Of a DNA stretch of 64,000 bases, positions 1 through 64,000 are shown piece by piece. The DNA lies in the NCBI GenBank assembly GCA_035402645.1, contig DAONDQ010000004.1, positions 293 to 64,292 of the forward strand. Reading direction: 5' to 3'. Source of the stretch: Candidatus Cloacimonadota bacterium (GTDB lineage: Bacteria > Cloacimonadota > Cloacimonadia > Cloacimonadales > DAONDQ01). The translations under genes and the position numbers were made by a program. The stretch's first letter is position 1; every line of letters starts with the position of its first letter. The notes beneath the pieces were generated by a model. That model did no database searches, was not told where the DNA came from, and saw only the letters and a program-made list of their open reading frames with translations.

Positions 1-470
1 AAAGCTATCTCACCTGTTCCCCAAGTATCACCAGTGGTAACGCGCTGAATCTTAACCATCAGTATTGAGGAATATACTTCGCTAGATGGAGCAGCCATAT
101 CAGCAATCAGAGTATCCAACTTCATCTTGTACTGATCGGTAGTAGCAAGTGTTATGGTCTTACTTCCACTGTTGGGAAGTGTAGCCGGTATTACATCACC
201 GTGATTGAACCATCCCCAAGTGAAGTCAAACACAATATTTCCATTTGCCGAAGCTATTGGAACATAGTGTATATGTACGCTATCACATGGAGTCTGAAGT
301 TTCTTTCGGTGTGTCATTTGGAAAATCATACTAAAAATATCGTTCCTTGCAATATGAGGGATAACTACACCCGTAGTACGAAGTTCCCTAAGAGTCCACT
401 GAGTAGTGCCGGATAGGGCAGTTCCTAGTATTCCCTGTACATCATCATGATATAAATGTCCGGATTTCAT
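1..470 (-). CDS. hypothetical protein of the tail-fibre operon (partial; C-terminus lies beyond the window edge)
   Basis: The minus-strand frame is open from the ATG at 470-468 (MKSGHLYHDDVQGILGTALSG...) to position 1. It starts 1 nt after the stop of the upstream fibre gene. No motif recognised. Confidence 0.5.
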   Translation of the reverse strand, partial: MKSGHLYHDDVQGILGTALSGTTQWTLRELRTTGVVIPHIARNDIFSMIFQMTHRKKLQTPCDSVHIHYVPIASANGNIVFDFTWGWFNHGDVIPATLPNSGSKTITLATTDQYKMKLDTLIADMAAPSSEVYSSILMVKIQRVTTGDTWGTGEIA

Positions 471-471
471 T

Positions 472-2829
472 TTATGCCTCTATCGTTTGTTTCATTACCC
501 ACGCACTAGACTCTCTGCGTTCGATAACGAAGTTATTACCACTGCGTCCGAATCTCCAACTTCCGTCTGTGGTAGGTTCGCCCCAGTAGTGGTACGAAGT
601 AGACGGAGTGATTAATGAATCAGCATTTATTTTCAGAGTCTGATCTGAAACTGCCGAACCCATTATACCGTAAAGTAATGCTTTAGCCTGTTCACCGGCA
701 GTGTCGGTTCTATCGATGCAATCAAATATTAAACGATTAGAACCAAGTTCATATTTACCGGCACAGTTACCTATGAAGGTATTATATGATTGAGTTGTTA
801 ATGCAAGTCCTGCATACTTACCAAGCACTATATTATAACTACCAGTAGTCAGAAGTCCAAGTGATTGATCGCCTATTACCACGTTTTCAGAACCAGTAGT
901 CAGTGCTCTCAAAGACATATAACCTATTGCTACATTTAAAGAGCCGGATGTAACACTTTGATACCCTAATGTTCCGTGTCCTATACCAATATTACCTACA
1001 CCTGTATTATTAGCAGGAGTGTTTGATCCGTCAATCGAGGATACACCTATACCAATATTGGAACTGCCTCTCATCTGATTCAAAGCATACTGACCTATGG
1101 CAATACAGTTTGTTGCAGTAGTAAGCATACCCGCGCATCCCATACCGATAGCTACATTAGCATATCCCGTACTTAGTGATTGTAAGCAGTTAGCGCCGAC
1201 CGCCACGTTATTGTATCCAGTGTATATAGTTTGAAGTGCAAGAGTTCCTATTGCTATGTTGTTTGATCCAACATTTCCAATATTAGGGTAAGCACCTTCC
1301 ATAGCTTGCTGACCGATTGCTACGTTATTTGATCCGTTCATCAATCTCATAGCCCAATATCCGATTGCAACGGAGTAATTAGAATCAGTAGTATCTACAC
1401 CGGTATTATAACCGATGAAGGTATTATTGAGACCAGTAGTTAATCCGTATCCTGCAGACCGACCTAAAGCTATGTTGTATGATGCCGTTGAACTGAAACT
1501 CATAGCTTGGTAACCGGCTACCACATTAAATGAACCAGTATTATTTGCAGGAGTTGCCGAACCAAACAGTGCTGCTGAACCGATTGCTATATTAGCATCG
1601 CCCTTCATATAATACATGGTACTGGGACCGACCGCTACGTTATGCGAATTAGTATCCATAGCTCTAGCTGCTGAATAACCAATCACAACATTGATCCCGC
1701 CGGTTGTCAAAGCACTACCTGTTGCAGCACCAACAAGAATATTACCTTGTGAAGTGGAAACGTTTGAACCGGCTTGATGCCCGATGGCTATGTTATATGT
1801 TCCGGTAGACATATAGAACAATGATTCATTACCTATGGCTATATTTCCGCCACCAGTATTCTGTTCGTAAGTAGCTGAACCGTATAACGCACAGTAACCG
1901 AAAGCTAAATTCTGACTACCTTTAACACCATACATAGCGCATGAACCGATCGCGGTGTTCGTGTATGCATCGACCATGTATAGACCGGCATAGTGACCGA
2001 GTAAAACATTGTCATGACCAGTAGTGATATTATATCCGGATTGATTCGCCAATGCAAGATTGCGAGTACCGCTTGTAAGTAATCCCAAAGTAGAGTAACC
2101 TATGCCGACGTTTCCACTTCCATCAATAATTGATGCTAAAGTAGCTACACCTATGGCTATATTACCACTGGGATTATTGTTTGTTCCGCCCTGTAAAGCG
2201 TTCGGTCCTACGGCTATATTGTTACTGCCGTTTAGATACTGTCCGGCTTGTGAGCCTATGAGAGTATTCGAGTTTCCAGTAGATAGACCATATCCTGCGT
2301 TTTGACCTAAGCAAACATTACTAGAGCCAGTTGTCAAAGCACGTAAACAGTTCATACCCATACCGGTATTGTACATACCGCTAGTGATATTATACATGCA
2401 ATCATTACCCATAGCAATATTGCCCGAACCAGTAACCGGATCAACATAACCGCTCATTGCCCTGTATCCGACGGCTACATTTGACCAACCAGTAGCTTTA
2501 TACAATGCCCAAGCACCAATGGCAGTGTTGTACCAAGCATCAACGGCACTACCTAATGCACTGTAACCGACCGCTACATTATCCGAGTTCTCAACTATTT
2601 TGTTACCGGCATATGAACCAATCAAAACATTACGATAACCAATAGTGAGGGCGTTACCAGTTCCCCTACCAATCAAAATGTTATCAATTCCAGTTGTCAA
2701 AGCAGAACCGCAAGATGCGCCCGCTTTTATATTAAACAATGTTTCGTCGTAGTAAGCGAAGATTGCTTTTGCATCAGCAACTTGCGCTCCCGTCGTAATA
2801 TTTACTAAGCCTTTTAATTCATTAGCCAT
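472..2829 (-). CDS. tail fibre / adhesin built from YadA-head (Hep_Hag-like) 14-residue repeats
   Basis: 785 aa. It carries dozens of G-x-x-N-[IV]-A-[IV]-G-x-x-[AS]-[LM] units, for example GSNNVAIGQQAMEG, GSNNIAIGTLALQT and GYNNVAVGANCLQS. The C-terminal domain is non-repetitive. The N-terminus, MANELKGLVNITTG, is shared with ORF 3833-4252. Confidence 0.7.
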   Translation of the reverse strand: MANELKGLVNITTGAQVADAKAIFAYYDETLFNIKAGASCGSALTTGIDNILIGRGTGNALTIGYRNVLIGSYAGNKIVENSDNVAVGYSALGSAVDAWYNTAIGAWALYKATGWSNVAVGYRAMSGYVDPVTGSGNIAMGNDCMYNITSGMYNTGMGMNCLRALTTGSSNVCLGQNAGYGLSTGNSNTLIGSQAGQYLNGSNNIAVGPNALQGGTNNNPSGNIAIGVATLASIIDGSGNVGIGYSTLGLLTSGTRNLALANQSGYNITTGHDNVLLGHYAGLYMVDAYTNTAIGSCAMYGVKGSQNLAFGYCALYGSATYEQNTGGGNIAIGNESLFYMSTGTYNIAIGHQAGSNVSTSQGNILVGAATGSALTTGGINVVIGYSAARAMDTNSHNVAVGPSTMYYMKGDANIAIGSAALFGSATPANNTGSFNVVAGYQAMSFSSTASYNIALGRSAGYGLTTGLNNTFIGYNTGVDTTDSNYSVAIGYWAMRLMNGSNNVAIGQQAMEGAYPNIGNVGSNNIAIGTLALQTIYTGYNNVAVGANCLQSLSTGYANVAIGMGCAGMLTTATNCIAIGQYALNQMRGSSNIGIGVSSIDGSNTPANNTGVGNIGIGHGTLGYQSVTSGSLNVAIGYMSLRALTTGSENVVIGDQSLGLLTTGSYNIVLGKYAGLALTTQSYNTFIGNCAGKYELGSNRLIFDCIDRTDTAGEQAKALLYGIMGSAVSDQTLKINADSLITPSTSYHYWGEPTTDGSWRFGRSGNNFVIERRESSAWVMKQTIEA

Positions 2830-2837
2830 AACGCACC

Positions 2838-3836
2838 TTATGATAATATTTTAGGGTTAGAATAAGTTGATGGATTAAGTATAGCTGCGAAATTAACTTT
2901 GTTATTTACATCGTTAATTAAAGTTGATTCCGGAATCAGAAGACTATTATTCATCCAATCCAATTCTATCCACTGATCCGGTTCCGTTGTAGAAGCCGAA
3001 ACATAAGCTAATCCATATGTAAGAAACATACATGGATTTGCTCCATTGGGTATTATAAACATTTGGTCTAAAGACATACTTGTTTTCTCAAGAGGAACAG
3101 GAATCTGTAATTTAGATACATCACCTATATAAGAACCAACTATTAGTTCTGCTGAAGGTTCTGTATCTTCACACATAACAAATCCGTAATAGCGAACTCC
3201 GGCAGCATTTACCATTGTACCAGTGCTGATTGATATACCATCCGAAGTAAAACCACTTATGCCGGTTGTTAAATCAGCAGTAGCTGCAAGAAAATAGCTA
3301 GAGTAATAATCAGCATGATTAGATGTCCTAAATATCGCAGGATGTGCACCCGCTCCTTTAATAACAACCACTACTTTTGATTTAGTGGTTAAATCTATTC
3401 CCAATCCAGTTAATGTCCTTGCTAAGCCATTACCATCATAATAAAATGATTGATAACGCATATTAGTGAGAGTTCTTCCATTATGTGCTGAAAGTCCCCA
3501 AAATTTATAATCTACTCCATTGGTATTAACTGATGCATGAGTTCCCAATCTCATTTCATTTCCATTATATGTTGCACCAAATCCACCAAGTATGTTGGCT
3601 ACGGCTGAACCTTTGCATCCGCCTAATATAGTTCCCATTACACCCTGCACGGCAGTATCGGCTTTAGTAACTATGAAATGTGGATCTTGTCCTGTTTGAA
3701 GAATTGAACCGGCTGAATCGCCAACATATGTTCCAAGGAAAAGACTTGCTTTTCCCCAAATGCACTGATTAGCGACCTTAGCGCCATGTCCTAAGATACT
3801 AAAATTTAAAGTACTATTTGAATCATTTTTAATCAT
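2838..3836 (-). CDS. hypothetical tail-fibre-module protein
   Basis: 332-aa ORF with a 4-nt overlap to the upstream ORF, sitting between two fibre genes. No motif recognised. Confidence 0.45.
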   Translation of the reverse strand: MIKNDSNSTLNFSILGHGAKVANQCIWGKASLFLGTYVGDSAGSILQTGQDPHFIVTKADTAVQGVMGTILGGCKGSAVANILGGFGATYNGNEMRLGTHASVNTNGVDYKFWGLSAHNGRTLTNMRYQSFYYDGNGLARTLTGLGIDLTTKSKVVVVIKGAGAHPAIFRTSNHADYYSSYFLAATADLTTGISGFTSDGISISTGTMVNAAGVRYYGFVMCEDTEPSAELIVGSYIGDVSKLQIPVPLEKTSMSLDQMFIIPNGANPCMFLTYGLAYVSASTTEPDQWIELDWMNNSLLIPESTLINDVNNKVNFAAILNPSTYSNPKILS

Positions 3837-4252
3837 TGTATCACCGATATGTTACCAGTTGAATTTATTACTAAAAATGTAGTATCTGCCACAACACAAA
3901 GCAAATCCACAGTATCGCGTTTATATGTAGCCTGTATTGCTCCATTCGTTCCAACAGTGGTTGGATAATCTCCCATAATTATCTGTTGTCCTGCAAACTG
4001 CTGAATACCCCATAATCCTTCTCCCATACCCACTACCTTAAATATAGTTCCTTTAACACATGTTTGGGGAAGTTTAAGACCTTGATAAGTTGCTTTTAAA
4101 ACTAAATGTATAGTATTAGGTGTTAAAATAACAACAGGTACACTATTTACATCTATCATTGATCTGTATCCCACTATACTTTGAAGATAGCGAGCATCCG
4201 GATCAACTTCTTGTCCGGTAGTTACATCCACTAATCCTTTGATGTTGCTCAT
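3833..4252 (-). CDS. small fibre-associated protein with a shared N-terminal docking motif
   Basis: 139 aa. The N-terminus MSNIKGLVDVTTGQEV parallels MANELKGLVNITTGAQV of the 785-aa fibre. Confidence 0.45.
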   Translation of the reverse strand: MSNIKGLVDVTTGQEVDPDARYLQSIVGYRSMIDVNSVPVVILTPNTIHLVLKATYQGLKLPQTCVKGTIFKVVGMGEGLWGIQQFAGQQIIMGDYPTTVGTNGAIQATYKRDTVDLLCVVADTTFLVINSTGNISVIQ

Positions 4253-4261
4253 ATTAGTTCC

Positions 4262-7147
4262 TTACCAAGTTGTTTCCACTACGTGACGGATAACAACATT
4301 GTCTGCTACCCAAATATAATTATAGCCACCATAGTAACCGCGTTCACCGTCTTTACCTGTCGATGTCGGTGTAGGTGCTGCACTAAGTGTCCTACGTGAT
4401 GCAATAGGCTGATTCTCGCTGTTACGGTAGAGCGTATAAGCTGCACCGTTAAATGCGTGTGAATCAAGTCCGGCATCGTAAGCGTATGCATTACCGGCAG
4501 TGTTCTTTTTGATTGTGAAATCAAAGTCGCCCGCTCCGGTATTGAATACAGAGTTCACTCCGCGTGTTTCAAATCCGATAGTAGGTCTAGTTGCAGTGTT
4601 GAAGAGTCCAACACCGAAGCAACTATTATAGATACAAGTTACCGCGCGGTCATTTGTAGCAAAGTACATCGGTTTGTTGGCATCGTTCGTGTTACCAAGA
4701 ACTACTGCTTCTGATTCTGCAATCGCGTTACCTGCAAGATCCTTAATAAAGGACGAACCCGCATAGGTCGCTCCGCACATTCTTATAAATGTACCTCTTG
4801 AAGTACCTCTGTTTGATGAAACAATCAATTCTGCAAGTCCTGCAGATGCACTGCCCAGTACCGACAACTGATTAGCAAAGCCATTAGTGATTTCAACAAA
4901 ATGTCCACTAATAGTAAGTTTGCTAGTGATTGACCAAGTACCGCCAAGTGTCATGCGAGCGACATCCATATTACCACTGACTATATCTGTTGTCGCGTGA
5001 GTATGACCGGTAAGAGAGAAGCTACTGAACGAGTAGCCACTGTCTTTAAGTATAGAACCTGTTGCGCCATTAAATGATGCGAAGTTTCCGTCTACTGCGC
5101 TTGTAGGACCGCTAACTATGCTATCAACATTGCGCTGAACAAGATTCCATTTGCTTCCAACAGTAGCTTGATCGCCGGATGCAGTTCCGTCGGTGTTACA
5201 AATCATCATATCACCAACTTCAACTATTGTACCGGATGATCCACCAATCTTTCCTGCTACTGAAACAACATACAGATGACCACAATCTGCTGCAGGATAA
5301 TTAGGAGAAGCTGCACAATCAATTACACCTTTGTACACTAGAGCATTTGCAGCTGCGATTAGACCATCAACATACAACTTATTTACAAGCTGATAGTCAG
5401 TAGTGGGAGATGCAGTAGGTCCGATTGGGAATGTTCCGAATGTATGAACATCTGTTCCCGCGTCGTAATTATATGCGATTCCAGAGGTTTTCTTATAGAT
5501 AAGGAAGTCCATATCTTGGGCATCCTTATTGAAGTAGTTAGCAAAAGCACCGGCAGTGTTACCATCGAATGATGCAATAACTTTACCGTTAGCTTCCAAC
5601 TGAATGAAACCACGTTGGAACTTCAATCTAGTATTAGTATCCGGAGTTCCTGCCATATAGTGACGTATGCTATCCGCTACCTGTATATCGCCATATATGA
5701 ATCTGACCACTGCACCGGAGATATCGAGAGTGGAATTGAGTGCCCAATCACCACTGAGAGGCATACGAGCGATATCAAGATTTCCACTTATTAAATCACT
5801 TGTTGCATGGCTATGACCGACCACCGATACAACATTTCCGGCAACAGTAACTTGTCCATCATTTCTGACTCTAAACAGGTCAGTATCAGACGAATTTGTT
5901 ACATGGAAAGCATCAACTTGATCATCACTTGTACGACCTTTAACTTTCAATCTGTCTTGAGATGTCCCGAGTGTACCTATTCCAAAACCGCCACTTGAGC
6001 CATTATAGAAGGAAGTGCTACTTCCACCGTTCATAACTATTCCTTGAGTGGAAGAGTTACCGCGATAGATATTGATTATACCACCAAGATTATCTGCACC
6101 AAATATGATACCAATATGATTAAATGTGGCTGCGGTATCTTCGAGCGTTAGGAATGTGAAAGTGGAATTATCTTTCGGTCCAATCATTCTGTGAGATGAC
6201 GTAACGGTCGACCATGTTCCGCCAACTGGCATAGCCAACGGATCGATTGTATCACCAGTATTATGTGCGCTAAGAACGGTCGTCGCGCGATCCCAAAGAT
6301 TTTCGGGAACTATTGCATCATCAACATACTTCTTATTAGCAAACTGATAATCCGTTGTTGGTGCTGCTGAAGGTCCGACAGGGAACGTGCTGAAAGTGTG
6401 CAAATCAAGTCCTGCATCATACTTATAAGCGTTGATTCCTGCGGTAGCTGCGCTTATGTTGAAGTCCAAATCTTGATGCCCGAAGTTGAAATCAATTACT
6501 CCGGACCCGAAAAGAAGACCATTGTAACTTATTCCGGAACTTATCTGTATGAGATTCAATCCACCTATTCTGCGAATAGTGGCAACACCACTTGCGCCTA
6601 AATAGAACTCAACACCGGTTGCAACTGTATTAACCATCTGAAACGCGAGAGCCTGTGCAGTTACATTGGTACTATTAAGTTTTACAGTTGTTGCTGATGC
6701 TAATGCGTTCTCGATTGTCAAATCACCAGTTACGTTCCAAGTTCCGCTAACTGGCATACGTGCGACATTGAGATTACCGCTTGAAAGGTCACCGGCTGAT
6801 CTCGTAGCAATGTCTGCGATGGACGACGTTGTCTTATCAATCATCGCCCAAGTATAATCATTGGCTGCAGGATAAACGTTACCCATTCTAGGTGCGCCCA
6901 TAGGTCCGAAGGATAGTACGCCCGATTGCATACTCGTATCAAGCCATGTGGCAGTTCCGGTATCCCATACCCACATAGTATCGGTAGAGCCAACGATTGC
7001 GAACCAACCCGCCTGTCCAGGTGTAGGCAAAGCTGCAGGATTTACATAGTATCCCTTGAAGTTCGCCAGTGATGCAAACTCTGCATGGTCATGACATACA
7101 AGACTTATGCCAAGTTTCTTTAAGAAAATGTCTACAACTGGAGTCAT
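4262..7147 (-). CDS. long tail fibre with a three-fold internal module repeat
   Basis: 961 aa. Three copies of SGN[LM][ND][VI]ARM[PT][VL][SG]G[TD]W are present. Three copies of ...YxYDAG[LT]DxH[TA]F... are also present. The first two of those are followed by PTTDYQxxNKxYVD, a common fibre-shaft motif. Confidence 0.7.
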   Translation of the reverse strand: MTPVVDIFLKKLGISLVCHDHAEFASLANFKGYYVNPAALPTPGQAGWFAIVGSTDTMWVWDTGTATWLDTSMQSGVLSFGPMGAPRMGNVYPAANDYTWAMIDKTTSSIADIATRSAGDLSSGNLNVARMPVSGTWNVTGDLTIENALASATTVKLNSTNVTAQALAFQMVNTVATGVEFYLGASGVATIRRIGGLNLIQISSGISYNGLLFGSGVIDFNFGHQDLDFNISAATAGINAYKYDAGLDLHTFSTFPVGPSAAPTTDYQFANKKYVDDAIVPENLWDRATTVLSAHNTGDTIDPLAMPVGGTWSTVTSSHRMIGPKDNSTFTFLTLEDTAATFNHIGIIFGADNLGGIINIYRGNSSTQGIVMNGGSSTSFYNGSSGGFGIGTLGTSQDRLKVKGRTSDDQVDAFHVTNSSDTDLFRVRNDGQVTVAGNVVSVVGHSHATSDLISGNLDIARMPLSGDWALNSTLDISGAVVRFIYGDIQVADSIRHYMAGTPDTNTRLKFQRGFIQLEANGKVIASFDGNTAGAFANYFNKDAQDMDFLIYKKTSGIAYNYDAGTDVHTFGTFPIGPTASPTTDYQLVNKLYVDGLIAAANALVYKGVIDCAASPNYPAADCGHLYVVSVAGKIGGSSGTIVEVGDMMICNTDGTASGDQATVGSKWNLVQRNVDSIVSGPTSAVDGNFASFNGATGSILKDSGYSFSSFSLTGHTHATTDIVSGNMDVARMTLGGTWSITSKLTISGHFVEITNGFANQLSVLGSASAGLAELIVSSNRGTSRGTFIRMCGATYAGSSFIKDLAGNAIAESEAVVLGNTNDANKPMYFATNDRAVTCIYNSCFGVGLFNTATRPTIGFETRGVNSVFNTGAGDFDFTIKKNTAGNAYAYDAGLDSHAFNGAAYTLYRNSENQPIASRRTLSAAPTPTSTGKDGERGYYGGYNYIWVADNVVIRHVVETTW

Positions 7148-7158
7148 GTTAGTTCTCC

Positions 7159-7473
7159 TTATTTATATGTTAGGAGAGCACGATTTGCAGCGATATTGTC
7201 AAATTTACCATCGCCGTCTGCCCATTCCGTTGTGATTACTGAACCAACAGTTGTTGACCGTTGTATCTGCCATACCGCTGCATTGACATTAGAACCACAA
7301 GCAGCCCGACAAGTATAAATGCAAAGAGGATCGGTAGTGTCCGTTATCTCTTTAAGAACGTCTGGCTCAATGATAACGATTTCACGCTTATCACCAGTTT
7401 CGTTCCTCTGCATGTTTCCTTCATCATACGGTCTCGGTAGACCATCGTACACGGGTTTGAATACCTTCTTCAT
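7159..7473 (-). CDS. small virion protein (portal-adjacent) carrying the N-terminal FKPVYD motif
   Basis: 104 aa, MKKVFKPVYDGLPRPYDEG..., with a 4-nt overlap with the portal gene stop. Confidence 0.5.
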   Translation of the reverse strand: MKKVFKPVYDGLPRPYDEGNMQRNETGDKREIVIIEPDVLKEITDTTDPLCIYTCRAACGSNVNAAVWQIQRSTTVGSVITTEWADGDGKFDNIAANRALLTYK

Positions 7474-9230
7474 GACGCACCTCTTGTCTTATTTTTATTA
7501 TTAATTGGATTCATATTTCCATCTTGGGAAATCTTTTTCATATCTTTAGCCATTGTCCCGTCAGCCATCTGCATCATGGCTTTCTTTCCACCTTGCGAAT
7601 TAGGATCGCCTTGAGCAGCTTGTATACGAGCAAGTCTTTCTGCGTGGTCTTGCGAGGCTTTCGCTGCTTCGCCTTTTGGGAAACCAATAGTTTCCGACGC
7701 CGTAGCATTGGAAACAAGTCCTGCTTCTGCAGCCTTCATAATGAATTCCGGATCGGTATTCATAACCTCAGCTGAATCAATTTCCTCGAATATCTCGTCC
7801 ATAGTGGTAGGAGATGCTTTATGCCCGAGAGTAAGTTGAGCAATATCCTTAGCTATGGCTTTCTGATATATCTTACTTGGAACAGTAATCATAACTTTAG
7901 CTTTCTTCATGGCTTCATCAGAACGTTCAGCTTCTGTCTGTAATGTGAACTGGCGAGGATAAGCTACTGTTACGTCATTAGGCTTATTCTCGTACATATG
8001 CCACAGTTCAGCTATGCGACGTTCAGTTGATTCAAGCATCACACCGAGATAAGCCAATCCGCTAACGAGACCTTCGTTGTCTAATTCCTTACTTTCAGCT
8101 GATGCCATACGAGGTCTGATATTATTGAGATTCAGAGAGATGAGTTCGCGTATTTCTTTCTTCATAGCATCCTGTTTCTCCATCGAAACCTTTAGAGGTT
8201 CGGGAGAAGGATGTATGAATCCCGGACGTTCTGAACCGACAGGATATTTACGCCCTTGTGCTGCACCAGTTACGATTTCTTTTGCCTTAGCTTGATCAGC
8301 TTCTTGAGTTGTTCCTTCTACTGGAGCAGTATTCCCACCTAATCCGCCAGTGCTAACCGCTGCAGTTGATGCGGTCTGTGCCTTACGGATGTACTCCATC
8401 ATATCACTTTTTGGATCATACTGTTCAGTATAGAACGGGAAATTTGATTTCGTTATGTAATTGATGTCGGAAGAAGCAATATTAAGAAGAGCAATCTGAT
8501 AATTGGCTATATCTGCCATCAATGCTTGCTTTGTTTCCAGTATGATAAATGGTATTTCTTTGATTTTCAAATCAAAACCGCTTATCTCGTTTCCTGCTTC
8601 ATCATACTCGGTAATGGAGACGCCCGCCGGTGTCCTAACTAAGTATCGGTAGGTTATCTCTATTTCGTCCGGAAGTCCCCACTGTTCATCAACGTCATTA
8701 CCATGACAACGAAGAAGCAGAACCGATAATTTGTTATCTTCGCCATACTGCCAAGAGAGAATATCCTCAGTAGGGAATGTGTATATGTATGGGTGCTTAT
8801 CTCCGAGGGTAGCCATCGTAGGTCCGATGTTCTTGTGCATATCCACGTATATGCCTACGCGAGCCATAGGAAGAAGTTCAGTTAATACGTTCTCGCCAAT
8901 GTAACCATTCATGCTTGAACCGTGTTCATCTACTCCACCAATCAATCCGGCTATGGCTTTCTGATATGATTCAGAACCATTTGTACGACGAATGTCGTTG
9001 GCTCGACTGAATATGGCTTTCCTAACGTCCTCGATAGCAGTTTTTGCGAAAGCCGGAACATAGGTAATAGCCTTCCTAACAAGGAAATCGTTATTCGTTT
9101 CCCTTGTGGAATAGTATTTAAGATACTGATCTATGAAATCGTCGCCACCGGCATATGTGTAACGCCACTTCTTCCACTTGTCATACATGGCTTTATATTC
9201 GGGATGACGAATATCAATCAGCTTACCCAT
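7470..9230 (-). CDS. portal protein
   Basis: 586 aa, starting 1 nt inside the TerL stop. Size, position and the flexible Gly/Lys/Asp-rich C-terminus fit a portal. The call rests on synteny rather than a motif. Confidence 0.7.
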   Translation of the reverse strand: MGKLIDIRHPEYKAMYDKWKKWRYTYAGGDDFIDQYLKYYSTRETNNDFLVRKAITYVPAFAKTAIEDVRKAIFSRANDIRRTNGSESYQKAIAGLIGGVDEHGSSMNGYIGENVLTELLPMARVGIYVDMHKNIGPTMATLGDKHPYIYTFPTEDILSWQYGEDNKLSVLLLRCHGNDVDEQWGLPDEIEITYRYLVRTPAGVSITEYDEAGNEISGFDLKIKEIPFIILETKQALMADIANYQIALLNIASSDINYITKSNFPFYTEQYDPKSDMMEYIRKAQTASTAAVSTGGLGGNTAPVEGTTQEADQAKAKEIVTGAAQGRKYPVGSERPGFIHPSPEPLKVSMEKQDAMKKEIRELISLNLNNIRPRMASAESKELDNEGLVSGLAYLGVMLESTERRIAELWHMYENKPNDVTVAYPRQFTLQTEAERSDEAMKKAKVMITVPSKIYQKAIAKDIAQLTLGHKASPTTMDEIFEEIDSAEVMNTDPEFIMKAAEAGLVSNATASETIGFPKGEAAKASQDHAERLARIQAAQGDPNSQGGKKAMMQMADGTMAKDMKKISQDGNMNPINNKNKTRGAS

Positions 9231-10909
9231 TAGAAAATTCCTCCTATGTCTTTATATCCCGCGGTCTTCGCTGCGAGATTGAAAGCAATCTCCGAGTAAG
9301 TGCGAGAATGAGCAAAATGGTCAGGTCCGACATTCATGAACTTCGCGACAGGATTGCCATTATCATCTTTCTCGTACACTTTAACAACTGCTTTCATATG
9401 TTCTTTGTATTCCATTTCTGCATCCATAGGAATCTTGATGCGTTTGGCACTAAAACGGCTGATTGCCAAATCCATCCACGATGTCCTGTCTACTGTAACC
9501 GTCGGTAGTTCGCTACCAAGTATGGTATCCCTACTCTTTTGGTCGCGTCCATAGAAGCAAGCATAGGCGATGCCAGGAAATCTTGCACAGAACTTGAGAG
9601 ATTCGCGACGTTCGGGATTTGCATCAATAACTACGCAGTTAGTTGCGTACTTCATTACAAACTTGTCCAGTTCATTGAAGTCCACAACTTTACCTTCGAA
9701 AAGTATACGAGGTATGAAGTTCATGTGCATATCTGAATCAGAACTAACCGGTGCGGGTATCCATTCGCATACTTCCACGTTCAGCCACTTGCCAACATCA
9801 ACGCCCATAGTTACAATATGTGAACGAGAAGAGTCTGCCCCGTTCTTGTATGCGGAAGAACAATCTTTGATTTCGGAATCATTAACTCTCGCTCCCTCTA
9901 CAATATGAGGCAGACCTAATTTCGAGTTATAGAACTCCTGTTCATCAGCAGGATTGATCATCGCCTTGAAGTATTGGCTAACGATTTCCGCGGGGCTAAC
10001 TGTGCCCGAGTAAAGTTGATTGATATAGAAACCGCGGGATGTCGCTTGGCTATTCTGCGAAACCCACTCGCCTTTGGCTAGCCAATCGGTCTTCGTTGCA
10101 TGGTCTAATTTGCCCTTGCAGCTCGTACAAATCAGATACGACTCTTTGACGGAAGGGTCGAAGGCATCTTTGCCGCGAATCTCTACGGATTCGGGGAAGG
10201 TGAGTTCCGTTTGTTTCGAGCAGCAAGGGCATGGGAAGAAGAAATGTTCCATCGTGCTCTGCTTATATGGAACATCAATGCCGAAATCCGGCACGGTCGG
10301 AGTGGATACCATCCACATCTGCTTATCCAACTGACCGCTCATACGTTCCCATACAAGCGGTATATGTTCGACGACCATCTTGTCTAACTCGTCAATGGCG
10401 CATCGACCGACAGGTACGGAAACCAAATTAACTTTAGACCGCGAGCCTCTTATGTAGAGATTCGCCGATCCTGCACGTTTGTGCTTCGTGTTCTTCACAT
10501 CCGAGAACATAGTATCTAAATGGGGACTTAATTCGAGGGCTGCATCGAATCGGGATGAACTGAATATCCCTGCGTTATCATCGTTAGGTAGGACATACAA
10601 TACTGATTCACCACGTATGTCGATATTGAAGAACGTCCAGTTAAGGAGTAACTCGGTGTAACCCATCTGCGCTGCTTTACGACCGACGTTGAGTTCAGCT
10701 TTTGAATCATGCATACCGCGAAGCCAAGGATGATGCTTGAAGTTCCATAACCCCGGATATGGCTTGCCCATTACGCGATATTGTTCTGCCCAATTTGAGC
10801 AAGTCGTTAGCGCCGATCTCTTTAGACCGGTTTCAATCTTGTTGAAAAACAACGCGCCGAGATTCTGCTCGGGTTGCTCAACAAGTGCTAAATTTCCCAG
10901 TGTCATCAT
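9230..10909 (-). CDS. terL: terminase large subunit (GpA-like)
   Basis: 559 aa. It has the GpA-type Walker A variant GRKAAQMGYTE, Walker B CAIDELD, and the C-terminal nuclease signatures MGVDVGKW and VVIDANPERRE. Confidence 0.85.
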   Translation of the reverse strand: MMTLGNLALVEQPEQNLGALFFNKIETGLKRSALTTCSNWAEQYRVMGKPYPGLWNFKHHPWLRGMHDSKAELNVGRKAAQMGYTELLLNWTFFNIDIRGESVLYVLPNDDNAGIFSSSRFDAALELSPHLDTMFSDVKNTKHKRAGSANLYIRGSRSKVNLVSVPVGRCAIDELDKMVVEHIPLVWERMSGQLDKQMWMVSTPTVPDFGIDVPYKQSTMEHFFFPCPCCSKQTELTFPESVEIRGKDAFDPSVKESYLICTSCKGKLDHATKTDWLAKGEWVSQNSQATSRGFYINQLYSGTVSPAEIVSQYFKAMINPADEQEFYNSKLGLPHIVEGARVNDSEIKDCSSAYKNGADSSRSHIVTMGVDVGKWLNVEVCEWIPAPVSSDSDMHMNFIPRILFEGKVVDFNELDKFVMKYATNCVVIDANPERRESLKFCARFPGIAYACFYGRDQKSRDTILGSELPTVTVDRTSWMDLAISRFSAKRIKIPMDAEMEYKEHMKAVVKVYEKDDNGNPVAKFMNVGPDHFAHSRTYSEIAFNLAAKTAGYKDIGGIF

Positions 10910-10979
10910 CTTTCGCGTCTACCCTCTTTATGATTCTCTCTATGAATACGTTTAACGCGCCTAGGTTTCATATGCTTCT

Positions 10980-11522
10980 TCATGATTCTTTCCTCTCCGT
11001 TAAAGCGACCTGCATTTCGCGCACAATATTCTCAATCGTTTCTTTATCTGTAACGTATTTGTTTATGATTCCGACAATCTGCTCTGCCATCCTTATAACC
11101 GTGGTCTTCTCAATAGTGACGCCCATGTCCTTCTCCAATTTATGGCAACTCGTCACCAGTTTCTCGATCTTCAGTATGAGTTCGCTAATCGCGCCGGATT
11201 GAAGAATCATCTCGCTTGCATTTTCGAAGGCGTTCATCTTCTCTTCGAGAGTCATACGAAGTATAGCAATCTCATCGCGCAAGTCCTTAATGCCACTTGA
11301 TTCCCGCATCTCCGCTGCGCGAGTATGGAACTTCGTCAATCGGTAGTTGCGGAGGTTCTTCTCCTTCGCCTCGGTAGTAGCAGTATCACCGCCGTGTGCC
11401 AAACAATACTTCGAACCCACTTCGGCAACGTTGAGACACTGCCCATGAGCCTGTGAACCGGCTTGACACCGATTAGGATCGCGTTCATCCGTTACCCGTT
11501 TGATTCGTTCTTTATCAATCAT
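10980..11522 (-). CDS. putative terminase small subunit (zinc-ribbon plus coiled coil)
   Basis: 180 aa directly upstream of terL. The N-terminus carries RCQAGSQAHGQCLNVAEVGSKYCLAHGG, a C..C..C.H cluster, followed by a helical domain. The call is by position only. Confidence 0.45.
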   Translation of the reverse strand: MIDKERIKRVTDERDPNRCQAGSQAHGQCLNVAEVGSKYCLAHGGDTATTEAKEKNLRNYRLTKFHTRAAEMRESSGIKDLRDEIAILRMTLEEKMNAFENASEMILQSGAISELILKIEKLVTSCHKLEKDMGVTIEKTTVIRMAEQIVGIINKYVTDKETIENIVREMQVALTERKES

Positions 11523-11559
11523 AAAACGATTACTCCATCAGCTTACACACTTTACTGCC

Positions 11560-11575
11560 ATGATTATGCAATCAT
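11560..11575 (-). promoter_or_regulatory. 5'-UTR hairpin of the TGATT-N4-AATCA family
   Basis: ATGATT-ATGC-AATCAT, lying between the predicted -10 element (11588-11593) and the terS start. Confidence 0.4.
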
Positions 11576-11587
11576 ACATTTTCACTT

Positions 11588-11616
11588 ACTATACTACAAA
11601 ACACAAATAATAACAA
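11588..11616 (-). promoter_or_regulatory. sigma70-type promoter, copy 1 of 3 (drives the terS-terL-portal-fibre operon)
   Basis: The minus strand reads TTGTTA-17 nt-TATAGT. The same architecture and flanks (GTAGTATAGTA) occur at 33785-33813 and 33933-33961. Confidence 0.55.
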
Positions 11617-11790
11617 GTAGTGCCTTCCCGCGAAAATATAAAAATCATAAATGCCGATTCACTTTTAACATTTGCCAACGACTCGTGTAACAATTACCCA
11701 CTGGCTCTCGGATTGTGCAATCCGTATGAAGTATTAAATACACCATATATGTGAGTTTCGATGGAGGGTTCGGCGGACTTGGAAAATTTC

Positions 11791-11860
11791 ACAACTTACT
11801 ACAACAATTATAACCCACCGCCTGTTGTAAATGGTTGTTGAATCACAACGCGATACAACA
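11791..11860. repeat. cluster of ACAAC/GTTGT pentamer repeats
   Basis: cACAACttactACAACaatt...ccTGTTGTaaatgGTTGTtgaatcACAACgcgatACAACaaaac. The order is two direct, two inverted and two direct copies, upstream of terS. Confidence 0.5.
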
Positions 11861-11934
11861 AAACTATTTTTAAAATATTTTATTTATTTTGCTTGTATAG
11901 TTTGTTTATTTACGAATGACAATTATATTATTAT

Positions 11935-12058
11935 AGGATAATAATATATCCTATGTTCATTGATAATATAATAGTTTGAAGTTTGTAAAAACTGGCACGA
12001 ACGTGCAAAGCTACAAATTAAAACAAAGGTAAATAATAACAAGATAAAAACTTGTTAT
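11935..12058 (+). promoter_or_regulatory. repeated regulatory module, copy A
   Basis: It opens with the near-palindrome AGGATAATAATATATCCT. A 24-nt block ATATATCCTATGTTCATTGATAAT (11944-11967) follows and is identical to 13236-13259. Next comes a nested hairpin at 11982-12017. The module ends with the hairpin ATAACAAG-ATAAAAA-CTTGTTAT (12036-12058). Confidence 0.55.
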
Positions 12059-12065
12059 CCTAATT

Positions 12066-12451
12066 GAAAAATTATTCTATTGTAATCTGTTGTATCGAAA
12101 ATAAAAAGGTGATACAATGAAAATTTTTAATTATCATTTCGTAATTTTTGGTACTAACGAAAAACGCAATTTAATTATTGACGCCTCTTGCGAATCTGAG
12201 GCAATACAAAAATTCAATTGCAAAACAGAATTACAAAATATTAGAATTGAAAAAATATCTTATGCAAATATTCCGAATAGGAAAAACGCTTATGGTGAAT
12301 TCGTTGTTCAAATTTATGTAAATGGGAAAAGACAAAAAGACAACGAATATTTCGCGACGAATTTCGATGACGCTTTAGCGACCGCGCAAAGTATGATAAC
12401 GAATTACTAAAACAAACAAGATACAACAGATTCACAATAGAATAATTTTTC
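12066..12451 (+). repeat. inverted-repeat pair 1, bracketing ORF 12117-12410
   Basis: The left arm 12066-12096 is GAAAAATTATTCTATTGTAATCTGTTGTATC. Its reverse complement matches 12420-12451 at all 31 positions, with one extra C in the right arm. Confidence 0.9.
12117..12410 (+). CDS. hypothetical early protein (97 aa)
   Basis: ORF preceded by the AAAAGGTGATACAATG leader. No motif recognised. Confidence 0.55.
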   Translation: MKIFNYHFVIFGTNEKRNLIIDASCESEAIQKFNCKTELQNIRIEKISYANIPNRKNAYGEFVVQIYVNGKRQKDNEYFATNFDDALATAQSMITNY

Positions 12452-12465
12452 AAACAAAATAAAAA

Positions 12466-12862
12466 TACTGTTGTATATTGTATAGCTTGCCTTTTGAAAA
12501 GGTGATAAAATGGAAATTAAAATTTTAAAGATAGATGGTTTTACTTGCCTTAATTATTTATCCAGTATGGAAACAATACAAGATAGATATTTAATTCAAG
12601 CGGTTATGTCATACGTTATACAACACAAGGAAACAAAAGTAATTGACCATGCATACTGGAAAGCGGAATATCATTTAATAATTGAAAATGCTTTTGAGAT
12701 ATTTTTTATTAAAGAGCAAACAAAGAAAACGGAAATATATTTAAAACTTATTCCGCTTGAAGAAAATTTATTTTTGAATTACGAATATCAAAATAAAATT
12801 CTATTACTTGGAATTGTCAATTAACAAAAGGCAAAAGGCAAGATATACAATATACAACAGTA
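12466..12862 (+). repeat. inverted-repeat pair 2, bracketing ORF 12510-12824
   Basis: The left arm 12466-12495 is TACTGTTGTATATTGTATAGCTTGCCTTTT. Its reverse complement matches 12833-12862 at 29 of 30 positions. Confidence 0.9.
12510..12824 (+). CDS. hypothetical early protein (104 aa)
   Basis: ORF preceded by the AAAAGGTGATAAAATG leader. No motif recognised. Confidence 0.55.
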   Translation: MEIKILKIDGFTCLNYLSSMETIQDRYLIQAVMSYVIQHKETKVIDHAYWKAEYHLIIENAFEIFFIKEQTKKTEIYLKLIPLEENLFLNYEYQNKILLLGIVN

Positions 12863-12864
12863 TA

Positions 12865-13112
12865 GAAAATATTTTTTAGTGCCTCTTGAATAGCCAAAAG
12901 GTGATAACATGAAAAGCGGAATAATGGAATTAATAAACAAACTGGAAAGAGTAAATAGGAAACTAAAAAGGCTTGAAAGCTATTTAAACAAAAGAGGAAA
13001 TGATATTTTACAGGAAAGACATTTTAGACTTTACAAGGAAAAAAGGCTTTTATTAAAGCATATTTCAATTGAACTAAATTAAAAATTTCAAGAGGCACTA
13101 AAAAATATTTTC
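12865..13112 (+). repeat. inverted-repeat pair 3, bracketing ORF 12909-13082
   Basis: The left arm 12865-12890 is GAAAATATTTTTTAGTGCCTCTTGAA. Its reverse complement is identical to 13087-13112 (26/26). Confidence 0.9.
12909..13082 (+). CDS. hypothetical coiled-coil miniprotein (57 aa, below the ORF-track cutoff)
   Basis: The ATG follows an AAAAGGTGATAACATG leader. The product is MKSGIMELINKLERVNRKLKRLESYLNKRGNDILQERHFRLYKEKRLLLKHISIELN. Confidence 0.45.
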   Translation: MKSGIMELINKLERVNRKLKRLESYLNKRGNDILQERHFRLYKEKRLLLKHISIELN

Positions 13113-13130
13113 AATTTATTTTGTAAAGGC

Positions 13131-13177
13131 TTGAAAATAATTTTTAGTATGCTGTAAATTCAGAAAATTATTTTCAA
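13131..13177 (+). terminator. AT-rich hairpin with a T-tract (weak intrinsic terminator, or an 'empty' fourth repeat unit)
   Basis: TTGAAAATAATTTT (13131-13144) and AAAATTATTTTCAA (13164-13177) pair 14/14 around a 19-nt loop. The downstream sequence is TTATTTTTTACTTTT. Confidence 0.45.
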
Positions 13178-13209
13178 TTATTTTTTACTTTTGTTTGAAC
13201 TATTAAATT

Positions 13210-13353
13210 AAGGATATACTATATATAAGGATATTATATATCCTATGTTCATTGATAATTAAATAGTGTTTTGTTTTTCAAAAACGGGATTTTGAAAATC
13301 CAAGCTGAAAACAAAATACAACAGGGAAATTAAAAAAGATAAAAACTTTTTTA
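13210..13353 (+). promoter_or_regulatory. repeated regulatory module, copy B
   Basis: AGGATAT..ATATCCT near-palindromes are followed by the 24-nt block 13236-13259, identical to copy A. A nested hairpin lies at 13268-13319. The module ends with the hairpin TAAAAAAG-ATAAAAA-CTTTTTTA (13331-13353), which has the same loop as copy A on a compensatorily changed stem. Confidence 0.55.
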
Positions 13354-13392
13354 CTGGATTACGATTTCAAATAATCTTAATCAAATTTCATT

Positions 13393-14490
13393 AAATGATT
13401 GAATATTGCTTTTCCGCTTTCCTCAAAAATGAGGTGCGTAAATGATTAATCTTAAAGGTCTTAAAATTCAGGAAATAGCAAAAGACAAGTGCTTTCCTAA
13501 CGTCAAAAATCCGAGAATTGAACTTATCACCTTTGATATAGATGATACGCTCAAAGATGAAAAGACTACAACAGGAATTAAAAAGCCTTGCGTTGTCTTT
13601 GATGATGGTTCGGGAAAATTTGAAATAGGGCAAGGTCACCGCCGTTGGGCAAGTGCCATGAAATTCGAACATATCAAAACTATTCCGTGTATTGTTATTC
13701 CGAAAAGCGGATTAACGGAATTGGATATGTTGGAAATTCTTATGGACCATAATGAGGAAACACCGCTTTCAAAAGCGGAATGTTTCAAGGCAATAAAGGA
13801 ATTTTTCCTTTTGTCTTTCGGTGATTCGGCAATAATAAAGCGTTGTAAAATGCTTCTGAATTCCTCTTTCGGTAGTCCATCGCCGGAAAAGATAAAAGAT
13901 GCTCGAAAAGAGGCGGTCGAAATGCATGAAGATGCCGACCGCGCCGAAGAAAAAGTAATTTTCGAAAAGCACCACGGCACTATTCAGAATTTCCGCCGTC
14001 TTGCCCTTTTGCCTGTTTCCGTTCAAGAGGAATATATAAAGGCATGGCAAGGTCGGAATTCCGACCTAACTCAGAAAGATATTAAAATACTTTCTGAATT
14101 TTGGAACGAACTTGTAAAGGCTAATCCGGAAACAAAGGTTTCCGAACCTCCAAAAGCGTTCGAAGATAAGGTCGAGGAACTAAAGGAAATAAACCGCCAA
14201 CCGGATGATAAGAAAAAATCCGTAAAGCGGTCAAAGTCCGACATAGAAAATATGTCAAAAGGCACTGAAAATGCTATCGTGCGGAAAACTCTTTCATGGG
14301 TTTTAGGTGAAATTACTGATTCCGAGTTGAAAGATTACGTCAAGGCAAAAAGCAACTAACTAACATGGGACGGGAAATCCCATGAATGAGATTTCGTTTT
14401 TATTGATTTTTATTGTAATAGCCTTTATATACTGGCTATGTTTTGAGAAATAAATAAAATCGGAAAGCGGAAAGCAATATTCAATTATTT
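13393..14490 (+). repeat. inverted-repeat pair bracketing the ParB-like gene
   Basis: The left arm 13393-13422 is AAATGATTGAATATTGCTTTTCCGCTTTCC. Its reverse complement matches 14462-14490 (GGAAAGCGGAAAGCAATATTCAATTATTT) with one indel and one mismatch. Confidence 0.85.
13442..14359 (+). CDS. ParB/Srx-fold N-terminal domain protein (paralogue 1)
   Basis: 305 aa. The ParB box-II-like sequence is EIGQGHRRWASAMKFEHIKTIPCIV. The C-terminal LSWVLGEITD matches LAWTIGEISD of ORF 28311-29213. Confidence 0.65.
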   Translation: MINLKGLKIQEIAKDKCFPNVKNPRIELITFDIDDTLKDEKTTTGIKKPCVVFDDGSGKFEIGQGHRRWASAMKFEHIKTIPCIVIPKSGLTELDMLEILMDHNEETPLSKAECFKAIKEFFLLSFGDSAIIKRCKMLLNSSFGSPSPEKIKDARKEAVEMHEDADRAEEKVIFEKHHGTIQNFRRLALLPVSVQEEYIKAWQGRNSDLTQKDIKILSEFWNELVKANPETKVSEPPKAFEDKVEELKEINRQPDDKKKSVKRSKSDIENMSKGTENAIVRKTLSWVLGEITDSELKDYVKAKSN

Positions 14491-14500
14491 AAGGAACAAA

Positions 14501-14737
14501 ATGGATGATATTTATAAAATTGTTTATTCCGATAAATTCGTTAATATGACGAATTTTGATTTGGCAAATTATTGCCGTCAAAACTTCGGCATTTTCTCGG
14601 ATTATTCGGAAAAGCTATTTGCGAATGATTCATACATCAAGTATCTATCTTGCGCGTTTACAGAATTGAAGAAAAATGACTCTGTAAAGGCGCAATATGT
14701 TCGCGAGGAAATTTTAAAACGATTGATGAATCAGTAA
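14501..14737 (+). CDS. hypothetical protein (78 aa)
   Basis: ORF with an AAGGAACAAAATG leader immediately after the right arm of the ParB-gene repeat. Confidence 0.45.
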   Translation: MDDIYKIVYSDKFVNMTNFDLANYCRQNFGIFSDYSEKLFANDSYIKYLSCAFTELKKNDSVKAQYVREEILKRLMNQ

Positions 14738-14751
14738 CAAAGGGGAAAATT

Positions 14752-14934
14752 ATGATGAAAAGTACAACAGAAACTCTTTTGGAATACTTCTTTGATTCGC
14801 TTATTATGCATGACTATGACAACGCCGACGACATCATCGAAGATTTCCGAAATTTTCCCGATTTTTACAAAGAATTGAATCGTATGTATACCGAAGCAAC
14901 AAAGGAAAGGAATCCGGTACAATGGAAAAGCTAA
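14752..14934 (+). CDS. hypothetical protein (60 aa)
   Basis: ORF preceded by GGGGAAAATTATG, in an operon with its neighbours. Confidence 0.4.
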   Translation: MMKSTTETLLEYFFDSLIMHDYDNADDIIEDFRNFPDFYKELNRMYTEATKERNPVQWKS

Positions 14935-15098
14935 TTGAATTGCACACGATGTATTGCTTGGATGCCATCGTCGACGGAGATTTCAAAAGTTACAAGAAAA
15001 GCTATCTGTATCTTGCGGAATTGAGCAGGAAATTCACTAAACTGCACAAATTCATCGTCATGATTCTCGAATCATTAGAAGAAAGGAGGATGGCATGA
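14922..15098 (+). CDS. hypothetical protein (58 aa, below the ORF-track cutoff)
   Basis: The ATG at 14922 overlaps the end of the previous ORF. The product begins MEKLIELHTMYCLDAIVDGDFKSYKK and the stop is at 15096-15098. The terminator follows 35 nt later. Confidence 0.4.
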   Translation: MEKLIELHTMYCLDAIVDGDFKSYKKSYLYLAELSRKFTKLHKFIVMILESLEERRMA

Positions 15099-15133
15099 AG
15101 TAAACAAGTAAAATTAGTCCTTTTTGATCATGA

Positions 15134-15170
15134 ATGGCGCATAATTTACCCCGATTATGCGCCATTTTTC
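15134..15170 (+). terminator. rho-independent terminator ending the plus-strand early block
   Basis: A perfect 12-bp stem, ATGGCGCATAAT / ATTATGCGCCAT, closes an 8-nt loop and is followed by TTTTC. Confidence 0.8.
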
Positions 15171-15460
15171 GTGCCTGTAAACCGATGACGGCAGAATCAC
15201 CACATAAGGCGCTGATTCTCCGCCCTGCATCCATTTCCGCCTGTAAAAGCGCTAAAAAGCATTAATCATGATTTGCTGATCTTAGCGAATCATAAAATAC
15301 AATGTATCGCGAAAACTGGCTTCGTGGTAAATTCCGGATTGATTCTTCGGTACTCCGAAGATTACATGATTTAGTGCCAAGATTAACAATGTTAGTTTTA
15401 CGAGTTTGGATTTGGTCAGTAAAGGGAAGTCGGATTCAGAATCATTTTGAGGCTGGATTC

Positions 15461-15502
15461 TAACTTACTTACTAATATACTTACTAACTAACTAACTAAC
15501 TT
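15461..15502. repeat. TAACTTAC / CTAA short tandem repeats
   Basis: TAACTTACTTACTAATATACTTACTAACTAACTAACTAACTT. TAACTTAC is the reverse complement of the GTAAGTTA iterons at 33901-33924. Confidence 0.8.
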
Positions 15503-15642
15503 CGTCAAATATGATAAGCATACTCCCCTATATATGTACATATACTGGTCTCCTGTCAGTAACTCCGTAAAGCAAGCCTAAGTTTTCAGCCAGTACGGAC
15601 ACGTAAAAGCCTGTAAAATCGAAATTTAAGCGGTTACTACGC

Positions 15643-15694
15643 AATTAAAGGGCATTTCCCGAAGGTTTTGTAAAACCGACTCCGAGAAATGCCC
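15643..15694 (-). terminator. terminator-like hairpin ending the minus-strand replication block
   Basis: On the minus strand, GGGCATTTC ... GAAATGCCC forms a 9-bp stem. It contains an inner GGTTTT/AAAACC stem and is followed by TTTAATT. It lies 38 nt after the nuclease gene stop. Confidence 0.55.
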
Positions 15695-15731
15695 ATTGGT
15701 AACTTTTGTCAATGAAATGTGTAAACTGAAT

Positions 15732-16901
15732 CTATCGCGCTCGCGTCATGGTATCTAACCATTTATCATTGTCCGATGGCGCAATCATGCAACTGTTAAT
15801 TAACATTTCGCACTGGTTCACCGAAGCTAATTCGGGGTTCACTTCGAACTCGCTGAGCGTATGCTTGAAAAACATCTTCTTGAGCCTTTCGTCGTCGAGA
15901 GCCAGTATACTCCACAAGTATATATACTTCTCCATCAGAGATTTTTGGAAGTCCTTACCGACACCCATACGGAAACTGGCGATTCGTATCTCCGGCATAA
16001 GGGATTGTGCAATCACGAGTTCCTCATACTCCGAAGCCGACATCATTCCCCTATCCCTTAATTGCTTACAACAGAGTTGATCAATACCGCAGTATATCTC
16101 GTCACCCACTTCCGCGCCGAGTGCCCAAGCATAGGTCACGACCTGTCCTGCCCATTCTTCGCTGACCGTTTCGAGGTTCAACATACCATTGACATTGATA
16201 CCGCACACGTTGTGATGCATATAATCTTTGTGTGCTTTATTGTGGTTCTTGGAATGTGCGCCAATCGTTTCATCCCAACCATCACGTAACACACTATACC
16301 CTTTCTTTGGACTTGTTGTCGATGCGCTCATGAAGCCATTGACTTTCCAATCGAGGATGAACGTCGCGATTTTGTTGCCATCGGACGCGCAAGCGGTTTG
16401 GAAACAAAGATCGGGCTTACCTAACAATGGTACGCCGTGCATAGTTCGCGTGACCGTTTTCTCCATTTTAATTGATCCCTCAATCGCCTTGCCCATATCC
16501 ATAGCTAACGATGCCAAAGCACCGGATTGCATATAGCAACGGAAGGCGTATCGACCGGCATTAACAAGGAACTCTCTGTTCCTTACACTATGACTCGCTT
16601 CGACCTGCGTAGTAAGCATAGTTTCGAGGTCGTATTCCGTGCCCGCGGATTTCCCAATCAGTTTCTCGTAAAGCCACGACTTCGCGAACGCATCGAACGA
16701 CGATCCCACGCCCATAGGAACGGTCTGCGGAATCTTCTCCGGCGGATTAGCACAAATCCTTTGGAGGAAGAACTCGTCGGGATACTTGTAGAACTGATTG
16801 ACCGACGTAGGGGATAGGAATTTAGGTCGACGAAGCGGTGGCACTTCCCCGTAAATCGGCTTGAATATTAAAGTCTTTCCATCATGTGTTCGGTAATTCA
16901 T
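15732..16901 (-). CDS. PD-(D/E)XK (RecB/Cas4-like) nuclease
   Basis: 389 aa. Motifs are GKPDLCF, FILDWKVNG (D...D-x-K) and QVVTYAW (QxxxY). The N-terminus contains LIFKPIYGE. Confidence 0.55.
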   Translation of the reverse strand: MNYRTHDGKTLIFKPIYGEVPPLRRPKFLSPTSVNQFYKYPDEFFLQRICANPPEKIPQTVPMGVGSSFDAFAKSWLYEKLIGKSAGTEYDLETMLTTQVEASHSVRNREFLVNAGRYAFRCYMQSGALASLAMDMGKAIEGSIKMEKTVTRTMHGVPLLGKPDLCFQTACASDGNKIATFILDWKVNGFMSASTTSPKKGYSVLRDGWDETIGAHSKNHNKAHKDYMHHNVCGINVNGMLNLETVSEEWAGQVVTYAWALGAEVGDEIYCGIDQLCCKQLRDRGMMSASEYEELVIAQSLMPEIRIASFRMGVGKDFQKSLMEKYIYLWSILALDDERLKKMFFKHTLSEFEVNPELASVNQCEMLINSCMIAPSDNDKWLDTMTRAR

Positions 16902-17106
16902 TTCTCTCCTTTAATTGTTTCTCTATATCGATTAAACACGCTTCCATGCTTTCCATTTGGTAAGCCATGACACCCTCACCCACTCCGATATTAACATACA
17001 TGGTGTAGGTGATTCGTTTATCACCATACATACATTTGTCGACGGAGAAGAAATCATGCTTACCTGCCAATTTCCTCAGCTTCGCTAATGCTTGTTTCTG
17101 TGTCAT
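16882..17106 (-). CDS. hypothetical protein (74 aa)
   Basis: In-operon ORF overlapping both neighbours. Confidence 0.4.
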   Translation of the reverse strand: MTQKQALAKLRKLAGKHDFFSVDKCMYGDKRITYTMYVNIGVGEGVMAYQMESMEACLIDIEKQLKERNELPNT

Positions 17107-17330
17107 TTACCGCTTTCCTCATTTAATGATAATACAATGCGATGTCCTTCCTCATTGTATATCTGTTTAACTTGTACTGGCGGAACAATCATTATTCCGT
17201 CGATGGTATAAGCGCGACCTTTGAACTCCACCAAGATAGGAATCTTGATGTCATCGAGGTTGCGCTTCGATTCACGAATCCTTCTAATCTCTTCAACTAA
17301 TTCACGATCATTCATTTCTTTCTCTCCCAT
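17103..17330 (-). CDS. hypothetical protein (75 aa)
   Basis: In-operon ORF with a 4-nt overlap downstream. Confidence 0.4.
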   Translation of the reverse strand: MGEKEMNDRELVEEIRRIRESKRNLDDIKIPILVEFKGRAYTIDGIMIVPPVQVKQIYNEEGHRIVLSLNEESGK

Positions 17331-17500
17331 ATTTTATCTTGACAACTCTGACATATTCCGCTAATCTTGAACTCCTTAACGGATAACTCATCTTCGAAAT
17401 CCTTGGCTTCGACCTTGTTGTGGCACAGTGGACAGTTTCCCATCTCAATCTGTTCCAGTTCCTTCACGAAGCCAACCTTCTTCATGATTTCTTTATTCAC
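17312..17500 (-). CDS. zinc-ribbon miniprotein (62 aa)
   Basis: CPLCHNK ... CQSCQDK. It has a GTG start preceded by AAGGAG. Confidence 0.45.
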   Translation of the reverse strand: MNKEIMKKVGFVKELEQIEMGNCPLCHNKVEAKDFEDELSVKEFKISGICQSCQDKIWERKK

Positions 17501-17651
17501 GTGTACCCATCTCCTTGTTTATTTTGACACATTCATCCTGTACTACCCAATGCCATATTCCTTTAATCGGATCGAAAGGAATATAGTTATCTCGCGCCCA
17601 CTGACGATATTCTTTTTCTTCTTCGATTGTCAAATCTTTATATAGTTTCAT
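17493..17651 (-). CDS. hypothetical protein (52 aa, below the ORF-track cutoff)
   Basis: The ATG at 17651 forms an ATGA overlap with the upstream stop. The product is MKLYKDLTIEEEKEYRQWARDNYIPFDPIKGIWHWVVQDECVKINKEMGTRE, and it fills an otherwise empty 150-nt gap. Confidence 0.45.
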   Translation of the reverse strand: MKLYKDLTIEEEKEYRQWARDNYIPFDPIKGIWHWVVQDECVKINKEMGTRE

Positions 17652-17845
17652 TTGATTTCCTTTACCTCATAGAGTTTGCCATCGTAAATGATAGCACGAA
17701 TCATGTTCTTGTTTTCCAACGCTTTGATTCGACGATCATGCTTCACTAAGGTAGCAATAAGTAGTACAATAAAGAACGATACCACTATAGCTATCAGAAT
17801 GAAAAACAAATCAACTTTGTGTATTGTGATCATTTCATCACCCAT
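17648..17845 (-). CDS. small membrane protein (65 aa, one TM helix)
   Basis: Hydrophobic segment FFILIAIVVSFFIVLLIATLV. Confidence 0.45.
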   Translation of the reverse strand: MGDEMITIHKVDLFFILIAIVVSFFIVLLIATLVKHDRRIKALENKNMIRAIIYDGKLYEVKEIK

Positions 17846-17996
17846 TCTATTTGTTTGTTTTCAATCATTTGTGTATATTCGCCAATGCTATGAAATATTA
17901 TTCCAATAGCAATATACTTATAACCGATCTGAACCATATGTCTACTTTTAAAATAAAAGAATTTGCATGGTGGTTTTGAAATATCAATAAAAAATG

Positions 17997-19019
17997 TCAT
18001 TCTTCCTCCATGTAAGGTCTATGATACCTTGCTTCCTTTGGAACGCCATCAACTGTCAGTTCACGATACCGGAAAGTAATCTTCTTTCCTAACGGGAAAT
18101 GAGGACTAATACCCACACATTTATATCCGGGAATCATATCCTCATTTGGATGAAAGGTTCTTTCCGCATCGGTCATGCCACTCAACTCGAAGCTCTTGCC
18201 ATGCCAACCTATGACTAATGCACCAATCATACCTAACATCTTGCCTGTCTTGCCTTCCTTACCGGCGATGTATCCGGTAACGTATCCTTCATCATCTTTC
18301 CAAGGTTTGATTTTAAGTATGGTATTGCATCGTTTCGCCATCCATACATCGTAACTTGCCCTAAGCATTAGACCTTCACCGCCTTTATCGCAAACCTCTT
18401 TCAATGCTTGATTGATGTTGGTAGTGCTGAGGTTCGTGTAGTCCACCAAGCAGATGTTACCATTCCAATTAATTCCGCTTAGTCTCTCATAGGTCGCTCC
18501 GAATGTACTACTTTGGCATAGTTCCTTGATTCCCAAATCACGCCAATAGGATTCAGCTTGGACAGGAATTATCACATCCGTCTTGCTGATGACTCTCGGC
18601 TCAAGGAAGTAACGAACCATAGGCGCACCGAACACCATCAAGTTGATTCGTTCCCAATTCTTGATGTCCTGTTCGGTGTAGTCGAGCCTCTTGGTTATGC
18701 TCATACATTCTTGGAACTGTCCTCGACCGAGGTACAACTCACCTTCGAGAAGATAAGGATGTTGCATCAGTTGCTCGATGATGAAAGGCGGAGCAGTTAT
18801 AACCTTCCCCAAGGAAGACCATAGTCCAGTGCTAATCATCTCGCGCTTATCCTTCTTAGTATTCGCCCATGTTACATTCTTCGCGGGCATACCCACAGTG
18901 ACGCCACCATCCCAAATGAAGTACCTACCATCTAGCTTTTCGCTGATGTACCAATCACTCGGATTGATAATGTGCTTCTTTGGATCGTAGACGTGTGCTT
19001 TATGTATGAACTCAGCCAT
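17997..19019 (-). CDS. ATP-dependent DNA ligase
   Basis: Motif I is SEKLDGRY (KxDG), motif III LEGELY, motif IV GGEGLMLR and motif V ILKIKP. The start is moved to the ATG at 19019 (MAEFIHK), which is preceded by AGGAGGA. The track start at 19097 lies inside the upstream gene. Confidence 0.85.
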   Translation of the reverse strand: MAEFIHKAHVYDPKKHIINPSDWYISEKLDGRYFIWDGGVTVGMPAKNVTWANTKKDKREMISTGLWSSLGKVITAPPFIIEQLMQHPYLLEGELYLGRGQFQECMSITKRLDYTEQDIKNWERINLMVFGAPMVRYFLEPRVISKTDVIIPVQAESYWRDLGIKELCQSSTFGATYERLSGINWNGNICLVDYTNLSTTNINQALKEVCDKGGEGLMLRASYDVWMAKRCNTILKIKPWKDDEGYVTGYIAGKEGKTGKMLGMIGALVIGWHGKSFELSGMTDAERTFHPNEDMIPGYKCVGISPHFPLGKKITFRYRELTVDGVPKEARYHRPYMEEE

Positions 19020-19317
19020 TTGAATCGTCCTCCTGTATTGGTAAATTCTCTTGTTCAAGTTGATCGAGTATATCACCCTCGTCTCGTATACGCACACTCA
19101 TGTAATCGTGTTCGCACCCGCACTCACAACAAACCTGTATTTCATCAACTTCATCTTGTGCATATATAGGAGTAACTGATTCGTCATCGATGTCCACATT
19201 CTTAGGCAGACAACCAATACAATACACGTCGCCATTCCAAGTTACCGCATCGAATTCGAATAGCATCATGGTTTCAGACTCCCAATTAATGCTTGCTTCT
19301 TCATGCATGGTTCGCAC
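19012..19317 (-). CDS. hypothetical Cys-rich protein (101 aa)
   Basis: CIGC ... CCECGC. In-operon. Confidence 0.4.
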
Positions 19318-19574
19318 TTGTAGATGTAGATGTCGCCCATTTCACCTTTTCTTACATAGAGTTTCATCTTCTCTCCACAAGTCTTACAGATTTGGCAATC
19401 ACTCGAAACCATCCTGCATTTCTTGTACTTCTTGCCCGAACCACATGGACACAATGAGTTACGACCTATGTTTGCTTCGTTGAATACCATAGGCTGACCA
19501 TCGTTGTGCCAGTGTCTTACCATTCTACCCTTCTTTGACATCTGTTTTGATCCTTTCATCTTTGAAATCGTCAC
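19266..19574 (-). CDS. SEC-C motif zinc-binding protein
   Basis: The canonical SEC-C metal-binding motif [12 protein letters not shown] is followed by a second CxxC pair. Confidence 0.5.
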
Positions 19575-19767
19575 ATATTATTTCGGCATGGCACAGACTT
19601 AACTGTACTCTGCCCGTATTGGGTGATTCATGTGGCTCTAAGAATAGAGGACACCAATCACCACAACATCCGCCATCCTTATCATAAGGACAGGCTTGCT
19701 TTTTAAATGTTCCGGCTCTCTTAATGAATAGAAAGCCATCACTACTGATTTTGCAATCCATCTTCAT
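19525..19767 (-). CDS. hypothetical Cys-rich protein (80 aa)
   Basis: In-operon ORF containing [15 protein letters not shown]. Confidence 0.4.
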
Positions 19768-20147
19768 CGATTAGTTTGCTCCCTCATGGCATCTCTTGCC
19801 TGTTTGTGAATAATATCGTTATCCTCAATGTTTACAGGAGGATTATGATATTCGTTATTATCATTTGCCTTTGCCATCTTGTACTTGCATACCGGACACT
19901 GAAACAAATCACCGCGATATGTAGTGAATCGGTCTACGAATACATTCATGCCTGTCTTGATGCACTGCAACTCATGTCCACATTCTGCACATATTAGCAT
20001 ATTCATTTTCTCCTTATGTTTTTCAATCCATTCTCGCAATTCCGTATACGCTTCCCATCTGCCCATAGCAGTTCGGGACATCTTACACGTCTTGCGCTCT
20101 ATTTCGATGTAGTTATCGAGATGTTGTATTAATGTCGTCACATCCAC
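19764..20147 (-). CDS. zinc-ribbon protein (127 aa)
   Basis: CAECGHELQC ... CPVCKYK. Confidence 0.45.
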   Translation of the reverse strand: MDVTTLIQHLDNYIEIERKTCKMSRTAMGRWEAYTELREWIEKHKEKMNMLICAECGHELQCIKTGMNVFVDRFTTYRGDLFQCPVCKYKMAKANDNNEYHNPPVNIEDNDIIHKQARDAMREQTNR

Positions 20148-20452
20148 CTAACTATATCTATTACATCAGCGATTGTCAAATCAGTGTCCTTGTTCTCGTC
20201 CTTCTCGGCATCGTAACCCACAAAGAGTCCATTACCGGCGAATGGCTGAGGACAACCCACTATCATGAAGGTACTCTCCACCTTCTTGCAATAGCCTTCT
20301 TCATCAACCCATAGTGTGCTTTCGGAGATAGTAGTAGCGACCTCAATCAAACTACATCCGATGTGCTTGTAGCAATCCTCCAAGAAGTTCTTATCACTTA
20401 CTTGGACTTCACGAATAGTTCTTTCTTTGGAATTGATTAGTATGGCTCTCAT
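20138..20452 (-). CDS. hypothetical protein, DUF3846-like by recollection
   Basis: 104 aa, MRAILINSKERTIREVQVSD...LWVDEEGY. The pattern resembles a phage/plasmid family, but this was not checked. Confidence 0.35.
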   Translation of the reverse strand: MRAILINSKERTIREVQVSDKNFLEDCYKHIGCSLIEVATTISESTLWVDEEGYCKKVESTFMIVGCPQPFAGNGLFVGYDAEKDENKDTDLTIADVIDIVRWM

Positions 20453-20646
20453 GTTATTCCCCTCCTTTTAATGAATACATCAATCACTTCGATCTGCTTC
20501 TCAAGGTTTGTCATACAAACTGTATCAGCGATTTCCCTGTTGGTCATCTCTTTCAGTTCGTCGACCTTGTCCTGCTTCTTCTTGCGAAGATCCTTTAATG
20601 CCTTCGCTGGCATTACCATCATCTGATTGTCCATTCCTTCACTCAT
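20449..20646 (-). CDS. hypothetical protein (65 aa)
   Basis: The start is moved to the ATG at 20646 (MSEGMDNQ), which is preceded by AAGGGAG. Confidence 0.4.
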   Translation of the reverse strand: MSEGMDNQMMVMPAKALKDLRKKKQDKVDELKEMTNREIADTVCMTNLEKQIEVIDVFIKRRGIT

Positions 20647-20816
20647 AACACACTCCCTTTTATATAAATTTGACCGTTCTTTAAGAACTCCATATCTTTT
20701 CCGTCCCGTATTCTTCGAGCGTGAGTCCAACTTATCTTGATGAACTCATCACCATTCTGCGTTATATCGAAGAACCGCCTATTGATTGGTAAATCCTTGA
20801 AGGGTACTTTCCTCAT
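20643..20816 (-). CDS. hypothetical protein (57 aa, below the ORF-track cutoff)
   Basis: ATGA overlaps occur at both ends, with the sigma gene stop and with the next start. The product begins MRKVPFKDLPINRRFFDITQNGDEFIKISWTHARRIRDG. Confidence 0.45.
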   Translation of the reverse strand: MRKVPFKDLPINRRFFDITQNGDEFIKISWTHARRIRDGKDMEFLKNGQIYIKGSVL

Positions 20817-21475
20817 GATTCGATATCCCTCAATATTCGCCTAAGTTTCTCCATCAACTCTGTCTTGACTTGATGAATGTACTGTTGGCTGACTTTTATT
20901 TCTGCTCCGATTTCCGAATCAGTGAAGCCACATACCTTACCATGTAATACGTGCAACTCCACCTTATTCAGCTTCGATTCGATAATCTCAGCTATGTCGG
21001 AATACATATACTCCGTGACCAACTCCGGACTCTCATTGAAGTTCTGATAATCAATGAACTTGTATTTCAATTCCTCTTCGCGATTGAGTTTCTTGAGCAT
21101 CCTATACCACCACTGTGGAACAGGTACTACACTTAGATTGGCGCGGTGTGTCTGAACTCGTCCCCTTATACATTTCGCTATATACTGGATATAGTTTCGA
21201 TGAGGAAGTTCCTCTAACTTATTCACGCACTCCACAAGACACTCCACTGCCACTGAATATTCATCTTTGGTTTTCCTACCAATCTTCTTAGCTAATGGTA
21301 GGAGGTCTAATATAATTTGTTCATGCTTTCCCATGATTAGCAAATCATATATTCCGTTATTATCCAAAGATCCTCCATCCGATGTAGGAGATGAAGCTGA
21401 TGAGCCACACTGCCCAGATACAGAAGGCGACTCTGCCAACTGTTCTGCCGATTGAACGACGCTTGTACTTTCCAT
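20813..21475 (-). CDS. phage-encoded sigma-70 family factor
   Basis: 220 aa. The C-terminal region-4-like HTH is ELHVLHGKVCGFTDSEIGAEIKVSQQYIHQVKTELMEKLRRIL. An upstream helical region resembles region 2. Confidence 0.6.
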   Translation of the reverse strand: MESTSVVQSAEQLAESPSVSGQCGSSASSPTSDGGSLDNNGIYDLLIMGKHEQIILDLLPLAKKIGRKTKDEYSVAVECLVECVNKLEELPHRNYIQYIAKCIRGRVQTHRANLSVVPVPQWWYRMLKKLNREEELKYKFIDYQNFNESPELVTEYMYSDIAEIIESKLNKVELHVLHGKVCGFTDSEIGAEIKVSQQYIHQVKTELMEKLRRILRDIES

Positions 21476-21498
21476 AATTCACTACGCACCCCTTTTTA

Positions 21499-21873
21499 TT
21501 AAAAATTTGGACTTACTATTACTTCCGCTCCACATTTACAACGATAACTGTAATTCGCATCAGCTTCCACGCGCTTCTTAATCTTGCACAGTGGACACAT
21601 GACCGTTTGTATTCCCGATTCCACAATCTCTTCTAAGGAATCGCAAGCCACGGCATTAACTGTTGAATAGTTATTAATTATGCTTGGCTTACCTTGTATG
21701 ATTCGCTTCGAACCTACTGTCCAATCGCCATGTGAGGTCATACAATCTTCGCACATGTTTGCCCAAGTGGATCGACCACTCATACGGGCATCATATATTC
21801 CCGGCTTCTTACCGCATATATCGCAGTTGGGAATTGATTCAACATAAATGTCTTTAATCATTTTACACCCCAA
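21499..21873 (-). CDS. double zinc-ribbon protein (124 aa)
   Basis: CDICGKK...CEDC and CPLCKIK...CKCG. Confidence 0.45.
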   Translation of the reverse strand: MGCKMIKDIYVESIPNCDICGKKPGIYDARMSGRSTWANMCEDCMTSHGDWTVGSKRIIQGKPSIINNYSTVNAVACDSLEEIVESGIQTVMCPLCKIKKRVEADANYSYRCKCGAEVIVSPNF

Positions 21874-22043
21874 AATGTTTTAAAGTGCATAGATTGCCTT
21901 ACGTATTTAGCTTGCTTGTTACTCTTTATTGTGAAATACGGAGCATTATTATTTGAGCAAGTTATGCATCGACCATCATGTCCATAGTGGCTCTTATGCT
22001 TACGGAGATGACTTATTAGTTGTAGATGCTTGGAAGTAATCAT
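21858..22043 (-). CDS. hypothetical protein (61 aa)
   Basis: In-operon ORF with a 4-nt overlap upstream. Confidence 0.35.
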   Translation of the reverse strand: MITSKHLQLISHLRKHKSHYGHDGRCITCSNNNAPYFTIKSNKQAKYVRQSMHFKTFWGVK

Positions 22044-22306
22044 TGAATACTCCTTATTCCTAATGACTTTAGGAAGTTGAAGACCTCTTCGCTAATCTCT
22101 TTGCCTTCCGTGAATACGAAGATGTCATCTTGGCTTACTAAATCACGGTCATTCTGAACACCAAGAGTTGGATCAGCATCAAGACTCTCATGAAACCATG
22201 CTTGAAATGGTGTAGTGTGTTTGGATTTAACAATCCAAGTGAGAGTTCTATTGTGTCCGATTGATTCAAACACTAAATAATATTTCATTTGAACTGCTCC
22301 GGACAC
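22040..22306 (-). CDS. hypothetical protein (88 aa)
   Basis: In-operon ORF. Confidence 0.4.
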   Translation of the reverse strand: MSGAVQMKYYLVFESIGHNRTLTWIVKSKHTTPFQAWFHESLDADPTLGVQNDRDLVSQDDIFVFTEGKEISEEVFNFLKSLGIRSIQ

Positions 22307-22479
22307 CCTTCATAGGGATTCCGTTCATGTCTTATTGCACCATCTACATCACTGCCATCATACCCATCAATGAATTCAATCACGATAGGGCGGTCACCAT
22401 TCTTGATGGCTTCCATCATGCACTGCCGAGCGTTAGCAAGCCCTTGGGCATTACTAACCTTGATAACTTCCTTGTTCAT
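22285..22479 (-). CDS. hypothetical protein (64 aa)
   Basis: The start is moved to the ATG at 22479 (MNKEVIKV), which is preceded by AGAGGTG. Confidence 0.4.
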   Translation of the reverse strand: MNKEVIKVSNAQGLANARQCMMEAIKNGDRPIVIEFIDGYDGSDVDGAIRHERNPYEGCPEQFK

Positions 22480-22534
22480 TACGCACCTCTCTTCTATTTT
22501 TGGTTTCTTTGACTTGCCTATATTCCAAGGCATT

Positions 22535-22963
22535 TTAGATAGTTTTAAAGACCTTCCCATAAGTTATGAACTCCTCTTTTGTAATCTCCTTAACGCCCGT
22601 AATCTCAAGTATCGCCTCACCAACATCGACTTTGGGTAGGCTACCAAGACTTTCGAGTTCAGTGTAGTCGTGTACTGATTCTCTCCAGTTTTCAATGGCG
22701 TCTCCGCAATCCATAGCTTTGGTAATATAGAACACGTCGTGTGAACTGTTTTCGTTTTCATTTGGTGTATTCTGTTCGGTGATTAAATAGAACTTCTTAG
22801 GAGGCACTGCGATTACTGAATCGAGCTTCCAAGTTTCCTCATATATCTTTTCGCACTTGGTACACTTCAACTGACGAGTCATGGAGTCCTCTTCGTAATG
22901 ATCATACTCGGATAGGACTTCCAGTTCATCGTTGCCACATTCGCATTTTTCTAATCTTTTCAT
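22535..22963 (-). CDS. zinc-ribbon protein
   Basis: The start is moved to the ATG at 22963 (MKRLEKCECGN), which is preceded by GGAGGA and forms a TAATG overlap. Motif CECG...CTKC. Confidence 0.45.
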   Translation of the reverse strand: MKRLEKCECGNDELEVLSEYDHYEEDSMTRQLKCTKCEKIYEETWKLDSVIAVPPKKFYLITEQNTPNENENSSHDVFYITKAMDCGDAIENWRESVHDYTELESLGSLPKVDVGEAILEITGVKEITKEEFITYGKVFKTI

Positions 22964-23292
22964 TATTCCTCCAACAGTTCGATGAAGTTGCAATCATAGA
23001 GGCTTTCGTACATCTCCGGTGTGATGTCCATCACGTGCATGAGAAGTACCACAGTTAAATCATCTTCGTAGTTGCCTGTTGGCTTTCCTTCGGAATCCAT
23101 TATGGGAGATAGGTGTTGGTTGTATGCGTTCCATAATCCACGCCAATCATCCTTCTTACAAATCATGTGTTCGGTGACCTCAAGCGGAACTAAATCAGCG
23201 TTCTCCTGTGCTGAGTTTGTCGGCTTGACCATGTGATTCTTGAATCGGTTCTTGATTGTCAATAGCTTAGCCATTTGAATCATCCCTTTCAT
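22963..23292 (-). CDS. hypothetical protein (first gene after the operator region)
   Basis: 109-aa ORF. The alternative start MAKLL at 23274 has the better SD spacing. Confidence 0.45.
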   Translation of the reverse strand: MKGMIQMAKLLTIKNRFKNHMVKPTNSAQENADLVPLEVTEHMICKKDDWRGLWNAYNQHLSPIMDSEGKPTGNYEDDLTVVLLMHVMDITPEMYESLYDCNFIELLEE

Positions 23293-23357
23293 TTTGATTT
23301 TGATTTACGATAATCATAATCTTGTTTCCGACCTTCCATTAGTATAACGAAAATTCG

Positions 23358-23371
23358 TTACAAAATTGTAA
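23358..23371. promoter_or_regulatory. operator O1, TTACAAAATTGTAA
   Basis: Inverted half-sites TTACAA and TTGTAA are separated by AA. It abuts a second palindrome of the same design, AACGAAAATTCGTT, at 23346-23359. Confidence 0.6.
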
Positions 23372-23468
23372 TTAACCTTTATAATTTTTCCATATTTCGA
23401 CATAATATAATATAAAGCTATATTCAATATATACAAGCGGAAAACAAAAATAATTGAAAAATAATTAG

Positions 23469-23482
23469 TTACAAAATTGTAA
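23469..23482. promoter_or_regulatory. operator O2, (AG)TTACAAAATTGTAA(CT)
   Basis: Identical 14-mer. Here the symmetry extends to 18 bp. Confidence 0.6.
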
Positions 23483-23499
23483 CTACATTTTACAACGAA

Positions 23500-23513
23500 T
23501 TACAAAATTGTAA
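23500..23513. promoter_or_regulatory. operator O3, TTACAAAATTGTAA
   Basis: Identical 14-mer, 31 bp centre-to-centre from O2. Confidence 0.6.
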
Positions 23514-23537
23514 GATTCAAGAATCCAATAATCATAA

Positions 23538-24044
23538 TCAATGTTCGTGCATCCCATTGATGTGTAAATCAAACAACTCCAAAGATGTTTGGCATTTACT
23601 ACCAAAGATATAGAAAATATCAAAATCATTATACAAGTAATCGATTGCCAAATCCGTATATATTTTCCCCATTGGATCATATATGGATTTGCTTCGCCAA
23701 TCCCAAGCGATAGCATGATGACCATTCGTTAGTACAATGTCATGATGCTCAAAGTACATCTTCACACTATAGAATGGCTTGAATGATTTAATATCTTTCA
23801 TGTCATGGCTTATATCCAAACTCTTAGGCAACTCCATCACAGTAAAACCCCTTGAGTTTGCTAACCAAATCAATTCAGCAGAATGGAAGCCACGATAGCA
23901 CCGAGGAACTTCTAGGTTGGTAAAAGCTATCTCAGTGCCATCGTGACCTAAAATCTTAAACACGTGTTCTACATCTACGCCCATGCACATAGCAAAGGCA
24001 GTAGCAAGACAACTGGCTCGATTAGGTTGTTTAATCAGATTCAT
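23538..24044 (-). CDS. papain-fold cysteine peptidase (C39-like)
   Basis: QPNRASCLATAFAMCMG has Gln six residues before the candidate catalytic Cys. GHHAIAWD and IYDP are candidate His and Asp residues. The start is moved to 24044 (ATGA overlap with the upstream stop). Confidence 0.45.
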   Translation of the reverse strand: MNLIKQPNRASCLATAFAMCMGVDVEHVFKILGHDGTEIAFTNLEVPRCYRGFHSAELIWLANSRGFTVMELPKSLDISHDMKDIKSFKPFYSVKMYFEHHDIVLTNGHHAIAWDWRSKSIYDPMGKIYTDLAIDYLYNDFDIFYIFGSKCQTSLELFDLHINGMHEH

Positions 24045-24394
24045 GGTTTCATTATGCTCAAGTAACAATGCCAATTAGGTGCGCCAAACAGTTTCCTATA
24101 CTCGTCATCCGTACCCGCAGTAAGTATCCAAATACCCACTCCGGCAGCTGAGAATTTAGGGAAGTCAATCAACTGTTGGCTTGTGAATCTACTGCCTTTC
24201 ATGTTTGGTAATTTGACCTCTATCCATCGTATACCATACTTTTGATGGGCAGTAAACAGATCGGGGAATCCGGCTTGATACATATTGCCGTGAGTAGGCT
24301 TGACAAACCAATCACGGCACTTCATGTAATCAGAGATGGCTTTCTGAACTTTAGCCTCCGGACTATTTTCGCCGTATTCTTTAGCTTTAAACAT
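24041..24394 (-). CDS. VRR-NUC domain nuclease
   Basis: GFPDLF ... IRWIEVKLPNMKGSRFTSQQ, a PD...E-x-K core followed by a conserved Q. Confidence 0.65.
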   Translation of the reverse strand: MFKAKEYGENSPEAKVQKAISDYMKCRDWFVKPTHGNMYQAGFPDLFTAHQKYGIRWIEVKLPNMKGSRFTSQQLIDFPKFSAAGVGIWILTAGTDDEYRKLFGAPNWHCYLSIMKP

Positions 24395-24653
24395 CTTTAT
24401 CCATCCATGACTTTGTTATGGCTGACATCTTGATTATATCATCGAGATGTTTAGACATACCAGTAGAGTCCTTTTGAATTCGCTCGATATTAACGAGGTT
24501 GGCTATCTCGATTATCCTATGGGTATAGAACTCAAGACTTCCCATCTCGCTTATCAGTTTCATGTCCATGTCCTTCTTCGGATTGAACCGGCACTTCGAT
24601 AGCGTCCTGCTTATGTCCTTTGCAGAGATCATTTTCGCATTTACCTTTGGCAT
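24387..24653 (-). CDS. hypothetical protein (88 aa)
   Basis: Strong SD: AGGAGATAAAGATG. Confidence 0.45.
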   Translation of the reverse strand: MPKVNAKMISAKDISRTLSKCRFNPKKDMDMKLISEMGSLEFYTHRIIEIANLVNIERIQKDSTGMSKHLDDIIKMSAITKSWMDKDV

Positions 24654-24891
24654 CTTTATCTCCTATTACAGATTTCTCAATCAGTTTCAACACATAAGCA
24701 TACTTGCTGAAAAGAATTTGCAAACAACAAGCCTTAACATCTTCGACATCTATATCCTTTGCAAATATCTCCGGCAATAGTACGCCGTTAAGAGTTGCCC
24801 TATGAGATAAATCTTCCTGCTCGTAGATACACAAATCTGTGTAGGGCAAATTGAATCTGTGTACTTTCGTTCCCGGCTTAATTTGATCCAT
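24532..24891 (-). CDS. hypothetical protein (119 aa; the last ~40 codons overlap the next gene out of frame)
   Basis: In-operon ORF with an unusual 122-nt overlap. Confidence 0.4.
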   Translation of the reverse strand: MDQIKPGTKVHRFNLPYTDLCIYEQEDLSHRATLNGVLLPEIFAKDIDVEDVKACCLQILFSKYAYVLKLIEKSVIGDKDAKGKCENDLCKGHKQDAIEVPVQSEEGHGHETDKRDGKS

Positions 24892-25234
24892 ACGTCCTCC
24901 TTATGCAAGTAGGACGACTTGTCCACTTGGTTTTCAATTTCGATTTAGCTTCTTTGAGAAGTTTCATTTCGGGTAGGTCAGTGAGTTTGTAGACCTTATA
25001 GTGCTTCCATCTGTCCGGAGGACACAAGGCATACACTTCATTGAATTCACGAACCTCCATTAAGATGAAGGAATCAAGCCACTCGATGGCGTCGACAAGT
25101 TTCTCTTTACGGGCAACTGTTGATGGACGCACCTCGAAATCTCCAATCTCCGCATCAATTAATGATGGCTTCACTCGATCTTGAAATGATTTGAGAATCA
25201 TCTCTGCCAATTCTTGCTTGGTCTTATCATGCAT
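24878..25234 (-). CDS. hypothetical protein (118 aa)
   Basis: In-operon ORF. Confidence 0.4.
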   Translation of the reverse strand: MHDKTKQELAEMILKSFQDRVKPSLIDAEIGDFEVRPSTVARKEKLVDAIEWLDSFILMEVREFNEVYALCPPDRWKHYKVYKLTDLPEMKLLKEAKSKLKTKWTSRPTCIRRTYGSN

Positions 25235-25586
25235 TAGACCTTCTCCTTTTTATGATTGTTATCAACGTTCCTTTGTTCATAATAAGGTAGTTAGGAATCT
25301 TTAGAGATGAGGCTTCCTTTCGTAAGGTTTCCACATTCCAAAGATCGAGTGGCAGTAACTTCTTATTATGTTCAAGCCAATTTTTTAATTCCTCAATCTT
25401 GCCTTCCATTATCCATTTGAAAATCTTATCCTTGTCTTTGTACTCCTCGAAGATTAATTCGAATTCCTTGTTAGCAATATAGTTTTCTACATTACGGAAG
25501 TTCTTCACTTTATCGTGAAGGTCTTCCCGAATATGCCCCAGTAGGGACTTTACTTCTCCGCCCATGATTTTAATCCTACCTTCCAT
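25227..25586 (-). CDS. hypothetical protein (119 aa)
   Basis: In-operon ORF overlapping the polymerase stop. The alternative start is at 25565. Confidence 0.4.
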   Translation of the reverse strand: MEGRIKIMGGEVKSLLGHIREDLHDKVKNFRNVENYIANKEFELIFEEYKDKDKIFKWIMEGKIEELKNWLEHNKKLLPLDLWNVETLRKEASSLKIPNYLIMNKGTLITIIKRRRSNA

Positions 25587-27814
25587 TCCATTTTGATTAG
25601 TGGAACTCTAGGTCTAAAAGATTCCACAGTTTGATTGACTATATCTTTAACACCCATAACCTTATCGTTTCTGACCGGTGTTAATATTTCATCATGAATG
25701 TTCAGAGGTGCGACGATCCAATCGCCGATACCTGCAGGTTGCATGTCCCATATGCGTCGCTGTACCCTTTTAGTGATTTGTGCGCCACTCGACTGTATCC
25801 TATGATTACAAGCTGCTCGCATAGCCCCTGCTTGAATTGCAAACGCAGCTCCGAACAAAGCACTTCGAACCGCGCCCGAAACTGATTGTTCTCTGTCGCG
25901 ACGAGTAACTGTAATCTTGAGACGCGTCCACTCTTTAGGTGGTGTTTCAGCAAGGTCAAAAAGCGCTTTACAGATTTTGTTTTCGAGTGTGAAGTAACGC
26001 CTAAAACCAAAGAGAGATTCGATATAGTCTGCAGGTTCATGCCATTCGACTTTTGTTCCAAGACCATTTGGCTGACGCATGGAACAAAACATATCGAACA
26101 CTTTGCGCCTCGCTTTACCAACCTCAGTGTACACCGACGTAAATCGCCTATACGCTTCATTAGCAACCTCCAAATCGACACCAAGTCGATCCTTTAATGT
26201 TTCAGCTTCACCACCATATAGGAGGGCGAATACTGCTTGTTTACATTTAGTATAAATAGCTTTGTCTGCACGTATTTCATCATATGATTTATCGAGAAAC
26301 ACGTACTGACCGAATAGTGCATGAATAGATTTACCAATCAGTAGGTCTTTGTGTAGGTTCGGATCGTTGTACTCTGCATCTGCCAGTACGACCTCAAATG
26401 AATCAAAGTCCCCACCACATAGAGTATAGTGTCGCGGATCGAAATTCAATGGGAAGCACTCCCTAACATATTTGTCATGCTTTATGCCTTGGGGGTTAAG
26501 ACCGTCAGCACCACTCATACGAGTAGAAAGTGTCCCAATAACTTTAAAGCTAGGACAGAATCGTCCTGCTTGAAGTAGCTTATCATACAACTCGACTTCC
26601 TTCATAGCTTGCCTACAAATGAGAACTTCTTCTGCTCTCAATGCGGATGGATGACGAATCATAACTGGCTCAAATGAGTTTGGATCGTTCTTCTCCCATT
26701 TGGCTATATCTTCCAGTATGGTCTTCTTAGTTGAATCAATGAAGGCTTTCTCAGTTTCATCCATAGGTTCAGTGACGTACATCAGAACTTTCTTAGGAGC
26801 ATTTACGAAAGGCAGTGATTCAGCAATCGCCTGTACCTTAGCTTTCAACTCGGTCATCTTCTCAATATCAACCTTGAAGCCATGCCAACGTACTGAACCA
26901 ACCATGCAAGCTAGTACTGAATCATCGTCATCCATGTGCATATCGCCTTGCTTCATGAAGTGCTCATACAATTTCCTAGTGTATACTACATCTGTTTTAG
27001 CATACTCTCTTGCTTGCTGATTATATCCCCAATGAGTTATATGTACATTAACTTTGTCTACCCAAGTATTAAGCCAGTGACCGCGGTAAGTCTGTTGCCA
27101 TACACCACGATCATTCCATACACCTGCTAAAGCATAAGGCGCGTAACCGTATTCCACAGGTCTGTGTCTTGATTCGACCTCCACATCTTGATATACAGTA
27201 ACATCGTTCTTATTCACGAGTCCAATGTCCACTGCCAAAGCCTTTAACGCACTGCTCGGAGCGAATTTCAATGTTACAGTTTTGAAGTCTACATCATCCT
27301 CTATATCCAGTACGTGCCATTGTACTCCGTTCTTGCTTCGCATGAAATAAATGGGATTCAATGGTATTAATTCATTTAACTTCTCAGCTAAAGAGTAGGC
27401 AAGCATGGTAGGTACTCTATTGATGTTTATATCTTCCCTATCCATTGTTGATTGATATTCACCTTTCCTTGCGTGTAGCATAAGGTCAAGACAGTGTTTA
27501 GGTTTCAAACAAGCACCATCCATAGCTTTAGGTTCAAGCATAGCAAGGTCTTCAATTATGTCGATTGGATAATCATCGTAGTTATGCCATAGTGATAGCA
27601 TATTATAAATCTTGCATAGATGGAAATGATCGAAAGCCAAATTGAATCCTACAAGACCGCCTTCATGATCCATCATCATTTCGATTAAGGATAAGGTTTC
27701 TTGTATAGGTGTAGTCCATACGGAATGAAGTTTGATAGGTTCATCATCCACTTGGTATTGGATTAGAACCACCACACCATGTAAGCCACAAGTTTCTGTA
27801 TCATACCATATCAT
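25550..27814 (-). CDS. family A DNA polymerase with 3'-5' exonuclease domain
   Basis: Exo I is WYDTETCGL and Exo II is FNLAFDHFHL. Polymerase motif A is GGDFDSFEVVL, motif B KQAVFALLYGG and motif C NIHDEILTP. Confidence 0.9.
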   Translation of the reverse strand: MIWYDTETCGLHGVVVLIQYQVDDEPIKLHSVWTTPIQETLSLIEMMMDHEGGLVGFNLAFDHFHLCKIYNMLSLWHNYDDYPIDIIEDLAMLEPKAMDGACLKPKHCLDLMLHARKGEYQSTMDREDININRVPTMLAYSLAEKLNELIPLNPIYFMRSKNGVQWHVLDIEDDVDFKTVTLKFAPSSALKALAVDIGLVNKNDVTVYQDVEVESRHRPVEYGYAPYALAGVWNDRGVWQQTYRGHWLNTWVDKVNVHITHWGYNQQAREYAKTDVVYTRKLYEHFMKQGDMHMDDDDSVLACMVGSVRWHGFKVDIEKMTELKAKVQAIAESLPFVNAPKKVLMYVTEPMDETEKAFIDSTKKTILEDIAKWEKNDPNSFEPVMIRHPSALRAEEVLICRQAMKEVELYDKLLQAGRFCPSFKVIGTLSTRMSGADGLNPQGIKHDKYVRECFPLNFDPRHYTLCGGDFDSFEVVLADAEYNDPNLHKDLLIGKSIHALFGQYVFLDKSYDEIRADKAIYTKCKQAVFALLYGGEAETLKDRLGVDLEVANEAYRRFTSVYTEVGKARRKVFDMFCSMRQPNGLGTKVEWHEPADYIESLFGFRRYFTLENKICKALFDLAETPPKEWTRLKITVTRRDREQSVSGAVRSALFGAAFAIQAGAMRAACNHRIQSSGAQITKRVQRRIWDMQPAGIGDWIVAPLNIHDEILTPVRNDKVMGVKDIVNQTVESFRPRVPLIKMEWKVGLKSWAEK

Positions 27815-28203
27815 TAGAAAGGCATATCCTTTTCATGGTGAATTAAAGATTGAACGTCATAGTAGACTCGTTTATTAAGTTCGATTGCTAAATCTCGCTC
27901 AGTAATACAGTTAGGACTTCCTTCCCAACCAAACAAACATAAGGCAACATTACTCCGACGTAAATCATCTAAGCTAATCTGCCTTAACATATTAACGTCC
28001 ACTGGATATTCCGTACTTAAAAGATAATTGAAATCTAAGAAATGATGAGAAACATTAAAACCTTGACTTATTAAGTAGGCTTCCATATTGATGCCCTTCT
28101 TAATATTGTCAATGAATCTCATTGGCTCATTTGCCGTTATTCTTCCTATGATGAAGACTTTTTTCATATGAAAAATACTTCCTCTCTTTGTTATGCTCAT
28201 CAC
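27814..28203 (-). CDS. hypothetical protein, possibly nucleoside 2-deoxyribosyltransferase-like (DUF4406-like)
   Basis: MKKVFIIGRITANEP...FGWEGSPNCITERDLAIELNKRVYY resembles that fold's pattern. The call is weak and the start is uncertain. Confidence 0.3.
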   Translation of the reverse strand: MMSITKRGSIFHMKKVFIIGRITANEPMRFIDNIKKGINMEAYLISQGFNVSHHFLDFNYLLSTEYPVDVNMLRQISLDDLRRSNVALCLFGWEGSPNCITERDLAIELNKRVYYDVQSLIHHEKDMPF

Positions 28204-28310
28204 TCTTATTGAAATCTTTACCTAAATCAACTAAGTCTATCACGTATTGTATCTCATCTATATGCCCGTGATAGACTTTAGTCTTGCGATGACATTTGAT
28301 ACTGGTGTCA

Positions 28311-29213
28311 TTACTGTTCTGAATCACTGTTATCACCCACCAGTTGAGATGTCGTGCTTATACACTGTGATTCCGGCATTACGAACTTGATGTTATTCTC
28401 CTTCGCGACGTGTTCGACAGTGAGAAGCATATCGTAATCACTTATCTCACCTATTGTCCATGCAAGGGCACGAGTAGCAAGTCCGTTACCAAATGTTTCA
28501 CGAATCAAAGTCTGAAGTTCCAGTACCTCGGACACGTGCCTCTGCCTCTTGGCATCTTTCTTTGCTACTCTAATGGTCATCTTCTTTCCATTAGCAGTGC
28601 CTTTAGTTCCCTTGTATTTGTGAACCAACTGAACCATGTCATCGATTGATCCGCCGTTCTTTCTAATAGTATACAGGTCACGAATCATGGTCTGATTGAT
28701 ATTACCAAGTCTTGCTTCTTCTTGGAACTCTTTAGGTAATTGGAGAAGCATACACCGAACCTGTACCCAACCACGAGTTGAGGACAACTTGTCTGCTATC
28801 TCCTGTTGAGTCATTCCTAAGTCGATGAACTTGCCTAATGCATTAGTTTCATCCATGATGTTTAAATCTGCTCTCTTGATGTTCTCCGCGAGATTTATGA
28901 ATCGCGCTTCCACATCACTAAGGTCATCACGTATGAAGCAAGGTATGGTCTCGGCTTCATTTACTTGATGCGCTTTGAATCGACGATGACCTGCAACGAT
29001 TATATACTTCTTACCATCTTTAGGCTCTTTCAATGTCCTAACGATGATTGGTGCGTGTAGACCGTTCTTTTTTATATCGTCAGCTATATCCACCACACTC
29101 AAAGCACTGAAACTACCACGACAGTTGAAATCCGGATCAGCGAATATTTCCTTCACCGGAATCTGATGTACTTGATAGCGTTCCTTCATGTTTTCCAACG
29201 ATAAATCTGCCAT
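28311..29213 (-). CDS. ParB/Srx-fold N-terminal domain protein (paralogue 2)
   Basis: YIIVAGHRRFKAHQVNEAETIPCFI is like ParB box II (GxRRxxA), followed by an HTH-like MTQQEIADKLSSTRGWV. Confidence 0.7.
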   Translation of the reverse strand: MADLSLENMKERYQVHQIPVKEIFADPDFNCRGSFSALSVVDIADDIKKNGLHAPIIVRTLKEPKDGKKYIIVAGHRRFKAHQVNEAETIPCFIRDDLSDVEARFINLAENIKRADLNIMDETNALGKFIDLGMTQQEIADKLSSTRGWVQVRCMLLQLPKEFQEEARLGNINQTMIRDLYTIRKNGGSIDDMVQLVHKYKGTKGTANGKKMTIRVAKKDAKRQRHVSEVLELQTLIRETFGNGLATRALAWTIGEISDYDMLLTVEHVAKENNIKFVMPESQCISTTSQLVGDNSDSEQ

Positions 29214-29231
29214 AAATCCTCCACTATGTTA

Positions 29232-29441
29232 TTAATCTTTCCACCATTCATCGCCAACACCGACACCAATTTCTCCCCACAAATCTAAATAATCTCCGTA
29301 GCATGAATCACCACGAAACTTATCATATTTTTTCCCACGTTTGATTTGTTTCTCGAAGAAATTATCGGACTTCTTATCGTAGATAGAACCCTTCAACGCC
29401 TTATTGACGATGGAGTTCATCACGTTGCCATGTAATTTCAT
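29232..29441 (-). CDS. hypothetical protein (69 aa)
   Basis: 4-nt overlap with the SNF2 gene stop. Confidence 0.4.
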   Translation of the reverse strand: MKLHGNVMNSIVNKALKGSIYDKKSDNFFEKQIKRGKKYDKFRGDSCYGDYLDLWGEIGVGVGDEWWKD

Positions 29442-31318
29442 TTCATATACTCCCTTAGTTCTTCCATACTCATGGCTTGAAGTTCACGCTTCTTCTTCAA
29501 GTTCTCAAGAATCAATTCATCACTTTTGAGATTAACTATATCTATTATGGTTGCGCCTCTTTGGGCATCCATTCCAGGTCTATGTATCCTGTCCTCTGCC
29601 TGTATTCTATTCTCCGCTTTGAAATCATTAGAGAAGAATATGACTACGGGTGATGCCGTTAAGGTTAGTCCCATACCGCCCGACTCCGGATGCGCTATGA
29701 AGGCTATCTTGGGGTGATTCTCGAATCCGTTTTGGAACTCGTTAAGGACATCATCTTCTTTAATGCCCATATCATTAACCCAACCACGACCATCAACACG
29801 AATACAATTCCAAGTAAGACTTCTAGCAATATCCATACAACGATCGATGGAAGCCGTAAAACCAGCATATATAACAACACGTCCAATATCTTCGAACTCG
29901 TCAAGTAAATCACGTAGAACATCATCTTTAGGAGATTTGACAGTTTGAGTAGTCCTAATGATACGAGGAACAAGACCAGTACCGGCACACTTGTAACATT
30001 CCACAAGAACAGGCTTAATCTGCTCCGTCGGGACTGTGTTAGGATCAACGATTGGGAAATCTTCACACTTTTGAGTACCATTGCAAACAGGACATTTGGT
30101 CTTATCATTTGATTCCTCTTCTTTATACTGGAAGCCATCACTTAATTCCCTTAACAAAGTCAAGCCGGTGATAGCACGACCTGACGTATTCTTAATGTGT
30201 TCTGCAACTCTCAGTAGAGATGCATCCGGCTCGCACTTAATAAGCCTATAAATCTTATCGGGAATATCTAAACAATCTTTCTTTAACTGTGTTATAACTA
30301 ATCCTTTAAGTCTTTCACCGAGATACTGGACTTCATTCTTACATGGAATGAAATCATGATAATTTCCATTAGGGAAATTACTTATAGGATCGAACTGTTT
30401 ATGATTTATATCATCTTTATTCTTTCCACATTTGTTGCATAAATCATCACTGTTCTTCCAAGTTACTAGATGAGGGTACACACCGCCACTTAATGATTCA
30501 CGTTCTTCGATGATAGCAAGTCTGTTTCTGAACTTCTGAATATTGCCTTCCTTTAAATATCCCGGACAGGCTATCTCACAGAGATGCCACCAATCACATG
30601 GATTGTGAGGAGCGGGTGTACCACTCATCAAGTAAATGTGTCCTCTATCGCCGTACTTGCTTCTAACTATTTCAGCCAAGTACAAAGCTGCTTGACTTCT
30701 TTTGGCAACTGGAGTCTTAACTCGTGAACACTCATCAAAGACCACACCTTGAGGTATGTATTCATTATTCTTTACAAACTTCTCAAGTGATGAATACGTT
30801 ACGAACTCCGGTGTGATTGAACAGTTCCACTTACGGAACTCCAACTTCACTGCATTTATAGAACTATGCGTACCAACCCATAGCCAGTTGATTGCGCCAT
30901 CAATACGAGAAGCCCACTCCATAGCTTCGATAGCTGCTAAAGTCTTACCAACTCCCATTTCGCCAGCAAGAATGGCTTGTTTGCGAGTGATAAGATGCTT
31001 CGTTGCAAATATCTGATGCTTATAGAGTGGTCGAAGTGTAGCGTAATCGAAGTATGGCATATCGTAGCGCATATAAGGGTTCTTCCCTTCGAGGAACTCT
31101 AATTGAAAGATATTCCTGTTACTTGCTTTGATTGACCATATCTTCCGCGGATTCTCTTTATCATATCCATGATAACGTGCGCCATCAAATGATTTGATCT
31201 CGTCCAGTAGGGCGCGATTGAAGGGGAATGAACAGAAGATACGATCCCCTTCGTATTCCAATTTTACTGGAACTTTCCTGCCATTAGCATTGAAGTATGT
31301 TTGTTCCGTTGTTCCCAT
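29438..31318 (-). CDS. SNF2-family helicase with an inserted DnaJ-type zinc finger
   Basis: Motif I is LAGEMGVGKT, motif II VVFDECSR, motif III LMSGTPAPH and motif VI AEDRIHRPG. The insert between the two RecA lobes reads CPVCNGTQKC...CYKCAGTG. Confidence 0.85.
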   Translation of the reverse strand: MGTTEQTYFNANGRKVPVKLEYEGDRIFCSFPFNRALLDEIKSFDGARYHGYDKENPRKIWSIKASNRNIFQLEFLEGKNPYMRYDMPYFDYATLRPLYKHQIFATKHLITRKQAILAGEMGVGKTLAAIEAMEWASRIDGAINWLWVGTHSSINAVKLEFRKWNCSITPEFVTYSSLEKFVKNNEYIPQGVVFDECSRVKTPVAKRSQAALYLAEIVRSKYGDRGHIYLMSGTPAPHNPCDWWHLCEIACPGYLKEGNIQKFRNRLAIIEERESLSGGVYPHLVTWKNSDDLCNKCGKNKDDINHKQFDPISNFPNGNYHDFIPCKNEVQYLGERLKGLVITQLKKDCLDIPDKIYRLIKCEPDASLLRVAEHIKNTSGRAITGLTLLRELSDGFQYKEEESNDKTKCPVCNGTQKCEDFPIVDPNTVPTEQIKPVLVECYKCAGTGLVPRIIRTTQTVKSPKDDVLRDLLDEFEDIGRVVIYAGFTASIDRCMDIARSLTWNCIRVDGRGWVNDMGIKEDDVLNEFQNGFENHPKIAFIAHPESGGMGLTLTASPVVIFFSNDFKAENRIQAEDRIHRPGMDAQRGATIIDIVNLKSDELILENLKKKRELQAMSMEELREYMK

Positions 31319-31731
31319 TAAAACATATCCTTATCTATGTTCTTGAGCATTTTCTTGTACTCTATGCATCTCTCCGATATTGATTCGTCAATCCGGCACA
31401 GTAGGAAATAGTCTACGAAGTCCCGCCACTGCACAAGGTTACCTGTTAAACAAACGAATCCCTTATTGTACCGAACAATTAAGAAGTTATTGATTAGCAA
31501 GATGTTCTTCATGGGAGTCTGATTCACTTCGAATACATCAGTACAGTAGATTAATTCTCGTGCATCAGTTCCTGGAAATGCCTCGTTGCATATCTTTATG
31601 AAGGAAGTATAATCGAGAGGATTATTGAGTTCATCCGTATGTTTACGAATGATTGACGAATCCATCGACTTGATGGAAACGAGAAATGGCTTCCAATTTA
31701 TGGATGATCCAAGTATCATATTAATAACCAA
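31318..31731 (-). CDS. hypothetical protein
   Basis: The stop overlaps the SNF2 start by 1 nt. The track start is TTG. The first ATG is at 31719. Confidence 0.4.
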   Translation of the reverse strand: MVINMILGSSINWKPFLVSIKSMDSSIIRKHTDELNNPLDYTSFIKICNEAFPGTDARELIYCTDVFEVNQTPMKNILLINNFLIVRYNKGFVCLTGNLVQWRDFVDYFLLCRIDESISERCIEYKKMLKNIDKDMF

Positions 31732-31734
31732 CCT

Positions 31735-31772
31735 TATTAAAAAGCGAGCAACCTTTTTTAGAGAGGTTGCTC
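31735..31772 (-). terminator. rho-independent terminator
   Basis: The minus strand reads GAGCAACCT-CTCTAAAAA-AGGTTGCTC followed by GCTTTTTAATAA. Confidence 0.65.
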
Positions 31773-31928
31773 AATCATGCTCTTGCGAGGTGCGTATGCT
31801 CACAATAGGGAGATTGAGTTATCCCAATCCGCCTATGGTGAGCATGGGGTGTTTCCACCTACCTTGCCCAACCATCCGATTATAGTGTCGGAACTTCCAT
31901 AGGACGAGTGAATCGAACCCACAAGGAG

Positions 31929-32573
31929 TTATCTCGCCCTATCGTTCTTTTCAGCTTCCGCAGCCATCTCGGACATCTTGTCGTCGGGCTTTTGGAAGGT
32001 GGCTATCTCTGCTTCAATCGTTTCCTTTGAAGGCAGATCTTCGTCAAGAGGCACTGAGCAAGTCGTCACCTTCGGGGCATGCCAACTGTACTTCTTACCT
32101 TCGATGAAGATAACCTTTATTGTTGCAGATTTGCCAATCAACGCTCTGAGGGGTTTCGCCTCATACAGTGCTGATTTGTTGTTCAGATAATAAGGAACGA
32201 ATCCATGGTCGGGAAGCCACAGAAGGAACTCCACTCCGCACATACAACCGGAGTCTTGGACTCCTGCTTCTGCTTGGATTTTGGCGAACGCTTCTGACTT
32301 CGGATCGTGGATTATTTCCATGTTATCGCCGGTACGAATCGCTTTGGGACGCCATGCAATGACTAAGCAATCAAATGACTGTCCCAAGTCAAGGGTATCC
32401 TGTCCATCAACAAGAGCAAAATGCCCCATTGGGAACTTGCCCGATTTAACAAGATTGCTTGATGCCCCATAGAGTTGAATCCTCTTGAAGCCTGTTGATC
32501 CGGCAATCGAATTAAATACGGAGTCATCATAGACGGCAACCGCATTTTCCTGTTTCACTATTTCATTTTCCAT
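31929..32573 (-). CDS. hypothetical protein (214 aa; possible ssDNA-binding or annealing role by position only)
   Basis: The ORF has a good SD and a charged C-terminal tail. It sits between a ParB-like gene and the helicase. No diagnostic motif. Confidence 0.4.
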   Translation of the reverse strand: MENEIVKQENAVAVYDDSVFNSIAGSTGFKRIQLYGASSNLVKSGKFPMGHFALVDGQDTLDLGQSFDCLVIAWRPKAIRTGDNMEIIHDPKSEAFAKIQAEAGVQDSGCMCGVEFLLWLPDHGFVPYYLNNKSALYEAKPLRALIGKSATIKVIFIEGKKYSWHAPKVTTCSVPLDEDLPSKETIEAEIATFQKPDDKMSEMAAEAEKNDRAR

Positions 32574-32663
32574 GTTCTTGTTTCCTGTTTCTTTTGGCAG
32601 ATTAGCCGAAGTAACGTTAAGTACACTAAGTGGATAACGTTACTTCGGCATCACCTGAACTTG

Positions 32664-33665
32664 TTATGCGATCTTGATTCCGACGGAAGCGGCATCCTTC
32701 TTAGCCTGCTCTGCTTCCTTCTGAAGTTTGGCAATCTTTGCCTCGGCGTTCTCGTACTTCTTCTGAACGGTTTCCTTGATACGCCTTTCCTTCGCTTCGG
32801 CGAGAGCCTTCTTACGGGCTTCGTACTTGGCGAGAGATTCGGCAATCGCGGCTTTGTCCATTTTCAGAACCCAGCGAATCGCAAGTGCGAATCCATCGGC
32901 AGGAGTACCGGCGTTTTCCTCTTTGCAGAGTTTCGCGCCAATAGCCGGTGATTCATATTCACCCTTGATTTCGGCAGGTTTCCTCATGACAGGAATTGCC
33001 ACGAATTCTTCCGGCTGACCGTCCTTGCCTTCGCGACGTGCCTTGTCGAGTTCCTTCTTCCTTGATTCAACAAGGGGAACGAATTCAACGGGAGGAAGAG
33101 TCATGGCTCTGTCAAGGAAAGCTGCGATTTCGCCTTCGGGTAGCTTGCTGAGTGCATACGCATTACCGAGTTTGATTTCACCGCTATCAACGGAGTCCTG
33201 TACTTCCTTGGGAAGAGTAAGGAGACCAAAGCGTTCTGAAATCCATGCCGTTGATTTGCAAATCTTCTGAGCGAGATCGGCAACGGTCATGAGAGGGTAG
33301 ACGGAAAGCATACGCTTGAGACCTTTGGCGTACTCAACGGGCTTTGTGTCGACCTTCTGAATATTCGCAACAATCTGAGTTTCAAGAGCTTCTGCCTCTG
33401 AAACATCGAGGATCTGAACAGGTATCTCAATCAAACCTGCCCTCTTTGCGCCTGTATAGCGATGGAGACCATCAACGATACAGAATTTCCCCGCATTTTC
33501 GCCGTCGCGGAGTTCACGGACGCTAATGGGATTTACGATTCCCTTAGCCTTAATCGATTCTGCAATCTCCTGGAACTGTTCTGATTCCTCATTTACTGAG
33601 CGCAGAGCGACGGGAGATTCGACGATCTGATCCAGTTTGAGTGTCGCAAGTTTTGACATTTGCAA
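32664..33665 (-). CDS. ParB/Srx-fold N-terminal domain protein (paralogue 3) with a Lys/Ala/Glu-rich C-terminal tail
   Basis: CIVDGLHRYTGAKRAGLIEIPVQIL (ParB box II-like) is followed by an HTH-like MTVADLAQKICKSTAWISERF. This is the first gene of the minus-strand block. Confidence 0.65.
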   Translation of the reverse strand: MQMSKLATLKLDQIVESPVALRSVNEESEQFQEIAESIKAKGIVNPISVRELRDGENAGKFCIVDGLHRYTGAKRAGLIEIPVQILDVSEAEALETQIVANIQKVDTKPVEYAKGLKRMLSVYPLMTVADLAQKICKSTAWISERFGLLTLPKEVQDSVDSGEIKLGNAYALSKLPEGEIAAFLDRAMTLPPVEFVPLVESRKKELDKARREGKDGQPEEFVAIPVMRKPAEIKGEYESPAIGAKLCKEENAGTPADGFALAIRWVLKMDKAAIAESLAKYEARKKALAEAKERRIKETVQKKYENAEAKIAKLQKEAEQAKKDAASVGIKIA

Positions 33666-33784
33666 CTCCTTTCTCGTGATTGTTCAATCATTGCACTTTT
33701 AAGGAAACAATAATCATAATCATCAAAACAGAATTCCGGCAATCTTCTGATTGTGATTATCAATATAGTTCCTTCCGTCAATGT

Positions 33785-33813
33785 ACTATACTACAATATA
33801 TAAGAAAAAACAA
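33785..33813 (-). promoter_or_regulatory. sigma70-type promoter, copy 2 of 3 (drives the minus-strand replication block)
   Basis: The minus strand reads TTGTTT-17 nt-TATAGT, inside the left arm of the inverted repeat. Confidence 0.55.
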
Positions 33814-33900
33814 GTAAGGTTACAAACTTACTAAAAAACAGTTTGAAATACGTTTATATATATGGTATATATTACAATATTTAGCAATCTATAAATATTT

Positions 33901-33924
33901 GTAAGTTAGTAAGTTAGTAAGTTA
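33901..33924 (+). repeat. three tandem GTAAGTTA iterons
   Basis: GTAAGTTAGTAAGTTAGTAAGTTA. A fourth, inverted copy (AACTTAC) lies near 33825. Confidence 0.85.
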
Positions 33925-33932
33925 AATAATAC

Positions 33933-33961
33933 TTGTTTTTTACCTTATATTGTAGTATAGT
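33933..33961 (+). promoter_or_regulatory. sigma70-type promoter, copy 3 of 3 (drives the primase-methylase block)
   Basis: TTGTTT-17 nt-TATAGT, inside the right arm of the inverted repeat. Confidence 0.55.
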
Positions 33962-34047
33962 ACATTGTAAGGAATTTACCCGTTGCAGAATCACAATCAT
34001 AAGCATTTCAAAATTGATTGTGATTATTTAAAAAGATTGGCTAATCA

Positions 34048-36687
34048 ATGCGTAGTGATGTCGTTAAAAAATTTCTAACTGCCCAAACTCATTCTGACCT
34101 CGCGATGATTTACGAATCATTCATGCAGTGTCATGTACTTGTTTCATCAGATGGCTCAACTAATAGGGATGGAGCAACCTTTACAAATGGAATTGAAACA
34201 TGGTATCCATTTGTTATATCTGACAATGAGTCTGATTCAAAAATCATTAACTTCAATTTTGATGCCCACGTAGAAGGTATAGGCTTAACTGGTTGGGATT
34301 GGAAGAACAAGTTATCCCGATGGGTAGCCTTCGACTTCGATTCTATTGTTGGGCATAAGAAAGGACTTACCGATGGAGAAATCAAAGAGATCAGTGGTTC
34401 TATTGCAGAAATCGATTACGTCACCATTCGTAAGTCTACTGGGGGAAAAGGACTTCACATCTATGTTACACTCAATCCTCCGATCCCAACTACTAATCGC
34501 TCGGAACATGCAGCCCTTGCGAGAGCCATCTTACATAAAATATCAGCCCAAAGTGGAGTTCCACTTAAAGACAAAGTAGATATTTGTGGCGGTAATATGT
34601 TTGTTTGGCATCGTAAGATGACCAAAGAGAATCAAGGCTTACTTCTCATTAAACAAGGTAAGCCACTTGATGATGTTCCCAACTGGAAAGATCAGATTGA
34701 TTTCGTAATCGGAGGCAAACCTAGAGTAAAAGACTTTGATGGTGTTGCCACTGCTAAGATTGATATTGCCATTGATGAAGAACATAAGAAGTTAATCAAC
34801 TTTTTACAGGAAAGGCGAGCGATGTGGTATTGGGATGGCGACAAACATATGCTTGTTTGTCATACAGCCGATCTTGCTGATGCCCACAAAGAGATGAATC
34901 TTCGTGGCATCTTCCGAACGGTTGCAACGGGTAAAAACCGTCCCGATATTAATTGTTTCGCCTTTCCTCTTCGTCAAGGTGGTTGGGTTGTAAGACGATT
35001 TGGAGCAGGTACGGCAGAAGATACAAATTGGGATTTAGATGATAAGAATTGGAGAAAATGTTATTTCAATGTCGATGCCGATATTAAAACTGCATCTCAA
35101 ACATTCGGAGGAATAGAACATACTTCCGGTGCTTATGTATTTAAAACCGCTGATGAAGCAGGATTAGCTGCATCTGCTTTAGGTGTTCACTTAGCACTAC
35201 CCGACATAGCTAATTATTGTACTGCTTCAATCAAAGAACATAAAGATGGTAGACTCATAGTATCTATTGAGGATAAAGAGCATAAGATTCCACAATCAGA
35301 GATGCAAGGTTGGATCAAAGAGAAAGCTACTTGGAAAAGATTATATATCAAACCTAGAACAGTTAAAGCTAAAGAAGATAATTCATCTTATGATGATTTC
35401 ATTAGACATTTAGTATCTCCAAGTGGAGAAGATTATGGTTGGGCATTAAGAACAGAAGAAGGTTGGAACTTCGAAGCACTGGCACACGTTCGATTGGTTC
35501 TTGAATCAATGGGACTACCTACTCAAGAGGTACGTGATGCATTAGGTAATAGTGTTATGAAATGTTGGAAGATAGTTAATATACCATTTAAAGATGAATA
35601 TCCGGGCGGTAGACAATGGAACAGGAACTCCGCTCAAATACGATTCCAACCATCACTTGATGTTACTTTAGACTTAGCAAAGAAGTGTCCAAGTTGGTGG
35701 AGAATACTTAGTCATTGTGGAGCAGGTCTTGATGATATTGTCAAGATGAATGATTGGGCTAAAAGCAACAACATTCACTCCGGTGCTGAGTATCTAATCA
35801 CTTGGATAGCGTCGATGTTCCAAGAACCAACTGAACCTCTCCCATACTTGTTCTTCTACGGACCTCAGAATAGTGGTAAGAGTATATTCCATGAGGCATT
35901 ATCTCTATTGGTTACTAATGGAATAGTTAAAGCAGATAACGCTTTGATTAATAAATCGGGATTCAATGCAGAGATGGAGTCCGCGGTACTATGCGTTGTT
36001 GAGGAAATCAATTTGGCTAAGAGTAGAGAAGCAGCTAACCGAATAAAGGATTGGGTTACTGCTAGGGATATAATGATTCATAGGAAAGGCAAGACACCTT
36101 ATATGATGCCTAATGTATCACATTGGGTACAAATGAGTAATGATCATGATGCCTGTCCTATATTTCCCGGCGATACTCGAATAGTAGTTCTATTCGTTGA
36201 TAAATTGAATATCATCATACCTAAGAAGAAGTTGATTGATTCACTAATCGAAGAAGCAAGGGACTTCATGGCTTACATAATTAATTATAATCTTCCGGAG
36301 TCCTTCGACCGCTTGAATGTACCAGTGATTGCAACATCCGACAAGATGAATATTGAACAATCTAATAAGAGTATGTTAGAGATGTTCATAGATGATGAAT
36401 GTTTCCGTTGTGATGGTGAAATGATTAAGTTCAGTGAGTTCTGTGATAAATTTATGGAATGGCTTGGACCTACAACAGAGTTTTGGTCTAAGCAGAAGAT
36501 TGGGAAAGAACTCCCTCCTATGTTCCCTAAAGGTAGGTTACCTCAGAGTGGTCAGTTCTATGTAGGTAATATTACTTTCGATGCGGAAATCAAATCGACA
36601 GGTAAGTGTGTTGTATTGGGTGATAAGTTAATTAAACAAGAAACAGTAATATCAGAGGCGGTAGTTCATGAATCAAAACTTATTTGA
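34048..36687 (+). CDS. bifunctional AEP primase-polymerase / SF3 (D5-like) helicase
   Basis: 879 aa. The AEP motifs are VAFDFDS (DxD) and GGKGLHIYV (sxH). The SF3 Walker A is FFYGPQNSGKS and the Walker B is LCVVEE. Confidence 0.85.
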   Translation: MRSDVVKKFLTAQTHSDLAMIYESFMQCHVLVSSDGSTNRDGATFTNGIETWYPFVISDNESDSKIINFNFDAHVEGIGLTGWDWKNKLSRWVAFDFDSIVGHKKGLTDGEIKEISGSIAEIDYVTIRKSTGGKGLHIYVTLNPPIPTTNRSEHAALARAILHKISAQSGVPLKDKVDICGGNMFVWHRKMTKENQGLLLIKQGKPLDDVPNWKDQIDFVIGGKPRVKDFDGVATAKIDIAIDEEHKKLINFLQERRAMWYWDGDKHMLVCHTADLADAHKEMNLRGIFRTVATGKNRPDINCFAFPLRQGGWVVRRFGAGTAEDTNWDLDDKNWRKCYFNVDADIKTASQTFGGIEHTSGAYVFKTADEAGLAASALGVHLALPDIANYCTASIKEHKDGRLIVSIEDKEHKIPQSEMQGWIKEKATWKRLYIKPRTVKAKEDNSSYDDFIRHLVSPSGEDYGWALRTEEGWNFEALAHVRLVLESMGLPTQEVRDALGNSVMKCWKIVNIPFKDEYPGGRQWNRNSAQIRFQPSLDVTLDLAKKCPSWWRILSHCGAGLDDIVKMNDWAKSNNIHSGAEYLITWIASMFQEPTEPLPYLFFYGPQNSGKSIFHEALSLLVTNGIVKADNALINKSGFNAEMESAVLCVVEEINLAKSREAANRIKDWVTARDIMIHRKGKTPYMMPNVSHWVQMSNDHDACPIFPGDTRIVVLFVDKLNIIIPKKKLIDSLIEEARDFMAYIINYNLPESFDRLNVPVIATSDKMNIEQSNKSMLEMFIDDECFRCDGEMIKFSEFCDKFMEWLGPTTEFWSKQKIGKELPPMFPKGRLPQSGQFYVGNITFDAEIKSTGKCVVLGDKLIKQETVISEAVVHESKLI

Positions 36688-37555
36688 TATGTTTGAAAGA
36701 TTAGAAGGACACGATACTAAAGTAACCACTAGAGAAGTAGCGGTTAAAGCACCATTTGGATATCCAGGTGGTAAGAGTCGTAGTGTGGAGCATATACTTC
36801 CGCATTTACCATATAACGGCAAATACGTCGAGATATTTGGTGGAAGCGGAATTATACTACTCAATCGTAGACCGGATAAGATGGAAGTATATAACGATAA
36901 ATATGGTGGAGTAGTGAACTTCTATCGATGCATTAAAGATCCAATAAAACTAAAGGCTCTGATTGATTACTTAGAACTCACTTTGAAATCTAGAGAAATG
37001 TTCCTTGATTCTCAAGATTTGATTGTTACCAGTAAAGATGATGTAGAACGTGCAGCTAACTGGTATTACATGATTATGCACTCATTCTCAAAACTGGGAC
37101 GTAATTTCGGTCGTGATTTAAATAAAACATCACACGGCATTGACAGTCATTTTCCTATATTTAAACAAACACACAATAGATTGAAAAATGTTTTAATTGA
37201 GAATCTAGATTGGACAACTTGTATAAAGGACTTCGACAGTTATGATACGGTCTTCTACTGCGATCCACCATACATGAATACTACTACAAGCGGTAATCTG
37301 TATGAGCATGGTATGTCAATTAAAGACCACACTAATTTGTGTGAGATGATTTTCCAATCAAAGGGATTCTTTGCATTAAGTGGATATGAAAATGAAATGT
37401 ATTCGACATTCCCTTGGGATGATATTCAAGTGTGGGATGTAAATGTTTCTATGACCGCTCAAGCATTTTCAGATACAAACAATTTCGCAGATAAGAAGGA
37501 TCAAATCACACGTGGAAAACGAACAGAAAGACTCTACATCAAATATGCAAGATGA
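36668..37555 (+). CDS. N6-adenine DNA methyltransferase (Dam/D12 class)
   Basis: The SAM-binding motif is EIFGGSGIILLN (FxGxG) and the catalytic motif is FYCDPPYMNT (DPPY). Confidence 0.85.
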   Translation: MNQNLFDMFERLEGHDTKVTTREVAVKAPFGYPGGKSRSVEHILPHLPYNGKYVEIFGGSGIILLNRRPDKMEVYNDKYGGVVNFYRCIKDPIKLKALIDYLELTLKSREMFLDSQDLIVTSKDDVERAANWYYMIMHSFSKLGRNFGRDLNKTSHGIDSHFPIFKQTHNRLKNVLIENLDWTTCIKDFDSYDTVFYCDPPYMNTTTSGNLYEHGMSIKDHTNLCEMIFQSKGFFALSGYENEMYSTFPWDDIQVWDVNVSMTAQAFSDTNNFADKKDQITRGKRTERLYIKYAR

Positions 37556-37688
37556 TGAGTGTGATGCTCCCATCTGTTGTATATGCGGTAATCCAGTAGA
37601 TAAGTCGGATGTAAAACCCGGCTCTACTGTATGTTATTATTGTTGGAGGGATTATAAAAATGATCAAAACGATTTTGAATGAAGAACC
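37545..37688 (+). CDS. possible zinc-ribbon miniprotein (47 aa, below the ORF-track cutoff)
   Basis: MQDDECDAPICCICGNPVDKSDVKPGSTVCYYCWRDYKNDQNDFE. It overlaps both neighbours and has no clear SD. Confidence 0.3.
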
Positions 37689-38157
37689 AGTAGAGATGGA
37701 AACATCAACCACTGTGATGCGTCCTATTACTTTGCATGGGTTAAATTACGATAATAGTGAATTTAAAGCTAAATGCCATACTGTATGGCATAAAAATTCA
37801 AATGAACACTATATTACAATTCATCAAGATAAGAACCTCATGATTTGGGGAGGCACTAAGAACTTCGATAATTTGATTGAAATGGTGATGATAATACTGA
37901 ACGCTAACACATTCATAGCTAAGGCAAATAGTCTAATAGCTTTCGTCGTCCACACATCAGAACCAGTAAATGGATTAACTGGTGTTACATTCTCTAATAA
38001 TGATTTTAAAATATTTATAAATGTTAGAGTTATGCCGGATGGTATAATCATTTATTTTAATGATTATATAATCGGAGTAAATGGTAAATCATTGGATCTT
38101 AATAAAATAGTGGAATTCATAGTAATTGGAAAATACTTATATGAAACATCTAAATGA
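37660..38157 (+). CDS. hypothetical protein (165 aa)
   Basis: ORF preceded by GGAGGGATTATAAAAATG. Confidence 0.45.
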   Translation: MIKTILNEEPVEMETSTTVMRPITLHGLNYDNSEFKAKCHTVWHKNSNEHYITIHQDKNLMIWGGTKNFDNLIEMVMIILNANTFIAKANSLIAFVVHTSEPVNGLTGVTFSNNDFKIFINVRVMPDGIIIYFNDYIIGVNGKSLDLNKIVEFIVIGKYLYETSK

Positions 38158-38740
38158 TAATTTACTATGTGTAGTTACGACCTTCTTAACAGGTCCGGAT
38201 CATCAGCGCGATGATATACTGCAAATATGTATTACTCCTTTAGATCGATTCCTTAAGGTTGATGGTTCAATCGCACCATTTATAGCTACTATGAATCCAC
38301 GTCGAGGCAACTGTGATAAAGATTGGTTAGGCAATGACTTCAGCAAGATGGAACAACTAATACGTAACGGCATCGATCCGGATTTCGTACAAGACCAATT
38401 AGAGAAATGGTTTGTTAAGTACCGCATAAGAGAAACGAAACTCATTATGCCGTTAGCTTATAATTGGGCATTATCTCGTTCATTCCTAATTGATTGGTTG
38501 AGCATTGATTCATTCAATGGTTACTTCGACTATCGTTATAGAGATATAATGACCGCTTCGATATACTGCAATGATAGAGCCTACTGGCATGAAGAAGATT
38601 ATCCTTATCCTAAACACAATTTGACTTATATATGTAATCAATGTGGCGTTGATTACAAGAAGTCTAACGATATAATGCAACAAAGTATGGCGATAGCTGC
38701 TTGTTATCGTCAAATGATGGGAGTGTTTATAGGAGTATGA
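38126..38740 (+). CDS. degenerate DnaQ-like exonuclease paralogue (catalytic residues replaced)
   Basis: It aligns with ORF 40203-40787. LLCVVTTFLTGPD pairs with TVCAIDTETSGLD. PLAYNWALSRSFL pairs with PLGHNISFDLMFL. KSNDIMQQS pairs with HSAESDARTS. The DEDDh positions are T, F, S, K and non-Asp. Confidence 0.5.
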   Translation: MENTYMKHLNDNLLCVVTTFLTGPDHQRDDILQICITPLDRFLKVDGSIAPFIATMNPRRGNCDKDWLGNDFSKMEQLIRNGIDPDFVQDQLEKWFVKYRIRETKLIMPLAYNWALSRSFLIDWLSIDSFNGYFDYRYRDIMTASIYCNDRAYWHEEDYPYPKHNLTYICNQCGVDYKKSNDIMQQSMAIAACYRQMMGVFIGV

Positions 38741-39012
38741 ATTTCTTTTTACAACTTAAACGGTTTCTACTTAGACTTAGGCTATTTGATGATTCTCCCG
38801 AACAGTGGAGATACTTTTATTTCGATACCGAAATAAGTTTTGGTTGGCTAAGGAATATTAGAATAGCTTACTGTCTAGACGAGAGAGCCAAAAGGCGTGA
38901 TTGGTTAATCGAGTATTTAAGTTGGCGATTGGAATTATATTATTTTAAAGAATATGATGGTGAAAATGTTTCACTACAAAGGAAATACAAATGGACAAGA
39001 TACAAAATGTAA
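38737..39012 (+). CDS. hypothetical protein (91 aa)
   Basis: The start is moved to the ATG at 38737 (ATGA overlap with the upstream stop). Confidence 0.4.
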   Translation: MNFFLQLKRFLLRLRLFDDSPEQWRYFYFDTEISFGWLRNIRIAYCLDERAKRRDWLIEYLSWRLELYYFKEYDGENVSLQRKYKWTRYKM

Positions 39013-39281
39013 ACACATACTATGCTAGTTATAATCTGTGTTTTATTTGTTTAAAGAATAATATACCATTCACGCATTGTAGTGGCAATTTTAAATTTGA
39101 AAATAATACTTTAATCAGTTATGGTGAGGTTATAGGTATACCTCAAATCGATGGAACATATCAAATCATTGGAGAACCATTTAGTCCAGTACAAGGTAAA
39201 CACTACGCAGTAATACGTAGATATAACGATTATGTGAAAGGAAAGGTGGAACGTGAGAATTTGTCTAATTGTGAAGGATGA
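38991..39281 (+). CDS. hypothetical protein (96 aa)
   Basis: In-operon ORF. Confidence 0.4.
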   Translation: MDKIQNVNTYYASYNLCFICLKNNIPFTHCSGNFKFENNTLISYGEVIGIPQIDGTYQIIGEPFSPVQGKHYAVIRRYNDYVKGKVERENLSNCEG

Positions 39282-39918
39282 GTATCCATGTTATTTAGAT
39301 GAATGGTTGAATCATCACGAGAAACTCGGAAAGATAACCATCTACAATAATGGTAGGGATATTGACGTGATTCCTCAATTTGGATTAGAAGTAATACCAT
39401 TTCCAGGAAATCAAGTCCAGTTGAACGCATACAATCATATGGCTAAAAGATACCCAAATGATTATATTCTCTTTATTGATTCAGATGAATTCTTCTTCAG
39501 CAACTATGATGTAGAGCAACTCGAAGCCGAATGTTGTATGCATGGTGCGTTAGCTTTCAACTGGCAAATGTATGGCAGTAGCGGATTGTTGAAGCACGAC
39601 AATGGCTCGCAACTTACCAAATTCACCAAGAAATTACCCGAATACCACGTTGTTAATCGTCAGTTCAAGACACTGGTGCAGGGAAAGAACGTGATGCATT
39701 TCAGCAATCCACATGAAGCTAAGTTGCGTACAGGCGCGTACAATCGTCCTACTAAGTTAGGTTGGACTCAAGATGTAGATATAACGTTAGGTTATATAAA
39801 TCATTATTTCCTTCGCAGTAGGGAGGAGTTTGAGCTAAAAATTAAGAAGGGTAGAGCCGATACAACAAGTAAGAGAACTATTGGAGAGTTCTTAGCAATA
39901 AATAGGGAGTGCGTATGA
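39253..39918 (+). CDS. glycosyltransferase (GT2-like, Glyco_tranf_2_4 / GT92-type pattern)
   Basis: VKDEYPCYLDEWLNHHEKLG, the DxD-type motif FIDSDEFF, NWQMYGSSG and INHYFLRSREEF. It has a GTG start after AAAGGTGG. Confidence 0.6.
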   Translation: MRICLIVKDEYPCYLDEWLNHHEKLGKITIYNNGRDIDVIPQFGLEVIPFPGNQVQLNAYNHMAKRYPNDYILFIDSDEFFFSNYDVEQLEAECCMHGALAFNWQMYGSSGLLKHDNGSQLTKFTKKLPEYHVVNRQFKTLVQGKNVMHFSNPHEAKLRTGAYNRPTKLGWTQDVDITLGYINHYFLRSREEFELKIKKGRADTTSKRTIGEFLAINRECV

Positions 39919-40136
39919 AAATAGAAGCCGGAGATACTGTTTGCACCAAGATGGTGTATACTGCCAAATGTTATACTAGGACACCCATTAAAGATTTAAT
40001 AGGACATTTCTCATATCATCTTAGCAAAGAGTCATCAAGGCTTAATAATATAACACAAGATGACATTAATAAGATGATTAAGAAATGTAAAGGAAATCAC
40101 AAGAAAGCATATGAAAGATTAGTGGAGGGAAAATGA
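39909..40136 (+). CDS. hypothetical protein (75 aa)
   Basis: In-operon ORF. Confidence 0.4.
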   Translation: MRMKIEAGDTVCTKMVYTAKCYTRTPIKDLIGHFSYHLSKESSRLNNITQDDINKMIKKCKGNHKKAYERLVEGK

Positions 40137-40216
40137 TTTGGTTAGGGGTAGGAATAGGGTTCATACTGGTGATGACTATATATTTCACAATATTAAAAGG
40201 AGATGACGATGAATGA
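40133..40216 (+). CDS. possible 27-aa single-TM micropeptide
   Basis: ATGA overlap with the upstream stop. The product is MIWLGVGIGFILVMTIYFTILKGDDDE. Confidence 0.3.
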   Translation: MIWLGVGIGFILVMTIYFTILKGDDDE

Positions 40217-40787
40217 ATCAGATTACACAGTCTGTGCTATCGACACTGAAACGAGTGGACTTGATCCACGATTGCATGAGGTACTATCCTTATGCATCAT
40301 GCCTGTCAATGACAAGTTCGAAGATTTAGGACTCACTCTGAACTTGCGTATAAGGGCAAATAATCCTGTCGATGCCAAAGCCATAGCTATCAACAAACTT
40401 GATCCAACTGTCGGGATTGCGAAATCCGAAGCATGGAAGACCATACGTGAATGGCGAAGGAAGAATCTAATCACCAAGATAGTTCCTCTTGGACACAATA
40501 TCTCTTTTGATTTGATGTTCCTAAAGACGCTAATGCCCAACCCCACAGACTTCCAAGACATTTTCCACTATCGCTTTAAGGATAGTATGATTATGGCACA
40601 GATAATTAATGATGTGCATTTCGCAAGGAAGAGCGTTAAGTTCTTCAACGCAGTAGGCTTGGAAAAGGTGTCAGAACGATTGGGCATCCAAAATATGGTA
40701 GCACATTCCGCAGAGAGTGATGCTCGCACATCACTACTCTGCTATAAGAAAATGCTAGGTATGCTTGCTATTGTTGAGCCAACCTAA
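40203..40787 (+). CDS. DEDDh 3'-5' exonuclease (DnaQ-like)
   Basis: Exo I is AIDTETSGLD, Exo II GHNISFDLMFL and Exo III HSAESDARTS. The likely start is the ATG at 40209, after AAGGAG. Confidence 0.8.
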   Translation: MTMNESDYTVCAIDTETSGLDPRLHEVLSLCIMPVNDKFEDLGLTLNLRIRANNPVDAKAIAINKLDPTVGIAKSEAWKTIREWRRKNLITKIVPLGHNISFDLMFLKTLMPNPTDFQDIFHYRFKDSMIMAQIINDVHFARKSVKFFNAVGLEKVSERLGIQNMVAHSAESDARTSLLCYKKMLGMLAIVEPT

Positions 40788-42171
40788 ATTCGTGATCGAA
40801 TCCCGTCAGTATAGGTGTGAGCGTACGTTTCTGCTCCCCTATATTGGCGCGGAGTTTCTGTTCCTTAGTTCGTATGTCATAGTTAAGACTCTTCGCGTAC
40901 TCTATATTCCCATTGATGAAAGAATCACATCCATAGTAGATTATCTTCTTACATCCCCACAATTTAGCTATATGAGTAGCCATACATATTGATTGAGGAT
41001 GGAAATTATTAGGAATATTGAAGTCCTCCATATTATACGTGAACACGCTAGGGTGTCGCGTATACCATGCGCTAGTAATATAAGGCAGTAACATCGTTCC
41101 TCTCTTACTCCAACATATCTCTCCAAGTTGGCTATCCTGTTGAACACAATACATATCATTCTTGATGTTCAACGATTCAATTTTATGTATAGCTTGATTT
41201 AACCCAATGATTGGGCAATCCGGATCGAAATGCTTTTCTTTCAGATTATCCATACTTGGACCTTTACCAACTATGTAACAGACCTTGTCTTTGTATCTAT
41301 CCTTAGTATCACCTATTATCTTCCGTTTCTCAATAGGGTGCAGTACCCACGCTAAAGGCTCTACACGTTTGGCAAAGCGATCAAGAATCACTTCGATCTG
41401 CTTATTAGGCTTAGGTAGTATGAGTCTACCTAGTGGATCGCGTCTACAATTCTTAACTTCCTTTGGATACTCAATCGTTTCCGGACGTATATTCAGTAGA
41501 TCGAAATACACGTTTGCATCAGTACCGAGGAACTGTTTAAGGATTGAGTAATCCGGATCGTTAGCAAATGTACTGGTATGACCGGACCCGATGCCACCGC
41601 GACCGGGTAACCCTTTCATACCAATACATAACTTTTCTTGGCTATCATCAAGCCAGTGTCTACCTTGAGCCATCTTCCATAACTCTATGTCGATGAACTT
41701 CAAGTCCTTCTCACAGAGAGATTCAAGGTAGGGAAGATTGTTAGGACGTATGCCTGTCTGACACAGTGAAGCGTGTCGAGTGTTATTATGACAGTGCCAC
41801 CAACGATACTGTACATTATAGTAGATGGCATTAGGCTGACCTACTATATGATTCGTCTTCAACCAGTCATGCATCTTCTCAACGTATGTTGGCTTATAGT
41901 AATCATCGTCTTCCCAAAAGATAATCATATCGTTCTTTATTAAAGGAAGTGCAGTACGCAAGTTGAGTCCCAGAGTATGCGGAGGGTCGTCCGGTCGGGG
42001 AACTCTTCTCACGTACTGCACTTTTGAACAAGGTTGAGTAGGCGTTTTGCCGTCATCAATAACTATCCACTGATCCACTTTCATGGTCTGTCGTTCCATC
42101 CACTGTTCACAAATCTTAAATACTACATGACGGTCGCCCGTACACGTTATAGCTGTAATTTTCTCACTCAT
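40768..42171 (-). CDS. two-domain glycosyltransferase-like protein (N-terminal DxD GT-like, C-terminal Maf/DUF115-like)
   Basis: The N-terminus carries WIVIDDGKTP and FWEDDDYY. The C-terminus carries YIVGKGPSMDNL...IIGLNQA...YCVQQD...IIYYGCDS, which resembles the GxGPS motif of motility-accessory-factor type sugar transferases. Confidence 0.45.
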   Translation of the reverse strand: MSEKITAITCTGDRHVVFKICEQWMERQTMKVDQWIVIDDGKTPTQPCSKVQYVRRVPRPDDPPHTLGLNLRTALPLIKNDMIIFWEDDDYYKPTYVEKMHDWLKTNHIVGQPNAIYYNVQYRWWHCHNNTRHASLCQTGIRPNNLPYLESLCEKDLKFIDIELWKMAQGRHWLDDSQEKLCIGMKGLPGRGGIGSGHTSTFANDPDYSILKQFLGTDANVYFDLLNIRPETIEYPKEVKNCRRDPLGRLILPKPNKQIEVILDRFAKRVEPLAWVLHPIEKRKIIGDTKDRYKDKVCYIVGKGPSMDNLKEKHFDPDCPIIGLNQAIHKIESLNIKNDMYCVQQDSQLGEICWSKRGTMLLPYITSAWYTRHPSVFTYNMEDFNIPNNFHPQSICMATHIAKLWGCKKIIYYGCDSFINGNIEYAKSLNYDIRTKEQKLRANIGEQKRTLTPILTGFDHEFRLAQQ

Positions 42172-42518
42172 AAGAAACTCCCATCATCATTTCTGATTGT
42201 TTTGTTTGATTCATCTGTTGTGTTAAGTTGTTTGGATTCACCAATCACTGCACGAGTGCAAGTATCGCACTGTCGCCATGTTGTGACGAACTTGTCTAAC
42301 TCGCAGAAGTACGTGTAGCGTTTAATCCCACAAGGAGTGGGCGTATTAGTGAACGCTCTGAACTTGCATGGTTTGTAAATCTTGTGAAGTACCCACGGAT
42401 CTGTTTCATCAGCCATGTATCCTTCCGGCGGTGTGGGAGGTTGTCTACCCTTCTTAGGATAAATCAAATCCCCGTTCGTCATTAATCGACCTCGTTCACT
42501 CATTTTGACCCTCCACAT
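42168..42518 (-). CDS. hypothetical Cys-rich protein (116 aa)
   Basis: 4-nt overlap downstream. Confidence 0.4.
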   Translation of the reverse strand: MWRVKMSERGRLMTNGDLIYPKKGRQPPTPPEGYMADETDPWVLHKIYKPCKFRAFTNTPTPCGIKRYTYFCELDKFVTTWRQCDTCTRAVIGESKQLNTTDESNKTIRNDDGSFL

Positions 42519-42531
42519 ATCTATTTAATAA

Positions 42532-44820
42532 CTAAGGCTTCGCTTGGAACACAATATTAATATTACAGTAATTATAATTATTACTGCCCATTCCTCCACC
42601 AACGTAATCAACTCTGAAAGAAACACTTTTCTGTGTTGTGAATGTATTATCATCAAGAATTAGATTAAGATATGAATACACAAATGCACCACCATTATAA
42701 GGTTGATCATCACTTGCTTTATCAAAATGCCCAAATGTTCCTCCTGTCCATGTAGGTGTACCCATAGACCATTTTAATCGCCCCGCACTAGAACGGAAAA
42801 CAATCTGAACATTAGGTCTAGGATTAGCATAGTTCTGACTAATATTCCAGTTTAGTTCAACACCGTATGATGGATATACTGGAGGACAAGCATGAGATAT
42901 AGCCGACCAAGTTATTGCCATATATAAACGACAATCTAGATATGTCGATTTAGTATCAGATTTATCACCAGTATCAGCTATATAACATTGATATGTTTTG
43001 CTATTAGGTAAAGTATCTTGATTTAACACATCTAGTATTTCGTAATGTAAATTAAATGTAGGTGTATTGAACGCTGCTGCACCTAATGGCGTAACATTAA
43101 AGTTACCGCTTTTAGTTGTATAAACATTTATATTGGCAGTGCTTCCTGCATTATTATTAGTAACAGGCACAATCATGTCTTTTAGTTCATCAGCCGTGTA
43201 ACCTTGCCCATATACTCTACTTAGGCTTATGGCATTACATATTAAATAAGGTCTATTACAGAAAGGACATTTTGGATGATACATATCTTTATAGCCTAAT
43301 GCTATCTTAGATTTAAATGTGAATTCTCTAAAAGTCACCCAATCTGCCACAGTAAATGATCTAATAGAACTGTGTCCGGATACCGGAAGAACAGAAGGCA
43401 TAGGTCCAAATCTATCATCCTCTTTAGAACTTACCAACTTTATTAAATTACTGGTTGTTTCAACCCAACCATTAGTTAGTGATATATAACTGCCCTTTTT
43501 GGAATTGGGGAATCTTATAAATTCTCTATTTTCATAGTTATCTAAATATGTTGATATTTCACCACTGTCTGTCCACCATGCACCGTCGGTTAAAGCATGA
43601 TTTAAATTATTATTTTGTAGTGAAGTATAAGTATGATAACGAGAACCTACAATGCCCCAACAAGTATTGCCTAATGCATAATTAGTTGTAGAAGACCAAC
43701 CATATCCATGTGTATATTGATAGTCTAAACTGGTAAGAAATTCAGCATATGCATCATTAAGCCAAATATATAATATATTGTTCTGATATATATCGTAATA
43801 CGAACTTGTACGTATACTATTATGCCAAAGAGTGCTAGCTAAAGTATATTGACAATGACCTTGCCAACCCATCCATTCTACATTTAAATTAATATTTAGA
43901 ACATTTTGAAAGCGACTTTGATACATTCTATATCCTGCACCGTCGTCGTGAGTATAGTGAGATAATTGTTGCCAAGTTAGTTCAGCGGAATGATTGCAAC
44001 ATCTATTTGGATCAGCTGCACAGTAAGTAGAGTATCCAACACCATTTGCATCAGCGTCTAAATCTGTTTCAATTATTAGAGGATAATAACTGGAATATCC
44101 CGAATTAGCTGCAGGAGAAACTGTCTTTTTCAAGTAGTCAAGACACGCTTCGAGTTCTTGAAATACTATCTCTCCATTAGTCATTAGTATGGGTGGACCT
44201 ACTGGTTGTGTCTTGTATGACGTTGATTGACAAATCGTAAAGGTCTTACCCGACATGTATGGGGTATAGTATATTGTATTATCTGAATTACACTTACTCC
44301 ATTCACGCCTACCAGTTATAGGATCAATACCGCCTAAGTTAAGATGCTCCAACAACTTACAATAGGAGTAATTAGAAATATAACTTCCACCTTGAAAGAA
44401 CTTATACACTAAATTTTCCGGTAACACCCCATATTTTATATCAGTTCTAGGTGAGGCTTCATTTTTGATGAAACCATCAGAACCGTACCAATGATAAAGT
44501 GGATAAGTTAAATCGCTTTCCCTGTAAGCTAACATTGTGGTTATTATGTTTTGCCATAGTTCACGAATAACTGTTTCTCCACCTGCTGAATCATATACTC
44601 CACTAGCTACATATGAATCCTGCCACCATTGTCTAGTGGTTATATATGCAGCAGGATAAGAGCCATTAATAGCAGAGAAATCTCTTAATGTATGACAGAT
44701 GTGTCTATACCTCCAACCCCAAACACGTACCATCTCTTCCGATTCGAGATTACGTGCTTGAAATGGACTCTCCACAAAAGAGCCTAAATCATTTTTATCA
44801 AATACATTAAGGAGTCCCAT
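42532..44820 (-). CDS. tail tip / receptor-binding candidate (Tyr/Trp/Asn-rich)
   Basis: The start is moved to the ATG at 44820 (TAATG overlap with the upstream stop). It is the last large gene of the tail module. No motif recognised. Confidence 0.45.
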   Translation of the reverse strand: MGLLNVFDKNDLGSFVESPFQARNLESEEMVRVWGWRYRHICHTLRDFSAINGSYPAAYITTRQWWQDSYVASGVYDSAGGETVIRELWQNIITTMLAYRESDLTYPLYHWYGSDGFIKNEASPRTDIKYGVLPENLVYKFFQGGSYISNYSYCKLLEHLNLGGIDPITGRREWSKCNSDNTIYYTPYMSGKTFTICQSTSYKTQPVGPPILMTNGEIVFQELEACLDYLKKTVSPAANSGYSSYYPLIIETDLDADANGVGYSTYCAADPNRCCNHSAELTWQQLSHYTHDDGAGYRMYQSRFQNVLNINLNVEWMGWQGHCQYTLASTLWHNSIRTSSYYDIYQNNILYIWLNDAYAEFLTSLDYQYTHGYGWSSTTNYALGNTCWGIVGSRYHTYTSLQNNNLNHALTDGAWWTDSGEISTYLDNYENREFIRFPNSKKGSYISLTNGWVETTSNLIKLVSSKEDDRFGPMPSVLPVSGHSSIRSFTVADWVTFREFTFKSKIALGYKDMYHPKCPFCNRPYLICNAISLSRVYGQGYTADELKDMIVPVTNNNAGSTANINVYTTKSGNFNVTPLGAAAFNTPTFNLHYEILDVLNQDTLPNSKTYQCYIADTGDKSDTKSTYLDCRLYMAITWSAISHACPPVYPSYGVELNWNISQNYANPRPNVQIVFRSSAGRLKWSMGTPTWTGGTFGHFDKASDDQPYNGGAFVYSYLNLILDDNTFTTQKSVSFRVDYVGGGMGSNNYNYCNINIVFQAKP

Positions 44821-47708
44821 TAGCTTGTTACTTCCTCTTTCTTTGCCCATGCCCTATGACTTATTTCCAACCAGTATAATTTTCCCGGCTTAGGATGTGC
44901 CAATCCAAGACCATCGGGATAATATTTAGCCTGTACGGTAGTGAACGTGCCATCGCTTTTCCTATATGGTGGATTGACTACTTCCGTTTGGATATAATCA
45001 TTCCCGTCTAAATCCTTGCCGGATGCCCTACGAACGTCCTCTGCTTGCCGTTGATAATTCACCATTGGGAAATCGGGATTCTTACCATCAGCAAATGATT
45101 TGCCGTCCCAATCCATAACCCTAAGCGAACCGGAGTTACCATCTGAATACTTCGCTATCCAAAAGATTAAATCCTCATCATCCGGATCGGGAGGATTCTC
45201 AATCTTACCATTCTCTTTAATGTTATCGGGATTGGTCAGCATACACTTGAGAACGTTATCGTATACTTCCAATATCTTAAATGTGGCAGTAGTACCCAAA
45301 CTCTGACCTACATCAGCGTTGCTTTCTGATGTTCTAGGTGCGTCTTTCTTAACTGTCCTACCCGCTTTCCTAATTGATGCCGGTGCTCTTGCACGAGGAT
45401 TATCTACCGGTATCTTATAATCAGTAAGACTCAATCCTTCCGCGGGATTAGGTGGCTTAACATCAGCACTATCATCTAAATAGGCTAAGCCTTCGCCTTG
45501 TTTGATTGGTAACCAAACATTAAGAGTTATCTGATGCGTCGATGTATCAATATCGATTCCATCAACCACTCCGAAAATATCTGCACCACCATTAATATAA
45601 TCACAGTGAACAGTTATTACATCCCACATCTGAACTGCTAAGGAAGTTAAGAAAGTATTTATCTTCAACTTCACCCACGCGTTAGCCATGCGATAAGACC
45701 AAAATCTTGCGCTCTTCTCAACAAGCGATTGGATATTGTATATCGAGAAGGTACACTCGTAATCCTTCTTCGTATACAGTAACTTATTAGTTTCATAGAT
45801 GACTTTCTTCTTTTCTTCTTCCTCATACGTGTGATTCCACAATCCAGTGAACTTCGGATGTATGTCATCAGTGCTAGTCTTACTTATGTTCATGCTCTTG
45901 AACTGAATCTTCGATATGTTCGATGTGTATATTGATTCAGTTGGCTCTTTGGAAAGATAATGAGTATATGCTATACCGGCTTCCAAGTACATACCAACCC
46001 TAGCTTGCCAAGCGAAGTCCTTTATAGCTGCTAAAGCATCCACTTGGCTAAGTACGGCGAAATGACTTGGATACTTCTCAATCAAAGCAGATACTTCATC
46101 AAACGTAGTAGTGTCCGGTATTAAGCCGGTTATCCTATGAGCCAGTATCCATCTGATTGCATCATCAGTTGTATTGTCGCCAATAGAACTGGTTAGGCTG
46201 ACGTATATCCTACTGCCATCCCAATTCTCATTGGGTATGCTTGCTAAATCAGTTTTGAACTTCAATACAGTAAGATGTTCCACTACTCCAGTAGAGGGAT
46301 CGACAACGCAGGGATAATCTAAGAATATATCAAAGTAGGAACTAGGAACGGCTACCAGTTCACCTTTACGTTTAGCCATAACTTCATGTATAGCCAAACT
46401 AGGAACGCTATTAACCACTATAACACTACCGGCATTATATATCTTAACCTTAGCCCCAGGTGATATATTCCAGTATAGAGGTTCATTTTGATTAGGTAAC
46501 ATGCTCCACTCAAATTCCGTTTTACCTTTGATGCTCATCACAACAGATGGATATGTTGGATATTTCTCGTTGTGAGTAGTGCCAAGTAGTCTTTCCTTGT
46601 AAAATAAATCACGATAAGGTTGGGACATAAAGGCTTTAGTCCCGTCTTGATTACCAATGGTGCAAACAAACGTTTCAGTTGTTGTCTTAGTCTTAATGTC
46701 CGCATCACCCGACTTATCGGCATTAGGAACGGCTAGAGTATCGGGATTCACTTCGTGCATACCACCGTTATCGTCCTCTAGGTACTTATATACTCTATCG
46801 ACATGAATTAGAAGTGTCTTACCGCGGACGTCTTTATCCGTAGTTATCCATATGGCGTTAATATTTGTATAGTCGTAATCCGATTCGAGACGTCCTGCAA
46901 TCTGACAATTAATAGGATAGCCTGTATTGAAACTACCTATACCTACACAGTTACACGATGTCTTATCGTCTGTATCGAACTTGACTAAGTATAGTGATTT
47001 ATCAATCTCTAACAGTACGGTCTGACCTGCATAGTCCTCGAAGTGGCTAACGTGGAAATGTGTGCTTTTATATGTAGTCTTGCCAGTGTCCGGATCATTA
47101 GGTTCTCTATACCATGTCGTCCACGATGATATAGCAGTAAGCAATTCGCCAGTACAACCCAACTGAAGTTCAACTCCTGGAACTCGTAGAGGTGTACCAA
47201 AACATAGGGGAAGAACTTTACCAACATCTTCTTCGGCGGGAAAGTCTACACAACCTTCATGTATCTCCAGTAGTAAATCTTCGCTATCTATTTCAGCATT
47301 TATTTCAAAACTGAACTTGCGGTCACCTTCATTCCAAGTTATATTGGATACAACTTTGCCGTGAAGAATAGGAACTAAATCAGCTTCTCCCAATCCTTCA
47401 TAGTGATGATATATAGTTACGGGACGTTGCTCCACGACCGTATTGTCAAATAAATCTTTAAGAGAACCATCAATATCACTAAGAGTACAAGAAGCTGACT
47501 GAATCTGTCCATAGGATTTGTCATTTAGTTGCCCCGACACTGTTGAGAAATCATATATTTTACCTTCAATGTTTAATGCTCCTAAAGTGAACGACTTGTC
47601 TGCATAGTAGCGAGTACCAGTTGTCCACTCCACTTTAATTATGGCGATTGGTTCAGTACCTAATCGCCTATCAGCGAGTGCTTGAGTAGCCGGTGTTAGT
47701 TCTCTCAT
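44820..47708 (-). CDS. tail tip hub protein (lambda gpL/gpJ-region analogue)
   Basis: 962 aa, downstream of two gpM-like domains. The N-terminus LGTEPIAIIKVEWTTGTRYYADKS resembles the conserved tip-protein start seen in GTA/lambda-like tails. The call rests on synteny. Confidence 0.5.
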   Translation of the reverse strand: MRELTPATQALADRRLGTEPIAIIKVEWTTGTRYYADKSFTLGALNIEGKIYDFSTVSGQLNDKSYGQIQSASCTLSDIDGSLKDLFDNTVVEQRPVTIYHHYEGLGEADLVPILHGKVVSNITWNEGDRKFSFEINAEIDSEDLLLEIHEGCVDFPAEEDVGKVLPLCFGTPLRVPGVELQLGCTGELLTAISSWTTWYREPNDPDTGKTTYKSTHFHVSHFEDYAGQTVLLEIDKSLYLVKFDTDDKTSCNCVGIGSFNTGYPINCQIAGRLESDYDYTNINAIWITTDKDVRGKTLLIHVDRVYKYLEDDNGGMHEVNPDTLAVPNADKSGDADIKTKTTTETFVCTIGNQDGTKAFMSQPYRDLFYKERLLGTTHNEKYPTYPSVVMSIKGKTEFEWSMLPNQNEPLYWNISPGAKVKIYNAGSVIVVNSVPSLAIHEVMAKRKGELVAVPSSYFDIFLDYPCVVDPSTGVVEHLTVLKFKTDLASIPNENWDGSRIYVSLTSSIGDNTTDDAIRWILAHRITGLIPDTTTFDEVSALIEKYPSHFAVLSQVDALAAIKDFAWQARVGMYLEAGIAYTHYLSKEPTESIYTSNISKIQFKSMNISKTSTDDIHPKFTGLWNHTYEEEEKKKVIYETNKLLYTKKDYECTFSIYNIQSLVEKSARFWSYRMANAWVKLKINTFLTSLAVQMWDVITVHCDYINGGADIFGVVDGIDIDTSTHQITLNVWLPIKQGEGLAYLDDSADVKPPNPAEGLSLTDYKIPVDNPRARAPASIRKAGRTVKKDAPRTSESNADVGQSLGTTATFKILEVYDNVLKCMLTNPDNIKENGKIENPPDPDDEDLIFWIAKYSDGNSGSLRVMDWDGKSFADGKNPDFPMVNYQRQAEDVRRASGKDLDGNDYIQTEVVNPPYRKSDGTFTTVQAKYYPDGLGLAHPKPGKLYWLEISHRAWAKKEEVTS

Positions 47709-48067
47709 ATTTTCTCCAGTGTGATTGTGAAATCATAAGCATACATATTATTATATCCGCGTCCAATACATGTGAACTCTATTGGATCAGATATTACTCT
47801 TACATTATGTTCAGTTCCGAATTCATCTGTGTAGACTAATATTTGTCCTGCTGATGCTTTTAAGAATTCGATTACTTCATCTTTCTTACTACCCATCACA
47901 CCTTTGATTGGTAACTCAAACTTGTCAGCCGGTGGAGTATACCGGAAGGAATATATCTTGCCATCCATAGCATGATCAAACATTGTTTTGACATTAACAA
48001 TCTTTGCTTCACCATACTGCGGATTAGGCAGTATCAAATTGTATGTATCGTATGAGAACAGTATCAT
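47705..48067 (-). CDS. minor tail protein (lambda gpM-like)
   Basis: 120 aa. EVIEFLKASAGQILVYTDEFGTEHNVRVISDPIEFTCIGRGY...FTITLEKI matches the pattern of the C-terminus of the upstream 898-aa protein. Confidence 0.45.
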   Translation of the reverse strand: MILFSYDTYNLILPNPQYGEAKIVNVKTMFDHAMDGKIYSFRYTPPADKFELPIKGVMGSKKDEVIEFLKASAGQILVYTDEFGTEHNVRVISDPIEFTCIGRGYNNMYAYDFTITLEKI

Positions 48068-50760
48068 ATTAATACTCCTTCAAACTTGAAAGCTAAATTA
48101 TAGAATAAGCCATTATCACACTGACCACCTCGTCCATACGTTTCACTCCTACACTCCGGATCAAGTATTACACCAAGCCATTCTCGACCACAGTAATCAG
48201 TAAGAGTTATCTCGTCACCGGCACTTAACTTATAGAACGTGAAGAATTCTTCTCTCTTAGTTAATGTTAAGTGTTGGAACTTATAATTTAATGTTTCGAA
48301 TGTAGGATACGAGTTCTTGAAATGTTGTAACTCTTTCCCACGAGTATAATCATTTATTATATTAAGTTGTAAGCCTTGACTATCTTCGTAGGGATTACGC
48401 AAGTCCATATCCATAGCCCCAAAGTAACCATTATATGACAGGCTGATATGGTCGGCTACACACGTATTCTCCGGACACACTCCGGTAACTGGATCATCTG
48501 AATCCCCTACACGTGGATTCCAATTAACACCATCTTCACTATAAGCATCACTGCCACCTGTTCCCGCACCCACTCGGAATACTACTGTACGCACACGCGA
48601 GCGTAGTCTTAGATTCGACAATCCGAAGCGTCCATATATTGATTGAGCAGGACTTACTGATTGTCCAATCAACATATTATTAAATCCCGGTCTTACGAGT
48701 TCTACTACTACGGATTGCCCGAATCCCGAAGTAGGATCGGCATACTCAATCTTAAATAATTCTTGTTCAAGATTAAGTATATTATCGGGTTCTTTAAGAT
48801 ATGCCCTATGTGCTTCACCATTAAGTATCATGGTGTTAGCTGCACCCCTACTATTCACTGCACTAACTATTTGATTAAAACCATTGCCGTGTACTATGGT
48901 GTTACTATTGATTTTATATTTAGATACAACTTGGTGCATACCGGCAGACTTAACAGGATTAGGAACGTTCTTCTGTACAAACGCTTCTGCTGAATCATCA
49001 AACGCACTATAATTATCCGTCAGTTCTCCAAGTACACCTTTGTTCTGCTGTACGAGAGTCAAATTATGTGTTACATCTCTAGTGTGTTCAGTGTAATTAG
49101 TTATCTCTTGACCGAATCCACTATTATTACCACTCCCCTTGCTAGTATTATTATCGTTGGAATGGTCGAACTCCATATCATTACTTACTGATTCTTCAAT
49201 CGGAACAACCAATGTAAAAGTAGGTCCAGGATCAACGCCATATGTAGCATAGTAGCCACTAAGTAGGGGATAAGCCGTTGTACCGCCAGAGGCATAATAT
49301 AGTGAGGAATCATATCCATTCATATCAGTACCGATAAGCCAATTTATACCATAATCAGTATACATATATAGATATAAGGCTTTATCAGAATTATAATAGT
49401 AAGGAACACCAAAAGAATTGATACCGGCATATGCAAATACACCATCAGCACTACCACTATCTGAACCTGCTCCAATATAATTACGTCCTGTTTCGGGTAA
49501 AGGTTGCTCTGTCAAGGTAACATATGCTTCTCCACCACCCCAGTTCCAATATGTGCCAGTAGCATCTCCACCGTACTTTTGGAAAGGTCCGTCATACGAT
49601 AGTGTTGAACTCATCGTCCAGTATTCATCAGACCATTCCGTTATATAATAAAATATGTAACGTTCTGAACCATCGAGCTTATACCAAGGCTGACCATTTA
49701 TAAGACCTTCTTGCTTATAATATTCACCTAAATATGACGCGTCTCCGTAAAGCATAGATACGAATACTCTAGGAGCAAGATTCTCGTGGGGCTTCTGATG
49801 ATTGCCCAATCCCTGCGTTACTGAACGAGAGAACTCTACTCCACCGCCATCTAATTCAGTACAGACTAAATCAGTCAGTGTCCAACCATTGTAACCTGTC
49901 CAAGACGAGTATATAGAAGGCTTTTCTGATATTGGTATATAGTAGCATCCGGTGGTTGGATTGAGGTTATTTGTTTTAAGAGTTATACACCATCTTAACA
50001 CACTAGCCAATGTGTATGCGAAGATGTGATACAGTTCATTTGCATAGTAAGGATAACCATTAAATGTACCAACGTAATTGTAAGCACCAGTTACATCGTG
50101 ATTCAAACTCGTTCCAGTAATTATGAAACGTGTACCAGTATTGCTTATTTCCGACATCATAGTAGTTGGTTCGGGTGCAGTACCACCATTAACTACCCAA
50201 CCAGTTGCCGGAGGGAAATATTCAGATGCTCCTAAAGTAGAATAGTATCGTGCTGAACCATTCTGATATAATCTCCAGTAGGTAGAATAGAATCTCAAAT
50301 CCCAAGTTGGATCATCACGTTTCTTATATTGTGGCTTATTGTTATAGTAACCTGTTAATGTGTATAAGCCATTAGCAGCAGTTGAACCCGCTCCTATTAC
50401 TCTACATGATTTAACTGCATTGTTACGTTGTATAACCGTAGTGGGTTGTGGTGCTACTCCACCCCAAACTCCCCAATTCTTATACTGTACATCGATTGAC
50501 GTATTAGGATTAACGTGTTCACGATAGTAAGCAGTGCTAGTTCCAGTACCTAATACCCAGTATTGATAATTCGAATAACCATATCTAAGCCAGTACGTTA
50601 CACCGCCAGTAATTTTCTCGTAAGCGGGTGCGCCTTGATAATCAGCTACGCGAGTATATATTCCATCATATACTGGATCACCGCAACCACCGACGTAGAC
50701 AGTATCTAGAAATGCATCTAGTTTTAGACTATGGCTAACACTTTGGGTATATATGGACAT
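48064..50760 (-). CDS. large distal tail protein with five or more aromatic repeat modules and a C-terminal gpM-like domain
   Basis: The repeat units fit G-x-Y-x(3-5)-G-x-x-N-x-x-P-x-Y...Y/W...W, for example GIYTRVADYQGAPAYEK, GLYTLTGYYNNKPQYKK, GAYNYVGTFNGYPYYAN, GEYYKQEGLINGQPWYK and GVFAYAGINSFGVPYYY. Confidence 0.5.
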   Translation of the reverse strand: MSIYTQSVSHSLKLDAFLDTVYVGGCGDPVYDGIYTRVADYQGAPAYEKITGGVTYWLRYGYSNYQYWVLGTGTSTAYYREHVNPNTSIDVQYKNWGVWGGVAPQPTTVIQRNNAVKSCRVIGAGSTAANGLYTLTGYYNNKPQYKKRDDPTWDLRFYSTYWRLYQNGSARYYSTLGASEYFPPATGWVVNGGTAPEPTTMMSEISNTGTRFIITGTSLNHDVTGAYNYVGTFNGYPYYANELYHIFAYTLASVLRWCITLKTNNLNPTTGCYYIPISEKPSIYSSWTGYNGWTLTDLVCTELDGGGVEFSRSVTQGLGNHQKPHENLAPRVFVSMLYGDASYLGEYYKQEGLINGQPWYKLDGSERYIFYYITEWSDEYWTMSSTLSYDGPFQKYGGDATGTYWNWGGGEAYVTLTEQPLPETGRNYIGAGSDSGSADGVFAYAGINSFGVPYYYNSDKALYLYMYTDYGINWLIGTDMNGYDSSLYYASGGTTAYPLLSGYYATYGVDPGPTFTLVVPIEESVSNDMEFDHSNDNNTSKGSGNNSGFGQEITNYTEHTRDVTHNLTLVQQNKGVLGELTDNYSAFDDSAEAFVQKNVPNPVKSAGMHQVVSKYKINSNTIVHGNGFNQIVSAVNSRGAANTMILNGEAHRAYLKEPDNILNLEQELFKIEYADPTSGFGQSVVVELVRPGFNNMLIGQSVSPAQSIYGRFGLSNLRLRSRVRTVVFRVGAGTGGSDAYSEDGVNWNPRVGDSDDPVTGVCPENTCVADHISLSYNGYFGAMDMDLRNPYEDSQGLQLNIINDYTRGKELQHFKNSYPTFETLNYKFQHLTLTKREEFFTFYKLSAGDEITLTDYCGREWLGVILDPECRSETYGRGGQCDNGLFYNLAFKFEGVLI

Positions 50761-50789
50761 CGAAATCTCCTTGATAGGTTAGGCGAGTC

Positions 50790-50809
50790 GAGTGATTCTG
50801 CAATCACTC
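50790..50809 (-). terminator. hairpin of the TGATT-N4-AATCA family after the 172-aa gene
   Basis: GAGTGATT-CTGC-AATCACTC, an 8-bp stem 19 nt after the stop. Confidence 0.45.
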
Positions 50810-50827
50810 AACTCTTGAACCCATCAC

Positions 50828-51346
50828 TTAGACTTCTGATGCATTGACAGTGTACGTTACTTTCAACTGGTCACCATTGACCACAGTAACGTTAGTTGCG
50901 AAAGCAGCAGTAGACCAAAGTGTTCCGGTCGTTCCGCCTTTATCGCTTGCACTGGTTACGAAGATACCTTTGATTACTCCACCAACATTGATGTTGAAGG
51001 TAATCGGAGTAGCGTTCGTGATGCTCTTCGAAGCTGCTGCACCTTCTGTCCATTCAACACGTGTTGAATCAGAATAGCCAGCCTTTGAGCCTGTGCCGTT
51101 TGATTCTGTCCATCCTGCGTGAGAGGACATCTGATCGGCTGCATTGAAAGCACTGAAGCCGTCGTTATCAACCAAACTGATGTACCATGTGGTAATCTGA
51201 GTAGCTGCATGGAACATGACATCGAGAATCTTATTAAGACCGACATCCACGATTCCATTAGGCATTTCATACTTACCAATCACTTCTCCGGCACGGACGT
51301 GTTCCACATGGAAACGCCCCTTCATCTTCATTTTACTCTCGTTCAT
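50828..51346 (-). CDS. virion structural protein (172 aa) directly after the tape measure
   Basis: The composition is beta-rich. It lies between the TMP and the distal tail genes and is followed by a hairpin. Confidence 0.45.
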   Translation of the reverse strand: MNESKMKMKGRFHVEHVRAGEVIGKYEMPNGIVDVGLNKILDVMFHAATQITTWYISLVDNDGFSAFNAADQMSSHAGWTESNGTGSKAGYSDSTRVEWTEGAAASKSITNATPITFNINVGGVIKGIFVTSASDKGGTTGTLWSTAAFATNVTVVNGDQLKVTYTVNASEV

Positions 51347-51375
51347 TTTGTTCTCCTTGCCCTGTGGGCGTTATT

Positions 51376-54300
51376 TTATCTTGCGTAAGGTCTACTTCCT
51401 GTATTCAAGTTTCTCACATTATAGTAGGGTTGGTCGCGTGTTGCACCATTTATGCCTTGACCATTAACTGACACGTTATTCTGTCCTCTACTTGCACCCT
51501 TCTCAATCACTTGAGCTGTTTTAACTGCTAGTGTTTCACCTCCCATTGTAACTGTTACATCAAAGACATTAGGTGCATTATTCTTCTGATTCTCCTTACT
51601 GATGCCACCCTGCCAATTCTGTATACCTCTGTTGGCTTCCCAATCAGTGCGATATGCTTGCGAGTTCATCTGCTTGATGCTTGCTTCTCTCAACTTAGCA
51701 TAAGTATCTCCAACTGCTGACATATCACCAAAGGTATCACCACCCATATCAGCTAGTCCACCCATGCCCTGCATACCCTTAGTCCCAAACATATTATATT
51801 TCCAATTTCCCGGCTTTACACCTTTGAAAGACGTTAAATCTTCTGCAGCCTGTCTAGGAGGATTAGCCAATTTATCCAAGTCTTTATTAGTCTGATCAGT
51901 TTTAGCATTAGCTATCATAATCTGATTAACTATCTCATTCAACGGAGTAGCTATCCAATCCGCAGGATTAGCTAGTGGATCTTGAACATTGTCCAGTACG
52001 GTCTTAACTGCTTCCGGTGATTTAGCAATCGGAGTAACAGTTGTAGGAACTGGTGCATACTTCTTAATCTGATCCTCCATTCCTGCTTTAGCTGCGTAAG
52101 CTGCTGATTTCCTAGTATCAATCTCTACTATCTTAGCTTTCTTTTCTTCCGGTGTTAATGTTGTAGATTTATTTATATCTATTCTCTGCTTGATTAATTC
52201 AAAGATTCTACCATTCAATGCATTTATAGCATCTGTGAATTCCTTGTATCTCTCTGTATCTAGTTTTGTTTCAGCAGTAGTTTTAGCAACCGGCTTTGAT
52301 TCTACAATCTTCTTAGCCTGTTCCGGAGTTGGAGCATTAACAGTTGGAGGAACAACTGGTGCGTTCTTAGATAAGGCTTCATCAAACAACTTAGAGAAAT
52401 CAAGTCCAGGAACATTATTTTGGAATGTCTTATTAACAGTATTCTCGAACGTCGTAGTCCTAGTTTTCATCTCGGTGAGTTTAACAGGATTCTTTAACGT
52501 TTCATTAAATCCTTTCATGCCTTCAGTTACGTTCTTCAATTCTACATTTAACTTATTAAAACTTTCAGTTGCCTTTTCTGATTCTTCACGGCTCTTCATA
52601 GTCGTAACTAGAACACGTTTCATCTCAAATAGATTATTTTGAAGTTCAGTAGGTAGACCGCCCTTATCTGTTTTAGTTCCTGCCGTTACAATATCAACTT
52701 GTTTTATTGCTGCTCTGATTTGTTCAGCACTGATCTTGTTAATATCCTCATTCATTGTTTCAAACAATTTAGGGAAACCATTAAAAGCCTCGGCAATAGG
52801 CTTAGCTAAATCCTCTGTCCATAAAGCATTAGTTTTCTCAGTAGCTACTCTCTTGGCTTCTGCTTCCGGTAAAGTAGTTTTAAGAACATTGAACAGTTCA
52901 TCAAACATAGCTTGCCTAGAAAGATTGAAACTCTCGCCCATAACTTTAGGCAACAGTTTAAATAACTGACTTGATGCATCTACGCCTTTCTGCTGAGGAA
53001 CAAGCATCTTGGATGCTTCTTTGTCTGCTTTAGATTGCAGTGCTTTTTCCTGCTCTTTAAGCACATCACGTTGTGCCTCTATGAATTTAATCATATCCTG
53101 CTTCTCTTGCAGTTTCTGCATACTCTTTAACTGATTCATAATAACCGCATTCAATTTATCCATTTCATTGATTTGGCTATCAGAAACAGAGTTCATAGTT
53201 TCAATCAATTTCTTATTCTCTTGAACTCCACTGAAAGATTTACCAAACTCAGTTTTCAGCTGAAGTGTAAGTTCCGGTGATAATCCGGCTTCACCTATTA
53301 CTTTCTGAGCGTCTTTATACAGTTTGGCAAGTTCTTCCGTAGCCTTAGGCATATTCTTAGCAGAAGTAGAAATATTACCCATCTTGGTCTTAATTTCTTC
53401 TAAGTCATCTTTAGCCTTCTGATTGCGTTGACGTTCTTCTTCAAGCATATCTAACTGTTTCTTCTTTTCCGCCAGTACAATCTGCTCCTTCTTCACACGT
53501 TCGTCAATCAAGCGACCGTGGTCACGTATAACTTCTCCGGTACTCTTACCTATTGTTTCGTATTTATCGCTAAGTGCAATCAACTCATCCCAATACTTAG
53601 CGAATTCTGTCATGTCCCTACGATCAAATGCTGATAATGCGCCTTTCTTAACTGCTGCATACATCGTGTCGAGAGCGTTCTTTCTCTCGTTAATTTGAGC
53701 AAGTTCATAACTTGTTATCTCATTCTGTGTGTCCTTTGAGAATTTCTTCTGCTTAGTGAAAGCATCACCATTTACATCAACACCTTTAACTGCCGAACCA
53801 GTAGCAGTAGTAGTCTTACGCTTGAATAAGTCACCCTGTCCAAGTACACGCAAGTCTTGGGTGTTAGCAAACTTTGCACCGGCTTTGACTAAATCAAGAT
53901 AACGTTGATATGTCCTATTGAGTTTGATTTGGGCATCATTTGTTACACCTATCTTATCCACCAAGCCAGTGTAATAGGATAATGTCGAAGAACCGGATTG
54001 CATACCGGCTATACTAGCAGTAAGACTCTTAATAGTGTTACTTGTTTCAGTGATTCTTGAATCAAGGAAATTAATTAACTTAGCTATGGAGTTGATTGAA
54101 CCACTAACATAGTCCGTTATCAATTTAACATTATTAGATATAGTCGCATTAAGTGCATCAACTTCACTATTCAATCCGGCTATCTTAACGGCAACGCCTT
54201 GTTCCATCACTTGTCTTGATGCTTCTGCTTCTTTCTTAAAAGCATTAACACGTTCTTCTATCTGTGCAATAGTTTTAGCGTGTCGTTCAGCTAACTGTTT

Positions 54301-56685
54301 TTCATATACCTTATCCAGTGAAAGCAATCCTTCATACTCTGCATTCACCTTTATAACCCATTTCCATGCTTCCATGTAAGCGTACACTAATGCGGTCGCG
54401 CCAACAAATATAGCACCACCAATCAAAGGATTGAACTTAGCCATAGCTGCGGTATTAGCTTCGGTAGCTACTGCATTTTTAGTCTTGGCAATAGTATTAG
54501 CTTCCAATGCAAGAGTCTGTTGAGCCAATTCATAATTTACAATATTGACTCTAACTCGCCAACCAATATACAATGCAGAAAGGAACTCTAAGACTCGTCC
54601 GGCTGCTTCAATAGCACCAACGAAATCATTAACAGGCTTAATGCCTAATGTCTTAGAAATCTCGAGTCCTTTTAATCCATCATCTACATCACTGATGAAT
54701 CCCTTAATAATATTCAATGCGCCTTCACCTAAAGTCTGAACAAAGTAATTATGAACTTTGTTCATCTCCATTTGAAGTAACTTACCAGTTGATTCAATAG
54801 AGATGTGAGTAGCTTTAAAATACTGTGATTGCTTAGTGTTATACTGTTCAAGTATACTATCGAACTTTGCCATCTGATCGCCAGTAAGAGATATGATACC
54901 TTGTATGGGACGTATATCTCCAAACAATCTAGCAAGCCAAGGAGTACCTTTACCGGCTTTAGATGCTTCTTCATTTATCTGTCTAATAAGATTGGGCAAT
55001 CCCATAGCGGATATTGCAGCTTCGCCCGAATCATAACCAAGTTGCTTGAAATACTTACCGAGTTCCTCAGTTGGTTTCAGCATCTTCATCATGATATTTC
55101 TAATCTGTGTCATAGCAACATCGACCTTCTTACCTTGCAAGGTCATGATTGCCATCATAGCACCTAACTCGTCCTCTTTCACTCCGAGTTCTGCAGCAGT
55201 TACGGCTACGTTACCATAACTGTTAGCAATATCACTTGCTCTCAATCGACCAATTTCAATAGTCTTGAATAGTGATGCAGCCGAATCATTAGTTTGATCT
55301 GATGTCTTACCAAAAGCATTAAGTGAAGAAGATAAAAGATTAACGGCATCGGCAGTTGATGAAACAGTAGTACGTGCGAAGACCATACTGTCTGCCATAA
55401 ATCTAGTGGCATTAGCCCCGAAAGCTACTTGGTTTGAAATAGTCTGATAAATACCTTCGGCAACATCTGTCATGCTCATGCCATACACATCAGATAATCT
55501 TCTTATCTCAGCTTCCCAAGTTCCAAAAGGCAGTGGTGCTTCTTGTCCAATAGTACGTATTTCTGAAATCTTAACTTGCAGTGTAGCCATCTCTTTGAGT
55601 CCTGTTCGGGTGGCATTGATTATATCATACACTGCTTTATGAATTGATTGCGTAAGTAAGAAACGTCCCCAATATGCCCACTGTGCTCGCGCTCTAGCAA
55701 CGCCCTCTGTATGTGTAGCAAGTCCTGCATCTACTCGTTTCAAAGTGGTTGCTGAATCAACCATAGCCATCTGTGCGCCCTTAATCGCATCACGTTCTCT
55801 GTTAGTGGCAATAGTTTGTGCCGACAGTTTTGCGTTCTTAGCAGTAAAACCCCTACCAACAGTATCAGTAGCGACCTTCATCTCCATATACTGTTTGTTT
55901 AAGCCACCGACCGCAACTGCTTCACCCGCCCACTGACCTGCACCCGTTGATACTAAATTGTACTTAGTAGGTGTTGGCTTACCCATTACAGGTACAGTAC
56001 CCATAGTTACATTTCTAGCAGCCATATCAGCAGATAACTTGGCTTGGTAATCAAGTTGCATCTGAGCAAATTTAGCTTGACGAGCTATTTCTGCTGCTTC
56101 TGCTGCTTTCTGTTTCTCTGCCTTTATAGCTAAGAAGGAATTAAGTATAGCTAAATTACGACTCTGAAATGATTCTTCTTCTGAAAGTAACTGATTGTGC
56201 AATCGCTTAGCGTTTTCAAATCTATTTAACGCGGCAATCTTTTCAGCGTTAATCATCTCTTGCTCATTCAATGTGAATAATTTATCATATGGAGTAGCAG
56301 TTTCAGTTCCCTTAGGTCTAACCGCAGGTCCGGGTGATGATATTCCTGCACCACCTTTGGCAAGTGCGTCAATACTAGCATTTAGTTTTGCTACTTCTCT
56401 ATCTACAACCTTATTAAGACTTACAAACTTACCACCTATTCCGCGGAATCGGGTATCTAGAATCTTTTCGCCGTTAGCCAGTGTGCGTTCAAATACTTCT
56501 GCTTTTATATTAAATAACTTCTCAAAATCATCTGCTGCATACTTAACTTTCTCGCCTACTTTAGCAGTAGCATTACCAAACGCATCAAGTTCAAGTGTAA
56601 CCTTTGCTATTTTAGCAGAGAATCCACCATCCTCGAAGTCTATTGCTCCGATTGTATCATCATATACTGGCTTAAAGATATTCAT
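51376..56685 (-). CDS. tape measure protein
   Basis: 1769 aa, largely alpha-helical and coiled-coil, with central hydrophobic segments (LIGGAIFVGATALVYAYMEAW). It lies downstream of the G/GT chaperone. The N-terminus is MNIFKPVYDD. Confidence 0.85.
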   Translation of the reverse strand: MNIFKPVYDDTIGAIDFEDGGFSAKIAKVTLELDAFGNATAKVGEKVKYAADDFEKLFNIKAEVFERTLANGEKILDTRFRGIGGKFVSLNKVVDREVAKLNASIDALAKGGAGISSPGPAVRPKGTETATPYDKLFTLNEQEMINAEKIAALNRFENAKRLHNQLLSEEESFQSRNLAILNSFLAIKAEKQKAAEAAEIARQAKFAQMQLDYQAKLSADMAARNVTMGTVPVMGKPTPTKYNLVSTGAGQWAGEAVAVGGLNKQYMEMKVATDTVGRGFTAKNAKLSAQTIATNRERDAIKGAQMAMVDSATTLKRVDAGLATHTEGVARARAQWAYWGRFLLTQSIHKAVYDIINATRTGLKEMATLQVKISEIRTIGQEAPLPFGTWEAEIRRLSDVYGMSMTDVAEGIYQTISNQVAFGANATRFMADSMVFARTTVSSTADAVNLLSSSLNAFGKTSDQTNDSAASLFKTIEIGRLRASDIANSYGNVAVTAAELGVKEDELGAMMAIMTLQGKKVDVAMTQIRNIMMKMLKPTEELGKYFKQLGYDSGEAAISAMGLPNLIRQINEEASKAGKGTPWLARLFGDIRPIQGIISLTGDQMAKFDSILEQYNTKQSQYFKATHISIESTGKLLQMEMNKVHNYFVQTLGEGALNIIKGFISDVDDGLKGLEISKTLGIKPVNDFVGAIEAAGRVLEFLSALYIGWRVRVNIVNYELAQQTLALEANTIAKTKNAVATEANTAAMAKFNPLIGGAIFVGATALVYAYMEAWKWVIKVNAEYEGLLSLDKVYEKQLAERHAKTIAQIEERVNAFKKEAEASRQVMEQGVAVKIAGLNSEVDALNATISNNVKLITDYVSGSINSIAKLINFLDSRITETSNTIKSLTASIAGMQSGSSTLSYYTGLVDKIGVTNDAQIKLNRTYQRYLDLVKAGAKFANTQDLRVLGQGDLFKRKTTTATGSAVKGVDVNGDAFTKQKKFSKDTQNEITSYELAQINERKNALDTMYAAVKKGALSAFDRRDMTEFAKYWDELIALSDKYETIGKSTGEVIRDHGRLIDERVKKEQIVLAEKKKQLDMLEEERQRNQKAKDDLEEIKTKMGNISTSAKNMPKATEELAKLYKDAQKVIGEAGLSPELTLQLKTEFGKSFSGVQENKKLIETMNSVSDSQINEMDKLNAVIMNQLKSMQKLQEKQDMIKFIEAQRDVLKEQEKALQSKADKEASKMLVPQQKGVDASSQLFKLLPKVMGESFNLSRQAMFDELFNVLKTTLPEAEAKRVATEKTNALWTEDLAKPIAEAFNGFPKLFETMNEDINKISAEQIRAAIKQVDIVTAGTKTDKGGLPTELQNNLFEMKRVLVTTMKSREESEKATESFNKLNVELKNVTEGMKGFNETLKNPVKLTEMKTRTTTFENTVNKTFQNNVPGLDFSKLFDEALSKNAPVVPPTVNAPTPEQAKKIVESKPVAKTTAETKLDTERYKEFTDAINALNGRIFELIKQRIDINKSTTLTPEEKKAKIVEIDTRKSAAYAAKAGMEDQIKKYAPVPTTVTPIAKSPEAVKTVLDNVQDPLANPADWIATPLNEIVNQIMIANAKTDQTNKDLDKLANPPRQAAEDLTSFKGVKPGNWKYNMFGTKGMQGMGGLADMGGDTFGDMSAVGDTYAKLREASIKQMNSQAYRTDWEANRGIQNWQGGISKENQKNNAPNVFDVTVTMGGETLAVKTAQVIEKGASRGQNNVSVNGQGINGATRDQPYYNVRNLNTGSRPYAR

Positions 56686-57267
56686 TTACGCACTCCTGTA
56701 TGACATCTTATAATATTTGTTTAGTTTAGGAATATACTTTTTCTTATTAGCTTGGATATAAGCACTGAACGCTTTACGCCCTATATCCATACTGCGCCAC
56801 TTATTTTCCCAATACAGATAATGTCTTACAGAGGGGAAAAATAGAAAACTTATTTTTGATCCAATAATCTGAAACATAAACAATCCTCTCTCTGCACCGG
56901 CTTCGGGAGTCCTAATGTATGTTCCCCTAATTCCTGGAAACATTGAACCTTTCCTCCAATACTTAGCCTTATCAGCATCTTTTCTAGTTCTCTGAATAGC
57001 ACCACTGACATTGATTGAAGCAGGAGAATCTTTTAATCCTAAATATTCGTTTGCATCAGAAACTCCACCTTCGAAAGTCTCGACTTTTCCTAGGAAAGTT
57101 GACCTAGCCATTCCAGTATCAACATGAACTCGGTTAGAAGCAGCTAGAGCAAACGCCCTAGCTGCTTTCTTTGTTAATTCCTTCAAGCCATTCATATAGT
57201 CAGATGTGAATTTTTCCTTATCGAAGGAAATTGTCTTAAATCTAACTTTGAACTTTACAGATGGCAT
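56686..57267 (-). CDS. HK97 gp10-like tail/neck component
   Basis: The start is moved to the ATG at 57267 (MPSVKFKV). The motif VHVDTGMARSTF resembles the vDTGnLrnS signature of the HK97 gp10 family. Its position between the chaperone and the TMP is atypical. Confidence 0.4.
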   Translation of the reverse strand: MPSVKFKVRFKTISFDKEKFTSDYMNGLKELTKKAARAFALAASNRVHVDTGMARSTFLGKVETFEGGVSDANEYLGLKDSPASINVSGAIQRTRKDADKAKYWRKGSMFPGIRGTYIRTPEAGAERGLFMFQIIGSKISFLFFPSVRHYLYWENKWRSMDIGRKAFSAYIQANKKKYIPKLNKYYKMSYRSA

Positions 57268-57886
57268 GATTCTTCGTATTCCCTTATGTTCTCGTAAGCA
57301 ATGTATTTTGCTTGAGACCAACAATCCAATTCATAGAAGTCCTTGGGTTGAATATGCCATCTTTCACAGATGCGCCAAATAACATATTCACCAGTTCGAC
57401 CACTTGGGTAAAGAGGACTTAGACCTTTACCTGTTGCGTAGCTAAAAAACGTTTCTTAGCCTCTTCAACTTTCTGATCGTCCAATCCGTTGGCTTCAAGT
57501 ACACCATTGATTAAACGTCCTATTTCGATATCGCTCAGCCCTGCGTTCTTCAATTCGGTTTCGTAGTTGAGCCAAGTCGATGAATCGTCAATCTTAACTG
57601 TTTCCCATTCTAGGTTCTCAGTGGCTGACAGTGATTGGATAATCATGTAAGCCGTTCTCTTACGGGTGAAATCTCCAAGTTTCGTAAGATACTTTTCATC
57701 ATTGAGAACTGCTACTGCATCTTCGCCGGGTTTCTGCATCATAGGTGGCTTAGGTACAGGACACAGTGCGTTAAAAGTTTCAAAATTAAGAACTGCTTTA
57801 GCTTTGAAATAGATATCACCGCTTGCGCGTATGACAGGAATCACTACTTCGCTCGGACCATCAATCTTCTTACCATTAACTTTCAT
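57255..57886 (-). CDS. tail assembly chaperone G-T fusion made by a programmed -1 frameshift
   Basis: The slippery heptamer T_TTT_TTA lies at 57449-57443 on the minus strand, 8 codons before the G stop. The -1 frame is open for 62 codons (SYATGKGLSPLYPSGRTGEYVIWRICERWHIQPKDFYELDCW...) through the apparent intergenic gap, to a TAA at 57257-57255. Confidence 0.65.
57419..57886 (-). CDS. tail assembly chaperone (gpG analogue)
   Basis: 155 aa between the tail tube and TMP genes. It carries the slippery site near its 3' end. Confidence 0.65.
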   Translation of the reverse strand: MKVNGKKIDGPSEVVIPVIRASGDIYFKAKAVLNFETFNALCPVPKPPMMQKPGEDAVAVLNDEKYLTKLGDFTRKRTAYMIIQSLSATENLEWETVKIDDSSTWLNYETELKNAGLSDIEIGRLINGVLEANGLDDQKVEEAKKRFLATQQVKV

Positions 57887-57919
57887 CTCGATACCCTCCG
57901 CAATTTATTGTTAGGAAAG

Positions 57920-57951
57920 GTGGCGGAATGATTTTGCAATCACTCCGCCAC
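57920..57951 (-). terminator. strong hairpin after the tail tube gene (attenuator/stabiliser)
   Basis: GTGGCGGAATGATT-TTGC-AATCACTCCGCCAC forms 13 of 14 base pairs. It has no clear U-tract and belongs to the same TGATT-N4-AATCA family. Confidence 0.5.
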
Positions 57952-57962
57952 TTGTTGCATTG

Positions 57963-58469
57963 TTACGTTGTTGATGTGACGCGAGTTATCGTCGCTTCCG
58001 TGATGTTGCACTTGCCGGTAACTGAAATCTGACCTGCTTTAAGGTCATAGTTCAGTTCCTCATAACGGAAGTCAGAAAGAAGAATAACTTCTTTCTTTGA
58101 GCCGTCAGCGCAATCCGGATCGATAACGATTTCCAAATCAAGCGAATAGGGTTCGCAAGGATCGGAAGAAGCCGTTACCCATGCCGAAGCATTACCACGT
58201 TTCTTGAGAACATCCACCGGTGTCGGAGGAAGCCCTGTGTCGGCTTTCAGCCACTCCCACAGGAAATCAAGAGTTACATCAACTGGAACCTGATCACCAT
58301 CGCGAACTGTGTCAAGGAGTCCCTTGTCCAGTTCGTAGGTCCTCGGTTTTGATTCCTTGAAGGTGATATTTCCGTCACCGATCTTCACAAGAAGAACGTT
58401 AGGTGTCGGAGTAGTACCATCCTTGAAGGCAATCGTTGATTTTTTAATATCAACTTTCATTTCAATCAC
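57963..58469 (-). CDS. major tail tube protein
   Basis: 168 aa, immediately upstream of the chaperone/TMP genes and followed by a strong hairpin. The pattern IGDGNITFKESKPRTYELDKGLLDTVRDGDQVPVDV is typical of siphovirus tube proteins. Confidence 0.55.
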   Translation of the reverse strand: MIEMKVDIKKSTIAFKDGTTPTPNVLLVKIGDGNITFKESKPRTYELDKGLLDTVRDGDQVPVDVTLDFLWEWLKADTGLPPTPVDVLKKRGNASAWVTASSDPCEPYSLDLEIVIDPDCADGSKKEVILLSDFRYEELNYDLKAGQISVTGKCNITEATITRVTSTT

Positions 58470-58933
58470 TCCTCGTTAATTGTGAGTTCCATTGAATAGC
58501 GACCTTGTACTTCGGAAGTATTCACATCTATTGAAGGTGCTTGCCGTCCAAACCTGTTGGTCTCGACAATTCCCTGCAAGGATATGCATCCCACTAATAC
58601 ATTACGATCGTCTCCAATTTCGTCACCGAATTTATAAATACGAATCGACGATTCAAACATCTTTGCCACAAGACCGCAAGTCTTAATTTCACGATATGCA
58701 TCTTTGTCATTATACAAAGATTGAACAAGTACGTTAATGACGATATCATAGCCGTAATAGTTTTTAGCGATGTCGCGTCTATCCGGACCATTCATTCGCA
58801 ATTCAAAATAGTCTTGCGACTTATTCGTATTGCGCTTCTGACCTTCAAGATACATCACAAGTGAACCTTTACGGTCACTGAAATGCTTGGCAACGGACGC
58901 CAAAATCCATTTAGGCATTGATTCCAACATCAT
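58466..58933 (-). CDS. neck / tail terminator candidate
   Basis: 155 aa with a 4-nt overlap with the tube gene. The call is by position only. Confidence 0.4.
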   Translation of the reverse strand: MMLESMPKWILASVAKHFSDRKGSLVMYLEGQKRNTNKSQDYFELRMNGPDRRDIAKNYYGYDIVINVLVQSLYNDKDAYREIKTCGLVAKMFESSIRIYKFGDEIGDDRNVLVGCISLQGIVETNRFGRQAPSIDVNTSEVQGRYSMELTINEE

Positions 58934-59393
58934 TAAGTCCTGCGTTTTGTGTTAAAGATTGAGAAATCACGTTATCAGCTTCTGTGCCTTTCACGTTTAC
59001 TATCGTAACAAGCCACAGAGTCGTATTCTCATAGTTCTCGCAGTTGGCGATAGTATACCGCTTTCCATTGATTACTACTCGATCATTTGCGTCGAATTCG
59101 CCACGCCAATCCTTAGGGAAGTTCTTCTGTTCAACCATCAGTAGTCGGGTATTGGTATCGTAGTATCCGCCATAGGCGAATTGACCATTAAATACCTTTA
59201 GTACCCTATCCATTTTGATTGGTAGGAGAACTGCCTTCTTGACCTTTGTGTCGGCATAGACGTTGGTCATCTTGCCAGTTTCGACATTGATTGTCTCACT
59301 GGCAAGATGAAGCCAATTTACTACTACTGCGTGGTTTTTACGCAGGTCGTAGTATGATTTACGAATCATGTGTTTGTTATAACAGGTAATCAT
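58911..59393 (-). CDS. head closure / head-tail joining protein candidate
   Basis: 160 aa directly after the capsid gene. The C-terminal DRVVINGKRYTIANCENYENTTLWLV resembles the head-tail joining family ending. Confidence 0.45.
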   Translation of the reverse strand: MITCYNKHMIRKSYYDLRKNHAVVVNWLHLASETINVETGKMTNVYADTKVKKAVLLPIKMDRVLKVFNGQFAYGGYYDTNTRLLMVEQKNFPKDWRGEFDANDRVVINGKRYTIANCENYENTTLWLVTIVNVKGTEADNVISQSLTQNAGLNDVGINA

Positions 59394-59395
59394 GA

Positions 59396-60793
59396 TTAAG
59401 CAAGCAGTACTGCTCCCTGTGCTGCATCGAGAACCGCGACACCCATCAGCATGTCGACCGTTACAAGATGTCCCTGTTTCACGCCATCATAAGTGATGGT
59501 AACGCGCAGTGAAAGTCCGTTATCTTCCTGTACGGAAGCAACCGCGAGGTTACCCATAGGAAGAGCGAGAGGACGATTCACGAGAGCGAGTGCATCACGT
59601 GTGAACGCGAAGTTGTAAGAACCGCCAGGTCCGACTCCGAGGATTGCGTCATCAGCGAGCGCACCTGCAAGAGGACGGTTGAGCAGAACATCAGCTTCAG
59701 TACCAGTGTTGTTAGATATTTCCATGATGGTGTATATCTCACCGGCTGCCGAGCGAAGTATCTGTCCGATCTGCGGAGAAGATGTGAATCCATCAATATG
59801 GATTTCCTTCACATATCCGTCTGCATAGCCTGCGCCAAGGTCAACGCGAACAGGTGTGTAGATGACAATGTCAGCATTGTCGACCACTGCATCACGAAGT
59901 CCGGAAACAAGCACGATCTGAGTCGGTGTTGCGCCACCAACAGTGCTCGATACAACGTAAGGATACATTGATCCTTCAATCGTAAGGAACGAACCTGCAA
60001 GTATTGCAGCACTGAAACCGTCGACCACAAGTGTGGTAGAACCGATTGCGTAACCGCTTGCGTTGTTGATTTCACCGCCGAGAACTCTCTGCGTCAGACC
60101 AGTCTGAACGTAAGGTGTGTTCTGTCCCATGAAGAAATCAAATCCCAGCTTGCGCCCGAGAGATGCTTCACGAAGAGCAGTACCTTGATCGCCAACCTTG
60201 TCAGCAGCAGTAAAGAGTTCGAGACCGAGAAGCGTGGCTTCCGTTGCGGTCGTGGTAAGGAAATTCCTTCCCATAAGAGGAACTTTGTTGTCGTTCATCT
60301 TCTTTCTGATTGAAAGAATGTTGGAAACGGAATTGTTACCAGTGAGTCCGTCAAGGTTACCGGCGTTGTTTGCTATGAACTGAGGGATAAATCCCGCAAT
60401 AGCCTTGTCTGCACCGGAAGCGATACTCTGAATCGCAGGGCGCAGGAAGTAAGCAACGAGGTCCTTGAAAGCCATCGTCATCTGAGAATCACGGATAAGG
60501 AACGTGGTGTGAAGGTGCTGATTCAGAGCGACAGGCTGAGTGGTCGCATTGGCGTTCTGAACAGTAACGTCATCATTTGTTCCCTTACGTTTCGCGGTGA
60601 AAGCTGCGGGCTTGTCAATATTCACTACCTGTCCGTAATCTGCGATTTCGTTCTTGTAGTTACGATTGACAAGGTTACCGAGCACCATATTTTCCTGCAG
60701 AAGAACAAGACCTTCGAGTGCCCACTTCTCGGGAATCAGAGCATCGACGGAGTTGTCATAAACAGGACGAAAAATCTTCAAAAACTTTTTCAT
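59396..60793 (-). CDS. major capsid protein
   Basis: 465 aa with a 4-nt overlap with the scaffold gene stop and a strong SD (AAGGAGAAAGG). It is followed by the neck and tail genes. The N-terminus is MKKFLKIFRPVYDN. Confidence 0.7.
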   Translation of the reverse strand: MKKFLKIFRPVYDNSVDALIPEKWALEGLVLLQENMVLGNLVNRNYKNEIADYGQVVNIDKPAAFTAKRKGTNDDVTVQNANATTQPVALNQHLHTTFLIRDSQMTMAFKDLVAYFLRPAIQSIASGADKAIAGFIPQFIANNAGNLDGLTGNNSVSNILSIRKKMNDNKVPLMGRNFLTTTATEATLLGLELFTAADKVGDQGTALREASLGRKLGFDFFMGQNTPYVQTGLTQRVLGGEINNASGYAIGSTTLVVDGFSAAILAGSFLTIEGSMYPYVVSSTVGGATPTQIVLVSGLRDAVVDNADIVIYTPVRVDLGAGYADGYVKEIHIDGFTSSPQIGQILRSAAGEIYTIMEISNNTGTEADVLLNRPLAGALADDAILGVGPGGSYNFAFTRDALALVNRPLALPMGNLAVASVQEDNGLSLRVTITYDGVKQGHLVTVDMLMGVAVLDAAQGAVLLA

Positions 60794-61587
60794 AATTCGC
60801 CTTTCTCCTTCATTTTCTTTCTATGTTCTTTGTATTCGGTCGGCGTCATCTTGGAGAAATCAACTGGCTTCCCGCCTTTTCCGTTATTTCCTCCCATACC
60901 TTCCGATACACCGTTTTTAAACAAATTTCCATAGACATTGGAAAGTTCCTTCATTCTCTTCACTACCTCGTTAGAGGGAAGTTCAAGCTGAATTGGCTTT
61001 CCACTCTTGGAATCGACGTCATTGAATTTGACGACTACATCGTAATTGCCGGATGGCTTTCCCGATTCGTCCATCATTTCAACAACACGCGCATTAGGAG
61101 ATAGTATAGCTACAACCTGTTGCGGGGCAAATGCCTCATTAGTCATGGCTGCATCCATGAGATTTCTAATGATTGTCGAATCTTCAAAACGCTTCTGCCA
61201 AGTCTTAGAAAGGCTAAGGGCGTCATCACGTTCCTTAGTCAATTTCTCTTCGAGCTTCTTGCGCTCTCTATTGGCAATTTCCTCTTTGGACATCGTTGCC
61301 TTGCGAAGTTCTTCCAACTGCTTCTCGTACTCTTCCTTCTCAGAAGCGGTCATCGTTACTTTCGTCTTGGCTTCTTCAAGCTGCTGAATCAATTTTGCTT
61401 TCGCATCTTTGTCAGCTGCTCTTTCTCTTGCTACGATGGCATTGAGTTCTTCCTGTGTAAACGTCTTACCTTTTGCTTTCTCGGCTGCATCGGCTGCTGC
61501 TTTGTCAGCTGCTGCTTTTGCTGCTGCATCGGCATTAGGATCGTCGTACACTGGTTTGAAAACCCGATTCCACAATCTCGTCTTCAT
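60790..61587 (-). CDS. scaffolding protein
   Basis: Ala/Lys/Glu-rich coiled coil immediately upstream of the capsid gene. The start is moved to the ATG at 61587 (MKTRLWNRVFKPVYDD), which is preceded by GAAGGAG. Confidence 0.6.
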   Translation of the reverse strand: MKTRLWNRVFKPVYDDPNADAAAKAAADKAAADAAEKAKGKTFTQEELNAIVARERAADKDAKAKLIQQLEEAKTKVTMTASEKEEYEKQLEELRKATMSKEEIANRERKKLEEKLTKERDDALSLSKTWQKRFEDSTIIRNLMDAAMTNEAFAPQQVVAILSPNARVVEMMDESGKPSGNYDVVVKFNDVDSKSGKPIQLELPSNEVVKRMKELSNVYGNLFKNGVSEGMGGNNGKGGKPVDFSKMTPTEYKEHRKKMKEKGEL

Positions 61588-61615
61588 AATACTCCTTCTA
61601 CGCACCCTTCGTCTA

Positions 61616-62062
61616 TTACGTTGCCCTAGTGATGTTCAGTTCGCGACTATCACGAAGGTACGGTGCAAGCAGATGCCAAGCCGTAGGGCTAGGAATTCCT
61701 GCTAACACATAGTCTTGAACTACGCGAGCATCATAGGTGTTTTGAATCGAAGATATGCCATTACTATTAATGCGCGTATTTTCGATTTCCATATCTGCAT
61801 CAACGTCGTCTAATAGTCGCAACGCCAATTCGCACGTTGCTTCCTTAATCGCCGTTGGTACATTCTCGTCATCTCCACGCGGAAACTGCAATTCTTGATC
61901 CGGATCTGCCTTATCACCAATGAAGTTGAGTTTATCGATGGCGCGTGTAGCCATGATAAGTGCTTTCAACTTATCGGTGTCAGATGCATCATCCCAAGCA
62001 TCTGTGTGCAATCGTTCTGAGAAGTATGCTTGAGCATCTACAACTGTTATATAAGGCGTCAT
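61616..62062 (-). CDS. head-tail connector/adaptor (gp6-like)
   Basis: YITVVDAQAYFSERLHTDAWDDASDTDKLKALIMATRAIDKLNFIG matches the usual N-terminal pattern of this adaptor family. Confidence 0.5.
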   Translation of the reverse strand: MTPYITVVDAQAYFSERLHTDAWDDASDTDKLKALIMATRAIDKLNFIGDKADPDQELQFPRGDDENVPTAIKEATCELALRLLDDVDADMEIENTRINSNGISSIQNTYDARVVQDYVLAGIPSPTAWHLLAPYLRDSRELNITRAT

Positions 62063-62064
62063 GA

Positions 62065-62235
62065 TTATCTATGCCTCCTACGTCCTGCTGCAGCCCATTT
62101 AGCCATACGTTTTGCTCCGTATTTCTTTCTGCCAATCCAAGCTGCAAGTGCTTTTGGATTCTTAACTCCTTTACGAGATAGTTTGCGCGTTAGCGCTTTG
62201 AACCTACCTCCCGATCCTAGTCTTGCTTTAGCCAT
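62065..62235 (-). CDS. highly basic 56-aa protein (below the ORF-track cutoff)
   Basis: MAKARLGSGGRFKALTRKLSRKGVKNPKALAAWIGRKKYGAKRMAKWAAAGRRRHR. The stop is 2 nt before the connector gene start. Confidence 0.5.
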   Translation of the reverse strand: MAKARLGSGGRFKALTRKLSRKGVKNPKALAAWIGRKKYGAKRMAKWAAAGRRRHR

Positions 62236-62291
62236 TTGTTACCTTTTGCGTTTGCCACGCCCTTTTGATTTGCAAGCCATTGCAGTTCTCC

Positions 62292-62705
62292 TTATTTAGT
62301 TACTACACCGGCAGGTGTTACACTAACCGGCTTACTACTTGTTGCTTCAATCACCTTAGCAAGAGCCTCTAGACCTTCCTTAGCCTTGTCCCAGTTAAAT
62401 CCTTCGGGTATAGTCAAATATACTTTCTTGCCAGTAGCAAAAATTGCTTTGATTGAACCAGTAGGGTTCTCTTGCGTGGGCGGTTCAGCCACCAATTCCA
62501 CGAATGTGCCATCAGTAGTAACCAAAACAAGTTTTTCTTTTAAATTCATGCTAATCATTCCTATGGCATCGCCCTTGAAATTCTGAATAACAACAGGCTT
62601 TCCATCTTTGTCAAATGTCGTTACAGACATAGAGCTGCAACCGCTAAGAGTAATGATAGCGCTAAGACACAGAACCAAAATAATTCCCATTTTTCCATTC
62701 ATCAT
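62292..62705 (-). CDS. lipoprotein
   Basis: The signal peptide with lipobox is MGIILVLCLSAIITLSGC|SS. Confidence 0.7.
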   Translation of the reverse strand: MMNGKMGIILVLCLSAIITLSGCSSMSVTTFDKDGKPVVIQNFKGDAIGMISMNLKEKLVLVTTDGTFVELVAEPPTQENPTGSIKAIFATGKKVYLTIPEGFNWDKAKEGLEALAKVIEATSSKPVSVTPAGVVTK

Positions 62706-63100
62706 TTACCTCCAAATCTGTTAATTAAGAATTCTATTATTACGGTTGTAATCGCAATTACTGCCGTCCATTTTAAAGTTTTTGATTCCTTAATCTCAAC
62801 CTCAACGCCTTCAATTTTCTTATCTTGATTGTCTATTTTGATAGTATGCTCAGCTATCAATCTAGAATTAGTATTTGATTTGTCAAAAAGCTGATCTCTA
62901 TTCTTTTTTATATCTTGGATGTTGTCATTTACAACCGCAAGTAACTTGTTAGTTTCCTGCATTTCCTTGACCATGTCTTTCTGATTGTTCTCAAATGAAT
63001 TCAATCTGTCAGCATGTAATTTGCACTGTTGTTCACGTGCCTTAAATGCCTTTTCAACTGACTCATCTACTATCTTATGTATAGTCTGAGTATCTGTCAT
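62702..63100 (-). CDS. coiled-coil protein with a C-terminal membrane anchor
   Basis: 132 aa. A heptad-rich body is followed by WTAVIAITTVIIEFLINRF at the C-terminus. It forms an ATGA overlap with the lipoprotein gene. Confidence 0.5.
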   Translation of the reverse strand: MTDTQTIHKIVDESVEKAFKAREQQCKLHADRLNSFENNQKDMVKEMQETNKLLAVVNDNIQDIKKNRDQLFDKSNTNSRLIAEHTIKIDNQDKKIEGVEVEIKESKTLKWTAVIAITTVIIEFLINRFGGK

Positions 63101-63603
63101 GGGAGTTCCTTTACTGCTACAAAAGTTCGATTCTTTTCAATATTTGATTTATTGTGTTTTAAATAAGCCGTCCACCCCCACGTTCCAACGGCTTCTTTAA
63201 AAGAGAATATATCAAACTTAGTCGCTTTACATTCCTTCATACCAATATATAAAACCTCATCGTTGATTGCGCGATCAAATATCTCTGCACCATATAGACC
63301 ATCGTGTCCAGTTGCAGGAGCAGCGTACCTGTCATCCATCGGAGGATATAGCCACCAAATGGCTTTAGGTGTGCTTGCCAAATCAAACTTGAAACCTTCC
63401 TTAATTGTTACTTCAATCTTCTTACCGTTACTGAACTCGATTACGAATTTGAACTCTTTTTCAAGATTGTAGATGGTCTTCCGGAAGATTAACCAGTAAC
63501 CCTCCGTGTGATCATTAGAAATATGAACACGTTTACCGTCGGCAAAGTGAACATGTTTCACATGAACGCCATCTACAATCTTGATTAGAGGTTCTCTTTT
63601 CAT
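63097..63603 (-). CDS. hypothetical protein, DUF1353-like by recollection
   Basis: FKFDLASTPKAIWWLYPP...PATGHDGLYG resembles the D-x-S-x-P ... HD-x-x-Y pattern. Not checked. Confidence 0.3.
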   Translation of the reverse strand: MKREPLIKIVDGVHVKHVHFADGKRVHISNDHTEGYWLIFRKTIYNLEKEFKFVIEFSNGKKIEVTIKEGFKFDLASTPKAIWWLYPPMDDRYAAPATGHDGLYGAEIFDRAINDEVLYIGMKECKATKFDIFSFKEAVGTWGWTAYLKHNKSNIEKNRTFVAVKELP

Positions 63604-63986
63604 TATTCCTCGATTATTGCTTCTATGCCTTCAAGCATATTTGGTGTCATTCCCTTGTCCGGTATCTCGCTCAACTTCATCTTGTGGAGTTCGACTTTGA
63701 TTTCTTCATCAAGGAACTTTTTGAATTCCTCGTTCTTCTTGTTCAGATACTCCACCAGTTTCGTTCTGTCTTTGATTGAGAACTCAGTATTGATTACTGC
63801 ATCTTTCTCGTCCTTCATTTCAAGCATAACAGGGTTTCCCTTGTCATCTTTTTCTGCAAGTTCCTTGCAAAGTTCGATGCGACCGTCCTCAATCTTCTTC
63901 TGAACATCCTGTATCGTCTCGATTTCGTCTTTGATCTTCTTGCGATTCTTGCTTATTGCGTAGGTCCACTTCATTGAACCTTCCAC
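63603..63986 (-). CDS. hypothetical coiled-coil protein (127 aa)
   Basis: In-operon ORF with a 1-nt overlap downstream. Confidence 0.4.
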   Translation of the reverse strand: MEGSMKWTYAISKNRKKIKDEIETIQDVQKKIEDGRIELCKELAEKDDKGNPVMLEMKDEKDAVINTEFSIKDRTKLVEYLNKKNEEFKKFLDEEIKVELHKMKLSEIPDKGMTPNMLEGIEAIIEE

Positions 63987-64000
63987 GTTACCGACCGCCA

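Follow-up and report, generated by a model that had tools for sequence, protein, structure and literature searches.

The capsid-targeting signal of phage T4 is removed after use. It is found on head-internal proteins only, and cleavage takes place within the prohead, at L/I-x-E, by a dedicated prohead protease of the S family whose gene lies in the head module. Short N-terminal leaders are also the substrates of C39 (double-glycine) bacteriocin leader peptidases, which remove them with sequence specificity. In the staphylococcal phage 80alpha, a Prp/L27-type leader of 13-14 aa with the consensus (L/I)(N/D)LQ(F/L)F↓A (↓ denotes the junction here and below) lies at the extreme N-terminus of the coat (gp47) and scaffolding (gp46) proteins. 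The 80alpha scaffold leader is essential while its cleavage is dispensable, and a common chaperone was proposed by the authors (PMC5744158). No prohead protease is encoded by 80alpha (PMC5744158, PMC9405229). Since another staphylococcal phage was reported to carry the Prp motif on a major tail protein (PMC5744158), the marking of tail proteins is not new.

We analysed a 64-kb stretch of phage DNA (64,000 nucleotides, referred to as the window) in which five proteins share the N-terminal motif F[KR]P[VI]Y. As in 80alpha, the leader is at the extreme N-terminus of coat and scaffold with a similar length (median 13 aa here), the junction is aromatic followed by small ([Y/F]↓[A/D/G] compared to F↓A), a prohead protease gene is absent, the HK97-fold coat depends on a scaffolding protein, and the motif is occasionally used on non-homologous proteins, including a major tail protein (PMC5744158). 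The leader is, however, unrelated to the 80alpha consensus. Its sequence is hypervariable among related phages and covaries within a genome, whereas a host protein keeps that of 80alpha fixed. The hosts suggested by binning also lie outside the phyla for which Prp has been reported; the tape measure, the portal and a nuclease of the replication module are marked as well; a long low-complexity tether follows the scaffold leader; and the only candidate enzyme is a papain-fold peptidase of the phage, of another clan than Prp (C108), with cleavage itself being a prediction. The original prediction regarded the motif as different from the 80alpha leader. This holds for sequence, hypervariability, likely hosts and use on a nuclease, but the architecture is the same and tail marking was known (PMC5744158). 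The T4 capsid-targeting sequence/gp21 system (and the gp175 system of phiKZ) similarly places one short N-terminal signal on several unrelated phage proteins in connection with head assembly. Here, in contrast, tail proteins and the coat itself are tagged, and both the T4-type LxE site and a gp21-like protease are absent.

A shared N-terminal motif on five proteins

In the six-frame translation of the whole window, F[KR]P[VI]Y occurred exactly five times, always on the minus strand (Table 1). All five copies are 4-17 residues from the ATG of their gene, and a Shine-Dalgarno sequence lies ahead of each ATG (AGGAG, GAAGGAG, AGAAGGAG, AAGAGG and AAAGGAG). Block-shuffled sequence gave a mean of 0.145 matches and a maximum of 2. 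For N-terminal windows, the expectation derived from proteome composition was 0.0012 matches, which corresponds to a probability of ~2e-17 for at least five. The predicted five-protein motif is therefore real. The codon sets given in the original prediction were also borne out: synonymous sites differ among the five copies and the peptide is kept in orthologues, as expected for conservation at the peptide level. The differing codons argue against recent gene conversion as the source of the shared leader.

Table 1 Features of the window. All features are on the minus strand. Motif denotes F[KR]P[VI]Y in the six-frame scan.
Feature	Gene	N-terminus	Leader	Motif
Tape measure	51376-56685 (AGGAG, ATG)	MNIFKPVY↓DD	56662..56685	56662-56676
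P22-type major capsid (coat)	59396-60793	MKKFLKIFRPVY↓DNSVDALIPE	60758..60793	60758-60772
Scaffolding protein	60790-61587 (ATG)	MKTRLWNRVFKPVY↓DD	61546..61587	61546-61560
104-aa protein	7159-7473	MKKVFKPVY↓DGLPRPYDEG	7447..7473	7447-7461
PD-(D/E)XK nuclease	15732-16901	MNYRTHDGKTLIFKPIY↓GEVPPL (23-residue add-on), then canonical start RRPKFLSPTS	16833..16901	16851-16865
Papain-fold cysteine peptidase, stand-alone, 168 aa, with Q6, C12, H110 and D123 (candidate reader)	23538-24044			
Portal	7470..9230	MGKLIDIRHPEY (leaderless here; leader in relatives)		
Putative major tail (tube) protein, by gene order	57963..58460	MKVDIKK... (leaderless here)		

The tape measure matched PF10145 and PHROG tape-measure families, and the coat matched PF11651 (P22 coat) and phrog_283. 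The scaffold was assigned by weak PHROG scaffold matches together with gene position; its start is most likely the ATG at 61587 rather than the GTG at 61605, and an Ala/Lys/Asp-rich linker follows its leader. The 389-aa protein is a PD-(D/E)XK nuclease, with a PF12705 match in 3 of 11 family members and an invariant GKPD...DxK. No family match was found for the 104-aa protein, whose gene is directly downstream of that of the portal.

The motif was then found in related phages. Sister-phage orthologues of all five proteins keep it (the nuclease as MKNIYKPRVFNPVY↓GLRRPKFLSPTS), and the sister portal bears the leader too. In the sister phage L221 it is present on the tape measure (MKIFKPIY↓EN), on the 104-aa protein (MKIFKPVY↓AGLPRPYDEG) and on the portal (MKVFKPVY↓AEAKIVSTIRHPEY); portal leaders were also found in L004-L009 and L129. 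Other tape measure orthologues begin with MKFYTPRY↓DD (L222) or ..KNRKWYG↓GEE (L118). Leaderless orthologues exist for the tape measure (L028), the 104-aa protein (L001, MPRPRPYDD behind its own RBS) and the coat (L154, M↓ANDLDAFVPE), and nearly all nuclease homologues (47 viral loci) have the leaderless start MR[KT]P[KE]YLSPTS.

A portable leader with genome-specific dialects

Each of hundreds of related phages, all from an uncultured clade, has its own version of the leader. In this large clade of tailed phages it is found on the P22-type coat and on the scaffold, sporadically on the tape measure, the putative tail tube, the portal and a small head-module protein, and, in the present lineage, on the PD-(D/E)XK nuclease. 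The 117 coat homologues follow the profile [FW]-x-[PTL]-V-[YF]↓[ADE]-N-D, with the above median length (about 8-17 residues in this phage) and with Y/F at -9 relative to the N-arm Pro in 93 of them. The product of 57963..58460 is a putative tail tube by gene order: its gene is flanked by head-completion genes and by the two genes that occupy the chaperone position upstream of the tape measure, and it had no match in the PDB or in PHROGs. More than 15 lineages have orthologues in which the leader of their own genome is fused to AQIDLK.

In order to compare the coat leader with the scaffold N-terminus, the best 6-mer match between the two was scored in 51 non-redundant genomes. The scaffold matched the coat leader of its own genome, with a median score of 24 compared to 12 for other genomes (MWU p ~4e-17), and a score of at least 24 was reached by 53% of own-genome pairings versus 4.4% of foreign pairings. 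Examples of these dialects are FRPVYD, IWTPVF, SYQIKWVG, SRLWYG, FRPYYE, WFGVYE, SLSFYD and WINVH, and the third and fourth leader-bearing proteins of a genome have the same dialect. In almost all of the 51 genomes a low-complexity, acidic/Gly/Pro-rich linker of 15-60 aa comes after the scaffold leader.

The leader is also gained and lost as a unit. Coat, scaffold and tube are jointly leaderless in L154, each with a good RBS, and the L154 scaffold has lost the linker together with the leader. The junctions are exact: leader↓AQIDLK compares to leaderless M↓AQIDFK in the tube, and ...VY↓ANDNDAF compares to M↓ANDLDAF of L154 in the coat, so that the initiator Met of leaderless orthologues is replaced exactly by the leader. 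The 104-aa protein set against L001, and the nuclease set against its homologues in 47 loci, show such an add-on as well. The leader is thus a portable N-terminal add-on that is modular and covaries within genomes. Its conservation in orthologues, its covariation within genomes, its gain and loss as a module and the exact junction all favour the central idea of the original prediction, that this would be a functional N-terminal signal on unrelated proteins, with processing, targeting or modification as its possible kinds. In relatives from Bacillota MAGs the leader is on the scaffold only and is of the PVF↓[DE] type, which suggests that a scaffold-intrinsic function may be ancestral.

Possible readers of the leader

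We give about even chances to a removable or recognised leader that is read by one partner, analogous to the Prp/L27-type leader of 80alpha. The most likely mechanism would be endoproteolytic removal at [Y/F]↓[A/D/G/E], with the scissile bond placed by the junction, and removal would yield a mature N-terminus identical to that of leaderless orthologues. Until it is removed, the leader may mark the protein for recognition or docking, as for the coat and scaffold leader of 80alpha. Against removal, the scaffold leader and its long flexible linker always occur together and are both lost in L154, which suggests that the leader works while tethered. Since a certain tail protein, the tape measure (PF10145), is tagged in four lineages, the reader would be cytoplasmic rather than in the capsid interior. 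Pfam and PHROGs gave no prohead protease or Prp-like gene in essentially all ORFs, in line with 80alpha (PMC5744158, PMC9405229).

The best candidate for reader and cutter may be the papain-fold cysteine peptidase of the phage, which is weakly indicated by the following. No other peptidase was recognisable in the window, and six genomes have both this peptidase and a leader-bearing coat on one contig, a co-occurrence that may simply reflect shared ancestry. C12 and H110 are invariant and D123 is nearly invariant in 80 sequences. Its AF2 model (pLDDT 93.8) has a clan CA fold, with the best Foldseek matches to the PCAT1 C39 domain, YopQ, staphopain, Josephin and papain, all of them weak (TM ~0.45-0.5, E ~1e-3). 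It belongs to an undescribed family of 1187 representative clusters, with no Pfam match in 80 members. The peptidase shares its fold class and the Q...C...H...D arrangement, with similar spacing, with C39 peptidases (PCAT1, LahT150, ComA peptidase domains), but it has no membership in their sequence family, is stand-alone instead of fused to an ABC exporter, and its proposed substrates are cytoplasmic phage proteins with a junction that is usually aromatic followed by acidic or small instead of Gly-Gly, a few dialects ending in G. The peptidase is a core gene. In 78 of 78 loci it lies with PolA, VRR-NUC and ligase in a replication module of collinear order, and its role could instead be in replication or counter-defence.

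Possible, though doubtful, is a leader that is not cleaved but stays on as the binding site for a shared chaperone or assembly factor of phage or host. Such a factor would coordinate folding or assembly of the self-polymerising virion proteins, with proteolysis absent or incidental. The tethered scaffold leader and its joint loss with the linker, as well as the scaffold-only leader of the Bacillota-MAG relatives, are in line with this, and any single binding partner would explain the covariation equally well. The 80alpha scaffold leader is likewise essential even if uncleavable, with a common chaperone proposed (PMC5744158). However, the leader replaces the initiator Met exactly and the Ala that would form the mature N-terminus of leaderless tube and coat orthologues is kept, a pattern predicted by a removable propeptide. 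In addition, no candidate chaperone was identified or found to covary, and the assembled lattice would have to accommodate an added hydrophobic stretch of 13 aa on the N-arm of the coat and at the N-terminus of the tube.

It is unlikely that a host housekeeping endopeptidase (Prp or an analogue) cuts the leader, the motif then mimicking the leader of an essential host protein, e.g. L27. The architecture and the P1/P1' residues are Prp-like (aromatic followed by small, ~13 aa, coat and scaffold, an occasional tail protein, no prohead protease of the phage), and host differences could underlie the dialects. The motif is nevertheless unlike the Prp consensus, and the dialects vary far beyond the range compatible with a conserved housekeeping site. 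Binning, which is weak evidence, places the window contig in Cloacimonadota and its close relatives in Rhodoferax and Dehalococcoidales, and Prp or long L27 has not been reported for these phyla (PMC9405229). The Bacillota-MAG relatives, expected to have Prp, carry PVF↓[DE]-type instead of L27-type scaffold leaders. The reader is probably not host Prp.

We consider it very unlikely that the leader docks proteins inside the assembling HK97-fold shell, with the nuclease and the 104-aa protein as cargo. Coat, scaffold, portal and the head-module protein all belong to the procapsid, packaging of a nuclease is biologically sensible, and the scaffold resembles encapsulin cargo in having a short peptide and a flexible Gly/Pro/Ala/acidic linker on a protein of the HK97-shell interior. 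Encapsulin tags, however, are usually C-terminal, have another motif and are not on shell or tail proteins; here the leader is on the coat itself, on the tape measure in four lineages and on the putative tube in more than 15, and the T4-type site and protease are missing. Chance, an annotation artefact or a nucleotide-level element such as a translational enhancer, for which we found no support apart from five genes on one strand that are presumably well expressed, is effectively refuted by the six-frame scan, the P value of ~2e-17, the differing codons with a conserved peptide, and the covariation in 51 genomes.

Returning to a leader read by one partner, an uncultured clade of tailed phages would attach a leader with an aromatic last residue to proteins that take part in virion assembly, and one sequence-specific partner would read all copies of a genome, so that the leaders would co-evolve into genome-specific dialects. 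By analogy with 80alpha, our observations point to an unstudied protein-processing or docking signal in these phages.

Leader peptides in a 64-kb phage genome

Translated in all six frames, the window contains the peptide F[KR]P[VI]Y exactly five times. Each copy is on the coding strand and 4-17 residues downstream of an ATG that a good Shine-Dalgarno sequence accompanies. Shuffled sequence gave a mean of 0.145 matches, and the probability of five matches in N-terminal windows is about 2e-17. The five N-termini of the original prediction, together with its labels for the proteins carrying them, were reproduced, and the shared N-terminal peptide (leader) is a real, strongly selected signal. The five codon strings vary at synonymous positions, as had been stated, and a nucleotide-level element was rejected for this reason. 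The 389-aa carrier was classified as a PD-(D/E)XK nuclease, with G161-K-P-D164 and D184-x-K186 invariant in its family; 3 of 11 family members match PF12705 (PDDEXK_1, best E 3.7e-6), the window protein itself being sub-threshold.

Leader carriers and other features of the window. The arrow denotes the inferred junction between leader and protein body.
Feature	Position (strand)	Leader and junction	Remark
Tape measure		MNIFKPVY↓DD	
Coat		MKKFLKIFRPVY↓DN	
Scaffold	start 61587	MKTRLWNRVFKPVY↓DD	ATG 61587 is the start, not GTG 61605
104-aa protein		MKKVFKPVY↓DG	gene overlaps portal stop
389-aa nuclease	15732-16901	MNYRTHDGKTLIFKPIY↓GE	
Putative major tail protein (tube)	57963-58460		
Papain-fold peptidase	23538-24044 (-)		
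961-aa protein	4262-7147 (-)		downstream of the 104-aa gene
56-aa basic protein	62065-62235 (-)		between lipoprotein gene and head-tail adaptor
Probable lysis cassette	62292-63603 (-)		within morphogenesis block
DUF1353 protein	63097-63603 (-)		cassette member
Coiled-coil protein	62702-63100 (-)		cassette member; C-terminal TM segment
Lipoprotein	62292-62705 (-)		cassette member; LSGC lipobox
Glycosyltransferase-family-2-like genes	39253-39918 (+), 40768-42171 (-)		one fused to MptE-like domain
ParB-N-domain proteins	13442-14359 (+), 28311-29213 (-), 32664-33665 (-)		three separate proteins
SEC-C motif (PF02810) and DUF3846 small proteins	19266-19574 (-), 20138-20452 (-)		early or middle region

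The window comprises essentially the whole genome of a phage (about 64.5 kb), with 40.5% GC, no tRNAs and nearly all genes on the minus strand. Its coat is 100% identical to NCBI HPT70884.1, whose 64,564-bp contig was binned as 'Candidatus Cloacimonadota bacterium'. Among the morphogenesis genes are a gpA-type large terminase, portal, Ad1 adaptor, scaffold, P22-type coat (PF11651), head-completion and tail genes, a 1769-aa tape measure (PF10145) and large fibre or spike proteins. The replication module has genes for an SNF2 helicase, ParB-like proteins, family-A DNA polymerase, VRR-NUC-like nuclease, ligase, a primase-like DUF5906 protein, a Dam-type methylase and a DEDDh exonuclease. No close cultured relatives of this phage were found. 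The best coat match, in the Vibrio SSP002 group, is 24% identical, the best polymerase match 26%, and none of the cultured phages searched has the peptidase, a close coat or a close polymerase. The coat of SSP002, the nearest cultured coat relative, is leaderless.

Several further genes were noted. The 961-aa protein has three internal repeats of one module (SGN[LM][ND][VI]ARM[PT].xG.W ... and GP[ST]A.PTTDYQ..NK.YVD); its sole match is a weak PHROG minor-tail one, and it is probably a fibre, in an unusual place between the portal and the remaining head genes. The 56-aa protein is extremely basic (MAKARLGSGGRFKALTRKLSRKGVKNPKALAAWIGRKKYGAKRMAKWAAAGRRRHR), is kept in the sister phage (L221, 8529-8753) and could bind DNA or be an internal protein of the virion. 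The probable lysis cassette has an identical arrangement in the sister phage and in the related locus L001. The pair of glycosyltransferase-like genes is a hint that DNA, or virion or host surface components, could be glycosylated. In 66 of 78 related loci the ParB-N protein at 28311-29213 forms part of the conserved gene order of the replication module. The SEC-C and DUF3846 proteins are both kept in the sister phage (L223).

Junction and genome-specific dialects of the leader

Coat homologues formed at least 712 clusters in a set of 5.8 billion proteins, and at least 547 relatives were present in IMG/VR. The conserved N-arm (...D-A-[FL]-[IV]-P-E) served as the anchor for aligning coat N-termini. 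A Y or F was located nine residues ahead of the N-arm Pro in 93 of the 117 homologues, and the leader profile was [K/R]-x-[F/W]-x-[P/T/L]-V-[Y/F]↓[A/D/E]-N-D, with a median Met-to-aromatic length of 13. More distant coats, including those of Bacillota and Actinomycetota prophages and of cultured Vibrio phages, begin right at the N-arm, and the leader is therefore an addition to the canonical coat.

Leaderless orthologues were used to locate the junction. Tube orthologues without leader start M-AQIDFK, M-AAIDLK or MK-VDIK, and those with leader read ...VY↓AQIDLK, ...PVF↓AQIDLK, ...WYG↓AQIDLK or ...PVH↓AQIDLK; the assignment of this protein as tail tube is putative, with no support from PDB or PHROG profiles. 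The leaderless coat of locus L154 reads M↓ANDLDAFVPE, compared to ...TVY↓ANDNDAFIPE in others. The L001 orthologue of the 104-aa protein starts MPRPRPYDD behind its own RBS, whereas the window copy reads ...VYDG↓LPRPYDEG. Nuclease homologues in 47 loci nearly all start MR[KT]P[KE]YLSPTS, at which point the window copy has a 23-residue extension. The junction from these comparisons is [Y/F]↓[A/D/G/E] and, being exact in tube, coat, 104-aa protein and nuclease, it indicates that the leader replaces the initiator Met. If the leader is removed at this junction, the N-terminus of leaderless orthologues after Met removal would be restored. The leader is missing jointly from coat, scaffold and tube of L154, where the scaffold has AAGGAG and an ATG, and its linker is missing too.

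A search for the motif in related phages had been proposed, and it was successful. In the sister phage (61.6 kb, coat 77% identical), five proteins bear FKP[VI]Y or FNPVY, namely the 104-aa protein, scaffold, coat, tape measure and nuclease orthologue (MKNIYKPRVFNPVY↓GLRRPKF). The portal bears a leader in the sister phage and is leaderless in the window. In a 67% relative the peptide has changed, reading KLY-x-AV[YF]D on both scaffold and coat and KFYTPRYD on the tape measure. For the scaffold of the 70.7-kb relative (L028, 9192-10001), the public gene call begins at a GTG within the leader ('VYDND'), losing MRASYKCFVP, so automated annotation can hide such leaders.

In order to quantify how leaders agree within a genome, the best 6-residue match between coat leader and scaffold N-terminus was scored in 51 non-redundant genomes. 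The median score was 24 within the same genome versus 12 between genomes, and scores of at least 24 were reached by 53% of own-genome pairs versus 4.4% of other pairs (Mann-Whitney p 4e-17, indicative only because the sequences are phylogenetically related). Examples of such genome-specific versions, or dialects, given as coat and scaffold, are FVPVYD and FKPVYD, IWTPVFD and VWTPVFD, SYQIKWIG and SYQIKWVG, NRLWYG and SRLWYG, FRPYYE and FRPYYE, WFGVYE and WFGVYE, SNSFYD and SLSFYD, FVACYE and FATCYE, and KWINVH and VWVTVH. The local dialect is also carried by the putative tube in more than 15 lineages, by the tape measure in three loci (L118, L221, L222), by the portal in L004-L009, L129 and L221, and by a 273-aa protein in L006/L007. 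Scaffold leaders almost invariably precede a low-complexity stretch rich in acidic residues, Gly, Pro and Ala, after which comes a conserved 'TFTQEQVN' core.

An FRPVYE dialect was also observed on coat and scaffold of locus L025 (GCA_034680565.1, JAXOUH010033543.1, 202.5 kb, 45% GC), where a downstream gene encodes at least 2593 aa with a pectate-lyase-like domain. This contig is much larger, and leader-type head modules are therefore found in very different genome backgrounds.

An unbiased search of 78 related loci for shared N-termini among replication-module proteins returned only paralogues; the leader system is therefore essentially morphogenetic, and its extension to the nuclease, though conserved, is specific to the lineage. 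In Bacillota-MAG relatives (L190-L195) the coat is leaderless, and the scaffold gene lies directly upstream of it (about 9.2-10.0 kb). These scaffolds begin with a hydrophobic stretch that closes on an aromatic and an acidic residue, followed by a Gly-rich tether (MLNLLPRRYGLPVF↓EKDTGGGTGG...). Their N-terminal arrangement suggests this scaffold element to be the leader's ancestral form.

A papain-fold peptidase as candidate reader

Pfam and PHROGs searches of essentially all window ORFs returned no prohead protease of ClpP, S78 or S80 type and no Prp (PF04327). The sole peptidase-like gene in the window encodes a stand-alone papain-fold protein. Among 80 sequences of its family, C12 and H110 never vary, and the conservation of D123 is at least 90%; the subfamily also keeps Q6, giving a Q-x5-C motif, and the family motifs are QPNxxSC...GHDG[ST]E...HAxAW...YDP. 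An AF2 model from the 80 sequences had a pLDDT of 93.8 (68.8 for an earlier model from 4 sequences). Its best Foldseek matches in the PDB were the PCAT1 C39 domain, YopQ, staphopains, Josephin and papain, all with weak scores (TM about 0.45-0.5, E about 1e-3), and the 4-sequence model also matched LahT150 and ComA. No PDB match was found by sequence, and none of the 80 members matches a Pfam family, peptidase models at E<=0.1 included.

A word-indexed search had returned 4 matches, but the narrow distribution this implied was overturned by an exhaustive profile search, which gave 1187 representative clusters at 50% identity, of stand-alone proteins of about 150 aa. The family is large, undescribed and without a Pfam model. 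In 78 viral loci (L029-L106) the gene order is fixed as SNF2, ParB, PolA, VRR-NUC, peptidase, ligase and PD-(D/E)XK nuclease. The peptidase and a leader-bearing coat share one contig in six genomes (the window and those of 61.6, 70.7, 99.9, 112 and 64 kb), which makes it part of the core gene set of leader-using phages. As reader of the leader it is a possible candidate, though less likely than not.

Genes of the family are invariably located within the replication module of the phage, downstream of PolA and the VRR-NUC-like gene, and its 'ASCL' subfamily is rare in IMG/VR. Functional coupling to the adjacent VRR-NUC gene was dropped, as the spacing runs from overlapping to 7.7 kb.

The predicted structure shares with Peptidase C39 a papain-like fold, the catalytic Cys/His/Asp and the oxyanion Gln, although no Pfam Peptidase_C39 match was obtained by sequence. 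C39 enzymes are fused to or paired with ABC exporters and act on double-glycine leaders, whereas the window peptidase stands alone in a phage replication module and the phage leaders mostly end in Y/F, with only some dialects ending in G.

Comparison with known leader systems

To our knowledge, a coat and scaffold leader read by a non-prohead enzyme has until now been essentially a staphylococcal/Firmicutes curiosity tied to L27. Apart from work on Prp, we found no publication describing a system of this kind, and the motif strings also had no relevant match. In phage 80alpha, host Prp cuts L27-like leaders of 13-14 residues from coat and scaffold at F↓A, a motif of this type also occurs on the phi13 major tail protein, and the scaffold leader is essential for assembly while its cleavage is dispensable (PMC5744158). 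Prp is MEROPS C108, and the L27 consensus is (L/I)(N/D)LQ(F/L)F↓A(S/H)KK.

The leader had been described as different from both 80alpha and T4. This stands for its sequence and its carriers. The claim is too broad as regards 80alpha, with which the phage shares a short N-terminal extension common to coat and scaffold (MKKFLKIFRPVY↓D, MKTRLWNRVFKPVY↓D), the leader architecture and the junction chemistry, the junction here being deduced from leaderless orthologues. Unlike 80alpha, it shows genome-specific co-evolution, a wider carrier set, other likely hosts and possibly a phage-encoded clan-CA enzyme. We consider it an even chance that the leader is recognised and probably removed as in 80alpha, under a new, fast-evolving code.

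A bolder proposal, which we put forward tentatively, is a self-contained, rapidly diversifying protease-substrate code, in which the undescribed papain-fold peptidase would co-evolve with the genome-specific tags independently of host Prp. The tags would then license chosen proteins (coat, scaffold, tail, portal, even a nuclease) for assembly or activation. Alternatively, the leader could act as a non-cleaved docking tag, which is possible though doubtful. Encapsulin-type cargo tags and T4-type targeting resemble parts of the leader system, and both are contradicted by the tail-protein carriers.

Cleavage by a host protease such as Prp is improbable. No dialect resembles the L27 consensus (the published one, rather than that of the window host), and across the 51 genomes the dialects are far more variable than it. 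Prp and long L27 are reported from Firmicutes, Fusobacteria and Synergistetes as well as certain Thermotogae/Tenericutes (PMC9405229), whereas the window and close relatives were binned as Cloacimonadota, Rhodoferax and Dehalococcoidales MAGs, binning being weak host evidence. Even the Bacillota-MAG relatives have ...GLPVF↓EKDTGGG-type scaffold leaders that are not L27-like. A capsid-targeting signal is very unlikely because tail proteins, namely the tape measure of the window and the three loci and the putative tube, carry the leader, whereas T4-type signals are confined to proteins packaged in the prohead and are cut by a dedicated head-module protease at L/I-x-E; the head-module ORFs of the window had no protease family match, and no LxE lies at the leader junction.

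For annotation, these results mean that gene callers start some leader-bearing genes wrongly, at the junction. The mature N-termini of several virion proteins are now precisely predicted; if cut at the junction, the N-terminal peptides would be DNSVDALIPEK, DDPNADAAAK and DDTIGAIDFEDGGFSAK. The peptidase is a candidate new family with a defined putative substrate motif, and, if confirmed, would offer many orthogonal protease/site pairs for biotechnology. If the self-contained code is true, hundreds to thousands of uncultured phages would have it, and it would form a natural library of orthogonal sequence-specific proteases. The logic of 80alpha appears here with a different code, hypervariable between genomes, and in a very large clade of uncultured phages whose likely hosts have no reported Prp. 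In this clade dialects covary, leaders are gained and lost in modular fashion and one member is leaderless, which makes it a natural experiment on why assembly proteins bear leaders, a question also raised by 80alpha.
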